A stretch of 64,000 nt of DNA, taken from assembly GCA_030390025.1 (NCBI GenBank), contig CM059432.1, forward strand, positions 47,308,001 through 47,372,000, given 5' to 3'. Positions 1 through 64,000 of this stretch are shown piece after piece (the stretch's first letter is position 1; every line of letters starts with the position of its first letter). The notes under the pieces are model-generated. The model ran no database searches. It worked only from the letters and a program-made list of their open reading frames with translations, and had not been told where the DNA came from. Both the position numbers and the translations under genes were made by a program. The DNA is from Squalus acanthias. Lineage: Eukaryota.

Positions 1-346
1 TCATCAACTTCAGCAATGTATAGCAGAAGATGGATATGAACATAAAAATACTTTTCAAAGTTCTTCATAGATACAGAAATGTCATAATGATGTATTGCCT
101 TCCGTGGGCAGAGAGGGACTTTACAATAAAATCCAACACATTGCTATCATATCTTGAAACATTTTCACTATGAAAGTTACAAAAAGAGTAATTCATGAAA
201 ATTACTGCAGTGCATAATAATTACTGCAGTACAAGAAAAAGTTATTTTTTGACTTGAGCTATAAAACACAAATTAAACAGCTTTGTAGAATCCACCTGGA
301 GTATTCAGTGGCTTAAGAAGCAAAAGAATGAAATATTTGTATTTAC

Positions 347-526
347 CTGCCCCAGAGTACATTCAAATTCTCCCAGGAAATCATCATCACCCAGATCAAA
401 AGTTTCATTATCAATATCATAAACTCCAAATTTCAGTTTCTGAACTTGCTCAAAGTAATAATCGATCAGAAATTTCTTCGAAAATTTTGGGTCGAGGCAG
501 TTTTTAACCATTTCTGTACGGCCAAT
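347..526 (-). CDS. CPNE3: Copine copy A, coding exon 2 (C2A domain, second half)
   Basis: tttcctag|ATT...CAG|gtaaat; 180 bp, phase 0/0. Encodes [60 protein letters not shown], closely resembling vertebrate copine-3, with Ca2+-binding Asp residues kept. CPNE3 versus CPNE1 orthology is unresolved. Confidence 0.95.
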
Positions 527-2820
527 CTAGGAAAGATAAAGGACAATGAACCTCCAATATAATAATCTCCTCAATTAGTACTTACTAAAACCAATCAGAA
601 TAAAGGAACCAAAATCCAACAGATAGAGATAATACAATGTAATGTTACAGAAATTCTAAACTGACTGTAATTTGTCACTCATGTTGTTTTCATCTATAAC
701 AAAATATTTAGGAAAGCAGCAGTCACTAAGTTTGGCCAATCTCAAACCAGTTCTTAGCAGGTATCAGTTTACAGCATGAACTACCTATCATTTGGGATTA
801 ACCGAGAGTCTCAGTCAAAGCTGTTGTAAAAATGATTACGGAGTGACTCCTGCCAACGACCGGAAGCTGCGCAGAAGCGTACTGCACATTAATCTGGAAC
901 CAGAAGCTTCTTTCTTTTTCCACAGAGCATTTTTCCCTCACACAAGAACATAAGACGTAGGAGCAGAAGGAGGTCATTTGGCCCCTCGAGCCTGCTCCGC
1001 CGTTCAATAAGATCATGGCTGATCTGATCTTGGCCTCAACTCCACTTCCCTGCCCGCTCCCCATAACCCTCGACTCCCTTATCGTTCATAAATCTGTCTA
1101 TCTCCACCTTAAATATATTCAATGACCCAGCCTCCACAGCTCTCTGGGGAAGAGAATTCCAAAGATTCACGATCCTCTGAGAGAAGAAATTCCTCCTCAT
1201 TTCCGTTTTAAATGGGTGCCCCCTTATTCTGAAATGATGCCCCTTGGTTCTAGATTCCCCCACGAGGGGAAACATCTTCTCTGCATCTACCCTGTCAAGC
1301 CCCTTCAGAATCTTATGTTTCAATAAGATCCCCTCTCATTCTTCTAAACTCCAATGAGTACAGGCCCAACCTCCTCAATCTTTCTTCATAAGACAACCCC
1401 TTCATCTCTGGAATCAACCTCGTGAACCTTCTCTGAACTGCCTCCAATGCAAGTATATCCTTCCTTAAATAAGGAGACCAAAACTGTACGCAGTACTCCA
1501 GGTGTGGTCTCACCAACGCCCTGTACAGTTGTAACAGGACTTCCCTGCTTTTATACACCATTCCCTTTGCAATAAAGGCCAACATTCCATTTGCCTTTCT
1601 AATTACTTGCTGTACCTGCATGCTAACTTTTTGTGATTCATGTACAAGGACCCCCAGATCCCTCTGTACCTCAGCATTTTGTAATCTCTCCCCATTTAAA
1701 TAATAATTTGCTTTTTTATTTTTCCTACCAAAGTGGATAACCTCACATTTTCCCACATTAAACTCCATCTGCCAGATTTTTGCCCACTCACTTAGCCTAT
1801 CTATATCCCTTTGGAGATTCCTTGCGTCCTCCACACAATTTGCTTTCCCACCTATCTTTGTATCAGCAGCAAATTTGGCTCCATTACACTCGGTCCCTTC
1901 ATCCAAGTCATTAATATAGATTGTAAATAGTTGAGGCCCCAGCACTGATCCCTGCGGCACCCCACTAGTTAGTTTGCCAACCTGAAAATGACCCATTTAT
2001 CCCGACTCTGTTTTCTGTTAGTTAGCCAATCCTCTATGCATGCTAATATATTATCCCAACCCCGTGAGCTCTTATCTTGTGAAGTAACCTTTTATGTGGC
2101 ACCTTATCGAATGCCTTCTGGAAATCCAAATACACGACATCTACTAGTTCTCCTTTATCCACCCTGCCTGTTACTGCCTCGAAGAACTCCAGCAAATTTG
2201 TCAAGCATGATTTCCCTTTCATAAAACCGTGCTGACTCTGCTTGACTGTATTATGATTTTCTAAATGTCCTGCTACCACTTCCTTAATGATGGACTCCAA
2301 CATTTTCCCAATGACAGATGTTAGGCTAACTGGTCGATAGTTGCCTGCTTTCTGTCTCCCTCCTTTCTTAAATAGGGGCGTTACATTTGCGGTTTTCCAG
2401 TCCGCTGGGACCTCTCCAGAATCCAGGGAATTTTGGTAGATTACAACCAATGCATCCACTATCTCTGCAGCCACCTCTTTTAAGACTCTAGGATGCAGGC
2501 CATCGGGTCCAGGGGATTTGTCCACCTTTAGTCCCATTAGTTTGCCTAGTACTTTTTCTCTAGTGAGTGATTGTTTTAAGTTCCCGCCCCACCCCCACCC
2601 CAATAGCCCCTTGATTATCCATTATTGGGATGCTTATAGTGTCTTCTACCGTGAAGACCGATACAAAATATTTGTTCAAAGTCTCTGCCATTTCCCTGTT
2701 TCCCATTATTAATTCCCCAGACTCATCCTCTAGGGGACCAAAGTTTACTTTAGCTACTCTCTTCCTTTTTATATACCTGTAGAAGCTCTTACTGTCTGTT
2801 TTTATATTTCTTGCTAGCTT

Positions 2821-4857
2821 ATCCTCTAGGCTAACAAGGGAAATTAGGGATAGCATAAGATCCAAGGAGAGGGCATATAAATTGGCCAGAAAAAGCGGTA
2901 ACCCTGAGGATTGGGAGCAGTTTAGGATTCAACAAAGGAGGACAAAGGGATTAATTAAGAAGGGGAAAATAGAATATGAAAGTAAGCTTGCAGGGAACAT
3001 AAAAACTGACTGTAAGAGCTTTTATAGATATGTGAAGAGAAAAAGATTAGTGAAATCAAGTGTAGGTCCCTTGCAGTCAGAAGCGGCGGAAGTTATAATG
3101 GGGAACAAAGAAATGGCAGCCCAATTAAATGCATATTTTGGTTCTGTCTTCACAAAGGAGAACACAAATAACCTTCCAGAGATGTTGGAGAACATACGGT
3201 CTGATGAAAGGGAGGAACTGACAGAAATCAGTATTTGCAGGGAAATGGTGTTAGGGAAATTGACGGGATTGAAGGCCGATAAATCCCCAGGGCCTGATAA
3301 TCTACATCCTAGGGTACTTAAGGAAGTGGCCCTAGAAATAGTAGATGCATTGCTGATCATCTTCCAACATTCGATGGAATCTGGAACTGTACCCATGGAT
3401 TGGAGGGTAGCTAATGTTACCCCACTATTCAAAAAGGGTGGTAGAGAGAAAGCGGGGAATTAGGTAAGCCTGACATCGGTAGTGGGGAAAATGCTAGAGT
3501 CCATTATAAAGGATGTAATAGCTGAGCACTTGAAAAACAGTGACAGGATCGGACAAATTCAACATGGATTTACAAAAGGTAAATCGTGCTTGACTAATCT
3601 ACTGGAATTTTTTGAGGATGTAACTGGGAAAATAGATAAGGGAGAACCAGTAGATGTGGTGTATTTGGACTTTCAAAAGGCTTTCGATAAGGTCCCGCAT
3701 AAGAGATTAGCGTGTAAATTTAAGGCACATGGGATTGGGGGCAAGGTATTGACTTGGATAGAGAACTGGTTGGCGGACAGAAAGCAGAGAGTAGGAATTA
3801 ATGGGACTTTTTCCGAGTGGCAAGCTGTGACTAGTGGGGTACCGCAGGGATCGGTCCTTGGACCCCAGCTATTCACAATATACATTAATGATCTAGATAA
3901 GGGAACTAAATGTAATATCTCCAAGTTTGCAGATGACACAAAGCTGGGTGGGAGTGTGTGCTGTGAGGAGGATACCGAGAAACTCCAGGATGATTTGGAC
4001 AGGTTGGGTGAGTGGGCAGAAGCGTGGCAGATGCAATATAACGTGGATAAATGCGAGGTTATCCACTTTGGTGTCAAAAACAGAAAGGCAGACTATTATC
4101 TGAATGGCAATAGATTGGGAGAAGGGGAAGTGCAACGAGACCTGGGTGTCCTTGTGCACCAATCGCTGAAGGTAAGCATGCAGGTGCAGCAGGCGGTGAA
4201 GAAGGCAAATGGTATGTTGGCCTTCATAGCGAAAGGGTTTGAGTATAGGAACAGGGATGTCCTGCTGCAGTTGTACAGGGCCTTGGTGAGACCACACCTT
4301 GAGTATTGTGTGCAGTTTTGGTCGCCTTATCTGAGGAAGGATGTTCTTGCCATGGAGGGAGTTCAGCGAAGATTCACAAGGCTGATACCTGGGATGGCAG
4401 GAATGACATATGAGGAGAGATTGGGTCGATTGGGCTTATACTCGCTGGAGTATAGAAGAATGAGAGGGGATCTCATCGAAACATATAAAATTCTGACAGG
4501 TCTGGACAAACTAGATGCAGGAAGAATGTTCCCGATGGTCGGAGAGTCCAGAACCAGGGGTCACAATCTAAGGATAAGGGGTAAGCCATTTAGGACAGAA
4601 ATGAGGAAGAATTTCTTCACCCAGAGAGTGGTGAACCTGTGGAATTCTCTACCACAGAAGGTAGTTGAGGCCAAGTCAATAAATATATTCAAGAATGAGT
4701 TAGATATATTTCTTAAAGCTAAAGGTATCAAGGGATATGGGGAGAAGGCAGGTACAGGGTACTGAGTTTGGATGATCAGCCATGATCTCATCGAATGGCG
4801 GAGCAGGCTCGAGGGGCCGAATGGCCTACTCCTGCTCCTATCTTCTATGTTTCTATG
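2821..4857 (+). mobile_element. 5'-truncated CR1 of a different subfamily, nested in opposite orientation inside the CR1 above
   Basis: 427-aa RT ORF 3482-4765 (QGSVLGP, FADD) and TTCTATGT-repeat tail. Removing it rejoins the host as ttgctagctt|tactctcata. Confidence 0.93.
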
Positions 4858-5285
4858 TACTCTCATAAGCTATCTTCTCTATCATTTTTTTAGTCGTCCT
4901 TTGCTGGTTTTTAAAAATTTCCCAATCCTCTGGCCTTCCACTATTCTTCGCAACATTGTATGCCTTTGTTTTCAATTTGATACCATTCTTTACTTCCTTA
5001 GTTTGCCACGGATGGTTCATCCTTCTCTTAGAGTCTATCTTTCTCACTGGAATATATCTTTGCTGAGAGTTATGAAATATCTCCTTAAATGTTTGCCACT
5101 GCTTTTCTACAGTCTTACCCTGTAATATATTTTCCCAGTCCACTTTAACCAAATCTGCCTTTATTTAAGTTCAGGACACTAGTTTGAGACCTAGCTTTCT
5201 CACCTTCAAACTGAATTTGAAATTCTACCATGTTATGATCACTCTTCCCAAGAGGATCCTTCACTTCAAGATCATTAGTTAATCC

Positions 5286-5484
5286 TGATGTGGAGATGCC
5301 GGTGTTGGACTGGGGTGGACAAATGTGAGAAGTCGCACAACACCAGGTTATAGTCCAACAGCTTTATTTGAAATCACAAGCTTTCGGAGCGCTGCTCCTT
5401 CACCTGACGAAGGAGCAGCGCTCCGAAAGCTTGTGATTTCAAATAAAGCTGTTGGACTTTAACCTGGTGTTGTGCGACTTCTCA
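5286..5484. mobile_element. Short palindromic non-autonomous element (Penelope-related) with hammerhead ribozyme
   Basis: 80-bp inverted repeat arms 5322-5401 and 5409-5488 (one mismatch), 7-nt loop. Flanked by ~13-bp direct repeats cattagttaatcc (5273-5285) and cattaattaatcc (5485-5497). Confidence 0.85.
5400..5436 (+). ncRNA. Minimal type I hammerhead ribozyme motif
   Basis: TCAC-CTGACGA-A-GGAGC-AGC-GCTCC-GAAA-GCTT-GTGA: both core boxes present, stem II GGAGC/GCTCC, palindromic stem III AAGCTT, stem I TCAC/GTGA. Confidence 0.75.
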
Positions 5485-7390
5485 CATTAATTAATCCAGC
5501 CTCATTACACATTACTAGATCTAAAATACTCTGCTCCCTGGTTGGTTCCACAACATATTGTTCCAAGAAACCATCCCATATACACTCTAAGAACTCTTCC
5601 TCAAGTCTACCTTTGCCAATTTGCTTTGTCCAATCAATATGAAGATTAAAATCTCCCATGATTATAGCCGTACCTTTCTTACAAGCCTGTAGTATTTCTT
5701 GATTTATACTCTGTCCTACAGTGGCTACTGTTTGCAGCCTGTCGACCACTCCCACCAGTGACTTCTTACTCTTATTATTTCTTATCTCCACCCAAACTGA
5801 TTCTACGTCTTGATCTTCTAAGCAAATATCATTTCTCACTACTGCACTGATCTCATCCCTTATTAACAGAGCTACACCACCTCCTTTTCCTTTCTGCCTA
5901 TCCTTACGAAATGGCAAATACCCCTGAATATTCAGTTCCCAGCTTTGGTCACCTTGCAACCACGTCTCTGTAATGGCAATCAGATCATACCCATTTATTT
6001 CTATTCATGCTGTCAACTTATCTACCTTGTTATGAATGCTGCGTGCGTTCAGATATAGAGCTTTTAATTTTGTCTTACCATTTTTCCCTACTCTGACCCT
6101 GCTTTCTGATGCACTCTTGTGTATACGCTCTGTCCCTTCCTGTCTCACTCTAGTGATCATTACCCCATCGCTACACTGCACTTTTGCCTTCTCATTTTTC
6201 TTTGACTTTTTAAATTTCCGCTCAGCGGACCTCTCCCCCCCCCACTATTTAGTTTAAAGCCCTATCTACAGCCCTAGTTATTCGATTCGCCAGGACACTG
6301 GTCCCAGCCTGGTTCGAATGAAGCCCTTCCCGATGTAACAGTTCCCTCTTACCCCAGTACTGGTGCCAGTGCCCCAAGAATCGAAACCCATTCCTCCCAC
6401 ACCAATCTTTGGGCCACTCGTTCATCTCTCTGATTTTATTTACCCTATGCCAATTTGCATGTGGCTCAGGTAGTAATCCAGAGATTATTACCTTTGTGGT
6501 TCTGCTTTTTAATTTAGCCCCTAGCTGCTCATACTCACTCAGCAGAACCTCTTTCTTTGTCCTACCTATGTCATTGGTACCTACATGGACCACGACAACT
6601 GGATCTTTCCCCTCCCACTCTAAGTTCCTCTCCAGCCCAGAGAAGATGTCCTTTACATTGGCACCGGGCAGGCAACACAGCCTTCGGGACTCACACTGTT
6701 GGCTGCAGAGAACAGTGTCTATCCCCCTAACTATACTGTCCCCTACCACTACCACATTTCTTTTTGCTCCCCCCACTTGAATGGCTCCCTGTACCACAGT
6801 GCTGTGGTCAGTTTGCTCATCCTCACTGCAGTCCCTGCTCTCACCCACACAGAGAGTAAGAACCTCGTAACTGTTGGGCAAGAGCAAGGCTGAGGCCCCT
6901 CCACCACTACCTCCTGGGTCCCCATACCTGCCTCGCTCGTAGTCACACCCACCGGTCCCTGACCACGGACCAAATTTGAATTAATTAATCTAAGGGGTGT
7001 GACTACCTCCTGGCACACAGCGTCCAGGTAACTCTCCCCCTCCCTGATGTGTCGCAGTGTTTGAAGCTCAGACTCCAGCTCATCAACACGGAGCCGAAGT
7101 TCCTCGAGCAACCAACACTTACTGCAAATGTGGTCGCCGTGGACCTCAATGGTGTCCACCAGCTCCCACATGTTGCAGCAGTAACACATCGCCTGCCCTG
7201 CCATCTCTAACGTATTTAATTAAGTGTTTAAGTTTTGAACGTTTAGTTTTTAATCCCGGCTCTTAATTTAAATCAATGCCCAAGAAAAAGAGAAATACTG
7301 ACCAACCAATCGCTTTCCTGTGACGTCGCACTTTGAATCTTTCTACTTCTTACCCTCCCAGGTCGGTTGGCGCTGCTCCGGGCTCGCTTG

Positions 7391-7539
7391 TTCAGCCCGC
7401 TCCCTCCCGCCATTTTTCCTCACAGCCCACTGACTCCCGGCATTTTTCCTCACAGCCCGCTCCCTCCCGCCGTTTTTCCTCACAGCCCGCTCCCTCCCGG
7501 CATTTTTCCTCACAGCCCACTCCCTCCCGGCATTTTTTT
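7391..7539. repeat. 30-bp minisatellite (~5 units) at the CR1 5' end
   Basis: Unit CATTTTTCCTCACAGCCCGCTCCCTCCCGG with minor variants. Confidence 0.95.
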
Positions 7540-7729
7540 TGATGAACCGGCAGCACGCATGCGCAGTTCGCTTCCGGTTCGTTGGCAGCAGTCACGTCCA
7601 AAATATTAATGTATACTGGTACAAGTGTGAAGTCACTCCACTAAAGCTCGAGTTGTGGCACTATTCTTTCAGTTGAATGGCATGAAAATGAGAATGTATG
7701 AAAATGAAGTTAAAAAAAAAAGCAATCTA

Positions 7730-8062
<333 letters not shown>

Positions 8063-8309
8063 CTAACCTGCAAAGCACATTGTAATACATGCAACATTAT
8101 AAACCAATATTTTAAGCTTTTAATTAGATTATTTTTTATTTATTAAAACTAAAAACAGGCTGTATATAGAACATGCTAATGCCTATTAAACCTAACTGGA
8201 ACCAGTTTGATACCAATAAAACTTACTGTACTTCACTATTTTTATTGGTTACAAGATTAACAGATGGAACACAGTTTGCAACAGAAAATATTGAATTCTA
8301 CTGGATATG

Positions 8310-8470
8310 ATCAAAAAGGTCCCATATTCAATTTCTAGTCTGTGTTGGGTTTTTGTTCTTAGCCAAGTGGCAGTAGGGGTACTACAATTGTCATCAATTT
8401 CCCTGGATTAGAGAGTGGAAAATTAGCCAAAGAGTCTATTTCAGGTACATGGATATCAAGTGAGGAAAGG
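8310..8470 (+). mobile_element. Degraded AmnSINE2-like SINE fragment
   Basis: Similar to the copies at ~47020 and ~53520 (ggtccca...ttc...gtctgtg...gtggcagtaggggtactacaattg). Family name from recall. Confidence 0.4.
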
Positions 8471-8524
8471 ATTGCACTCATTTAGGATGTGTTATTTAAA
8501 TAGACTGGCAAGATGTTTAATTTT

Positions 8525-9215
8525 ATCAGTTCCTGGGATGAGGGCGTCGCTGGCAAGGCCAGCATTTATTGTCTATCCCTAATTGCCCTTGAGAAGGTGG
8601 TGGTGAGCTGCCTTTTTGAACCACTGCAGTCCGTGTGGTGAAGGTACGCCCATATTGCTGTTAGGGAGGGAGTTCCAGGATTTTGACCCAGCGACCATGA
8701 AGGAACGGCAATATATTTCCAAGTCAGAATGGTGTGCAACTTGGAGGTGGTGTGTTCCCATGCCCCTGCTGCCCTTGTCCTTCTAGGTGGTGGAGGTTGC
8801 AGGTTTGGAAGGTGCTGCCGAAGAAGCCTTGGTGAGTTGCTGTAGTGCATCTTGTAGATGGTATACACTGCAGCCACAGTGCGCTGGTGGTGGCGGGAAT
8901 GAATGTTTGAGGTGGTGGATGGGGTGACAATCAAGTGGGCTGCTTTGTCCTGGATGGTGTTGAGCTTCTTGAGTGTTGTTGGAGCTGCACTCATCCAGGC
9001 AAGTGGAGAGTATGTCATCACACTCCTGACCGATGCCTTGTAGCTGGTGGAAAGGCTTTGGGGAGTCAGGAGGTGAGACACTCGCTGCAGAATACCCAGC
9101 CGCTGACCTGCTCTTGTTGCTACAGTATTTAAGTGGCTGGTCCAGTTAAGTTTCTGGTCAATGTTGACCCCCAGGATGTTGATGGTGGAGGATTCGGCAA
9201 TGGTAATGTACTGTC
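8525..9215 (-). mobile_element. Non-LTR retrotransposon 3' fragment (probably RTE-X)
   Basis: RT C-terminal YKASVRSVMTYSPLAWMSAAPTTL; same 3' tail as the copies at ~52.5, ~54.0 and ~62.4 kb. Confidence 0.7.
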
Positions 9216-9689
9216 AATGCGCACTTGGGTGGCCATGGAACTGTACCCAGCAGTGATACACATGTCTTCAAGAGAGGAGAAAGTGATATGAAACTCTGGC
9301 AACAAAAAATGCAATAAAAAGTGTCTTGCGAATCTAAAAGCTGGCAGTTTTTGAAAGCCACTCTGACTTTTCTTTGGCTCCACTTTGCTTTTCCTTCAAT
9401 CAGCAAATTCTGGCCAATAACCAACAATGATGTTATGACTGCATATAGTCTGTTTGCTGTACAATCATGTTTTTTGGAGGAAAAAAGACCATCACAGCAC
9501 TGTTTGTTTTCAGTCATTTGTAGATCAAACAGTAAGAGTGAAATTTCTGTCACCAGACATGTGTCAATGTCATCAACAAACAAGCCCATGAATTTGTAGA
9601 ATAAAATCCCCTTTTCAGGTCATTACAAGTTCTTTATCTATAAAATCTCCACAATTCTTGCTGCACTTCACATTTTTTTTTTTTAAAGT

Positions 9690-10600
9690 AACTGTCCTTG
9701 GATGTGGGTGATGCAGGCAAGGCCACATTTATTGGCCATTCTTGTTTGCCTGAGAAGGTGGTGGTGGGCCTTCTGCTGAATCCTTGCACTCCTTGTGGTG
9801 ATGGTGCTCCTACAATGGTATTACATAGGCAATGCCAAGATTCTGACCCAGTAATGGTGAACGAATAGTGTCGTATGTCCAAGTTGGTATAATGTGTGAC
9901 TTGGAGAGGAACTTGGATGTGATGGTGTTCCCACACCATTGCAGCTTTTGTTCTTCTTGGGTGGTAGAGGTCGCATGGGAGGGAGGTTCTGTCAAAGTAA
10001 CCTTGGGGAGTTGCTGCAGTACATCCTATAGATCGTACATACTGCAGCCACAGTGCACTGGTGGATATTGAATTCAATGGCAGGGGCAAAAATCAAGCGA
10101 ACTGTTCTGTCCTGGATGGCGTCAAGCTTCTGGATTAATGTTGCAGCTGCACTCATTCGGGCAAGAGGTAAGCATTCCATCATACTCCTGACTTATGCCT
10201 TGTAAAAAGTGGTGAGGCTTTGAGTGGTCAAGAGGTGAGCCACTGGTCACAGAGTACGCAGGCTCTTTCCTGCTCTTGCAGCCACGTTGTTGATATGGTT
10301 AAGTCCAATTCAGATTCTAGTCAATGGTAATCGCCAGGATGTTGATACTGGGGGACTTGGGGCTTCTGGTGCCATCGAAGGTCCAGGTGGGGTTGGCTGG
10401 ACTTTGTTGTTCCAGATGGTCATTGCCTGGCACTTGTGTGGCGAGAGTATTACCTACCATGTGTCAGCCAGACCTGAATGTTATCCAGGTCCTGTTGTAA
10501 GGTGACAAGGGCTGCTTCATTATTGGAGGAGTTTTAAATAGTGATGAACATTGTAGAATCATGAGTTAACAGCCTGACTCCTGACCTTATGACTGAGGGA
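9690..10600 (-). mobile_element. Older copy of the same RTE-X-like LINE
   Basis: MECLPLARMSAAAT...KLDAIQD; homologous to 8525-9215. Confidence 0.65.
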
Positions 10601-12221
10601 ATACCTAATAAAAAGATAATTTTGTAGGAACAAAATAACAAGTTAACAAAGGAAATAGCTACTACTGGCAAAAATCGTGACAAAAAATTCAGAAGGAAAT
10701 TGAAACTACATAAAAACAAATAATTTTCAAGTGAGTTGATACACCAAAATATGGTTCCAAAGATCTGAACTAAAATAATTTTATTCCCCGCCCCAATCTC
10801 TCACTCCCACAGTTGTCAGACTATGAGCTCAGTCTAATTTGCGAGCAATTATACACAGAAACATTAAAGAGCAACCTTATTATAAAAGCTGGTATGAAAA
10901 TGCAAATGTAAAAGTTATTTTAATGTTTTGTATTTAATTCACATGTAGTGTATATTAACAACAGGAAAGTGAAATACTGTACTCAGTTTATATGACTGAT
11001 GAGTTTGGTATCTGAATTTTCATTTGGTTTCACTGTTGGTTACTGCGTATATATTTTTGGCCTTTTTATAATACAACATCAAGGACTGGTATATAAATGC
11101 AAGTTCTTTCTTTGGCAATCACATCATTTTAATATGTTGGTGGATCTGCATGGTGTTACTCACAGGTAGTTCAGGGCGTGAGCAGGGAAGAAAGCAGAGC
11201 GGTCAGGCAGGGAATGGAGCAGTTGGGTGAAGTGGGAGCTGGAGCAGACACCGTGCATTAAAGCAGGGATGCAGTGGAATCAGTTTCCTGTCATCTGGAA
11301 ATGGGGAGTAACAAAGTTCAAGACACGTAGTGGTGTTCCTGGGGCTGGGGTTAGTCACGGATTGCAGGATCAGTTCTTTACAGCATCTTGCATTATTATT
11401 GTTCATTATACATTACAATCCATTGCATGTAATTAACTGCATTGGTTTTTTTCCTGTCACTTATCTCACAATTCAGAAGTTCATGTTTTACTTAGTTTGG
11501 TTCTTTTGAAAGGCACTTCTATTTTCCAAGTATTCACTGGTGCAATAATGGCTTCCCAAGATTTGAGATTTCAGTCCTTTTCCATCATTTCACAGCAAGT
11601 CCACTTGTCCAGGCATGCTCCCATGAATGGAAGTCTAGGTGCCAATCCTAAAGTGTGTGATGCATGACCTGCTCCAAAATTTGGTTGTGCTCAGAAGAAA
11701 GGCAAGTAGCCCGATAGTTGTCTTTTAAGTGCCTGTGCAGTGACACTGGTGCATTCTGGGAGTTGTCTTGTCACATGCTCGAGCCTCTTCATTAGAGAAG
11801 CTGATGGCTGACATAGTGGTAGCTATGAGTATCCTTTTAATCTCAGAGGAGAAAAGAGTTCTCCAGGCCAACATTTATCCCTCACCAAAACCAATTAACT
11901 GGCCATTTATCTCACTGCTGTTTGACTGACAAACATTTGTATGTTTGTTAACATACAAATTGCCTGTAATATTGGCCTGCACAATAATGGTGATTACATG
12001 TCAAACTAATTATATTTGGCTGTGAATCACTTTGGGACATCTCAAGAAAATGACTCTGAAAAAGGACCAACAGTCTCAAAATGATTTGCTATTCTGGTCC
12101 CAGAAACAGTTAAAAGTATCCAGGAGAGTTAGGTACTGTATTACTATTCATCTGATTTAACTTGCTTCTGCATATATTTATTTCTTGAAATAAACAATTT
12201 GTATTTTAACCTGAAACATAA

Positions 12222-12773
12222 GAGGGTCGACTGACTTTTGGGTGACCGGCCGCCTGTTCCAGTATTGAAGAGGTCACCACAATATTGCGGTCCCGGCCTC
12301 ATTTAAATTTGGCAGGCAAACTGTGGTGCACCAAACAGGCGTCTGATTCAGCTCGCCTGATTGAGGCCTCAAGATTGGGCTGGGGCGGTCGCCAGCATTG
12401 GAAGTTATGGAGTGAGGGACGCAATCACAGAGGGTAGGGATCCCGGGATATAGCGGCCCAGATTATTTTCGTGGGCCCCGGCTCCTGCAGGGATACAAAA
12501 ATTATTCAACATTTACCTTTGGCGAGCTTCCTCGGTTCCGACCAGTTCCAACCAAAAATGACATTTGGGGTCCTATTTACGTCATAGGATCCGGATTTCT
12601 GTATTAAAAGAGGCCTATCGCATGAAACAGTCGAGCACTTTGGACACCCACTAGTCGGCCCCTTTTAAAATGGAGTCAGCCGCATCGCTGCCATTAACAG
12701 GGCGGTAAGGCTACCGACCCCATTGAGGTTACTGCCTGACTAACGCCAGACGAAGGCAGTGAAAATGGACCCT
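12222..12773. mobile_element. Degenerate GC-rich MITE-like element
   Basis: CpG-rich island in AT-rich intron with weak termini AGGGTC...GACCCT. Confidence 0.35.
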
Positions 12774-12774
12774 G

Positions 12775-13135
12775 CTCTGTCAGTGTGATCGGTTTCTACC
12801 TGTCAGAAATCAAGAATGCTCCATTGTTGGAGGTAGTGTCTTCAGATGAGATATTAAACCGACGTCCCATTGGCCTGTGTAGGTAGATGTAAAAGATCCC
12901 TGGGCACAATTTGAAAAGGAGCAGTGGTTCTCTCGGTATCCTGGCCAATAGTCATTCCTCATCCAACACCAACGGATTAGCTAGTCATTCATGTAATTTG
13001 CTGTACATGGGATCTTGCTGTATGGCTGCCACATTTGCCTACATAACAACAATGATTACACTTCAAAAATAATTTGTTGGCTCGGAAGTGATTTGGGACA
13101 TTGATGAATGTGAAAAGACACTACATAAAGTTCTT
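12775..13135 (+). mobile_element. Degraded Deu-domain SINE
   Basis: ttcagatgagatattaaaccga...gtaaaagatccc core, homologous to 17821-18265. Confidence 0.65.
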
Positions 13136-13829
13136 CCTTCTCTACGGTGGACGTCCCATATTATTTACAGTACAACCTTAGCAGTAAAAGCATACTCCAT
13201 TAGCCCCGAGGCATACTGCATCATATTCAGCACACACATTAGATTTATATGAGCTACCTTTCACGGTGAGCACAAGAGTTGAGTTTGTTGGTTTTTAAAC
13301 AGTATATATTTCCATGGCTCAATGTCAATAGCCTTGTGTCCCCTACAAACCAGAGTGTGTTGTTGCATACCCAATATCTAGGTAAATATAGTAAGACCCA
13401 GGGGTCAAACAAAGAACTCATCACTGACTCATCACTGTACTCCATTTACTGATCTTCAGGGAGGTGGCAGAATATACACTCATTCAAAACACTGAACAAA
13501 TGTTTGAATATTAAACCAGAAAATGAACAGTACTCAGCAGAAACTGTATTATAATTGTGAACCTTACAATTCTCCGAAATGTCAAAAACAACACATATGC
13601 TTCTCCTGCATTAATCCTCAAAATTAAACTGAAACTTGAAGCAAGAGCACTTACTTCTTACGTGGCAATTCGTACCACGGAACTTTCCAACTGGATCAAT
13701 CGCAGTTTGCTTCAGACTGACTGCTGTTTTCTTACAATGCCATGCAAGGAGTGGCACCAAGTTCCTTTGAAGAAATCCAGAACAAAGGGGCATTAAAAAC
13801 TGCATCTCTCAACTAGATTAAGTGGTGAT

Positions 13830-15530
13830 GGGGCCCCCATCACCAAATCAGACCTTGGTCTCTCTCTCCCCCCTACTCCTTTAGAACCTTCTACTCCTTT
13901 AAGCACTTCACCTTCTCAGCTCTCCTTTAAAATCCTTATTGTCTACTAATCCTCCAAACCTAATCACAAGATTCTCCCCAATATATCCTCACTTAGCCTC
14001 TAAACTGACCAACCCCACATCCTTGGTTATTTCAATCTCCATCTTAGCTTCCCTTGCCCTCTCTCCTCTTCATTCCCCTCCTGTGCTCTCTAAATCTCTT
14101 CCTCTATGTAAACTCTTCTATCGATATTCATGGCCACCTTCCTGATTTACCATATCCCGAGATCTTTCTATTCCCATGGTCTTGATCACTGACTGGGCCA
14201 TCTCCGACAACTTTCTTGTATCCCTCATCACCCACATTCCCCTACCCCACTTCCTTCTGCATCCGAGTTTGGAAAATCCCCAATGTCGCTTACAACTGCA
14301 CTTTCAAACTTCCAACTGCCTGGCCTTTCATTTACTACAATACTTCTGCAGCTGTCAATTTTCTCAACCAATCCCTCACCTCCACCTTTGATGCCCTTGT
14401 AACCAAATTATTTACTGTCTCCCATCCAGATCATTCCTCCTGGTATGGCCCTCATCTTCGCTCCCTCAAGTCCAAGGGAGCAGACTTCAGCGTATCTGAC
14501 ACAATTCGTTAAGCCATCCATCAGTAGATCTGGCTGGACCACATCAAGTGCTATTAGACCTCACTGTCGTCTGCCAAAGCCACTCACTAATCCAGGATCA
14601 TTCTGGAGGACAAAGATAACTCCCAGCTTCTTTTCTCCAGTACCAACTGTCTCCTTAAACCCCTCTCCTCTGTCCCTTCCACTCTCACCTCCAACAAGTG
14701 CGAGGAGCTCAGACTTGTGTCACTAAAGTTAAGACCACCTATTCAGCTGCCTCTGCAGCTCCCCTTTCCCACCATGCTGAATCACCTGAAGGCTTCCCCC
14801 TGCCCTAGCCCTGAATCCACATCTCTCTACTTTGTCTCCTATCTCCCCTCTGAGCTCATCTTGTCCATAGGACCATCATCTGCTCCTTTGACCTCATTCC
14901 CACTAAACTGCTAAATATTCCAACTTCCCTTCCTGGCCCCAATGCTAGCTGACATTGTAAATTGCTTCCTCTCCTCAGGTACGGTCTCTCCTTCCAAAAC
15001 CATAATCATCAGCCCCGCCTCAAAACAACCACCTCATTTCCAATCTCCCTTTCCACTCCAAGGTCCTTGAATGTGTTGTTGCCTCCCAAATCATTGCATA
15101 TCTTTCCTGTAACTTCCTGTTTGAATCTCTCCAATCAGACCTCTGCCCCTGCTACAGCACCAAACAGCCCTATTTAAAGTCACAAATGGCATCCTCAGCG
15201 ATTGTGACTGTGGTGCATTATTCCTTCTTGACCTCTCATCAGCCTCTGACAAGGTCAACTACAACATCCTCCTCCAATGCCTCCCCTTCAGTGTCCAGCT
15301 CAGTGGGACTTCTCTCGCTTGGTTCCATTCTTGCTTATCCAATCATACCCAGAGCATCTCCAGTAATGACTTCTTTTCTGACCCCCACACCATTACCTCT
15401 AGAGTCCCTCAAGGATCTATCCTTGGCCCATTCCTCTTCCTTACCTACATGCTGCCCCTTGGCAGCATCGTCTGCAAACATGGGGTCAGCTTTCACATGT
15501 ACGCTGATGACATACAGCTCTAACCCTCCA
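13830..15530 (+). mobile_element. Degraded L2-type LINE
   Basis: Colinear with 37990-40828; contains FHMYADD-coding sequence at ~15491-15511. Confidence 0.8.
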
Positions 15531-15835
15531 CCACGCCACTGGCTCTGTGCTGTCATGCACAAGATTCAAAATGACATTTTCCCACTAATACAGCTGCAAA
15601 ACATACTGTAAACAGCCCCACATAATACTTAGATTTGGATTGCATGGCTTGGCCCATTGATCTGTTACACTGACTTGACTGTTCTAATGCACTCCAACAC
15701 ACTCCTGGCTGGCCTCCCACATTCTACCCTACGTAAACTTGAGGTCATCCAAAACTCGGCTGCCCATGTCCTAACTCGCACCAAGTCCCGTTCACCCATC
15801 ACCCCTGTGCTCGCTGACCTACAATGGCTCCCCGG

Positions 15836-16547
15836 TGTAAGACGTTCCGATTGTCTGTGACAGTTTATAGAGTTCAGACTCGTGGAACAGAAACACAAAA
15901 CCCAATGAATCTGTGAAACTTCTTTTACTTAAAAATCAACAAGAGGTTACAAGTAATTACCAGAATACAAACTGTACTCAATTAATGTACTTATCACAAG
16001 CAAGCATCTAAAATCATTTACTTTAAGCTCAGGTGAGAAGCAAAACCACATACATACCATTCACCAGATGAGAGGTCAATTCAACGATGATAGACGTATG
16101 ACTAACTTTAACTGGCAACTGACCAGGTCGCCATCGACTATAGCCCCGACTGCAGCCCGGAATATTTTGAAACAGTACCTTTAATACCCCAAAATCTGGC
16201 AACCCTCCCGTTGCGTAAGTGCCCCTAACTATACGGCATAATGGTCGGCAGTTGTTTCCCAGACCCTCTTATCACTAGTCCGTTAGGCAATTGTGGGCCT
16301 TTAAGGCTAGGTACGTTCCATAGTCTGAAGATGTTTCTGTCATTGCACTGATTTCACAGTCAATAGTCTGTTCCCACAGAACTTCAATAAGCTTGTTTTC
16401 CAGATTTGTTGAAAGACAATTGGCAGCTTTTACAGCTTACAAGTCAAACAGTTTATTTTGCAAAGTTCTCACAGCAACCAGTCTTTGTCCTCGTGAAGCA
16501 TGATGGTAAAATTTGGTCAACTTTTACAGCAAATAGTGTGCTCTACA
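15836..16547 (-). mobile_element. Possible solo LTR inserted in an L2 3' fragment (15690-15835 and 16556-16640)
   Basis: TG...CA ends (TGTAAGA / TCTACA) that interrupt the L2 sequence. No clean TSD. Confidence 0.45.
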
Positions 16548-17820
16548 GATAGTGTAAGCAATGCCTCGATTTCAAAATTCTCATCTAGTTTTCAAATCCC
16601 TCCATGGCCTCGCCCTTGCCTATCTCTAATCTCCTTCAGCCCCACTGGAAGATTGTGGCCAGTACCTCCGCAATTTCCACCTTTACTTCCCTCAGCATCC
16701 TAGGATACATCCCATCCGATCCTGGTGACTTATCTACTTTAAGTACAGCCTAGTACTCCTCTTTATCAATTTTTATCCCATCCAGTATCTCAACTACCTT
16801 CTCTTTCACTATGATTTTGACAGTATCTTCTTCCTTGGTAAAGACAGATGCAAAGTACTCATTTAGTACCTCAGCCATGCCCTCTGCCTCCATGCGGGTC
16901 CCTAATCGGCCCCACCCGTAATTTGTGGTCTAGCCATGAAAGCTGTTGGATTGTCATAAAAACCCAACTAGTTCACTGAAATCCTTCAGGAAGCTGCCAT
17001 CCCTACCTGGACTCGGGCTACTTGTAACTCCAGTCTCACACTATATGGCTGATTCTCAATCCCTTCAGGACACCAAAGGATGGGCAATAAGTGCCACCTT
17101 TTGAAGGTTGCCCACATCCCAAGAATGAATTTAAAAATTCAGTATATATTCCATCATAGATAAAAATGCTTCCTATCTGTCACAAGTAATGTTAGGTGAT
17201 GGCCCAAATCATAACTGTTGTATGTGTAATGGTATCTTTAAAAGAGTGAGATGTACATAGATATTTTGCCAGTGACCCTTAGTTACCTTCACCCTCCATA
17301 CAAGACTACACTGAACCAGTTCCAACTCGTTAGAGTCACCTATTGTGTATATCAGAGCTTTTTTTAAACAATAAACTGGATCCATCAGATTTTAACATAC
17401 TTCAAATCAGTCACTGGAACTTGTTAAAGGCTGTGAGGACTAGTATTGTTCACTCCAAGGATAATAGTTAGCGCCTAATTTGTGTAGCCAAACATGACTG
17501 AGTAACCAGCATTTCTTTCCTTCATCTACTGCAAACAGTTAAAATAAGCTTTTGATTAATTAATAAATTATAAAACATTATGATATTGCATTTTGCTTAA
17601 CTAACCACTGGTTGTACCAGCAACACACTAACATTGTAGCTGTACTTTTACCTATGGCTCTTATACTCAGAATGCTTTCCTCTTTACACAAATGGAACTT
17701 CTGTTTTGTTTACAACACAATCTATGTTACAATAGGATGATGCAAATTTACACAACAGGTGCTCCGATAACATTAGTATATCTCAATCATCACATTCCAG
17801 TGACACAAAATGTATCACAT

Positions 17821-18265
17821 GAAAGAAAGACTTGCATTTATATAGCGCCTTTCACGACCACCGGACATCTCAAAGTGCTTTACAGCCAATGAAGTACTTT
17901 TTTTTTGAAGTGGAGTTGTAATGTGGGAAATGCAGCAGCCAATTTGCGCACAGCAAGGTCCCACAAACAGCAATGTGATAATGACCAGATAATCTGTTTT
18001 AGTGATGTTGGTTGAGGGATAAGTATTGGCCAGGACACCAGGGAGAACTCCCCTGCTCTTCTTCGAAATAGTGCCATGGGATCTTTTACGTCCACCTGAG
18101 AGAGCAGACGGGGCCTCGGTTTTAACGTCTCATCAGTGCAGCACTCCCTCAGCACTGCACTGGAGTGTCAGCCTAGCTTTATGTGCTCAAGTCCCTGGAC
18201 TGGGACTTGAACCGACAACCTTCTGACTCAGAGGCGAGTGTGCTACCAACTGAGCCACAGCTGAC
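17821..18265 (-). mobile_element. tRNA-headed Deu-domain SINE (SacSINE1-like)
   Basis: tRNA A/B-box head (gtggctcagttggtagc...ggttcaagtccc), Deu core, and L2-like tail ending in a TCTT repeat. Confidence 0.85.
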
Positions 18266-19099
18266 ATGGTGTGATATCAATATCTGAACTAATTCTCCAT
18301 CTCAGATTACTACAAACTTGCTACACCACTTGAACAGAACTAAAACAGCATGGGAGCTGTTTCTTTCTCTATAGTTATTGAGGAAAACTATTCCAATTTT
18401 TTGATTTCTAGATGAAGGCACACACCAGCTCAATGAATTACTCTTACTACCAAATGAGTGAATACTTCTTTCCTCGCCAAGGGTATTTTCCCTGATCGTA
18501 TTCAGTTTTCTAAGGAAAAGAAAAGAGAAGCAGCTCACATGACACAGATTATACTATGCCTTGGTGCTTATAATTAGAATCTGCATTAAAACTAAAAATA
18601 GTCAACTCTGCTAGTTGAATAAGAAAAATATTAATTGGATACAGTAATAATAGTTGGACTTAAGGGAGGAGGGGAGGGGAAGTAGAAATGAACACAGGTG
18701 GCACACCATTAGGTTTAATCTGAGCAAGCAATCAGGGAGATGGATGGAATCAGGAGTTATGAAGCAATGCTTGGAAGCCAAATAGGATGGCTCTGGTCTT
18801 GCCAACGTTAAACTGAGAAAGTTCTGGCTCATCTAAAACTTGATAGCAGACAATTAGTTAGACAGTACAGTAACAGTCGTGTAGTTGGTGGTAGAGAAGT
18901 AAATCATAAAGGATGTAAAGTTGGATGTCACAGATATAAATAACAACCTGCAGTTTATTGCACCATATTATGTCCCCAGGGTATCCCAAAGCACTTTACA
19001 GCCAATGGATTACTTTTGAAGTGCTGTCACTATTAGGTTATTAGAAACCGAAAAATCAAAATAGTTTTAGTTTTCCTGAGCTGAGCTTTCGACCCCATA

Positions 19100-19728
19100 T
19101 CCTCTCCATCACCAAGACCATCTACTTTCACCCCCGTAACATCACCCAACCCCACCCCTGGCTCACCCCAACTGCTGCGGAATCCCTCATACATGCTTTT
19201 GTTACTCCAGACTCGACTATTTCAATGCTCTCCTGACTGGCCTCCCGCCTTCCACCCTCAGTAAATTTCAGCTCATCCAAAACTCTAACTTGCACCAAGT
19301 ACCATTCACCCATCACCTCTGTGCTCGCTAACCTACATTGGCTCCCAGACTAGCAATACATCGAATTTAAAATTCTCATTCTTGTGTTCAAATTCCTCCA
19401 TGGCTTTTCCCCTCCCTATCTCTGTAACCTCCTACAACCCTCTGAGAACTCCGCGTTCATCCAATTCTGGCCTCCCTGATTGCCTTTGCCCTACCATTGG
19501 CGCGTGCCTTCAGCTGTCTAGGCCCTAAACTCCGAAATTCCGTCTTTAAACCTCTCCACCTTTCTCTCCTCCTTTAGGGTGCTCCTTAAATATACTTCTG
19601 ACCAAGCTTTTGGTTACCTAGCCTAATATGTGGCTCAGTGTCAAAGTTTCTCTGATAACGCTCCTATGAAGTGTCTTGGGATGTTTTACTACGTTTAAAG
19701 GTGCTATACAAATGCAAGTTGTTGTTGT
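19100..19728 (+). mobile_element. L2 3' fragment inserted in a SINE remnant
   Basis: Homologous to 40160-40828; (GTT)n tail. Confidence 0.8.
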
Positions 19729-20609
19729 AGGTAGACAAACAGGGCAGCCAATCTACACACAGCAAAGTCCCACAGATAGAAAATGAATGAATGATTGGAT
19801 AACCTGTTTATGGTTCTATATGGTAAAGGAAGAACACCAGGAGAACTGCTTTTTTCTGAAAAGTGCCACGGGATCTTTCACTTCCACCTGAGCAGGCACA
19901 TGGGATCTGTATTAAATTGTCAACCTAGAATATGTGCTTACGTTCATTGTGTGACATGTGTACATATGAAAGTCCCAAACACCAAGGGGTAACATGTCAA
20001 CTAGCAATAGGAAAGGGCCAAGGATTGAAGCATGTCAGATGACTGGAGAAGCCTCTACAGATATGACAACCAGGTAGGGACAGGTAAAAGTGGAACCATG
20101 AGAGGGCAAGTCCACAGATGTTCACTAGAGAGGAGAGGTGGGAGTACAGAGTATACGTCGTATCAAAGGGCAGAGAGGTTAAGAATAAGGAAGGATAACA
20201 TGCCGAGGTTGCAATCACAAAGGTGACTTTGTACAGAAAAATCTCTGTTGTGGTGGGGTTGGCAGGAAGAGAACAGAAACTAGACGACTGCAATTCAAAA
20301 GGGAGTGGTAGGAAAGGGGAATAGTAGAAAATGGATGCACAGAGCTAGGTGGTAATGACAAGTCGAGGACCCAAGAGAAAAGTGAGTTGGCAGGGTGGCG
20401 GGGGGGGTTGTTAATTGAAGAGAACAGAGGGATCACAGAGTTGGACTATTTAAAGTAGGGGATGATAGTAGTTTTGAATGATCGCAAATTCAAAAGGAAG
20501 AGTTTACAATATCAGCAAGCACTGGGCCCAGGAGAACTAATGGAGTGGTCAGGAGATGACAGAAAAGTGTTGTGGGGTTGGGGCAGGAAAGGTAGTGGGA
20601 GACTGTGGG

Positions 20610-21605
20610 TATATACTCCAATTGGCAGGATGTGACTAGTGTTGCCCCCCCCCAGGGATCTGTACTGGGGCCTCAGCTTTTTACTATAATTATAAATGAC
20701 TTAGATGAAGGAATAGAGAGCCATATATCCAAGTTTGCTAATGACACCAAGTTAGTTGGCACAGTTGTGTAGATGGGAGCAGAAAGTTGCAGATTAAGTG
20801 AGTGGGAAAAACTGTGACAGATGGAGTTCAATGTGGGGAAGTGTGAGGTCATCCACTTTGGACCTAAGAAAGATAGATCAGAGTATTTTCTAAATGTGAG
20901 AAGCTAGGAACTGTGGAGCAGCAGAAAGATTTAGGGGTCCAAGTACAGAAATCACTAAAAGCTAGTGGACAGGTACAAAAAATAATTTAAAAGGTTAATG
21001 GAAAGTTGGTCTTTATCTCAAAGGTGCTGGATTATAAAGGGGTGGAAGTAATGTTACAGTTATATAAAGCTCTGGTTAATCCCCATTTAGAGTACTGCTT
21101 TCAGTTCTGGGCACCGCACCTCATTGGCCTTTGATAGGGTGTAGTGCAGGTTCACCAGAATGTTACCAGGACTAAAGGGGTTGCTAGACTAGGCTTGTAT
21201 TCCCTTGAGTATAGAAGATTAAGGTGTGAACTAAATGAGGTGTTTAAAAATGATTAAAGGAATTGTTAGTGTAGATAAAAAGAAACTATTTCCTCTGGTG
21301 GGGGCAGTCCAGAACAATGGGGCATAACCTTAACATTAGAGCTAGGCCATTCAGGGATAATGTCAGAAAGCATTTCTTCACACAAAGGGTAGTGGAAATC
21401 TGGAACTCCCTCACCCAAAAGCTGTTGAGGCTAGGTCAATTGAAAATTTCAAAACTGAGATTGATACATTTTTGTTAGACAAGGGTATTAAGGGTTACAC
21501 AACCAAGGCAGGTCATTGGAGTTAAGATACAGATCAGCCATGATCTAATTGAATGGCGAAACAAGCACAAGGGGCTGAATAGCCTACTCCTGTTCCCATG
21601 TTTCT
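20610..21605 (+). mobile_element. CR1 3' fragment
   Basis: [16 protein letters not shown] region through to the CR1 3' tail. Confidence 0.85.
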
Positions 21606-22345
21606 ATCCCACTTGGCTACTATAAATTGGCTATGGCAGCCAAGGAGGATAACCTCAATTTAGTGGCAGAAAAAGAGCTCTTCATAGTCATTTCACTTGT
21701 GAATAAGAATCAATAACTCTGGGTGTTCCCCTCACACATTTACTTGAACATAAAGAATTTAGGCCAAAAAAGCCTATCCATACCTAGCTGCCATCTCATC
21801 ATATCCCCCAACTCTTTCTTCAAAAATGAATCCAACAGTAATTATTTTTGCTGAGTGTTGAGATATTTATAAAAGGTTTGAATGAGTGGACAGAAACAAT
21901 GAATCACATTGGCCCCACTCTATACCATCTATTTATCAAACATGATTTAGAGGATATAGCTAATCCATACTAAATCCAAATATCCATGGTACAGATATGA
22001 GTAGAAGAAATAAAAACATTAGAATAAAGAAAACATCTTACTATCATGCGCTTTTTTCAAACAAAATAATTCCCTTAAGCTAGGCCTATTCCTCTTAGAA
22101 GTACTGCAGCGCATAATGGAAATGGACATCTTCCCTAAAGTATTAAGAACCCCAGTTAATTCATGGGAAGGCTTAAAATGGAGTGTGTTTCCTACAGACC
22201 AATCTCATTAAATTGCAACACAATAATTCAAACTAAAATTCTAGCACTCTGGCTAACATTTGATCCTAAAGCAGAACCACTGGATTTACTTGTGGGAAGC
22301 ACTCAAAGGCAGACACTTTTGAATATTGAAAACAAAGTTAGGAGG

Positions 22346-22436
22346 AAAGATCTTCGACCTGAAATATCAACTGACTTATTTCTGTTTCCAGCTCTGTTTT
22401 TGTTTTCAGATTTCCAGCATCTGCAGTATTTTGCTT
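22346..22436 (+). mobile_element. Decayed Penelope 3'-terminal fragment
   Basis: tcgacctgaaa...ttcagatttccagcatctgcagtattttgctt matches 59584-59697; the CTGANGA box is lost. Confidence 0.7.
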
Positions 22437-22514
22437 ACCCATGTGTCAGGTAGCAAGCAAAAACCAGCCTCCGTGCACTCATTAGATATAGCCAAAGCAA
22501 GTCCCAGGGTTCTC

Positions 22515-23760
22515 GGAACATAGGAACAGGAGTAGGTCATTTAACCCCTCAAGCCATTCAATTTGATCATGGCTGATCTGTAACTTAACTCCATATACCT
22601 GCCTTTGCCCCATATCCCATAATACCTATGGGCAACAAAAATCTATCAATCTCAGAATTAAAATTTACAATTGACCTAGCATCAATTGCCATTTGCGGAA
22701 GAGAGTTCCAAACTTCTACCACTATTTGCATGTAGAAGTGTTTCCTAACTTCACTCGTGAAAGGCCTGGCTCCACTTTTTAGGCTATGTCCCCTAGTCCT
22801 AGACTCCCCAACCAGTGGAAATAGTTTCCCTCTATTTACCCTATCAGTTCCCTTAATATCTTGAAAGCTTTGATCAAATCATCCCTTAACCTTCTAAATT
22901 CCAGGTAATACAACCAACCTTCTCTCTAAGCTGCGCAGCGCTCTGCCGGTCTCGCGCAGCCTAGAACCGGCTTTTTCACTCTTAAATTTCGTGCAACTGT
23001 GAATGGGCCGTGCACCAAAAAATAATTAGGGTGAACATTGAATACAACCCTAGTTTGTGTAATCTCTCTTCGTAATTGAACCATTGGAGTCCAGGAATCA
23101 TTCTTGTAAATCTACACTGCACTCCCTCCAATGCCAATATATTCTTCCTCAGGTGTGGTGCCCAGAACTGAACACAGTACCAGCTGTGGTCTAAGCAGGG
23201 CTTTGTATAGCTGTGCATTACTTCTACCCCCTTGTATTCCAGTCCTCTAGATATAAAACCCAGCATTTTATTAGCCTTTTTGATTATTTTCTGTACCTGT
23301 CCATGATATTTTAATGATCCAAGTACATGGGCCCCTAAATCTCTTTGGACTTCCACAGTTTCTAGCTTTACACCATTTAGGAAGTAAGCTAATCTATCCT
23401 TTTTAGGTCCAAAGCGGATGACCTCACACTTGCCAACATTGAAATCCATTTGCTACTGTTGCGCACATTCACTTAATCTATTAATATCTTTGCAATTTTA
23501 TGCTTCCATCTACACTGCTTACAATGCTGCCTATCTTTGTGTCATTGGCAAACTTGGATATGTGGCTCTCTATCCCGTCATCCAAGTCATTAGTAAATAG
23601 AGTGAATAGTTGAGTCCCCAACACAGATCCTGTGGGACACAACTAGTCACATCCTGCCAATTTGAGTACCTTCCCATTCTCCCTACTCTCTGTCTCCTGC
23701 CAGTCAGCCAATTTCCTAACCAGGTCAATAATTTCCCCTCAATTCCATGAGCTTCAACAG
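22515..23760 (-). mobile_element. CR1 3' fragment
   Basis: RT C-terminal ORF 22982-23449. Confidence 0.85.
22915..23040. mobile_element. 126-bp hAT MITE nested in CR1
   Basis: Perfect 8-bp TSD AATACAAC (22907-22914 and 23041-23048). TIRs CAACCTTCTCTCTAA / CAATGTTCACCCTAA (reverse complement). Confidence 0.85.
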
Positions 23761-24135
23761 TCTTTTAAGAGAACTCTGAAGATGGAGGTTCTAGGAACAT
23801 GGGATCAGGCCTTGGAATCTGGGAATCACTGGGAGATGGCTTCTGGGACCAAGTGGCATTAAAGAGGGAGGTCTCAAGGTCTGGAGCACTAGGAATGCAG
23901 CCTAGCCATTTGTGAACACTGGGAGGGAGTTCCAGGATCTGGAAGTGGGGAGCAAGGGTGAAGTCTAGGAAAGAGGGAGTCCTCAGGTCCAGCAGAATGA
24001 GAAGGGGGTTTTGCAGCATAGGGGTAGAGTCTAGTAGTATTGCAGGTTATTAGGATGAGGCAGTATTGAGAAAGCAAAATCTAACAACCTTTGAGGAGGG
24101 TGCCTAGGAGAATCTTCCATTGATGTATTTTAAGC

Positions 24136-25107
24136 CATGGGTTTGCAATCGGGGACCGCAACCCCCGAGGGGTCCGCGAAAAGGTTTCACGGGGTCCATC
24201 CTTCATACTGCCACTACACTCAGCATCGCCGCGGTCAATAGTGTTGCTGCATTAGAGAGCGCAAGAAACAAAGTATGTGTGGGTGAAAAACCACTTGAAC
24301 AACAGAGCAGTAGGCAGGGGCACTGGGAAAAATTTCCACAGAAACTTTATCTCCCTTCATCAAAATCATCTTGCTCCATTCACAATTCGCCATTCGTTGA
24401 CACATCCAACTCCTATCTGATGCAGCTACTGCTTCGCTCTGCGATCAGATTCTTCTGCACGCTGCAGGTAGGAATTCTTAATCTCTTGAAATTCCAGATA
24501 AGAAAGTCCAATGTGCAAGGCTCAGGAATTCCCATCCTCAAGGCTTGGCAAAGTCCGATGTTGGAGCGAAGCAGCAGTATCGGGTAGGAGCTTGGGGTAG
24601 CAGCATTAACAAACCAGGACACGAGGAGTGCCTCCATCAACTCGGAAGGGAGGGTGAAAGCATGCCTCCGTGAACTGGGAGAAGGGAAAAGATTGGCAAC
24701 ACTTTCTCTGCAGGGAATGAAAAAAAATACACAAAATTTTGCCATAATCTGCAATGTTCCAGTGACCCTGGTTGTGATTGAGTTCTGAACTCCCACAAGA
24801 ATGTGCTCCTATTATTATATAAAACTAGCTGAATTGTAACAAGTTCTTATAAACCCTGAAAATACAATATATTCTACATGCTCCTAACCTATAAACAATT
24901 TAAGACTGGGAGGTCAATTTTGAATAACATTCGAGTATGGCTGTATGGTTGAAACTCTCTGTTACCCTGGTCAAGTGGTCATTCTTCTTGGACAGTAGGT
25001 GAAGCCAAATACAAATATATTTTTTTTTTTTAGAAAACAATACTTGTCCATGGAATTTTTATAACACAGGAAGAGGCCTCAGAAGCAAAAAGGTTTGAGA
25101 ACCCCTG
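24136..25107. mobile_element. 972-bp non-autonomous hAT element
   Basis: 8-bp TSD TTTTAAGC / TTTTATGC. TIRs CATGGGTTTGCAATC / CAGGGGTTCTCAAAC (reverse complement). Confidence 0.75.
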
Positions 25108-25664
25108 TTTTATGCCATCTGACCCCACCTCCCATTTTCCTACTGGTCAACAACTTCCTGACCAATCTGCAGCCCCTTCTGTTCCCTCAGGATCTCCACC
25201 CCACCATCACTACTATCCTCACTGTCAGCTGCTCCCTGTCTTCACACTCCTGCCATAAAGAATTTTAACATAACTTTCTACTAAAATTAATGGATGGTAA
25301 ATCACAGGCTGAGGATGTGTAAATTCCTGATATGTTCTTCCTGCAGGTGGCCGTAGTGCGGGGGTTGGGGGGGGGCGGGGGTGTAATTTAGTGCATGATT
25401 AGCGAGTTTCCTGACAATCTTCAATAAATGCAAGTCTCCATAAGCAAACAAAATTTACCCCATAAATTGTATTTTATGGGTTTTTAATAGAGATGTTTTA
25501 TAAACTGAATTTTTACTGCAATATATAATAATCTATTCTCTATAAACAAACCGGTTTTCTTTTCTAACCAGAAAGTATCAAAGAAACCAGTATCGCAGCC
25601 AATGCTCTTCATAAGGTACTACTATTCACAGGTGTTAATAAATTTAAATAATTGTCAGCCTTAC

Positions 25665-25860
25665 CTAAAATAAATGGGTTGAGAATTCAAACTCCACTTT
25701 CTTTCCAAATCATTTGGAATAAGCAAAGAAACTCTCAAATCCTCCCAGTCTGAGGAGAGACACCCTTCTAACTGGAAACTCCTGTTGATGCACAGATCGC
25801 ATGCTGAGAAATTCTGTAAACTGCACATGCTTAGAGTGCACAGATGTAGTTGAAAGCTCT
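25665..25860 (-). other. Candidate non-coding 5'UTR exon of copine copy A
   Basis: Acceptor ttttactccaatag| at 25862-25861 and donor AG|GTAAGG at 25664, in non-repetitive sequence between the putative promoter and the first coding exon. No transcript evidence. Confidence 0.3.
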
Positions 25861-27400
25861 CTATTGGAGTAAAAATATCCAGCCAAAGCCAAGGCATTTG
25901 ATAAAAGTCGAGGCTTTGCAGTAAAACTTTTAATGATGGTATTAAAAGATACAAGACAATTTAATGGTCAAATTTACTTGTGTTATTGTAATATTTTTGA
26001 GTTTACTTTGGACATTATAAATGTCAGTAACTGATAAAAATTGACAGGCAAAAAAAATTTTTTTAAGCTTTTTGAGTGATCCAATTGGTTCATCAACAGT
26101 GACAGACTACTGTTTGCATAGGAAACTTAAATTATAAATGTTTCTATTGGGATTTTCTATATTAAATATTGACAAAAGTAGTGACTACAGGAAGTGAAAT
26201 TTGTGAACTGGAAGTGCTTCTGCTCTCTAGGTTGAGTTAGAATCTACATTCTGTAAGTGTGGCTAGAAATGACCTTAGATAGGTTTATAAGGGGAGAGGA
26301 CACCAACACCTTTTGAAGTCCACTTTGATAGACAGTTCTATAGCTCAATTATGAAGGATAAAGAGGGAAAAACCCTTGTTCGGCTCACCAGTTTTGCCTT
26401 GTATTATAGTATTACAGCTTATGTGGATGGGTTCTTGTGGAGCTCCATGGGCTATTATGAACACCTATGTACAAGAGTTACAGTACAATTGTTAACCCAG
26501 ATGAGTATCAGAGTTAGCAAAGTGTCATGTCTTGTACCTGAGGAGACAGTAAAAGTTAAAAGTTCTATGAATCATAAATTACATATGGAAAGCATAAAAT
26601 GAATAGTTTTGTAAACATATGTATGAATGTACATATGTATAAAAGTTTCATAAAATATGTGAAGGTACATTCAGGAACCCAATAAAGAAGTTCTGTGAAA
26701 ATATAGTGTAAGCTGTTACATTGTCTCTTGCTTTGACTTACTTTTAATAAAGTTGCACCAGTCAACAGAATGTTTATTTTTCCACTTTCCAAAGTCCAGG
26801 AGGTCACAAGAGGACTTGCGCCATATCGAGTGCGCTAAATACAGTAGCATAGTAAGTGTTTCCATTCGACCCCAAAGCTACATTAATAAATATTAAGCAG
26901 CACTAACTAATACAAAGGCTTGCTTAGGGCAATGTTTTTTGGAGCAGAGCACAAGTATCTAGGTAAAAGCCAAAAGTGTTACTGCCCTCTGATTCTAGCC
27001 TTCATTGTATCCTCCCCTTCTTCTGCTCCACCACTGGTGGCACTGCCTTCAATCATTAGCCATCTCTGCCCTATTCTCTATGACTCGCTCCCTAAACTCC
27101 TCCAACTCTCACTCTACCTTTAAAAGCTTTCTCAAAGCCTACCTCTTCAACAAACCTTTTGGTCACCTTGCCCATAGCAGCTATTCCTTGCTTTCTTTGT
27201 GAAGCATCATTGATGTTTTCCTACATTAAAGGGTGGAATATAAACACAAATTGAAAAAAATTGTCTTTCAGTAGCACTGGGGACGAGATAAGGATGGAAG
27301 AATTCTGCAAAGGCAAACATAAGTTAATGTTCAAAAGAGGCCGGCAATGAGGAAACAGACTGAGGTAAAATTAGGATTGGAATAAGGAAAAGGTCTAGAT

Positions 27401-27621
27401 CTCAGGTTTTCAAACTGAAAGCCTTGTACCCTAGTATATCCCCAATAGAGTTCCCAAGGGCTCTGCAATGGCTGAAGATTTTTCTCAATCTCCATTCTTC
27501 TATATTTGTTGATTTGCTATTATGAAAGGGATTCATGAAAGTATGTCAACATTTGCTGGAGCTCCCTGGGAGCAGTATCAATGCAGGAGTTACCCCACAT
27601 AGAAGAGTTTGCGAAGTACTG
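27401..27621. mobile_element. 221-bp hAT-Charlie-type MITE
   Basis: 8-bp TSD GTCTAGAT / GTCTGGAT (Charlie NTCTAGAN target); degenerate ...CAAACT TIRs. Confidence 0.7.
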
Positions 27622-27684
27622 GTCTGGATTTGCTGATTGAGGAGTTGTTTGGGGTTCCTCAGCAGGCCATTCAGAGTGAAATCA

Positions 27685-27897
27685 GGTAGAACTTTTTACA
27701 CAAAGGGTAGTGGAAATCTGGGATTCTCTGCCCCAAAAGGCTATGGATGCTGGGTCAATTGAAATTTCCAAGATGGTGATTGACAGGTTTTTATGAGTTA
27801 AGGGTACCAAGAGATATGGAGCAAAGGCGGGTAAATGGAGTTTAATTGCATGGCAGAGCAGGCATGAGGGGCTAAAGGGCCAACTCCTGTTCCTATG
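27685..27897 (+). mobile_element. CR1 3'-end fragment
   Basis: FTQRVVEIWDSLP-coding region plus 3' tail. Confidence 0.75.
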
Positions 27898-28393
27898 TAG
27901 AGGACTCAGCATTGTATAGGACTCAGCATAGTGGAAGAGGGAAAGCAGAGCAAGTCCTGATGCTCGAACATTAAAGTCAACAAGAATGGTGATTTCACCA
28001 GAGGGGAAGTTAGATTTAATTGATGGGAAACTACTCGACAATAAGTTAAAAAGTTCTAGAGTTATAAAGGTTCACAACAGCAATGGAGATAGCAAATGAA
28101 TTTAGTGAAGTGAGGGTGAAGTACTTTTAGCCAGAGCAGATCAAAGTCCAATGATTCAAGGGAGCTAAGGGGAGCAGCTGAGACATCGGAATGAATTATA
28201 AGTCTATGTACCACCTTTTGATCAGAAGTGGAAAATAAAACATGAGGGCAAATTGAAGGGAGGGGAGAGGGGGGGGGGGGGGGGGGGGGGAAGGTGAAAC
28301 TTGGTTTTCAGTGAGGAAAGCATGCAGAACGAAGAACATAGAGGATACTGTATGACTATACAGGGAGCAGCACTCTATACCAGTGTTGTCCTT

Positions 28394-29136
28394 GGCCTAG
28401 AAATTGCGGTCGGAGGCGCACCTCCGGAGTACACCTCCGACCCGTGAAACAATTCAAAAGTACCTCCTGGCGACCAGGCTGCGAAGAGTTACAGTCTCAG
28501 GCCTCCAGGCGGAGGGCAGCGTAAAGGCCCACAGATCTCAGGGATGCAGGTGGTTCGGAGACATCCCTGGGATCACGTGGGCCCGGTCGTCCGATGACAA
28601 AGGAGAATTCCATTGCAATCATTTACGAAGGGAATCCCTAATGATATGCAATTGAATCCCCAAATAATTAGAGAATGTACTGAATTGCAATTTTATTCAT
28701 AAGTTCCTTCATTGCACCAACCTCAATAAAAAATTTAATTTTTTGATAAATAATTTTAAACATCTTAATCCAGGCCATATATTTTCATAAACTCATTTAA
28801 AGTGTATGTGTATAATTTTGGATTTTTAAATGTTTTAGTTAAGCCTTATACACCCTTACGCTGATGCAAACAGGCCCTATACCTGCTGTTACCAGCTGTA
28901 AGAGTTGCGTGGGCAATTGCTGGGCAGTTGTTGGGCAAATAGCCCAACTCTGTGCCAGCAATATTCATTTTTCAGGCGGTTTGAATGATCTGTCAGGGCT
29001 TACCTTGACAGATCGCAAGTTCCGGATTTCAGGCATGCGCAAACACATACGGAAATCCAGAACTTGCGGGGCCTTTCAAAGGGAATACGATGGCGGACTC
29101 AGAGTACACGGTCGCAGACACCGCAATTTCAGTGCC
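28394..29136. mobile_element. MITE, probably PIF/Harbinger-type
   Basis: TIRs GGCCTAGAAATTGCGGT / GGCACTGAAATTGCGGT (reverse complement); GC-rich arms and AT-rich centre. TSD unclear. Confidence 0.65.
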
Positions 29137-30499
29137 ACTAGCCACAGGTGGCAACACCACTATAGCCACATGCACTAATTTTAACTCAAACAATACAAGT
29201 ACATGTACTTCACACATGTATGTTTACTTATCGAACATCTACCACTATTCAGTAGCCAAGGAAGTAAAGCACTCACAATGATGAATAAACACACTCTCAC
29301 TTTGCTGTTTTACCAACAAACAAAATGGTTAAAGTACACATGCATGAGTATTAAGAGCATATGCCCAAGGATGGTATCTATTACTCATTTATTATTTACT
29401 AATCAGTAATGCAATTAGCCACATCTTGATTCCCAATCAGCGACATGTGATTAATGTACTGGACAACACTGCTCTATACCTCCATCTGCAAAAGGCTGGG
29501 GTAAGAAAGATCAAAACTACCTTCAACTGCAGTAAACTAGAGGAAAGGGCTGTTGAAAAGTACAGTACCTCCATTTACACAGTAGATGGGGAAGGGCTGG
29601 TGGTCAGATCAAAAGTAAACCACCATATGGGTTATACACGTGGCCATCTCCATAGCCTGAACGAACTAGAATCAAAACGTGACATTTTATTTACATTACA
29701 GTTGCCTACCCATAATATATCTGAAATAATACTTGGGCAAAATCTTAAATTAAGTACTCAAATCAAAGCGGACCTAGACTTCAGGTATTGTCCATTTAGT
29801 CTAGCCTGATAAACAAGCAACCTGCCTGCAACTGACTGATTTATCTCACTGCACTGGGATTTGAGCAATACGTCTTCATAGTTTAACCTAAGGCTCACAC
29901 AGCTCCACTGCAGCACATTCTAGACAACATTATCATGTAGTCCCGATGTCCCAACTGTATTAAGCTCATATCAATACAATATTCATGCTTAAAAGATGCT
30001 GGGAGCTAGCAATGAGGGAACCAGAGCCCTAAAGCACCAAGAAAACCAATGCAACCAGAAATTAAACTAAATAGAATACAATGAAACAAAATAATAAAAT
30101 CAGGATATCAAATAACAAATTAGGCAACCCTCATAAGACAAGAGACAGAATGAAAAGTTGCAATAATTGTGCAAATGGTATACCAAAATAAAATTCTAAA
30201 GATACACAAAAACAACAAATAGAATCAAAAATATGTAGTGCGAAAGCAACACTGCAATGTAACCACGAAATGATGTAATTTCACTATCACTACTGTATGC
30301 TACTGTAATTTAATTCAGCCTCGAAATAGACCATACTACTTCAAAATAGCAACCAGTTACAAAAATACTAATGCAATATATAAATACTAAATTCATCCAT
30401 GATTACTGTACATTACAAGTCTACAAATGTAAAATATTTTACACAAGTAGAAAAACTAAAGATGCCGTGTGGGCTCTCAAATACGTAAACAGAAGTAGT

Positions 30500-31560
30500 T
30501 TAAAACTGGATTCTTAAAGAGCTCTACCCTCTGTACGGGGGGGCGGGGGGGGACGGGGGACGATTACTCACTACCCACCCCCCACAATTTATGCAGACGA
30601 CACAGCTTTGAGTAATGGACAAAGTTTGCAATAGCGTCCAACCCCTTCACTCCCACCATTACAACTTGTGTGTGATTTGCCACCCATTGACGATGGATGA
30701 GCGACATCTCTCGCCCTCCTTTCTCTTTGGGGAGTGCGGAAAGAAAGAGACATGTTTGCAGACGTTCGTTTACCCTAAAAGTTCCTGTTCCTTTCCCAGT
30801 CTCCTTCGCTTGTTTACCTCCCCGTGTCCACACCAAATGTTACAATCCTCAGACTCTAGTTTTCGTTCTGCGGGGGGAGCTATTTAAGAGAACCGCGGAA
30901 TTCTTACAGCACAGAAACAGGCCGCTCGGCTAATTAAATCTGCACCAATATTTTCCGCCTACCTTTTACGTCGTGTTAAAATGCATGAAAAATGACCGTG
31001 TCTCTCCTTTGATTCCAACAAAAAAAAAGAATTTTAACCAGCAGTGTGCTCCGCGAAATCCGCCACCGGGCAACTCGAAGCCAAGTGCAGCCTGACTTCT
31101 ACAGTCCCCACGCTTAATTGCAGCCTTTTCCTCTCTTACCCAACCTGACTACGCCCTCGAAAGTTTCAACACTGGCAATTAAACGTACATCTTAATATCA
31201 GAGGTCGCATTTTTAGACTGAAAACAAAACATTTAATCTGAATATAGAAAATTACCTGAAAAGTGACCGAAACTCCCGAAATAATTCCTTTTGGTCTGGA
31301 CAGATTATTAGAACCAGAGGAAAGAGAAAAGAAATACGTCGACACTAATTGGCGTTGCTAGCCAAATCTTTGCTGTAAGAATATTTGTTACTCATCCAAA
31401 CAGGTAGCTAGAATAACAAATAAAAAGGCGACCGGCACTGCACTAACTTCAGACTGAGGAGCTATTGTTTCCTCTCAAGTCGAGCTTTAGTGAGTCACCA
31501 CCTCAACTTCCCAGAGCCTGCCTACTGCACGCACTGCGCATGCAGCTATCAAAAATGGAA
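30500..31560 (-). promoter_or_regulatory. Putative promoter / first-exon region of copine copy A
   Basis: Local CpG enrichment in unique sequence. NRF1-like CTGCGCATGC at ~31534-31543, AP-1 TGAGTCA at 31491-31497, GC box near 30540. Candidate minus-strand donors at 31255 (CAG|GTAATT), 31139 (GG|GTAAGA), 30962 (AAG|GTAGGC) and 30571 (GTA|GTGAGT). Confidence 0.55.
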
Positions 31561-31794
31561 GTAGACTTGACTCATGCGATGAACAAGTTGCGGAAGAAAG
31601 CCCTTTGGCCCATCTTAATTGAAACCTGACGTCCCCCTATTGTAGCATCCGATTGCTTTAGCCTCCATTATTCTATCTAGAAGTTTATTCATAAATTAAC
31701 TGCTCTCTGTGTGGATTAATTTTCGGATAACAGTCCTATAGTTTGAATCTGGGTCCCCTAGTTGTACTCCCACTTTTAATTTAATTTAAAGCCA

Positions 31795-32213
31795 GAAGGT
31801 TGTGGGTTCAAGTCCCACTCCAGGGACTTGAGCTCATAAAGCTAGGCTGACACTCCAGTGCAGTGCTGAGGGAGTGCTGCACTGTCAGAGGTGCCGTCTT
31901 TCGGATGGGATGTGAAACCAAGGCCCCATCTGCTCTCTCAGGCAGATGTAAAAGATCCCTTGGCACTATTTCGAAGAAGAGCAGGGGCATTATCCCCGGT
32001 GTCCTGGCCAATATTTATCCTCAACCAACATAACAAAAACAGATTATCTGGTCATTATCACATTGCTGTTTGTGGGAGCTTGCTGTGTGCAAATTGGCTG
32101 CCGCATTTCCCACATTACAACAGTGACTCCACTTCAAAAAGTACATTGGCTGTAAAGCGCTTTGAGATGTCTGGTGGTCGTGAAAGGTGCTATATAAATG
32201 CAAGTCTTTCTTT
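31795..32213 (+). mobile_element. Deu-domain SINE (5'-truncated)
   Basis: Reverse-complement homologue of 17821-18265. Confidence 0.85.
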
Positions 32214-33009
32214 AATATTCTATGATAACTTTTTCTATGCCTTTAAAATCTTATATATCTCTATAACATCATCTCTGGAATGCCTCCTTTCAAGACTGAA
32301 AAGCTCTGGTCTGTCCAGTCTTTGCCTTTGGGGATCAGCCTTGTGGCTCTTCTCTGCACTAACTCCAGCGCTTGAATGTCTCGTTTCTCATCAATGAGAA
32401 CTGACTACAGTATTCGAGGTGTGGTCTTAACAGTACACTATGAAGTTTGGTTACTAACTCATCTTGACTTGTATCCTGTTTGTTTTATTGATGGCTGCTC
32501 TGCATTGGTTTAACATATTTAGCGTTCAGTCTATTAAAATTCCACGGTCTCTTTCAGCCTCATACTTAGCTATTTCAAACTATTCATGGGGTATGCGCAT
32601 TGTCTATATTTTCTTCCTACGTGAAGGCAAGTTATTGGTGAATGAATAACTAGAGGAGCAGAAAATTCCTCCAACTAAATATTGGGAAGACCGAAGCATT
32701 GTCTTCAGTCCCCGCCACGAAATCCGTTCCCTAGCCATCAACTCCATCCCTCTCCCTGGCAACTGTCTGAGCCTGAACCAGACCGTTCACAACCTTGGTG
32801 TCATATTTGACCCAGAGAGGAGCTTCTGACCACATATCTGTCTACTTCCACCTCTGTAACATTGCCCAACTCCGCCCCTGCCTAAGCCCATCTGCTGCTG
32901 AAACCCTCATCCATGCCTTTGTTACCGCTGGACTTGACTATTCCAACACTCTCCTGGCTGGCTGACCATCTTCCTACATTACAACAGTGACTACACTTCA
33001 AAAAGTACT

Positions 33010-34035
33010 TAGAATCATAGAATGGTTAGAGCACAGAAGGAGGCCATTCGGCCCACCGAGCCCGTGCCGGCTCTCTGCAAGAGCACTTCAGCTAGTCCCA
33101 CTCCCCCGCCCTTTCCCCATAGCCCTGAAATTGTTTTCCATTCCCTTTTGAAAACCACGATTGAGTCTGCCTCCACCACCCTTTCAAGCAGTGCATTCCA
33201 GATCTTAACCAATCGCTGAGTAAAAAAGTTTTTCCTTATGTTGCCTTTGGTTCTTTTGCCAATCACCTTAAATCTGTGTCCTCTGGTTCTCAACCCTTTC
33301 ACCAATGGGAACAGTTTCTCATTGTCTAGACCCCTCATGATTTTGAACACCTCTATCAAATCTCCTCTCAACCTTCTCTGCTCTAAGGAGAACAACCCCA
33401 GCTTCTCTAGTCTATCCACATAACTGAAGTCCCTCATCCCTGGAATCATTCTCGTAATTTTTTTTAACCCTCTCTAAGGCCATCACATCCTTCCTAAAGT
33501 GCGGTGCCCAGAATTGGACACAATACTCCAGTTGAGGCCTGAACCAGTGTTTTATAAAGGTTCATCATAACTTCCTTGCTTTTGTACGCTATGCCTCTAT
33601 TTATGAAGCCCAGTATCCTGTCTGCTTTTTTAACTGGTTTCTCAACCTGCCCTGCCACCTTTAACTATTTGTACACATATACCCCCAGGTCTCTCTGTTC
33701 ATGCACCCCTCTTTAGGATTGTACCATTTAATTTACATTGCCTCTCCTCGTTCTTCCTACCAAAATGTATCACTTCACACTTTTCCGTGTTAAATTTCAT
33801 CTGCCACGTGTTCACCCATTTCACCAGTCTGACTATGTCTTCTTGAAGTCTATCACTATCCTCTTCACTGTTCACTATACTTCCAACTTTTGTGTCATCT
33901 ACAAATTTTGAAATTGTGCCCTGTACTCCCAAGTCCAAGTCATTAATAGATATCAAGAAAAGCAGTGGTCCTAGTACCGACCCCTGGGGAACACCACTGT
34001 GTACCTTCCTCCAGTCTGAAAATCAACTGTTCACC
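33010..34035 (-). mobile_element. CR1 3' fragment
   Basis: RT ORFs 33015-33449 and 33699-33956. Confidence 0.85.
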
Positions 34036-34134
34036 AAATTAGTCAAATTTTTTGTCTTATACTTCTGTGAAGCGCCTTGGGACGTTTTACTGCGTTAAAG
34101 GCACTATATAGATACAAGTTGTTGTTGTTGTTGT

Positions 34135-37100
34135 TTGGTGAAGACAGATGCAAAGTATTCATTTAGTACCTCAGCTATGTCCTCTGCCTCCATGTGTAGA
34201 TCTCATTTTTGGACCCTAATCAGCCCCACCCCTTCTCTTACTACCCATTTATTATTTATATGCCTATAGAAGACTTTTGAATTACCTTTTATTGAAGGGA
34301 TAATTACAAGTCCTAGCCCATCTCGGGCTACCCCAGATCAGGCGTATTCCCCAGACGTTCCCCTTCAACTAAAGTTAGAGATAGCCGAATCCTATAAGAC
34401 GCTTAATTGGGTCTAAAGGTCCAGGCTCTCTCTCCCTAAAGGAAAGAAACGACTTGAAGATATTACCATCCTCCAGAAAGCACTTTTAATAAGTTTAACT
34501 AGACTGTAACCTTCCGGATATTATGAGGGTCCAGAAAACCCCCCCAGAATTCTGCAACTCCTCCCAAAAGAGTGTACATAGATTTGAGTTCGCGAGTTTG
34601 ATACAGAAGTACTCTGTGAGACAATTCTAAAAATATATAGATTTATTAAGGAACTGACATTTAGTTAACAGCTGGTGAGTCAATCGCAACTTTAACAGTT
34701 CAAAATACAAATAGCTTACAATTCTTATTCTCAGAGATCCTTATTCTCAAATCTTAATTTCGTTACATTTTTACATTTCTACTTATTCTTAATCCAGAAT
34801 ATCCACCAAAATCAAGTAAAAGTACCGTTTGATCCCCGAGACTCAAAGAGTTAAAAACTTACAGAGCTTGCCTCTGAAGCTGAGAATCGCCTGCCCGTTC
34901 CAATGACTTGTTTTCCCATTTGAAAATCCCATATCTTATACTCTTTTTGCAGTGGTATCTCCTTTGAAGTTTTCTGCTGATGTAAGCTAATTATCTCTAG
35001 TCAGTCTTTCTGTTGACTTCTTTCTATTCTTACTGTTAGTTCAGCTGCTAACTCTCAGAATCCTGTCTGCTGTATAGGTGTTTCATAACTTATCTTATAA
35101 AATGGTTATTACAGATTTATCTCTGATGCCATTCTTACGAAGGTTTTCAATTCAATTCTTAATATCCCCTTAACTGGTTATAAGCAGACGTTATGTCTAC
35201 TAACTGTTCCATTTTCAATACAAATACAATGTGATTGCTTGGTGTCATCTATTGATATTATATCTTCAAAGTGTTCTGTAGGTATCATATTTACAATATG
35301 TAAATCAAAACCACTTCAGCCAGGGTGTTCCATGCATTTCTTAGCTACTTCAATTGGTTGTATATATAATTGTGTTTCCTGTTTCATTTGATGTTACTTT
35401 TACAAAGGCACATGGTTTTTTAATGTTCTGTGTTTCTGTTCGAAGTGTTATTTTTTAACACTTTAAACTGGGTATAGCATTGTGTTGGTTCCAAACTGCA
35501 GACTCCTTGGAAGCAAGCCTTTGCTTCTTCAATAGGGCCATTGTCTCAGTGTCAATAACCATTTCCCATTTCAAAAGCTTGTATGGTGTTTACAGCTTTG
35601 TGTTAACAAGCTCATCTTATCTCAGAAGCCTGTATTTACAGCTTTGTGTCATTGAGGCTTTTAGATTTTTAAACCCAGTTTGTCATATTTTAATAATGTC
35701 AGAATTCTGTTCATAGGATGGTGTATTTTTCTGAAATATGGCTATTCCTTTACATTATGTTAGCTGCCAATCTATTCTCATAATCTCTCTCTTTGCCCCT
35801 CTCATTTTCTTTTTCACTTCCCCTCTGAACTTTCTATATTCAGCCTGATTATTGCTTGTATTCTCAACATGACATCTGTCATACACGCCCTTTTTCTGCT
35901 TCATCTTACTCTCTATCTCCTTCATCATCCAGGGAGCTCTGGCTTTTGTTTCCCTACCTTTCCCCCTCATGGGAATGTACCTCGACTGTAACTGAACCAT
36001 TGATTACAGCTTTGCCTGCCAATCTTTGATTCCAATTTACCCGGGCCAGATCCGTTCTCAACTCACTGAAATTGGCCTTCCTCCAATTAAATATTTCTAC
36101 TCTAGATTGCTCCCTGTCCTTTTCCACAGCTAATCTAAACCTTATTAAAGTATGATCACTGTTCCCTAAGTGTTCACCTACTGACACTTGCTCCACTTGA
36201 CTCACCTCATTCCCCAGAACCAGATCCAGCAATGTTTCTTTCCTTGTTGGGCTGGAAAGGTACTGATCTGGAAAGTTCTCCTGAACACACTTCAGAAATT
36301 CTTCCCCCTCTCTGCCCTTTACACTATTACTATCCCAGTCTATATTAGGATAATTGAAGTCCCCCATTATTACTACTCTATAGTGCTTGCACCTCTCTGT
36401 AATTTCCCTGCAAATTTGCTCCTCTATATCTTTCCCACTAGTTGGTGGCCTATAGAATACACCTAGTAGTGTAATGGCACCTCTATTATTTCTTAACTCT
36501 AACCAACTGGATTCTGTTCTTGACCCCCTCCAGGACATCCTCTCTCTCCCCAACACTAACATTCTCCTTAACCAATACTGCCACCCCACCTCCTTTCTTT
36601 CCTTCCCTCTCTTTCCTGAACACCTTATATCCAGAATATTTAAAACCCAATTCTTCCATTTTTTGAGCCAGGTCTCCGTTATCACCACAAAATCATATTT
36701 CCATGTGGCTATTTGCGCCTGCAGCTCACCAACCTTATTTACCACACTTTGTGCGTTTACACACATGCACTGTAAACCTGTCTTAGACCTTCTTATATTC
36801 TCTTAGTCTGACCTCACCTAATAACTTACTATTTCTTACTCTAGTGCTATATGTCTCTCCCAATCCTTTGTGCACTTGTTTCTCCTTTCTATTGCTACAT
36901 CCTGGTGCCCATCTCCCTACCAAATTAGTTTAACCCCTCCCCAACAGCACTAGCAAACCCCACCGCAGGGACATTGGTTCCGGCTCTGTTGAGGTGCAAC
37001 CCGTCTGGCCTGTACAGGTCCCACCTCCCCCAGAACCGGTCCCAATGTCCCAGGAATCTGAAGCCCTTCCTCCTGCACCATCTCTCCAGCCACACATTCA

Positions 37101-37165
37101 TCTTCTCTATCCTTCTATTTCTATACTCACTAGCTTGTGGCACAGGGAGTAATCCAAAGATTACA
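34135..37165 (-). mobile_element. CR1 5'/central fragment (esterase C-terminus and APE), interrupted by the solo LTR
   Basis: ORFs 36925-37170 (DGLHLN) and 35954-36766 (ITETWL, IMGDFN, LDLVL). Confidence 0.85.
34293..35754 (-). mobile_element. 1462-bp solo LTR (retroviral-like, possibly foamy-like)
   Basis: TG...CA termini and perfect 4-bp TSD TTAT (34289-34292 and 35755-35758); the host CR1 rejoins cleanly. On the minus strand: TATAAG at 34940, GTAAGT donor at 34862, AATAAA at 34647-34642. Confidence 0.8.
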
Positions 37166-37254
37166 ACCAAAGCGCTTCATTGGCTGTAAAGCACTTTGGG
37201 ACGTCCGATGGTTGTGAAAGGCGCTATATAAATGCAAGTCTTTCTTTCTTTCAT

Positions 37255-37775
37255 TCCACCATTCATAAACTTGAGCTCATTCAAAACTCTGCTGCCCATA
37301 TCCTAACTTGCACCAAATCCCATTCACCCATCACTAGTGCTTGCTGACCTACATTGGCTCCCTGTCCGGCAACACCTCAATTTTAAAATTCTTATCCTTG
37401 TTTTCAAATCCCTCAATGGCGTCACCCATCCCTATCTCTGCAACCTCCTCCAGTCCTACGACCCTCCGCGATCTCTGCAGTCCTCCAATTCTGGCCTCTT
37501 GTGCATCCCCTATTTTAATCACTCCACCATTAGTAGCTAGCTTTCAGCTGCCTAGGCTCTAAACTCTGGAATTCCTTCCTTAAAACTCTCTGCCCCTCTC
37601 TCCTCCTTTAAGATGCTCCTTAAAAGCTATCTCTTTGACCAAGCTTTTGGTCATGTCCTAATATCTCATGTGGCTTGGTGTCAAATTCTGTTTGATAACG
37701 CTCCTGCGAAGTGCCTTGGGATGTTTTACTATGTTAAAGGTGCTATATAAATGCACGTTGTTGTTCCTGTTGTTG
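37255..37775 (+). mobile_element. L2 3' fragment
   Basis: LADLHWLPV motif; (GTT)n tail. Confidence 0.8.
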
Positions 37776-37989
37776 TATAGTCTTGGGAGATGCTTATTTG
37801 GAGGAATTTAATTTCCTTATTTCTTTTATTTAAACTGTTGTGGAATTTAAATCATGCACATTATAATGGTGACAGCTTTGTGCATTACAAAATGCATACA
37901 AAAACTAAATAGGATAATGGAAAATATTTGAAGAATTATGTTAACTCATCATTTATTGATTTTACTCTACAGCCCTTTTATTTGTTACA

Positions 37990-40828
37990 GCCCCTCCAGA
38001 ATGTCGTTCACTTGCGAACAAGGTCCTTGCCATCCATGAGCTTATCGTGGATACTGCATTGATATCATGGCCCTGACAGAAACTTGGTTGAGGGGTGATG
38101 ACACCTTACCCTTAAATGAAGCCTCCCCACCTGGCTATACCTTCCACCACTTTCCCCGCTCCGACCGCCCTGGTGGCGGTGTGGCTCTCATTACCGAATC
38201 ACACCTTGGTCTGTCCCGCTATTCCTCTGGCAGTTTCTTCTCCTTTGAGCATCTCACCTTATTTCACCTCATTTAAAATTCTTGTTCTCTACCGCCCACC
38301 CAAGTACCATAAAATTTTTATTACTGAGATATCTTCACTGTTCTCCTCCCTCAGCCTCTGCACCGAACGACTTCTCATCCTCAGTGATTTCAACCTCTGA
38401 GCTCACTAGCCTCCTATCCTCCCTTAATCTCTCCCTCCATGTAAACTCCCCAACCCATATTCATGGCCATCCCCTCGACCTTGCCATCTCTCGTGGCCTC
38501 GCTACTCCCATCGTGTCAATTGCAGATAAGGCCATCTCTGACCATTTCCTCGTATCGCTCTCCACCCACATCCTCCTTCCACCCACCCCACCCCAACCCT
38601 ACTTCCTTCGGTGTCCGCCCCTGGAGAAAACTCCCTTACAACTGCACTTATGAAATCCCAACTGTCCAGCCTCTGGCCCTCCATTCACCATGACATTTCT
38701 GTAGCTACCGATCTGCTCAACTACACCATCACCACCATCTTTGATGCCCTAGTCCCTAATAAGTCAATTACCCTCTCACCCTAGCCATTCCTCCTGGTAC
38801 GGCTCTCATATTCGCTCCCTTAAGTCCAAGACTCAAACAGATATGGCAAACAACTGGTTTAGCCATTCACTGCCAGACCTGGCTGGACCACATAAAGCAC
38901 TATTGGGCCCTGCTCTCGTCTGCCAAAATTGCTCACTATTCCAGAATCATTCTGGAATGCAAAGATAAACCCCGGTTCCTATTCTCTACTGCTAACTGTC
39001 TTCTTAAACCCCTCTCCCCTGTCTCCTTCTCCTCCACCCTCACCTCCGATAACAAATGTAAGGAGCTCATGGACTTCTTTGTCTCCAAGATTGAGATTAT
39101 CCGTTCAGCTGCCTCTGTCACTTCCCTTCCTTTCCCTAGCCCACTGGGCCAAATTTCCTCTAAGGTTCCCCCCTGCCCTAGCCCTGAACTCACATCTTTC
39201 TCCAGTTTCACTCCAATCTCCCCTCATGACCTCTCTGCGCTCATCTTGTCTATGAGACTCACCTCCTGCTCCCTCGACACTATTCCCACCAAACTGCTGA
39301 CCACCCAACTTCCTTTTCTGGCTCCCATGTTAGCCGATATTGTTAATGGTTCTCGCGCCTCAGGTACTGTCCCGCTCTCCCTCAAATCTGCCGTCATCAC
39401 CCCTCTCCTCAAAAAACCAAACCTTGATCCGTCTGTCCTTGCAAACTACCACCCCATCTCCAACCTTCTTTCCTCTCCAAAGTTCTTGAACGTGTTGTTG
39501 CCTCCCAAATCCGTGCCCATCTTTCTTGCAATTCCATGTTTAAATCCCTCCAATCAGGTTTCCGCCCTTGCTACAGTACCAAAACGGCTCTCATCAAAGT
39601 CACAAAGGATATCCTTTGTGACTGTGACAAAGGTAAACTATCCCTCCTCATCCTTCTTGACTTGTCTGCAGCCTTTGACACAATTGACCACTCCATCCTT
39701 CTCCAACGCCTCACCACCGTCATCCAGCTAGGTGGGACTGCACTCGCCTGGTTCCATTCTTATCTATCCAATTGTAACCAGAGAATCACCTGCAACAGCT
39801 TCTCTTCCCGCTCCCGCATCGTTACCTCTGGTGTCCCCCAAGGATCTATCCTTGGCCCCCTCCTATTTCTCATCTACATATTGCCCCTTGGTGACATCAT
39901 CCAAAAACACAGCGTCAGTTTCCACATGTACGCTGATGACACCCAGCTCTACCTCACTACTTCTCTCGACCCCTCCACGGTGTCTAAATTGTCAGACTGC
40001 TTGTCCGACATACAGTTCTGGATGAGCAAAAACGTTCTCCAATTAAATATTGGGAAAACTGAAGCCATCGGTCACCGCCACAAACTCCGTTCCCTAGCCA
40101 CTGACTCCATCCGTCTCCCTAACATCTGTCTGAGGCTGAACCACATATCCGCAGCATAACAAAGATCACCTATTTCCACCTCCGTAACATCGCCCGTCTC
40201 CGCCCTTGCCTCAGCTCATCCGCTGCTGAAACCCTCATCCATGCCTTTGTTACCTCTAGACTTGACTATACCAACACACTCCTGGCTGGCCTCCCACATT
40301 CCACCCTACGTAAACTTGGTCATCCAAAACTCGGCTGCCTGTGTCCTAACTCACACCAAGTCCCGTTCGCCCATCACCCCTATGCTCGCTGACCTACATT
40401 GGCTCCCGGTTGAGCAGCGCCTCGATTTCTAAATTCTCATCAGTTTTCAAATCCCTCCATGGCCTCGCCCCTTCCTATTTCTGTATTCTCCTTCAGCCCC
40501 ACAACCCCCGAGATATCTGCACTCCTCTAATTCTGCCCTCGAGGATCCCTGATTATAATCGCTCAACCTTTGGTGGCTATGCCTTCGGTTGCCTAGGTCC
40601 TAAGCTCTGGAATTCCCTGCCTAAACCTGTCCGCCTTGCTACCTCTCTTTCCTCCTTCAAGACGCTCCTTAAAACTTACCTCTTTGACCAAGCTTTTGGT
40701 CACCTGCCCTAATTTATCCTTATGTGGATCGGTGTCAAATTTGTTGTCTTAAAATACTCCTGTGCAGCGCCTTGGGACGTTTTACTACGTTAAAGGTGCT
40801 ATATAAATACAAGTTGCTGTTGTTGTTA
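37990..40828 (+). mobile_element. L2-type LINE, near-complete ORF2 (frameshifted)
   Basis: APE (ALTETWL, SDFN, LDL, SDH), RT (LDLSAAFD, GVPQGSILGP, YADD), and (GTT)n tail. Confidence 0.9.
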
Positions 40829-41599
40829 GTAGATTCCTTGCTTACCTTTGCATTTTGCCTTTTCATCATTATTTTTGTTCTTGCAGTTTTTCCTTTCTTG
40901 TACTTTCCTTTGTTTGCCAGACTTCATGAACATTAAATGTCCAATAAAGTTCAGAAAATTAATGTATGCATGACAGAAGGTATATTTAAGTCATTTTGAC
41001 CTTAATTGCATTATGCCATAGGAACTCTTAGCACATTCAAATTATTCATTCCCTCAGCATTTTATTCAGAAGCATTAATAGTTTATTTTAATTTTCTATT
41101 AATTTTTAAATTATATGAACATACTATGCATTCATCTGCTAGTATCCCACAGCATAATTTTAAGGCCATAGAGAATAGATAACCAGAATTCATTAGATGA
41201 TAATTTTCAGTAAGGAAGGCAATGATGCAATAATGTTAGATTGGCTTACTTGGTAGTGCTTTTGCTTCTGACTCAAAGTTATGAGTTTAAATCTCACATC
41301 AGTATTTGATCTTATAATCTCTAGTGCAATTGCATTGTTTAAGATACTATCCTTCAAATAAGTTGGTGATGAGGATTGACCATCTGAAGGAAGGCAGAGT
41401 TCTCTCAATGTCCTCACCAACATTAATCCCTCAATTCAATACCAAAAGAAATGATGAATACATTGCTGATGTAGGATTGCCGTCATGTTTGCTCATACTG
41501 CCCCCTAAAAGCAATTCATTGTGCGAAGCACTTAAAGACATTTTGACAAAAGGATTAGGCGCTGCATTAATGTAATTATTTCTGATTCTTTAATAAACT

Positions 41600-44141
41600 G
41601 TAAGAGCGAATCTCAGTCAGATTACTGCCACCATATAAATCTCAAAATAGACAGTGATTGTATAATATAAACATGCTGGAGATAATTTACTATATAATAA
41701 ATTACATATTCCAAATGCAAGAGACATATTTATTTACACTCAGTCTATTTCCATGCTGATTGAAGGGAGCTATCTTTGAGCCACTCTTTCCAGAACTTTA
41801 GTTATTGAATCCGTTGAGCATTAACCTTTCATAAAGGATGCTTGGTATTTGTACTGGACTAACATTCTGGTTGAAATTTTAAAACCTGCATTAAAGAGGG
41901 TATGGATCTGTAGTTGGGACAGAGCCCTTTTCTGGTTTGGCATTTTCTAACTTCATAGCAACAGGGAACCATCCGAACTCCCTCAATACAGTGGTCAAGG
42001 GATACTGAAGTGTGACAGAACCTCAAACTCCTACCATTTCCCATCTCACCAATTAGACAGCTCAGTTACAATTAATATCCAAATGTAAATGTCAGCTGGG
42101 CTACAAATACAGCTCTTCTAGGCCATGGCACAACACATCAATACACTGCAACACCAGACTGCCAGACAACTAACACTCCCTATCTAAATAGTGTGTTGTG
42201 TGCATTGAATCACAACACACATATGTAACTAGTTATCATAAATATGTGATGTCAAATAGCCTTGACACTACGCTATTACCTTTTAAACAGTCATTTGCAG
42301 AAAAGTATAAAATAGTCACATTTTCTTTAATAATGATTCACTCAAACTAATTGGTGGTAAACTATTGTTCAATATCTCAACCCATTGCCACAGCAATGTC
42401 AAATTTATAGTTTTATTTTACCCAGGATGTTATTTCTGACAATTAGGTTTACAAGAAAAATAGTCACATGATAATTTTAGGCAGTCACTGATTCAATGTA
42501 TCTCAGCATGATGTGCATAAATAAAAAACATTTCAGACGACATGAACGCCACTTACAAGATACAAATGTGAATTTAACTGCAAGTCAATTATTTTAACAT
42601 TCTGCAGATATTGTAATTATGTAGCACAAATAGTATTTTCAGAATATGACTGAAAAACTAGTGAATGGTTTGTAGAAAGATGTCAATGCATGTGATTAAT
42701 TTGAAGCTAAAGGTCCAATGAACTACAAATGGTATCACATAAATTACAATATTAAGAAAAAAGTGCATAACTATAAACATAACACAAGTATACCATCAGA
42801 CCCAGAAGTGCCAGTAAATATTAAGTGACATACAGAAAGTAAATTACTTTATTTATACAAGTTCCCCAGCTTTTAAAGAACATACTCAATAATTAGAATT
42901 GCAACTTTTGCCCTCTCATTATTCAATATAAAAGCCATAATGTACTTTCTAAACTGCCTCAGATGTCTTTTATTGAAATATACTTGCTTAAATATAACTA
43001 CTTATTTTCAAGAAACTGCAGTGTACAGCAAAATGTCTTTTATATTTTATAATATTTTACACAGTACTAGCTGTATATATTTCAAAATCCTAAAATGTTT
43101 TCACCCGATGCTGTGGTGAATTTGGAAACAGGTATTTAACTGGGTATTTGGATTTTACATCAACAAGGATGCATAAAATGTTGTGGAAGATATATTTAAT
43201 TGAAAAGGTAAATACAAAAGATGACTTATTGACATGCTCAAGAACATTCCTTCCATATTTTGATGGTTTTTTTTAAATTCATGTTATAGTTTTGTAGTTA
43301 TCAGCTACTTATAAACTGCCAAAGTTCAAAGTTCACTACACCCCTTTATACAACAAAAAGTATGTTATAGAAAGGTATGTTTGTGTCATTCTATGAAGTA
43401 CACTCTATCTACAAGTTACTCTGGATTTATCATTTAGCGTTAAAAAAAAATCTTTATTCATCTATTTTTTAAAAAATGAACATTTTTGTGGTGCTAGAAT
43501 ATGAAAGCCCTAACCATTCAATTATTTAGCAGCAGCACCTACTTCATGTAAAAGTATTTGGCCCCAATCTAAAAATTCAAAGAAAATTGTACATTTCAAA
43601 CAGAACATTATAAAACAAACATTAAAAAATAAAATATCTGCAGAATAACTTCAAAATATGTTATACAATTAAAAAAAACTGCAATGCTGGAAATCTGAAA
43701 TAAAACCAGAAAGTACTGGAAATACACAGGAAGGCCCTCAGCATCTATAAAAAATAGACAGGTTTAACCTTTCATCAGAATGGAAAACTGAAAGGAAACA
43801 ATTTACAGGTTTGGGGAAAAAAGGAGAAAGGGCAGAAGAAGTAAGAGATACTCCAATCCTAGATAGTTAGTAAGTTGAATGATCTGTCTTTTCATTGGCT
43901 TACAAGATATAACAAATACATACAGAACAATTTAACCTGGTCAAATTTCATTATATTGTTTTATCAAAGTTATTCAAAATGTTAACATGGAAATGAATTT
44001 AAATTTTTAGAACATTTTTAACTAAAACAATACATCATAAAAATAAGTATAGTGGCTAATACTGGCAGGACTGAAGACTTCCGTACTCCAGTGAATATAT
44101 TTGTAGGTCACGCACTGAAGTCAGATCACACATTCAGATAC
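41600..44141 (-). other. Probable 3'UTR / 3' flank of copine copy B
   Basis: AT-rich, repeat-poor sequence after the stop codon, with several minus-strand AATAAA hexamers (e.g. ~43453, ~42848, ~42412). The true end is unknown. Confidence 0.5.
43679..43790 (-). mobile_element. Decayed Penelope 3'-terminal fragment within the putative 3'UTR
   Basis: The reverse complement matches 59570-59690 (CTGATGAA...gatgctg...tttccag...tatttcagatttccagcat). Confidence 0.65.
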
Positions 44142-44249
44142 TTAGGGGCTTGGCTCATTAGGAGGACGGAGTTTGCGTGTGTTGAAGTAGCACACCACCT
44201 GCTGAGGTAATTCAGCCAGTACACTTTGTGCAAGAACTTCTTTGGGTGC
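44142..44249 (-). CDS. CPNE3: Copine copy B, terminal coding exon
   Basis: taaacag|[38 protein letters not shown] followed by TAA; matches the copine-3 C-terminus. Confidence 0.95.
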
Positions 44250-44349
44250 CTGTTTAATGAGATGAGTGTTATTAGTTTGAAAAACAACAATCATGTGGAC
44301 AAGAAACAGCAAGTGACTGACATCACACAGCAAATTTTCAGTCTACACG

Positions 44350-44665
44350 ATCACAGAATCATGCAGCACAGAAGGAGGTCATTCAGCCCATCGTGCCTCT
44401 TTGAAAAAGAGCTATCCAATTAGTCCCACTCCCCAGCTCTTGCCACATAGCCTTGCAAATTTTTCCCCTTCAAGTATTTATTCAATTCCCTTTTGAAAGT
44501 TACTATTGAATCTGTTTGCAACATCCTTTCAGGCAGTGCATTCCAGATCATAACTTGCTGCATAAGAAAATTCTCATCTCCCCTCTGGTTCTTTTGCCAA
44601 TTACCTTAAATCTATGTCCTCTGGTTACCAACCCTCCTGCCAGTGGAAACAGTTTCTCCTTATTT
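44350..44665 (-). mobile_element. CR1 3'-end fragment in the last intron of copine B
   Basis: Homologous to 33010-33330. Confidence 0.75.
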
Positions 44666-46280
44666 ATATATTTGTGATGTTGCACACAGAAGTACCCCCA
44701 CCCCGCCACCCCCAGGCTCTTTTGCATTAAACTATATTAGTGACAATGGTGGGATTTTTCTGCTTCTCACTTGCCAGTCAGTGATTTTCCTCACTGATTA
44801 AACTGAATGGTCAGGAAATTGCATGCTGGTCTAGAAGCAGAAAACCCTAGCCAATGACTTTCAAAACCATATGGGCAGGCTGTACCCAACTATCTCGACA
44901 AGTTAGCTTCTCTCGCATTAAAATGAAATAGTTCTACCAAAATCAGTGCAGTACTAAAACCCTGGCTGGGACCTTCTTCCTTCCACTGCTTTTTAGGTGG
45001 AACTGCGGCAGACACAGGTGGAAAATGGGACAGAGACACACACTGCAGTTTTCACAACCATTAGATTTCCAGTTGGAAGTGACAGGTGATGCTCACTATA
45101 TCTGCCCATATATATGAATGCGCATATTGAAATGATAGTCAAATGATGAAAATACATCAACCAATGTACTTTCCGTCACTTGGCCCACAGCAATGCTGGA
45201 AGCCAGGGATGGTTGTTAGCACTGGCTATGGCAGCAGAAGGGGGAACTTTAACTTTTAAAATCCAGAAAGCCTGTGTAATTGCCCGATTCAAAAATGTTA
45301 AAAGTCTTATCAGCAGACTGCCGCAAACAAAACTTTGCTCTTAGTACTGGCAGACTCCTTGGTGGAGGCCAGAGTGCCTTCCAAAATTATTTCAATAACC
45401 ATGGCCACAAGATTAGCTGTGGTCAGGGAATATCTTTTTGGAAAGCAGGAGCAACACCATGTCAAATCCACAAAAGCGAAGACCTGGGCCATAATGTTCT
45501 ACTTCTCTAAAAGGAAACTTGTTTCGATGCCAAAGATTTGCTGCAGTTGTTCAGCAGGTTTTCTGGTATTCAATTTTATGCAGATTTTGCAGCCTCATAC
45601 TAGATGTCAGTGTTGTGAACTTCTAACTTACACATTTTGGTGCAATCATCTTATTATACCAGTAATACCATTTTTAAGGGACTATTTTAAGGTGCCACAA
45701 AGTAAACTATGAGACTAATCACACTGTTGGTATAATCATTTCCACTGAAATTTGGCAAAAATTTAAAAACACACGAACAATGACATGTTCAAAAACAATC
45801 CCTTTACCAGCTGTATTCAACTCATGACTCAAACTTCAGTACATGTATCTATATAATTGTGACACACAGTCACATTATCCATGAAGTGGGTTTTCTTTAA
45901 AAAACATTATTTAACACTAGAGCTAGCTAAAATACTTACCCATTATATTAACAGGCATGTGCAAATGGATCAACCAGATGCAACACACTTGCAATTTTGC
46001 TGCTTGCACCTTATGCCATAGCATCTACATCTTGTAAATATTATAGAGATGATTCTATGATCTGGTTCTTTCAGGAGGCGCATCTCTAGAAATCCCAGTT
46101 GCGCAGTGAGAGATTTTCTTAATTCATTCATTTTCAGTTTTACCAGGCATACTTAAAGACCTCCATGAATGTGACTTGTATGTCAGATTTTACAATATTT
46201 CATACATTTGTCTAATACAATACTTTGTTATTTCAAGCCTGTGAAGTAGGATTCAAAACTATTATTACTGGGCAGTGTTA

Positions 46281-46595
<315 letters not shown>

Positions 46596-46999
46596 TCAAG
46601 ATCAAACAAAGCATAGCTTCTCAATAGATAGTTTAATTAAAGATCGTGAAACAATTGAATTATGACTATTTCTTCTAACAATTACCACATATGTTGAAAT
46701 TAATTTTACTATGTATGCTGAGCCTTGCATTCCACCTCATTTTATTTAAATGCAGATTTCACGAGTAAAACATGCTAACAAGTTCTCTAGGTGTCCAAAT
46801 TTTAAAGCAAAAGTAAAGCAGTTTTACACATAACTAGTAAAATTTAAAAATATATAACTCATATACTGGATTAAAATATTAACCACTCCGTGATTTCGGC
46901 AGTGTTTGAGATTTGTAAAAAAAAAAAAAAATCTTTTTGACACAATTACATACTCGAGGTCAGTATTCAGGGCTCACTCGGGAAATACACTTCCTAATG

Positions 47000-47355
47000 T
47001 GGAACATAGCCATACAGACCGAGAAGGTTTGAAGTTCAATCATGGTCTGCGTTGAGTTTGCTGATCTCAGCTGATATGGTGGAAAAGATGCTACAATTAT
47101 CCTTCAAGAAGTGGGGGGAAAAAGCAGACTCATGCTCCTGATCATTAACTCCTGCTGAAAAACGTGCAGGCAGGGACAGAATCAGACTTGGCCGTCATTT
47201 GTGTCTCTTCACCCCCTCTCCCCCCCCCCAAAATAGCTTCATGATATTCATTATCTAGGCTCACAAAATGAATAGAGAAGAATGAGGTACTGAGGCTGCC
47301 CAGTGTTCATGAAACTACACCCCAGCAAGAAGCCATGTCTTCAGCAAAAGAGAAA
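47000..47355 (+). mobile_element. AmnSINE2-like SINE
   Basis: gttcaatcatggtctgcgttgagtttgctgatctcagc ... aggctcac...accccagcaag; related copy at 53510-53885. Family name from recall. Confidence 0.5.
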
Positions 47356-47618
47356 AAATATTTATTCAGGATTCTTTCCTCTCTCAAAATACTAATAATG
47401 TGATTGTGGAATATCAATTACTTTGTCATTGTCCTAAACATTTAAACCTTGGATATCAATGATCTTTGAGATTCTAAATATTATATGAAGTGTTACTATT
47501 TTCTCCCCATTCCAGTTTTGAGCACATAATTCCTCATCGAGACAGTGGGGTACGTGATCCGCTTCCTAGCATCTGTCAAAGCTGCTCTATCACCACCTGC
47601 TCAGAGATATAGGAGTTA

Positions 47619-47798
<180 letters not shown>

Positions 47799-48419
47799 TC
47801 AGTAATAAAATGTTAATAAATGAATTTATTAAAACCCCATTTGGTGCCACTCTAATTTCAGTCTCAAGTTCTGCAAGACTTAAGAGAGTGCCCTGACTGT
47901 ATTTTTCTTACCATGAGGGAACCATTACGAAGTGGTAGTTATTTAAGCAATCACAAAATAGACTAAACACATCACATGCTCAGAACTTTCATGAACTCAA
48001 TGCTTCTACTTATAACGGTGAGTTATGGGCAATTAAAATGGAGTACAATAATTTTTTTTTTTTAAGTAGACCGCAAATTGTAAACTATAACTCACGAGAA
48101 CTTGATTATGCATAAATAAATGGCAGAAGTTTCAAAGTGGTTGCTACTCAGGATCATGAGTTACAATACAGCACTGGTGTGCATTCCACTTATAACAGTG
48201 CTGCTTTCCAGAAGAGTTTCTGCTTCACAAGAGCATACGCACATGCCATGTATTTTCATTCAGGGAATGTGATTTTAAAAAGTTAAATTTTAAAAAGTTA
48301 AATGCTTCTCAAGAAACAACAAAGAGAGAGATGAGGCGGCAGAGATCTTGCTTGCCTCCCATATGTTTTCAGAATATTTTTGCCCGATAAACCACATGCT
48401 TTAAGGTTAAAGTGCCAAG

Positions 48420-48835
48420 TGTCAGCTCGGCTCATTTCTTAGCACCGGAGTCAAATGGTTGTGGGTCTTAACCACATTTCACAACTTCAGCCCAGAAGCT
48501 AGGCTGACACTTCCAAAGTTCTGTCTAATCGGATGAGATGTTAAACTGAGGTCCTGTTTTCCTGTTTACATGTATGTGAAAGGTCCTGTTGCATTTTTCA
48601 AGAGGAGCATTTAGTTTTCCCCAGTATCCTGGCAAACATTTTCCCCTCAACCAACACCACAAAAACAAGATTAACCAGTCATTCATCTCATTTACTTTGA
48701 CCTTGCTGTGATTAAATTGGCTGCAGTGTTTTCTACCATAATAGTGACTGCACTTCAAAAGCAACTCATTTAATGTGCAGTGCTTGCAGATGTCCTGAGG
48801 AAATGACAGAAGGGTCAATATAAATGCAAGACCAT
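48420..48835 (+). mobile_element. Degraded Deu-domain SINE
   Basis: tRNA head remnant and Deu core (tcggatgagatgttaaactgagg). Confidence 0.7.
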
Positions 48836-49329
48836 TCTTTCTAAAAATGGTTTCAATTTTAAAAGCACCAATTGAGAGAATGGCATAGAGGAACTAAAAC
48901 ATTTAAAATTTAAAGTCGGCATCATATGAAGAGAGATATAGGATATGATCAGACTGACATTTTTAACATGAATGTCTTGATCATAACATTTTGCAATCTG
49001 TAAAGATCTAGAGGCAGTGGACAAATAATTCATCAAACTGTAAACAAACAGGAATACTTTGATACTGAATCAAATTCAGACACTACCAAGACATGCCATT
49101 TGGTTGGTCCATCAATGTGATTAGAACAACTTGTCTCTCCCTATTATACATGATCATTCCAACTCACTTACACTGAGCCACCTATTTAACACAAGACAGC
49201 TGAACAATGAAAGGAGTGAGTCAGACCACCAGAAGTTCTTTGGGCAGAACCAAGACAACAGGATTTGGGGACATAATTAGAAGCTTAAGTCACTTTGAAC
49301 TAAAATGGAACTTTAGCAGCAACCGGAGT

Positions 49330-52030
49330 CCCGACGGCTGTGTTGAGGACATCTCCTCATGGCTGGAGAAGAACTTGGAGCAGGAGGGGGAGGATCCAGT
49401 TGTTGTGGTCCCACATAGGAACCAAGGAACCAACGACATAGGTAGAATTAGGAATGAGGTTCTGCTGAGGGAGTTTGAGGAGCAAGGGTACAAATTAAAA
49501 AGCAGAACCTTAAAAAGGTAATAATCTCTGGTTTATTACCTGAGCCACGTGCAAATTGGCATTGGGACAAACAGATTAGAGGTTTAAATGCGTGGCTGAA
49601 ATAGGCAGGGGTTTCAATTCAAGGGGCACTGGCACTAGTACCGGGGAAAGAGGGAGTTGTTCCGTTGGGACGGGCTAGGACCAGTGTCCTGGCGAATCGA
49701 ATAACTAGAGCAGTAGATAGGGCTTTAAACTAATAAGGGGGAGGGGAGGTTCAGGTAACAGTAAATTTAAAAGTCTAAAGAGAAAAGTCAAGGCTGTAGA
49801 GCAGAGTAGCGATTTGGGTAAAATCATACAGATTGTGTCAGGAAGGGGCAGAGTTTTTAACAAAGGTAATAGGGCATTAGCAGCTAAGGCCACATCAGGG
49901 GGAAAAGATAGTAAAAAGTTAAATTTAAAGGCGCTATATTTGAATGCACAAAGCATTCGTGATACAATAGATGAATTAATGGCATAAATAGAGATAAATG
50001 GGTTTGATCTAGTAGTCATTACCTAGATGTGGTTGCAGGGTAACCAAGGTTGGGAACTAAATTTCCAGGGTACTTGACTTTTAGAAAAGACAGGCAAAAT
50101 GGAAAGGAGGTGGGGTGGCCCTAATAATAAAGGAGATAAAGGCAGTAGTGAAAAAAGATCTTCGCCCAGAAAATCAGGATGTAAAATCAGTATGGGTTGA
50201 GCCAAGAAATAACAAAGGGCATAAAACACTAGTGGGAGTAGTTTATAGGCCCCCTAACAGTAATCATAGTGTTGAACAGAGTATAAATCAGAAAATTAGA
50301 GGAGCACGTAACAAAGGTAATGCAATAATCATGGGGGACTTTAATCTTCATATAGGCTGGGCAAACCAAATTGGCAAAAGTAGCTTGGAGGATGAGTTCA
50401 TGGAATGCATTCAAGACAATTTTCTAGAACAGTATGTCGAGGAACCAACTAGGGAACAGTCTATTTTAGATCACATATTGTGTACTGAGACAAGGTTAAT
50501 TAGTAATCTTATCGTAAAGGATCCTCTGGGGAAGAGTGATCGTAATAGGATAGTATTTCATATTAAGTTTGAGTGATGTGGTTAAGTCCGAAACTAGGGT
50601 CTTAAATTTAAAAAAAGCCAATTACGAAGGTATGAGGGGGTGAGTTGGCTAAGGTAGATTGGGAAATTAAATTAAAAGATATGATGGTAGATAAACAATG
50701 GCAAACATTTAAAGAAATAATTCATAATTCTCAACGAATATATATTCTCTTGAGAAATAAAAACTCCACTGGAAAAGTGGCAAAACCATGGCTAACTAGA
50801 AGTTAAGGATAGTATTCGATTAAAAGAGGCTTACAATGTTGCCAAAAACAGAGTAAGCCTGAGGATTGGGAGGGTTTCAAAAATCACTTGGAAAATCACA
50901 ATACGATTAGGCAGAGTCAATGCGATTTTATGAAAGGGAAATCGTGTTTGACAAATCTATTAGAGTTTTTGAGGATGTAACTAGCAAGGTAGATAAGGGG
51001 GAACCAGTGGATGTAGTATATTTGGATTTTCAGAAGACATTCAATAAGGTGCCACACAAGAGGCTGTTACACAAGATTAGAGCTCAAGGGATTTGGGGTA
51101 ATATACTGTATTAGCATGGATTGAGGATTGGATAACGGACAGAAAACAGCAAGAATAAACGGGTAATTTTCGGGATGGCAGCGTGTAATTAGTGGAGTGC
51201 CACAATGATCAGTGCTTGGGCCTCAGCTATTTACAATCTATATCAATGACTTGGTAGGAAGAATGGAAAAGCAGAATTTAAAAAATGAGAGACTAGTAAA
51301 TGTTGGTATTTAGAGGAATTTGGGTGTCCTTGTACATGAAACACAGAAAGTTAACATGCAGATACAGCAAGCAATTAGAAAGGCAAATGGTCTGTTCGCC
51401 TTTATTGCAAGTGGGTTGCAGTATAAGAGTAAGGAAGTCTTGCTGCAATTATATAGGGCTTTGGTAAGATCAAAACTGGAATACTGTGTACAATTTTGGT
51501 CTCCTTACCCAAGGAAGGCTATACTTGCCTTAGAGGGGGTGCAACGTTGGTTCACTAGATTGATTCCTGGGATGAGAGGACTATCCTATGAGGAGAGATC
51601 GAGTAGAATGGGCCTATATTCTCTGGAGTTTAGAAGAATGAGAGGCTATCTCATTGAAATATATAAAATTCTTAAGAGGGGTTGACAGGGTAGATTCTGA
51701 GAGGCTGTTTCCTCTGGCTGGATAGTCCAGAACTGGGGGGGGGGGGGGCATAATCTCAGAATAAGGGGTCGGCCATTTAGGACTGAGATGAGGAGAAATT
51801 TCTTCACTCAGGAGGGTTGTGAATCTTTGGAATTCTCTACCCCAGAGGGCTGTGGATGCTCAGTCGATGAGTATATTCAAGGCTGAGATAGATAGATTTT
51901 TGGACTCTAGGGGAATCAAGGGATATGGGGATCGGGCAGGAAAGTGGAGTTGATGTAGAAGTTCAGCCATGATCTTATTGGGTCGAGGGGTAGTATGGCC
52001 TACTTCTGCTCCTATTTCTTATGTTCTTGT
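49330..52030 (+). mobile_element. CR1 with internal deletions (esterase, APE, RT and 3' tail)
   Basis: GTNDIG, IIMGDFN, VYLDFQK and [10 protein letters not shown] motifs in order. Confidence 0.9.
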
Positions 52031-53509
52031 GTACTTGATGAGAGGACAGACATTGCTTTTTCAATATTCCCATCTTCAGACTGGGAGCATCAGAACTCCA
52101 CTGCTCTTTACCTCTCATTCCACCGAACAATATGGAAACGCAGATAAGGGAAAGCCCTGATATTTCAATTTTTTTCTTTGTGGCTACCCATGGTACTCTA
52201 TATTCCTGTGTTGATAGTTAGGATTGAGTAACACCATGGATTAGCAAACTGTATTTCACTGCTGGGCTTTAGGTTTGAAACCGCCTTGAATAGTACTCTC
52301 ACCTGTAAGATAGAAGATCTTAGGTTCATCTCGACTCCAGAAACTAGTACTTAATCCATTGACATAAAAATCCTTTACCATTAATAAGATATATCCAAGG
52401 AACCATGTTTAGTAAAAGGTCAGTGAATGTTGGGGACAATATACTATATAGATACTAAGAAGATTGATCATTTCAGAAGTTAAATGAGCTGAGATCAGCA
52501 AGAACAACGAATCATCGCCTATCACATTAGTTCTTCGACAGCACCTCCCAAACTCACGACCTGTACCGCCTAGAAGGACAAGGGCAGCAGGCGCATGGAA
52601 ACACCATCACCTCCAAATTCAGCTCCAAGTCACACACCATTCTGACTTGGAAGCATATCGCCATTCCTTCATCGTCACTGGGACAAAATCCTGGAACCCC
52701 CTACCTAACAGCACTGTGGGAGTACCATCACCAAACGGATCGCAGTGGTTTCAAGACAGCAGCTCACCACCACCTTCTCAAGGGCAATTAGGGGTGGGCA
52801 ATAAATGCTGGCCTTGCCAACAACACCCACATCCCATGAATGAATAAAAAAAAGTCTGCATTTTGTGCTCATTGTTCTTCTACTCGCCGCATTTTTGTCA
52901 GCATCAAACTTTTCCAGCTCAGGTATAACATAGCCAAGTGCAGAATAAAGCTCACTTTGATGTCTCAGACTTCACGGTCACCTTCAAATCAGGAGGTTGT
53001 GGCTTCAAACTCCTCTCCAGGACTTGACCCAGATTACGTTCAAGTCCATGGAGGGTGGAGGAAGGGACGCCGTCCGCCCAAGCTTTAATTAGGTAATTAG
53101 TGGGCTAGCACCAAAAAAAAATCAAACTTTAATACCTTCCGTTCTCCATAATCCAAGAAGTTGAGCCTATTGATCGGGACAGCCAAGAGGTCTGACATAA
53201 TTGGGTATTTGAAGAAAATTATGAACTACTTTTTTCATCCCATTACAACATTTTTTAAAATACATCACATGCAATGGATTAAAATGAAACACAGCAACGT
53301 TTTCAGCTCTCAGATTGAAACAGATGTTCAAAATTACACAAATTGCTTTTTATTTTAGACTTCAAGGCAAAAAACTGAGTATTGTTGAGCATGTTGCCTG
53401 AGCGACTGCTGGAACATTTTGTTTTCTATTTTAGGATTTGAAGCGAGCTCCCATTATCTCCGTCCCCTTCCAAACCCTATCCACAATGTCACAGTGGGAA
53501 AAGCCACTG

Positions 53510-53885
53510 AATAGTGTGATACTGAGCAACATAGATTATGAAGGTTTCAGGTTTGATCCTTGGTTTGTGCTGAATAGTGGATCTCAGCCAAGGTGGTAGT
53601 GGAGGTATAATCCATGTCCTGGGCTGGGCTAGCCTGCTGGTAAATTAACTAGGGTCCTAGCTCCTGACAGCTATCAAGTGACCGTCAATCCCCAGAAAGT
53701 GTCCATCCAATGGCAGTGGGTAGCAACTGGAACAGGTTCAGCCATAATGCCTCTCAGTTGGAACATTCTGTCAACACATACGTGGGCTCATACCTGAAGT
53801 GAGGTGCTGAAGAGCTAAGAGCATCAGTGGTGCCATACCTTAGCATTAGTCATCAAAGCCAGGAGTGGAGAGTTAAGAGGAAAAA
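53510..53885 (+). mobile_element. AmnSINE2-like SINE (degraded)
   Basis: Homologous to 47000-47355. Confidence 0.45.
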
Positions 53886-54407
53886 ATTGTTGTGCTACAT
53901 TTGGAAAGGTATTTTTAAAGCATTAGTAATAGGCATAAGGATCATGCTATTGGTTGCTGTGAGAAGAGACAAGAAAATCAGGTTAGATTAGTTCTGTGAG
54001 GGTTGGGTACCTCAAATGCAGGAGATAACCTCCAAGTTACACGCCATCCTGACCTGGAAGTATATCGCCTTTGCTTCATCGTCACTGGGTCAAAATCTTG
54101 GAACTCCCTTCCTAACAGTATGGAATACCTGCACCACACAGACTGCAGCAGTTCAAGAAGGCAGTTCACCACCACCTTCTCAAGGGCATTTAGAGATGGG
54201 CAATAAGTGCTGGCCTTGCCAGCGACACCCACATCCCACGAATGAATTAAAAAAAGTAATCAATTATTTTGATGGCATATGACAACAAAGTAATGTCACA
54301 TGGACAGTCCCACATCTTACTTGGAATCTCATCATTGCTTTAACCACATTGTAATAACTTTTTAAATGGGGAGAAAGAAGGGGACAAAGTAAATATATGT
54401 TCCATAC

Positions 54408-54459
54408 CTCCACAAAATGGGTTTTCAGGGTTGAAGTTAAGTGGAAACTCGTGTGATAC
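54408..54459 (-). CDS. CPNE3: Copine copy B exon (vWA domain)
   Basis: ttcctgtag|GTA...GGAG|gtatgg; 52 bp. VSHEFPLNFNPENPFCG. Confidence 0.95.
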
Positions 54460-54545
54460 CTACAGGAAAAATGCCACTACATAGTATGACTTGTATATAA
54501 AAATATGATTTTTGAATATCTTTTGTACAAATGATCTATATATAC

Positions 54546-54600
54546 CTGCCAGGTAGGGGGTATTTGTGCACCAAATCCAAATGCTGGGAATAATTTGTCT
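54546..54600 (-). CDS. CPNE3: Copine copy B exon (vWA domain)
   Basis: ttttacag|A...CAG|gtatat; 55 bp, phase 2/0. DKLFPAFGFGAQIPPTWQ; separated from the next exon by an 86-bp intron. Confidence 0.95.
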
Positions 54601-54989
54601 CTGTAAAAGATACAATCATAATTAGATGTCTGCCTATAAATCACTGGAGAAAGAATGCATGAGCGAGGATAAGTCATTCGAGTAGCGACATATAATAAAT
54701 ATCTCCACAAGTTAGAAACCAGATAACCAAATTGTGGTACACAAATTATTGCATATACTAATCTTACTTCATTGCTGCTCCAAACATATTTTAATTATAC
54801 AACACTTCACAACAGTTTCATTATATTCAGAGCTATTAGGAGGGAAGAAGCCACTTCAATAACAACCCTCTCAAAAGATAACTGGTCATCTTGAAAATCC
54901 CCTTTACAATAATTAATTACTAAATGTACATGGTTGACTGAAACCTAAATACAATCTATGTCAGCTAACTGTTCAACTGAAGCTAATCC

Positions 54990-57520
54990 ATAGAATATAC
55001 ACAACACAGAAACAGGCCATTCAGCCCAACTAGTTTGTGCTGCTGTTTATACTGCATGAGTCTACTCCCATTCCATCGACTTCATCTCAGCCTTTCAGCA
55101 TATCTTTTGTTCGCTTTTCTCTCCTATACTGGTCTAGTTTCCTTTTGAAAGCATCTGAGCTATTTGCCTCAACCACTTCCTGTGGTAGTGAGTTCCACTT
55201 TCTAACCACTCTCTGAATAAAGAAATTTCTCCTTATATCCCTATTGGATTTATTAGTAACTATCTTGTATTTATGGCCCTTAGTTTTGGATTCTCCCACA
55301 AGTGGCAACATTCTCTCCACATCTACCCGGTCCAACCCACTCAATTTTAAAGGCCTCTATCAGGTCACCTCTAAGTCATCTCTTTTCTAAAGAAAAAAGT
55401 CCCAACTTGTTCAATCTTTCTCCGATAGCTGTAATCTCTCAGTTCTGGTTCCATCCTTATAAATCTTTATTGCACATTCTCCAGTGCCTCTATGTCCCTT
55501 TTATAGTATAGAGACCAGAACTGTGCACAGTACTTTTAAGTGCAACCTGACCAGGGTCCTATACAAGTTTAACATAACTTCACCACTTTTGAATTCTATG
55601 GGGGAAAAATTCAGTCGCGCCCCATTTGGGGCGCAAATATCATCCGGGCGCAAAAATTAGCGCCTGGCGCTAATTATCGCCACTGACTGGAAACTTCACT
55701 TTTAACGCCCCGGGAGGTGAGTGGAGCGCTAAATCAGGCGCTGCACACCTGTCTTAAGGCGCAAAGGCCGAGGAGTGAGGCGCTAACTCAGAGCGCTGGC
55801 GAAGCTCATGTAATGTCAGTCAGCAATGGAACACACACACAATGGCACGGGCCAGTTCTTAAAGGGGATGGTTAATCTTGCTTTCCATCCACATCCTACT
55901 CATTGCAGCCTTGAATCTCGGCCTGGAGAGACTTGCACATCAAATGTGCTGGAAAGAACAATGGAGAGTACCAGGCAAAGAGCTCAGAGTGCAGCCCCCA
56001 CAGTCTCTGCTAAATCAATACAAGGAATGGAAAATCAAAATGAACCTGCAAAGTGCTGCTCAGTACCCAAAACTCCTTCATACAACATTGAATCTCTCCA
56101 GAAGTCTCTCCCTCTCTCTCTCAGAATGCGCAGTTCAAAAATGGCACCAACAATAAAAGGCAGGAAGCGGTCACCTTTAAATAGCACTCCCCCTTTCCCT
56201 TCATGACTGCAGAACGCTCCCCTCAACCTGTCGTTGCTAGCGTCAGGCGGTAAGGCAGGGGGCGCCACTCAATATCCGCTCCGGGGCGATACCGGGGCGT
56301 TGCACACTCGAGTGACGTCATGATCTGCCGGCGCAGGAGATCGTGGCGGTAGTGTTTAGCGCCGCCGCAAAATGTCTAGTTAATTTCGCGAGCGGCGCAA
56401 ACTTCGCCGTGCCCGGGCGCTAGATGCTTTGCGCCCCATTAGCGCCCTTTTAAGGCGCTAACGGGAGGCGCAACCAACTGAATTTTTCCCCCTATATCCC
56501 TAGAAATAAATCCCAGTGCTTGGTTAGCAGTTTTAATTGCTTTGCTGACCTGCAATGCTGCTTTTAATGATTTGTTCATCTAGATCTCTTTGCTCTTCTA
56601 CCCCATTCAGTTTCTTATTTTCTAAGGTGCAGGTGAGGTTTCTATTTTTCCTACCAAAGAGCATCACCTCACATTTATCTGTTAAAGTTCATTTGCCACT
56701 TAACTGCCCAGTCTGCAAGTTTTCTAATTGTCTTCTTGTATTATGTTGCATTCCTCCTCAGTGTTAGCTATACCCCTAATTTGGTATCATCTGCAAATTT
56801 TGATAGAGTTACTTGTTCCCAAATCCAAATCATTAATCTAAATTAGGAATAACAGTGGTCCCAGCACTGATCCTTGTGCGACACCGCTTTCTACCTTCCT
56901 CCAATCTGAATAACTAGCTTTTACCCCAACTCTCTGCTTTCTATTTTTTAGCCAATTTGCTATCCATTCACCTATTTGTCCCGACTCCACATGCCCTAAC
57001 CTTTGTCATGAACCGACCATGTGGTACCTTATCGAAGGCCTTTTGAAAATCCAAGTATATGACATCTACTGCATTATCTTGGTCTACTCTTTCAGTTATC
57101 TCTTCAAAAAATTCTATCACCTACCCTTTCGGAATGCATGCTGACTATTTATTATATTTTCTGTCTCTAGATGCTGTTCCATTACTTCTTTTAGTATCTT
57201 TCCTATCACTGATGTTAAGCTGACTGGTCTATAGTTCCATCTACCTTTTCATATATTAGGAACAATATTAGCTGTCCTCTGGCACTATCCCCTCTTCTAT
57301 GGAATGTGTGGGCATACATACATATTATATACACGAATATGCGCATTCAATTTTCTTTTAGTTCTTTATTCATCCACAGTGCTTCATAATTAATTAGAGT
57401 GCTGGTTTTTGATTTTTAGTGGAATACATCTCTCTTGAACTCTATTGATTACCCTTTTCAAGATTTCCCACTGTTTTTCTGTCTTTTTGTTTTTCAAGAT
57501 TTTCTCCCAGTTTACTCCAA
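54990..57520 (-). mobile_element. Degraded CR1 fragment hosting a MITE
   Basis: RT-region remnants (ORF 55087-55344; VYLDFQKAFDKVPH-coding near 57030-57065). Confidence 0.8.
55600..56492. mobile_element. 893-bp PIF/Harbinger-type MITE
   Basis: Perfect 16-bp TIRs GGGGGAAAAATTCAGT and 3-bp TSD TAT (55597-55599 and 56493-56495). CpG-rich arms with repeated GCGCTAA motifs. Confidence 0.85.
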
Positions 57521-57524
57521 TTAT

Positions 57525-57805
57525 ATAGAGTCTTGGCAAGACCACACCTGGAATACTGTGTACAGTTTTGGTCTCCTTACCCAAGGAAGGATATACTTGC
57601 CTTAGAGGGAGTGCAACGTAGGTTTACTAGACTGATTCCTGGGATGAGGGGATTGTCCCATGAGGAGAGATTGAGTAGACTAGGCCTATATTCTCTAGAC
57701 TTTAGAAGAATGAGAGGTGATCTCATTGAAACATATAAAATTCTTAAGGGACTTGACAGGGTAGATACTGGGAAGATGTTTCCCCTGGCTGGGGAGTCTA
57801 GAACT
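57525..57805 (+). mobile_element. CR1 RT C-terminal fragment fused to Penelope
   Basis: [13 protein letters not shown]...GESRT, ending abruptly at 57805. Confidence 0.85.
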
Positions 57806-59699
57806 CCACACAGCCTGCTTCTACCTCCTTCCCAAGATCCACAAATAGGACTGCCCTGGTAGACCCATCCTTTCAGCCTGTTCTTGTCCCACGGAACTTA
57901 CCTTTTCCTATCTCGACATTATTTTTCTCTACTTGTCCAGTCTCTTCCCACCTACATCCGCGACTCTTCTCTGACGCCCTCTGCCACTTTAACAGTTTCC
58001 TGGCCCCAACCGTCTCCTTTTCACTATGGACGTCCAATCCCTCTACACCTCCATCCCCCACCAGGATGGCCCGAGGGCGCTCCGCTTCTTCCTTGATCAG
58101 AGTCCAACCAGTCCCTTCCACCACCACCCTCCTTCACCTGGCTGAACCTCTTCTCACATTGAACAACTTCTCCTTTGACTCCACTCACTTCCTCCAAATT
58201 ATGGGAACCCGCATGGGTCCTAGCTATGCCTGCCTTTTCGTGGGATATGTGGAACATTCTTTGTTCCAGTCCTACTCGGGTCCCCTCCCTCATCTCTTTT
58301 TCCGTTACATTGATGACCGTATCGGTGCCGTTTCCGCCCTGAACTAGAAAATTTTATTCACTTTGCTTCCAATTTCCACCCTTCCCTCACCTTCACATGG
58401 TCCATCTCCGACTCTTCCCTTCCCTTCCTCGACTTCTCTGTCTCCATCTCTGGGGATAGGCTACTGACAAACATTCACTATAAGCCCACTGACTCCCACA
58501 GCTACCTGGACTACACTTCCTCCCATGCCGCTTCTTGTAAGGACTCTATTCCATTCTCCCAGTTTCTCTATCTCCGCTGCATCTGCTCTGACGATGCCAC
58601 CTTCCATACTAGTGCTTCAGACATGTCTTCCTTTTTCCTCAACCGAGGATTCCCCTCTACCATGGTGGACACGGCCCTTGACCATGTCCGTTCTATTTCC
58701 CGCACTTCTGCCCTCACCCCTTCCCCTCCCTCCCGGAACCATGATAGGGTTCCCCTTGTCCTCACCTTTCACCCCACCAGCCTCCACATTCAACAGATCA
58801 TCCTCCGCCAATTCCGCCACCTCCAGCGTGATCCCACCACCAAACACATCTTCCCCCTCACCTCCCCTTTCAGCATTCCGAAGGGACCACTTCCTCCGTG
58901 ACACCCTGGTCCACTCCTCTATCACCCCCAACACCCCTTCCCCTTCGCCCGGCATCTTCCCGTGCAACACCTGCCCTTTTACCTCCTCCCTTCCTAATGT
59001 CCAGGGCCCCAAACACTCCTTCCAGGTAAAGTAGCGATTTGCTTGTACTTCTTGCAATTTAGTATACTGTATTCGCTGCTCACGATGCGGTCTCCTCTAC
59101 ATTGGGGAGACCAAATGCAGATTGGGTGACCGCTTTGCGGACCACCTCCGTTCAGTCCGTAAGGGTGACCCCGAGCTTCCGGTCGCCTGTCACTTTGATT
59201 CTCCGCTCCACTCCCACTCTGACCTCAAGGAATAGCACCTTATCTTTCGATTAGGCACTTTACAGCCTTCTGGACTCAACATTGAGTTCAACAATTTCAG
59301 ACCATAACCTCCGCCCCTATCATTTTTTTTTCTCTCTCACATGGCAGCTGTTGATCATCCTGCCATTGCCATTTACACTTCATCTAGAGTCATCTTTTGT
59401 TTCTTAACTTGTCCCATTACCATCTCCTTTTGCCTTGCACCATCATCCCTTTTGTCTCAATCTTTCCTGCCTTCCATCCTATCACAGACCTTCCCCTTTC
59501 CTCCCCTCCCCCCTCTCCCTGCTCCTACACTTGCTTAAAAACCTGTTACATCACCAACTTTTTACAGTTCTGACGAAGGGTCATCGACCTGAAACGTTAA
59601 CTCTGTTTCTCTCTACAGATGCTGCCTGACCTGCTGAGTATTTCCAGCATTTTCTGTTTTTATTTCAGATTTCCAGCATCCGCAGTATTTTGCTTTTGT
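57806..59699 (+). mobile_element. Penelope-like retroelement (5'-truncated, frameshifted)
   Basis: RT motifs MGTRMGPSYA and RYIDD; GIY-YIG endonuclease NLVYCIRCSRCGLLYIGETK at ~59056-59115; 3' terminus with hammerhead. Confidence 0.92.
59566..59602 (+). ncRNA. Minimal type I hammerhead ribozyme in the Penelope 3' terminus
   Basis: AGTT-CTGACGA-AG-GGTC-ATC-GACC-T-GAAA-CGTT-AACT: core boxes, stem II GGTC/GACC, palindromic AACGTT stem III, stem I AGTT/AACT. Confidence 0.8.
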
Positions 59700-59783
59700 A
59701 TTATAATTTTCTATGGTAGTTTTGAGGAGAAACTTCATAAAATGGAACTGTAAATTGACAAAAAAAATTAAAGGAATGCATTA

Positions 59784-59981
<198 letters not shown>

Positions 59982-60214
59982 TTAGGTTAACATTCATCTT
60001 CCTAAACAAATTATATTTAACAAGAAAATTTATGGTCAGAATTAAGGCAGAGTGTAATTTTTAAATGATCTGTAATGGCAACTGTTTTTCTATTTAACAT
60101 CAATTAATGTTAATTTACTAATTGTTTTACTAGGATACTTAGACTAACATCCCTGTAAATTGAATATCATGCAGCATTTATACAGGTAATTTACCCGCTC
60201 AGTAAGCTTTTTTT

Positions 60215-60566
60215 AAATTCATTCAAGGGGTGTGGGCATCGCTGGCAGGCATTTATTGCCCATCCCTAATTGCCCTCGAGGTGGTGGTGGTGAGACGCTA
60301 TTTCAGAGGGCAGTTAAGAGTCAACCACATTGCTGTGGGTCTGGAGTCACATATAGGCCAGACCGGGTAAGGACGGCAGATTTCCTTCCCTAAAAGACAT
60401 TAGTGAACCAGATGCGTTTTTACGACAATCCGGTAGTTTCACTGTCTGATTATTACTGATGCTCGCTTTTCTTTTCCAGATTTATTTATTTAACTGAATT
60501 TAAATTCCACAGTTGCTGTGGTGGGATTTGAACTTATTAGTCCAGTAACATAACCGCTAAGCTACA
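60215..60566 (-). mobile_element. tRNA-headed SINE with RTE-X-like 3' tail
   Basis: Head gtagcttagcggtt...gttcaaatccc; tail (gggcaattagggatgggcaataaatgc) shared with the 8525-9215 family. Confidence 0.7.
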
Positions 60567-60888
60567 GTACTGGGATATAACTGCTTACAGATTAATTTTT
60601 CTGACATGGTATCCACCAGAAAAGAAAGTCATTGTGGGATAAAAAGGGAGGACAAAGAAAAGACAGGGTATACACAAAATAGAAAACCAAAAACAAAGAA
60701 AATGAATGTCAAAAGAAGGAATTCTACATGAACAAGAGTTATTAATACTACTCGAATATCAATTCTAGGTTCTTTCAAATATCAATTGTGTTTGTATATA
60801 TTTCATATTGATCTGCTTTGAGAATCAGAATAGACTGAGCAATGATCAAATTTACATTTATTAGCTTCACCAATGATGTTTTACTCAC

Positions 60889-60948
60889 AATGAAGTTCAG
60901 CTGACAGCCACCCATAATGTAATCCAGGAAAGAGTACTCTTTCACGAT
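60889..60948 (-). CDS. CPNE3: Copine copy B exon (C2B-vWA linker)
   Basis: atttgcag|ATC...ATT|gtgagt; 60 bp. IVKEYSFLDYIMGGCQLNFI. Confidence 0.95.
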
Positions 60949-62419
60949 CTGCAAATTAGATTTTTAAAGAACTAAAACAATGTTGTTTTATCTCAGGTAA
61001 ATAATGTTTTCCAGAGGAAATTTCTGGAAGCATTTCTGTGAGAGGAAGATTGGACCTTTACAAAGGATTGTAAGCCCCACCTCTGACACCCACTTTCTAA
61101 CAGATGCAAAAATTGCTGATTGAATTATACTATTTGAAAATAAAATTACATTTTATTAAAGTTGACGTGTTTATTCATAGTTTCAGAGAGGCAAAACATA
61201 TATTTATTTATGCAGCTGTCTCCAAGGAAAACAATATTCTTCCAGGAACCAGTCACAAAATAATTAATTCAATGTTTCCAGAGATCCATTAGAAACTTAC
61301 AAACCAGTTCTGTCAGATCCAGGACCTTCCCAATCTCCATTAGACACTTTCCATTTCCCCCTCCCTCTACTAATAGACCCTAGGAATTCACAGTGGTTAT
61401 GCTTATTTTGGTGAGTTTTGAAAGTGGATGGGTCATGAAGCAGGAAAAATAACAACACCAGCAGCAGTACTAAAACAACACCAACATCAGGAGCAGGTGT
61501 AGGAAAAGAAACACAAAGAACAGGAGCAGGGCTAAAAACAGCAGTGATGTACTTAAGTACACAAAAACCATGAGCGGGAATCAGTTACAAAAAAACAAAG
61601 GACTAAAACAAACACACACAAGCTGTGGGTTGAACAAATACACTGGGAGCAAAACTTAAAAAACAGGAATAGGAGTTTTAAAAAGAGAGTTAACAGCCAT
61701 AGAAACTATAAAGATTCACAGTAAAGGAGGCAGCCATTCTGCACATCATATCTGTGCCAGCTCTTTGCTAGAGCAATCCAAAAATAATCCCACTGCCCTG
61801 CTCTCTCCCCATAGCCTTATATCTATCTCTATTTCAAACATTTATCCAATGTTCCTACAAAAAGGAGCAAATGGTGACGGTGTCTCATCTCCTCCCACAT
61901 CACCATTTCACTATTCACCCACAATGAATCCTATTGTCCCAACATCCCTACCACCTCGTACCCACCCCTTACCCCGACACTTCCTAAAATTCGCAAATTT
62001 CCAAACTCTTCTCTTAGCACTTAGCAGCAAAACAAGCTTTCAGTTTTCTAAAATGCTTACATTGTATTTGAGCAAATACAGAATAATTAGTTTATAAAAC
62101 TCAGCACCAGTTCAACCCTGGCACGAAATGCAGTCACAAACCAAAAGGCTGATGGGTGGTGGATGGCATTCTGGCAGCTGCAATTTGAGAGAGGACGCTT
62201 GATCTATACCCTGCCCCACATGATTCTTAGACCACTCCCTTCACTCCTACTCACCCTCCAGTCCTAAATTCCAGCTTTAAAAAAAAACCAAAAAGCCCAT
62301 TTGCCCAGCAGTGAGCTGGGAAACACAAGTTTTTTTAAAAAATTCCCCCAAAACTCTGCTGGTTTCTTGGGTTACACTGACAGACCAGTAGGGAGATGCA
62401 TCAGATGAGAGATCGGACG

Positions 62420-62790
62420 GCTTAAACATTCACTCCCTCCACCACCGGCACACCGTGGCTGCAGTATGTACCATCTACAAGATGCACTGCAGCAACTCGC
62501 CAAGGCTTCTTCAACAGCACCTCCCAAACACAAGGGCAGCAGGCACATGGTAACACCACCACCTGCAAGTTCCCCACCATCCTGACTTGGAAATATATCG
62601 CCATTCCTTCACAGTCACTGGGTCAAAATCCTAGAACTCCCTCCCTAACAGCAATATGGGAGAACCTTCACCACATGGACTGCAACGGTTCAAGGCGGCT
62701 GCTCACCACCACCATCTCAAGGGCAATTCGTGATGCGCAATAAATGCTAGCCTTGCCAGCGACGCCCACATCCCGTGAACAAGAAAATTA
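62420..62790 (+). mobile_element. RTE-X-like LINE 3' fragment (related copies at 52530-52850 and 54025-54255)
   Basis: Homologous to the reverse complement of 8540-8910. Confidence 0.75.
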
Positions 62791-63793
62791 AAAAAAGGAT
62801 GGAACACAGGTTACAGCTCAAGGCTGATGCCGGTGTTGGGTAGGTCAGAAGCCTGAAGCATGAGGTTTGAGACGTGTAGCCAGAGGCTCAAAACATCAAT
62901 AGGGCAGGAGATGACAGCAGTGGGAACGGGCAGGCAGGCAGGCCAAAATCTGAAATTTCCAATGGGGTAGGTAGCAGTGGAAGTAGGCAGGTAGAGGAAA
63001 TGGGCCCAGTGAGCCAGGTCCCAAATCTGAACACGATAGCCAGTGGGAGCAGTGGAGATTGAGCAGCAGCAGAGCCTTGGGTGGGAACATTACTCCTGTT
63101 AGTTGAGTTGGAGCTACCTCTGGTGCTCAACAGAGGGATCCAGCCAGGGCTGCAGGGTGGTTTTCTGGTGATGGACAGTGGGTTGCGGAGCCACAGGGCA
63201 GTAACAGAAAACAATGTGGAAGAGGTGGCATACCACCTTACATACCACTCATCACCTCTCCATGTCCTCTCATCCGCCTTCTCCTCCACATCATCTCACC
63301 GCCATCCCACCCCTCCTCCCTGACCCTTGCCTCTCTTTCTTTCCGACATTTCTTCTCCTCTTTCCTACCCTCCCCTCCTCTGTCAGCATTTCCCCTACAC
63401 CATCTCCCTCCCCTGCTCTTTCTCCCAGGCCTTGATGTCCCCTTCTCTCCCCTCTGCCCCTTCCCCATATACTACAGTTAACCCTCCCACCAGGCCTGCT
63501 GCATCAGCCTCACCTGTTTTCCAGCACTGAGCTGGGAAAACAACAGCTTAGTTTCTAAAGCATCATTATGCTTATAATGTATTTGCTAAATATACAGCCA
63601 GCAAATACATTGTCAGCATAAAAAACTAAGCTGCTGACTCAATGCTGCAAAAATCGGCAAAGACGCAGCAGCAGTCCTGGGGACAGGAAACAGAGCTGCT
63701 GAGGCCCAAGGGAGCCATTGGGGGTGAGTGATGGAAGGTAAGCAGCAGCTGAGGCTTCAGACACAAGGCAGCAAACAGAGCAATGGTTGAGGC

Positions 63794-63794
<1 letters not shown>

Positions 63795-63825
<31 letters not shown>
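63795..63825. repeat. (GA)n microsatellite
   Basis: About 15 GA units. Confidence 0.95.
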
Positions 63826-63828
<3 letters not shown>

Positions 63829-63985
63829 GGAGGCACAGAGCAAGAGAGGGACAGAGAAGAGAAATCAGAAAGCAACAGGAGAGATGAGAGAAAGAAAGAA
63901 AATAAAAAGAATGTACGAAGCAATCATTGCAACAGTCAGAATAAAGCCCTTCATCAATAATCAGATAAGGGCCAACATTTCTTAC

Positions 63986-64000
63986 CTGGCATAATTTGAA
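63986..64000 (-). CDS. CPNE3: Copine copy B exon (end of C2B), truncated by the window edge
   Basis: TTC AAA TTA TGC CAG|gtaaga = FKLCQ, phase 0, equivalent to the end of the copine C2B exon (VKQCE in CPNE3). Confidence 0.75.

Follow-up and report, generated by a model that had tools for sequence, protein, structure and literature searches.

Penelope-like elements (PLEs) typically carry an inverted, 5′-truncated copy at their 5′ end and a tail of 30–40 bp at one end only (PMC8557442, Fig. 2 legend; PMC3846280); features of the PLE cycle have been described as still undefined (PMC8557442), and the regeneration of the pseudo-LTR (pLTR) as having no obvious mechanism (PMC2377424). In vitro, both target strands are cut and extended by the Poseidon element PAc of Anolis carolinensis, with reverse transcription starting at two sites that bound the tail; its targets are AT-rich and its hammerhead mutants insert normally (PMC11167929). 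According to the available sections of this report by Frangieh et al., which concerns a Poseidon and not a Neptune element, the start sites were used without difference between the strands, and inverted stubs are not treated there (PMC11167929). The minimal hammerhead ribozymes (HHR) of metazoan PLEs are pLTR-borne, occur in thousands per genome and show low activity in vitro; opposite-strand pairs 100–700 bp apart have been ascribed to truncated PLEs (PMC4209133). Animal non-LTR retrozymes consist of direct tandem repeats of 150–450 bp with canonical type I hammerheads and are expressed as circles (PMC7229834).

The insert described here lies in a window of 64,000 nt of Squalus acanthias DNA, the whole stretch that was analysed and to which all positions refer. 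It comprises 199 bp plus a 13-bp target site duplication (TSD; Table 1) and consists of two copies, placed head to head, of the 5′ leader found in an autonomous Neptune-type PLE, likely left as a dead-end product of that element's insertion. The inverted, tailed layout has already been published, and the stub is thus known in kind: as in endonuclease-containing (EN+) PLEs including Adineta Pen2a, there is a head-to-head pLTR, a one-sided tail, a TSD of about 9–13 bp, a pLTR-borne HHR and, in the parent element, a C-terminal GIY-YIG domain. In contrast to the EN+ insertions in the available published descriptions, nothing but the leader is left of either half, and stubs are far more numerous than whole copies. 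The likeness to PAc, as far as described, comprises the two tail-bounding start sites, the cutting and extension of both strands, the AT-rich targets and the dispensable HHR; unlike PAc, whose ORF starts at HHR stem II (PMC11167929), the parent has its ATG behind the tail and possesses the CX4CxxC linker of the Neptune/Nematis type.

Table 1. Features of the insert and its host repeat in the window (positions of the window; strand given where it applies).
Feature	Position	Strand	Remarks
Left TSD copy, 13 bp	5273..5285		G at 5278 is a later change
Penelope tail, 36 nt	5286..5321	-	minus-strand reading ends at the A of the parent start codon
Tailed arm (parent leader)	5322..5401	-	5′-truncated inside the HHR core: starts at G8, without CUGAC
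CTTC, 4-nt microhomology of both arms at the inversion junction	5398..5401		window sequence compared with parent
Tail-less arm (parent leader)	5398..5488	+	covers the leader from 6 nt upstream of the HHR core up to the internal end before the tail; single change at 5459
Minimal type I hammerhead motif	5400..5436	+	predicted cut after 5432 (CUU)
Right TSD copy	5485..5497		its first 4 nt agree with the arm end as well
Host CR1-type LINE fragment, endonuclease region	4905..6652	-	self-BLAST to 49346-50886, Pfam Exo_endo_phos

An inverted-repeat search returned two arms of 80 nt each (5322–5401 and 5409–5488) that are 99% complementary and separated by a 7-nt loop; the insert fold was calculated at −165.3 kcal/mol (z −24.1), a value equalled by 0 of 200 shuffles. 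The hairpin, the 13-bp duplication and the parts of a Penelope-type minimal HHR were thus found where the preliminary description had placed them, while its head of 35 nt had to be corrected to 36 nt. The direct repeats are identical in 12 of 13 positions. Since paralogous CR1 sites without the insert skip exactly 212 bases (199+13; contigs of four runs) and read A at position 5278 where the left TSD copy has G, the repeats are regarded as a true target duplication with one later change; these empty sites are other CR1 copies and do not prove an empty allele at the locus of the insert. The final 4 nt of the right arm (CATT) are common to the arm end and the duplication. With one change between the arms and one in the TSD, the insertion is young, as had been proposed before. 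The flanks of the insert align with the CR1 paralogue given in Table 1, itself without the insert, and it is the frame adjoining the insert that gave the Pfam match. CR1 fragment and insert together sit in an intron of a minus-strand copine gene, with exons near 7930–8060 and 347–526.

According to the copies recovered from the genome, the parent element is arranged in the order pLTR – hammerhead – arm – tail – ATG – RT/GIY-YIG frame of about 890 codons – pLTR. The comparison with the leader of L234, which is complete and belongs to the same subfamily as the insert (inverted tailed pLTR, pLTR, ORF and tail-less pLTR; frame of 891 codons with two internal stops), gave 116/116 identical positions for the left arm plus head, ending on the A of the ATG, and 88/89 for the right arm. 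L234, L230 and L235 have partial-tandem pLTRs plus an inverted 5′-truncated copy, and the window arms correspond to the inverted pair. The walk upstream from core matches led to a GIY-YIG-type C-terminus (L043) and inverted RT pieces (L053), then to long frames matching RVT_1. Among 29 loci fetched by the N-terminal part of the ORF, the whole leader unit stands directly before the ATG in 10 and part of it in 5 more; three of these ORF loci are open for 768 codons, to the locus end, and the core-to-ATG distance was 120–121 nt in all five that were read.

The parent frames are matched by Pfam RVT_1 (E 3.7e-9 to 3.2e-5), and DKG, CX4CxxC and GIY-YIG/CCHH-type motifs were recognised by eye in the translations. 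Because Pfam recognised neither the GIY-YIG piece (P0001) nor the frames of a second PLE in the window (see below), the call of the parent nuclease rests on motifs read by eye; a PDB sequence search with a 782-aa parent frame returned 0 matches at E≤1. The CX4CxxC linker is a defined feature of the Neptune/Nematis type (PMC8557442), and its presence, combined with the vertebrate host, suggests the assignment to Neptune. The PLE features that were looked for were all found, i.e. a frame of RT and C-terminal GIY-YIG, an inverted truncated pLTR, a tail, a minimal HHR and a variable TSD; indeed, the earlier attribution of the insert to a Penelope RT/GIY-YIG enzyme agrees with arms that are the leader of an element coding for both. 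The 5′ part of the parent is present in 24 sequencing runs, in every case as contigs; for nearly all of these runs, an RNA source is a guess. Contigs of four runs cover leader and ORF, a kind of data that cannot show start, strand, level or circles; one contig contained one joint going back 121 nt, without evidence of a circle. As the runs (X1–X24) come from nine organisms, in five of which half or more of the words of the 5′ part occurred, the family is common to related species.

The ends of the arms were read in a positional sample (the first 100 core matches on contig C1, giving 88 fetched loci, of which 83 were used after dropping 5 duplicates), with position 0 denoting the first base of the HHR core; the sample was selected by an intact core, so that later starts in that arm are hidden. 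The 3′ ends of 129 arms at these 83 loci formed two groups, +79 to +91 (66 arms) and +116 to +138 (61 arms), with 2 between, and these groups agree with the pair of tail-bounding sites at which RT starts in vitro (PMC11167929). All two-armed loci (46/46) combine a tailed arm with a tail-less one (the others comprise 33 one-armed loci, 3 without an arm read and 1 four-armed locus), and the same pairing was found in other sets, between which a few loci overlap (20/20, 28/28 and 43/44). The variant at +44 is the same in both arms of 37 of 42 pairs (20.7 expected) and, consequently, the arms derive mostly from one source element; since loop II is discordant in 10 of 28 pairs, at times through changes of the kind that distinguish subfamilies, they were not always copied from the same RNA stretch. 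The sequence does not distinguish the 5′ from the 3′ leader copy as the source of a stub.

Copy number and TSDs had been named in the preliminary description as points to be checked genome-wide, and the survey yielded 17,043 cores together with TSDs of 12–13 bp in 47 and of 8–15 bp in 66 of 74 insertions. The ATT of the TSDs in window-like copies is not general, because only 26 of the 64 TSDs from the positional sample had ATT, TTA, AAT or TAA within their first 5 nt. The same 12-bp TSD was shared by independent insertions within CR1-end-like repeats in two groups of loci (L018, L022, L124, L141 and L158; L047, L151 and L276), which suggests preferred insertion sites in the LINE; the window copy is likewise located in a CR1.

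At their 5′ ends, 64 of 99 core-bearing arms start at most 10 nt before the core. The commonest start is −7 (18 arms), and in 13 of these arms it is preceded by a G in place of the parental C. The −7 base lies in a TCACTT context, 30 nt downstream of the first base of a TATATAT box; a TCACTT context was also described for rotifer pLTRs (PMC3846280). Genome-wide, 2,759 arms have a non-C at −8, with G in 65 of the first 100 listed (by eye). Among 62 non-C junctions that were read, G was found in 36, T in 15 and A in 11, 8 of the T being a parent variant; the binomial p of 1e-5 for G (36/54) ignores hot-spot junctions and drops these 8 parent-T-variant arms. The extra G is also readable from the partner arm in 17 of 25 junctions without inserted bases. 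At junctions without an inverted partner it was present in only 6 of 17 (5 of the 17 being the parent T variant), single inserted bases were G in 1 of 2, and host-joined ends are not clearly G-rich. An untemplated G is a known mark of a copied cap in L1 (PMC9341517, PMC4859970). We infer from the junction sequences that the pile-up at −7 may correspond to the capped RNA 5′ end and the extra G to the copied cap; the internal, TATA-less promoter of Drosophila virilis Penelope (PMC2377424) counts against a run-off start.

The hairpin most likely arises in DNA at insertion, since the parent RNA holds the leader in one orientation only. In the proposed course of events, the GIY-YIG nuclease would nick both target strands about 12–13 nt apart, and each nick would prime RT inside the leader, one at the tail end and the other about 36–40 nt upstream at the pre-tail site. 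Both cDNAs would grow inwards to the capped RNA 5′ end, about 7 nt before the HHR core, and would stop at or near it; their ends would then anneal by a few bases and be repaired to a DNA palindrome, so that the hairpin would never be needed as template RNA. In the window, the top-strand cDNA would have ended at G8 of the core and joined its counterpart at CTTC. A more far-reaching reading is put forward tentatively, with confidence somewhat short of even: the stubs would be strong-stop products of Penelope, with one protein dimer priming both nicks, one tail-bounding site used per strand and both cDNAs running off the capped end; a jump of the cDNA to the 3′ part of the RNA would give the pseudo-LTR, and failure of this jump the hairpin join. 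If true, tail, inverted copy and pLTR would all follow a single rule, which could be read from over ten thousand junctions in the genome. The stubs may record how Penelope elements insert, and what the one-tail rule and the 5′ pile-up predict is testable in the existing in vitro system. The stubs resemble L1 twin priming in that the inversion is attributed to priming at both nicks and in the extra G at full-length 5′ ends (PMC4859970, PMC9341517); whereas priming by L1 takes place on poly(A) and at internal sites that vary, the stubs have two fixed sites near the RNA 5′ end and are tiny for this reason. Neither the run-off model nor this family was found in the titles and abstract openings of a literature made up largely of open-access papers.

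The one-tail rule and the shared +44 variants are also explained by fold-back self-priming. Here, a single cDNA (or an antisense template) would fold onto itself at the small CTTC/GAAG palindrome and be elongated, with nuclease resolution leaving the one-sided tail. Such a palindrome is present at the window junction; palindromes at inverted junctions of rotifer Penelope were read as self-priming by Arkhipova et al. (PMC3846280), and the one-sided tail was ascribed to endonuclease resolution by Craig et al. (PMC8557442). However, each arm often contains sequence that the other lacks (the tail-less arm of the window has 11 more 5′ bases), the discordant loop II in 10 of 28 pairs, some with subfamily-type changes, would not be given by one folded cDNA, and several junctions are blunt or carry inserted bases. 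Fold-back is therefore considered unlikely, and the joining of two separately primed cDNAs is the preferred reading.

The clustering of 5′ ends within about 15 nt around the core (80 of 129 between −11 and +7) would also be expected if it reflected RT stalling at the folded ribozyme, or ribozyme cleavage, instead of a transcript start. For stalling, the main peak is misplaced, as it is upstream of the complete fold, at a point that RT reaches only after traversing it. Cleavage gains some support from arm starts at the predicted cut (+29), which outnumber those at +31 by 559 to 352 pattern matches and by 21/30 to 12/30 true ends judged by eye (26/30 and 16/30 as classed by script); this excess of about 2–3 times depends on one control position and is confounded by stem I, which itself gives microhomology there. 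In contrast to the 2,759 matches of the main peak, roughly 390 fall at +29, about a seventh of the −7 class, and HHR mutants left the insertion products unchanged in vitro (PMC11167929). Altogether, stalling or cleavage is quite improbable as the origin of the pile-up, and a transcript start at −7 is retained as the preferred reading.

In the 3.7 Gb genome, the 17,043 matches of the 30-nt HHR core pattern stand against 0 for the reversed control, and the core together with the 14 nt upstream of it in the parent has 5,916 matches. Exact tail-to-ORF junctions of the window's subfamily number 112, several of the 25 inspected being short derivatives; stubs thus far outnumber whole copies. The preliminary description proposed a retrozyme-like element without protein; on this reading, a retrozyme- or SINE-like mini-element would be transcribed, cut by its HHR and moved on, all 199 nt in one piece, by a Penelope enzyme. 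A search with the whole insert gave 1,421 first-look candidates, of which 40 were scored and found 93–100% identical; the window's exact inversion junction occurs in 548 copies, its loop is common to 18 of the 30 best matches in a set chosen by likeness, short tandem leader repeats exist at some loci, and non-autonomous PLE derivatives are known (PMC8557442). The 548 copies, however, make up only about 3% of the core matches and lie at a microhomology hot spot, and the 40 scored matches were likewise chosen by likeness. In the positional sample, the inversion junction varies from locus to locus, and the lengths from head to arm end in 74 insertions (positional sample plus 40 further loci) form a continuum of 146–1,081 bp that grades on up to full-length copies.

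The stub is, like retrozymes, small and non-coding and has a type I hammerhead (PMC7229834). Unlike them, it is a single inverted pair with a minimal HHR, taken from the leader of a coding element: in place of direct tandem repeats with at least two same-strand HHRs there is one core in an inverted arrangement without tandem repeat; in place of a canonical HHR with helix III and loop 1–2 contacts there is a minimal motif without canonical helix III or Rfam HHR match; and in place of a fixed monomer independent of a coding element, junctions and lengths vary. A TATA-like box is missing from the stub, and its transcript would be locked in an 80-bp duplex according to the predicted fold. The mini-element thus appears highly improbable, and the retrozyme-like interpretation was abandoned in favour of the leader copies described above. 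A MITE of a DNA transposon, with the palindrome as terminal inverted repeats, would likewise be short, non-coding, palindromic and of high copy number, and is refuted to the point of being practically excluded by the match of the arms to the leader of an RT-coding element, by an inverted repeat that is not terminal (36-nt tail on one side) and by TSDs that are variable and mostly 12–13 bp.

The HHR motif of the window consists of stem I (5400–5403/5433–5436), CUGACGA (5404–5410), an extra A (5411), stem II (5412–5424) and GAAA (5425–5428). It corresponds to the minimal HHRs of PMC4209133 in the 4-bp stem I, the extra base before stem II, the G10.1–C11.1 pair and the palindromic 15.2–16.2; in contrast to the schistosome motifs described there, stem II has 5 bp instead of 7–8; this subfamily has U at position 17. 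Both HHR boxes were intact in 73 of 89 arms that had been retrieved by sequence other than the core. Position 7 is free (C55 T11 G5 A2), and common changes in stem II keep the pairing. As the boxes are mostly intact and the pairs kept, this sequence pattern suggests a ribozyme under selection in the parent lineage, where it probably serves RNA processing; in the stub, the hammerhead would be a passenger that is not needed to explain it.

Stems I and II form with probabilities of 0.87–1.0 in the predicted fold of the 41-nt motif alone, whereas the predicted ensemble of the whole insert gives them ≤0.001, as does that of the right arm by itself; within that arm, the HHR fold is thus predicted to be outcompeted already. 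Dimer co-folding did not return an active hammerhead dimer. The covariance-model search proposed earlier found no Rfam match at gathering score in the whole window, and at E≤10 it returned 13 rows, all below the cut-off and none a hammerhead; the best rows were microRNA-precursor hairpins, and a microRNA precursor was rejected. The conformational switch that had been suggested is unnecessary, as the hairpin most likely arises in DNA and the HHR is predicted to be outcompeted within the right arm; a riboswitch role was rejected likewise. The copine transcript reads the minus strand of the insert, on which no CUGANGA core occurs. Judged from its sequence, the copine pre-mRNA would carry the 80-bp duplex, as foreseen in the preliminary description, but no catalytic core, and cleavage of this pre-mRNA was rejected. 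Intronic 80-bp duplexes could serve as editing or siRNA substrates. The stub is otherwise ordinary, one of thousands of truncated Penelope insertions, located in a LINE inside an intron; it is probably inert, and to list it among new ribozyme elements or riboswitches would be wrong. What gives such stubs value is the statistics over their many copies.

Several further observations were made in the genome and the window. The loci L045 and L046 (C1:3.967 and 3.984 Mb) have identical insertions and flanks 17 kb apart and, together with the inverted duplicate in L060, represent local duplications made after insertion. The whole-length copies L230 and L238 contain about 1.1–1.3 kb of extra sequence inside the ORF, possibly secondary insertions. 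Six of 25 tail-to-ORF loci (L205, L207, L208, L218, L222 and L227) contain a further leader copy whose −7 region is fused to the ORF start about 70–80 nt after the ATG, at nearly the same spot in each; this gives 200-nt tandems, with an extra G at the join in three, and a third start site or a template jump is possible. The window contains two tandem minus-strand copine genes (44120–59910 and 347–8060) that run past both window ends, i.e. the 3′ half of one gene and the first exons of the next; one exon of the neighbouring paralogue was matched by Pfam Copine (E 3e-35), and a GC-rich short tandem repeat with units of about 30 nt lies near the first copine exon (7393–7537). The second, distant PLE is located at 57802–59700 (+) with 26–32% identity to the parent protein; it has its own minimal hammerhead at 59570, and a short inverted relative of its end is found at 43653–43774.

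Follow-up and report, generated by a model that had tools for sequence, protein, structure and literature searches.

The long terminal repeats (LTRs) of foamy-like endogenous retroviruses (FLERVs) have been described at 1498 nt in AciFLERV, 1634 nt in AliFLERV and 960/974 nt in NviFLERV-1, with a target-site duplication (TSD) of 4 nt (PMC5512871), and those of teleost foamy-like elements extend over 665-1707 aligned positions (PMC5210030, Table 2). The marks of foamy-like ERVs given in the latter source are a primer-binding site (PBS) for tRNA-Lys (or Asn/Thr) and a GGGTG border at which the polypurine tract (PPT) meets the LTR. Sharks are already among the published hosts of foamy-like ERVs (PMC10699275, PMC5512871). 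With regard to RNA processing, a layout with the splice donor ahead of the poly(A) signal is termed unique to foamy viruses, the donors of orthoretroviruses being located downstream of the poly(A) site, and in prototype foamy virus (PFV) the 5' poly(A) signal is silenced by U1 snRNP on the donor upstream of it (PMC3694450).

Here, an insert of 1462 bp within a CR1-type LINE was analysed in a 64-kb stretch of DNA, referred to below as the window. A single copy of this kind changes little, because solo LTRs are common and foamy-like ERVs are known in fishes, amphibians and sharks. Its value lies in giving clean, full-length access to an LTR family that is very abundant and shared by several species, the boundaries of the copy being proven by the host CR1.

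Extent and ends of the insert

The host element is a decayed CR1-type LINE on the minus strand (33015-37176), of which Pfam recognises pieces of the endonuclease and of the reverse transcriptase (RT), namely Exo_endo_phos_2 at 35954-36802 and RVT_1 at 33699-34022, one on either side of the insert. The insert interrupts the linker of CR1 ORF2 and has the same orientation as the CR1. It occupies 34293-35754 on the minus strand, with a 5' start of TGTAAAGGAATAGCC, as had been described, and a 3' end of CA. The TG...CA ends form an imperfect terminal inverted repeat of ~11 nt, and they are flanked on the minus strand by the duplication ATAA, the 5' copy at 35755-35758 and the 3' copy at 34289-34292, which is a perfect 4-bp TSD at this one insertion. 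The preliminary description had given a span of 34289-35758; the element is indeed there, but that span takes in both TSD copies, and the element proper is 4 bp shorter at each end.

When the insert and one TSD copy were deleted in silico, ORF2 of the host CR1 was open in frame, and the restored ORF2 aligned without gaps to two further CR1 copies of the window (2972-3175 and 2826-2650). Moreover, an exact skip of 1466 nt, joining 34288 to 35755, was present in CR1-family contigs of all four public runs compared (12, 10, 3 and 3 contigs). The frame and alignment of the CR1, together with the exact skip in the contigs, settle the ends of the insert independently of its motifs, and confirm the earlier claim of a 1462-bp TG...CA element with a perfect 4-bp TSD inside a CR1. 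The chance that a 4-bp repeat, TG and CA would coincide at ends fixed in this manner is ~1.6e-5.

A second copy of the insert was not found within the window, either by BLAST or by a search for its ends, and no junction with an internal region, PBS or PPT was observed among the 24 of 836 loose contig ends listed. The lack of a paired copy or internal region in the window and among those ends would suit an alternative in which the insert is not an LTR but a non-autonomous element in its complete form, for example a TG...CA derivative of a DNA transposon or a TRIM-like element. Neither long inverted repeats nor terminal direct repeats were found inside the insert, though, from which it follows that the insert is a single LTR-sized unit rather than a small complete element. 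Furthermore, its polarised U3/R/U5-type composition and conservation, described below, fit an LTR, so that a DNA transposon derivative or TRIM-like element is very improbable. We therefore regard the insert, with high confidence, as a solo LTR, whatever its class.

The formation of solo LTRs by LTR-LTR recombination has been documented (PMC12067270). By the same route, integrase would have inserted a provirus of an abundant long-LTR ERV family into the existing CR1, duplicating 4 bp, and recombination between the two LTRs would then have deleted gag-pol-env, so that a single LTR remained flanked by the original TSDs.

Several other features of the window were recorded. At 34042-34132, where the host CR1 is short of ~540 nt of ORF2 in comparison with other copies, there is a fragment of 91 bp that has an (AAC)n tail, and related fragments are located at 40734-40827, 37680-37774 and 19647-19728. 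Another CR1 contains a near-perfect palindrome of 167 bp (5322-5488), 96% self-complementary, the arms of which resemble Penelope-like element tails with a hammerhead-type core, arranged tail to tail; Rfam returned only sub-threshold hairpin matches for the palindrome. A piece of CR1 ORF1 at 6249-6980 encodes a GDSL-esterase domain (PF13472), as is expected in ORF1 of some CR1 elements, and a minisatellite with a period of 30 bp and 4.8 copies lies at 7393-7537. The window is otherwise filled with LINEs, except for 3.3 kb at 41000-44300 that is AT-rich (29-34% GC) and nearly devoid of window-internal repeats, possibly old intronic or UTR sequence.

Abundance and conservation of the LTR family

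A run index listed 20 holders of the LTR, which come from 8 studies, bear seven organism labels and have word shares of 0.29-0.59. The coverage figures given here take in four of these 20 runs, from four studies and three organism labels (A, B, A and G). Their contigs represent members of the family and do not imply that this very insertion is present in the samples; as contigs, they are also uninformative on expression, transcription start or splicing. In each of the four runs all 30 bins of the LTR were covered end to end, with 8513, 2521, 787 and 506 contigs aligned, CR1 flanks counted in. Coverage of all bins was reached even in runs of 120-255 million letters, which points to a high-copy repeat. 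In three runs the depth of the conserved half was of about the same order as that of the CR1 flanks, a comparison of summed depth and not of copy number. The end-to-end coverage in all four runs thus supports the earlier reading of a solo LTR from a multicopy family, and the possibility raised in the preliminary description that the element is unique and without further copies is ruled out by the same contigs.

Coverage is distributed unevenly along the LTR. The median over 34320-35027 was 13, 9.5, 3.4 and 3.5 times higher than over 35028-35676 in the four runs, so that the sequence of the U3-like part varies between family members over the latter interval, as judged from contig coverage; in the terminal bin at the 5' end of the LTR, coverage went up again in all four runs. 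Greater conservation of R and U5 than of U3 is typical of LTRs (PMC3601003), and the better coverage of the half from TATA to 3' end than of the U3-like half is the pattern expected of an LTR. Loose contig ends were seen at 35003 in three runs, with 4-24 contigs, and further ones at 34945. These two sets of ends hint at two or more LTR subfamilies, with R/U5 in common and with divergence from the promoter upstream.

By word shares, the insert differs by ~1.7% from the best holder, a figure that may be inflated, since gaps in coverage reduce the share as well. Converted with the two shark rates that PMC10699275 and PMC4422223 assume, this difference would correspond to 34-77 Myr, an age too rough for use for the same reason. 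Exact-motif scans gave 3 and 5 matches in viral contigs, 0 and 12 in metagenomes and 1 in prokaryote genomes; all 21 loci were rejected as chance, as the match extended over at most 26 nt and only at the pattern.

Two alternatives to a foamy-like origin may be considered here. The first is a solo LTR, formed in the same way, of a lokiretrovirus-like ERV or a related one with an F-type envelope, a sister lineage of retroviruses resembling BHIKHARI. Most BHIKHARI insertions are solo LTRs (119 of 196 for Bik-1 and 337 of 393 for Bik-2), and the 1,000-bp filter applied in that work lets partly intact solo LTRs through, which implies long LTRs (PMC12067270); the RNase H of lokiretroviruses also forms one group with that of foamy viruses (PMC7947760). 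On the other hand, a published lokiretrovirus screen has no positives for one chondrichthyan order among the rows listed, and the literature searched, so far as its text was available, yielded no statement of lokiretrovirus TSD or LTR length. This origin is considered unlikely. The second alternative, equally unlikely in our estimation, is that the solo LTR comes from a Gypsy-type retrotransposon (without envelope) in which the LTR is unusually long. Intracellular spread would suit a very high copy number, Gypsy is the commonest class among zebrafish LTR elements (830 of 968 RT-bearing elements; PMC8672886), and animal Gypsy LTRs share the retroviral motifs TG...CA, AATAAA and a loose TATA (PMC3601003). 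The mean LTR lengths of six animal Gypsy training sets in the last source are nevertheless 174-695 nt, under half of 1462, and no statement that fixes the TSD length of vertebrate Gypsy elements was found in the literature searched.

Predicted parts and signals of the LTR

On the basis of composition, coverage and motifs, the LTR is predicted to consist of a U3-like part of ~845 nt (34910-35754), an R-like part of ~290 nt and a U5-like part of ~325 nt (34293-34616, its end being a GC-richer stretch), all on the minus strand and with predicted start and cleavage sites. The U3-like part had been described as ~0.85 kb and AT-rich; the length stands at ~845 nt, and the composition is better called A-rich, with 41.5% A on the minus strand. 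Its CpG observed/expected ratio is 0.13, versus 0.78 and 0.58 downstream. Within it, a two-copy direct repeat extends over 35586-35649. As had been reported, 15 nt are repeated exactly (35589-35603 and 35635-35649), and the extended copies agree at 17 of 18 positions. An exact 15-bp direct repeat arose by chance in 0.25% of 2000 Markov simulations, and the repeat may be of enhancer type.

Protein coding in the U3-like part was also considered. Mammalian foamy viruses possess an accessory ORF that runs into U3. Here, Pfam found no family in the six frames of the U3-like part. For one minus frame none of 93 candidates reached E <= 0.01, among candidate lengths of 138-440 only; a second minus frame had no match among 1.84 billion representatives, and a third was covered by the Pfam search only. 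The best stop-poor stretch was equalled in 60% of 2000 simulations. A U3 ORF was accordingly rejected as unsupported, the stretch being at chance level and without protein matches, although blank protein searches carry little weight in themselves, protein sets being poor in repeats. In AciFLERV, too, the last ORF stops short of its LTR (PMC5512871).

The likeliest TATA box is TATAAG at 34935-34940 on the minus strand. Three additional TATAA-type motifs are situated upstream (35099, 35182 and 35262). In related copies the predicted site reads TATAAATA, as judged by eye from the loose ends at 34945 (17 contigs in run X5 and one in X17), and on this account the TATA box at 34940 is favoured over the three upstream candidates. 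A candidate splice donor, GTAAGT, follows at 34857-34862, 78 nt after the TATA box and at a predicted ~+48. Its exon side is TCT, which matches the usual consensus MAG at none of three positions. The sole AATAAA of the minus strand is located at 34642-34647, with a CA ~25 nt downstream; it lies 293 nt after the TATA box, at a predicted ~+263, and 354 nt from the end of the LTR. The TATA box at 34940, GTAAGT at 34862 and AATAAA at 34647 are consequently present where they had been noted, and the earlier distance of ~260 nt from predicted start to poly(A) signal holds. The claim of a donor ~45 nt past the start is sustained in respect of the motif, at ~+48 from a start site that is itself predicted, and weakened by the poor exon side.

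It should be noted that the three motifs differ in how well their surroundings are covered. Among the 12 conserved-half bins, the one with the donor had the lowest coverage in three runs and the next to lowest in the fourth; the bin with the poly(A) signal ranked 9-12 of 12, contig depth being a rough guide. From this contrast, the donor is perhaps not conserved: the region may vary across the family, and divergence of this copy itself could cause the same dip. Furthermore, the layout of TATA box, donor and poly(A) signal appeared on either strand in 6.0% of 5000 simulated sequences under a loose test and in 2.5% under a strict one, and at such frequencies it constitutes modest evidence. The R-like region gave an RNA structure z of -1.08. 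In the window no Rfam match reached gathering score, the matches near the element having E >= 0.6 only. A hairpin with a 6-bp stem was observed at 34314-34330, within ~20 nt of the LTR's 3' end and beside the position that the PBS would have in a provirus.

While the family was active, the 5' LTR copy would have driven transcription from the TATA box at 34940, and the 3' copy would have terminated the transcript after the signal at 34647. As both copies would carry this signal inside R, the 5' one would have to be silenced. The present copy is probably inert, with a residual promoter or poly(A) effect at most.

The order of donor and signal also bears on the alternative of a class I (gamma/epsilon-like) or snakehead-retrovirus-like (SnRV-like) ERV as the source of the solo LTR, which we judge about as improbable as, or slightly less probable than, either alternative considered above. 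A U5-like part of ~325 nt is long for class I and counts against it. The candidate donor is 5' of the poly(A) signal, in contrast to orthoretroviral donors, which are 3' of the poly(A) site (PMC3694450), and LTRs of class I are shorter, usually ~0.5-0.6 kb, at a training-set mean of 521 nt for gamma elements (class III, 504 nt; PMC3601003) and ~565 nt for the hagfish epsilon LTR. In favour of class I, 4-nt TSDs are common to gammaretroviruses and foamy viruses (PMC5210030, section 3.4), and epsilon-like and SnRV-like ERVs have been described in the elephant shark (PMC4422223).

Class of the LTR and comparison with described systems

The single most likely class for the LTR family is the foamy-like (FLERV) branch, an assignment that we hold as plausible, at slightly less than an even chance, with membership unproven. 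With respect to the earlier proposal of a foamy-like ERV, the length, the 4-bp TSD and the proportions of the LTR fit, and none of the features on which the proposal relied is diagnostic. The length of 1462 bp falls within the range of fish FLERV LTRs, a feature that is not exclusive to them, and TSDs of 4-6 bp are found in most LTR retrotransposons. The distance of 354 nt from poly(A) signal to LTR end compares with ~320, 450 and 490 nt, estimated by eye, in three FLERV LTRs. The start TGTnnnGGAAT, previously put forward as a foamy mark, is present here and absent from all four published foamy-like LTR starts (AciFLERV, AliFLERV, NviFLERV-1 and ERV-Spuma.0-Sca, the last being one base off); it is therefore not a family marker. 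The donor-like motif at a PFV-type position may be regarded as the best argument for a foamy-like origin.

A more far-reaching version, and a doubtful one of about the low standing of the rival classes, is that the family represents an undescribed foamy-like lineage of sharks or rays, of LINE-like abundance in several species, with an R-internal donor that controls polyadenylation by way of U1 snRNP, in the manner of mammalian foamy viruses. If this were true, a mechanism of poly(A) choice so far demonstrated in primate foamy virus alone would date to the base of the jawed vertebrates, and thousands of natural copies would be available on which to test U1-type poly(A) control. More generally, should the family turn out to be foamy-like with a donor in use, the age of foamy-type poly(A) control could be examined on it by natural comparison. 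A description of the LTR family was not found by a literature search by topic, which by its nature cannot prove absence.

Among described systems, BHIKHARI and the lokiretroviruses (PMC12067270, PMC7947760) are similar to the family in being high-copy fish ERVs whose surviving copies are chiefly solo LTRs, apparently of some length. Cartilaginous fishes, the probable host group here, have foamy-like and other ERVs already described, namely ERV-Spuma.0-Sca in the small-spotted catshark and CmiFLERV/CmiERV in the elephant shark. The LTR of ERV-Spuma.0-Sca is 866 nt in length (PMC10699275), and its first 400 nt are unlike the insert by eye; three short motifs of the insert had no match in the supplements of papers on cartilaginous-fish ERVs, which for the Sca LTR comprise those first 400 nt. 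The LTR of PFV is alike in having a donor-like motif early in R, before the poly(A) signal. In PFV, R measures 193 nt and has its signal at +168 to +173, compared with a predicted ~290 nt and +263 in the insert. In further contrast to PFV, the region of the candidate donor is poorly covered in relatives of the insert, and its U3 is without a detected ORF remnant. With the FLERVs of fishes and amphibians the comparison is one of features, and their LTRs start with TGTC, unlike the insert. They agree with it in an LTR of ~1-1.7 kb, in TG...CA ends and in a 4-nt TSD and, by eye, in a TATA box in the middle of the LTR and in long R-like and U5-like parts, the former AT-rich.
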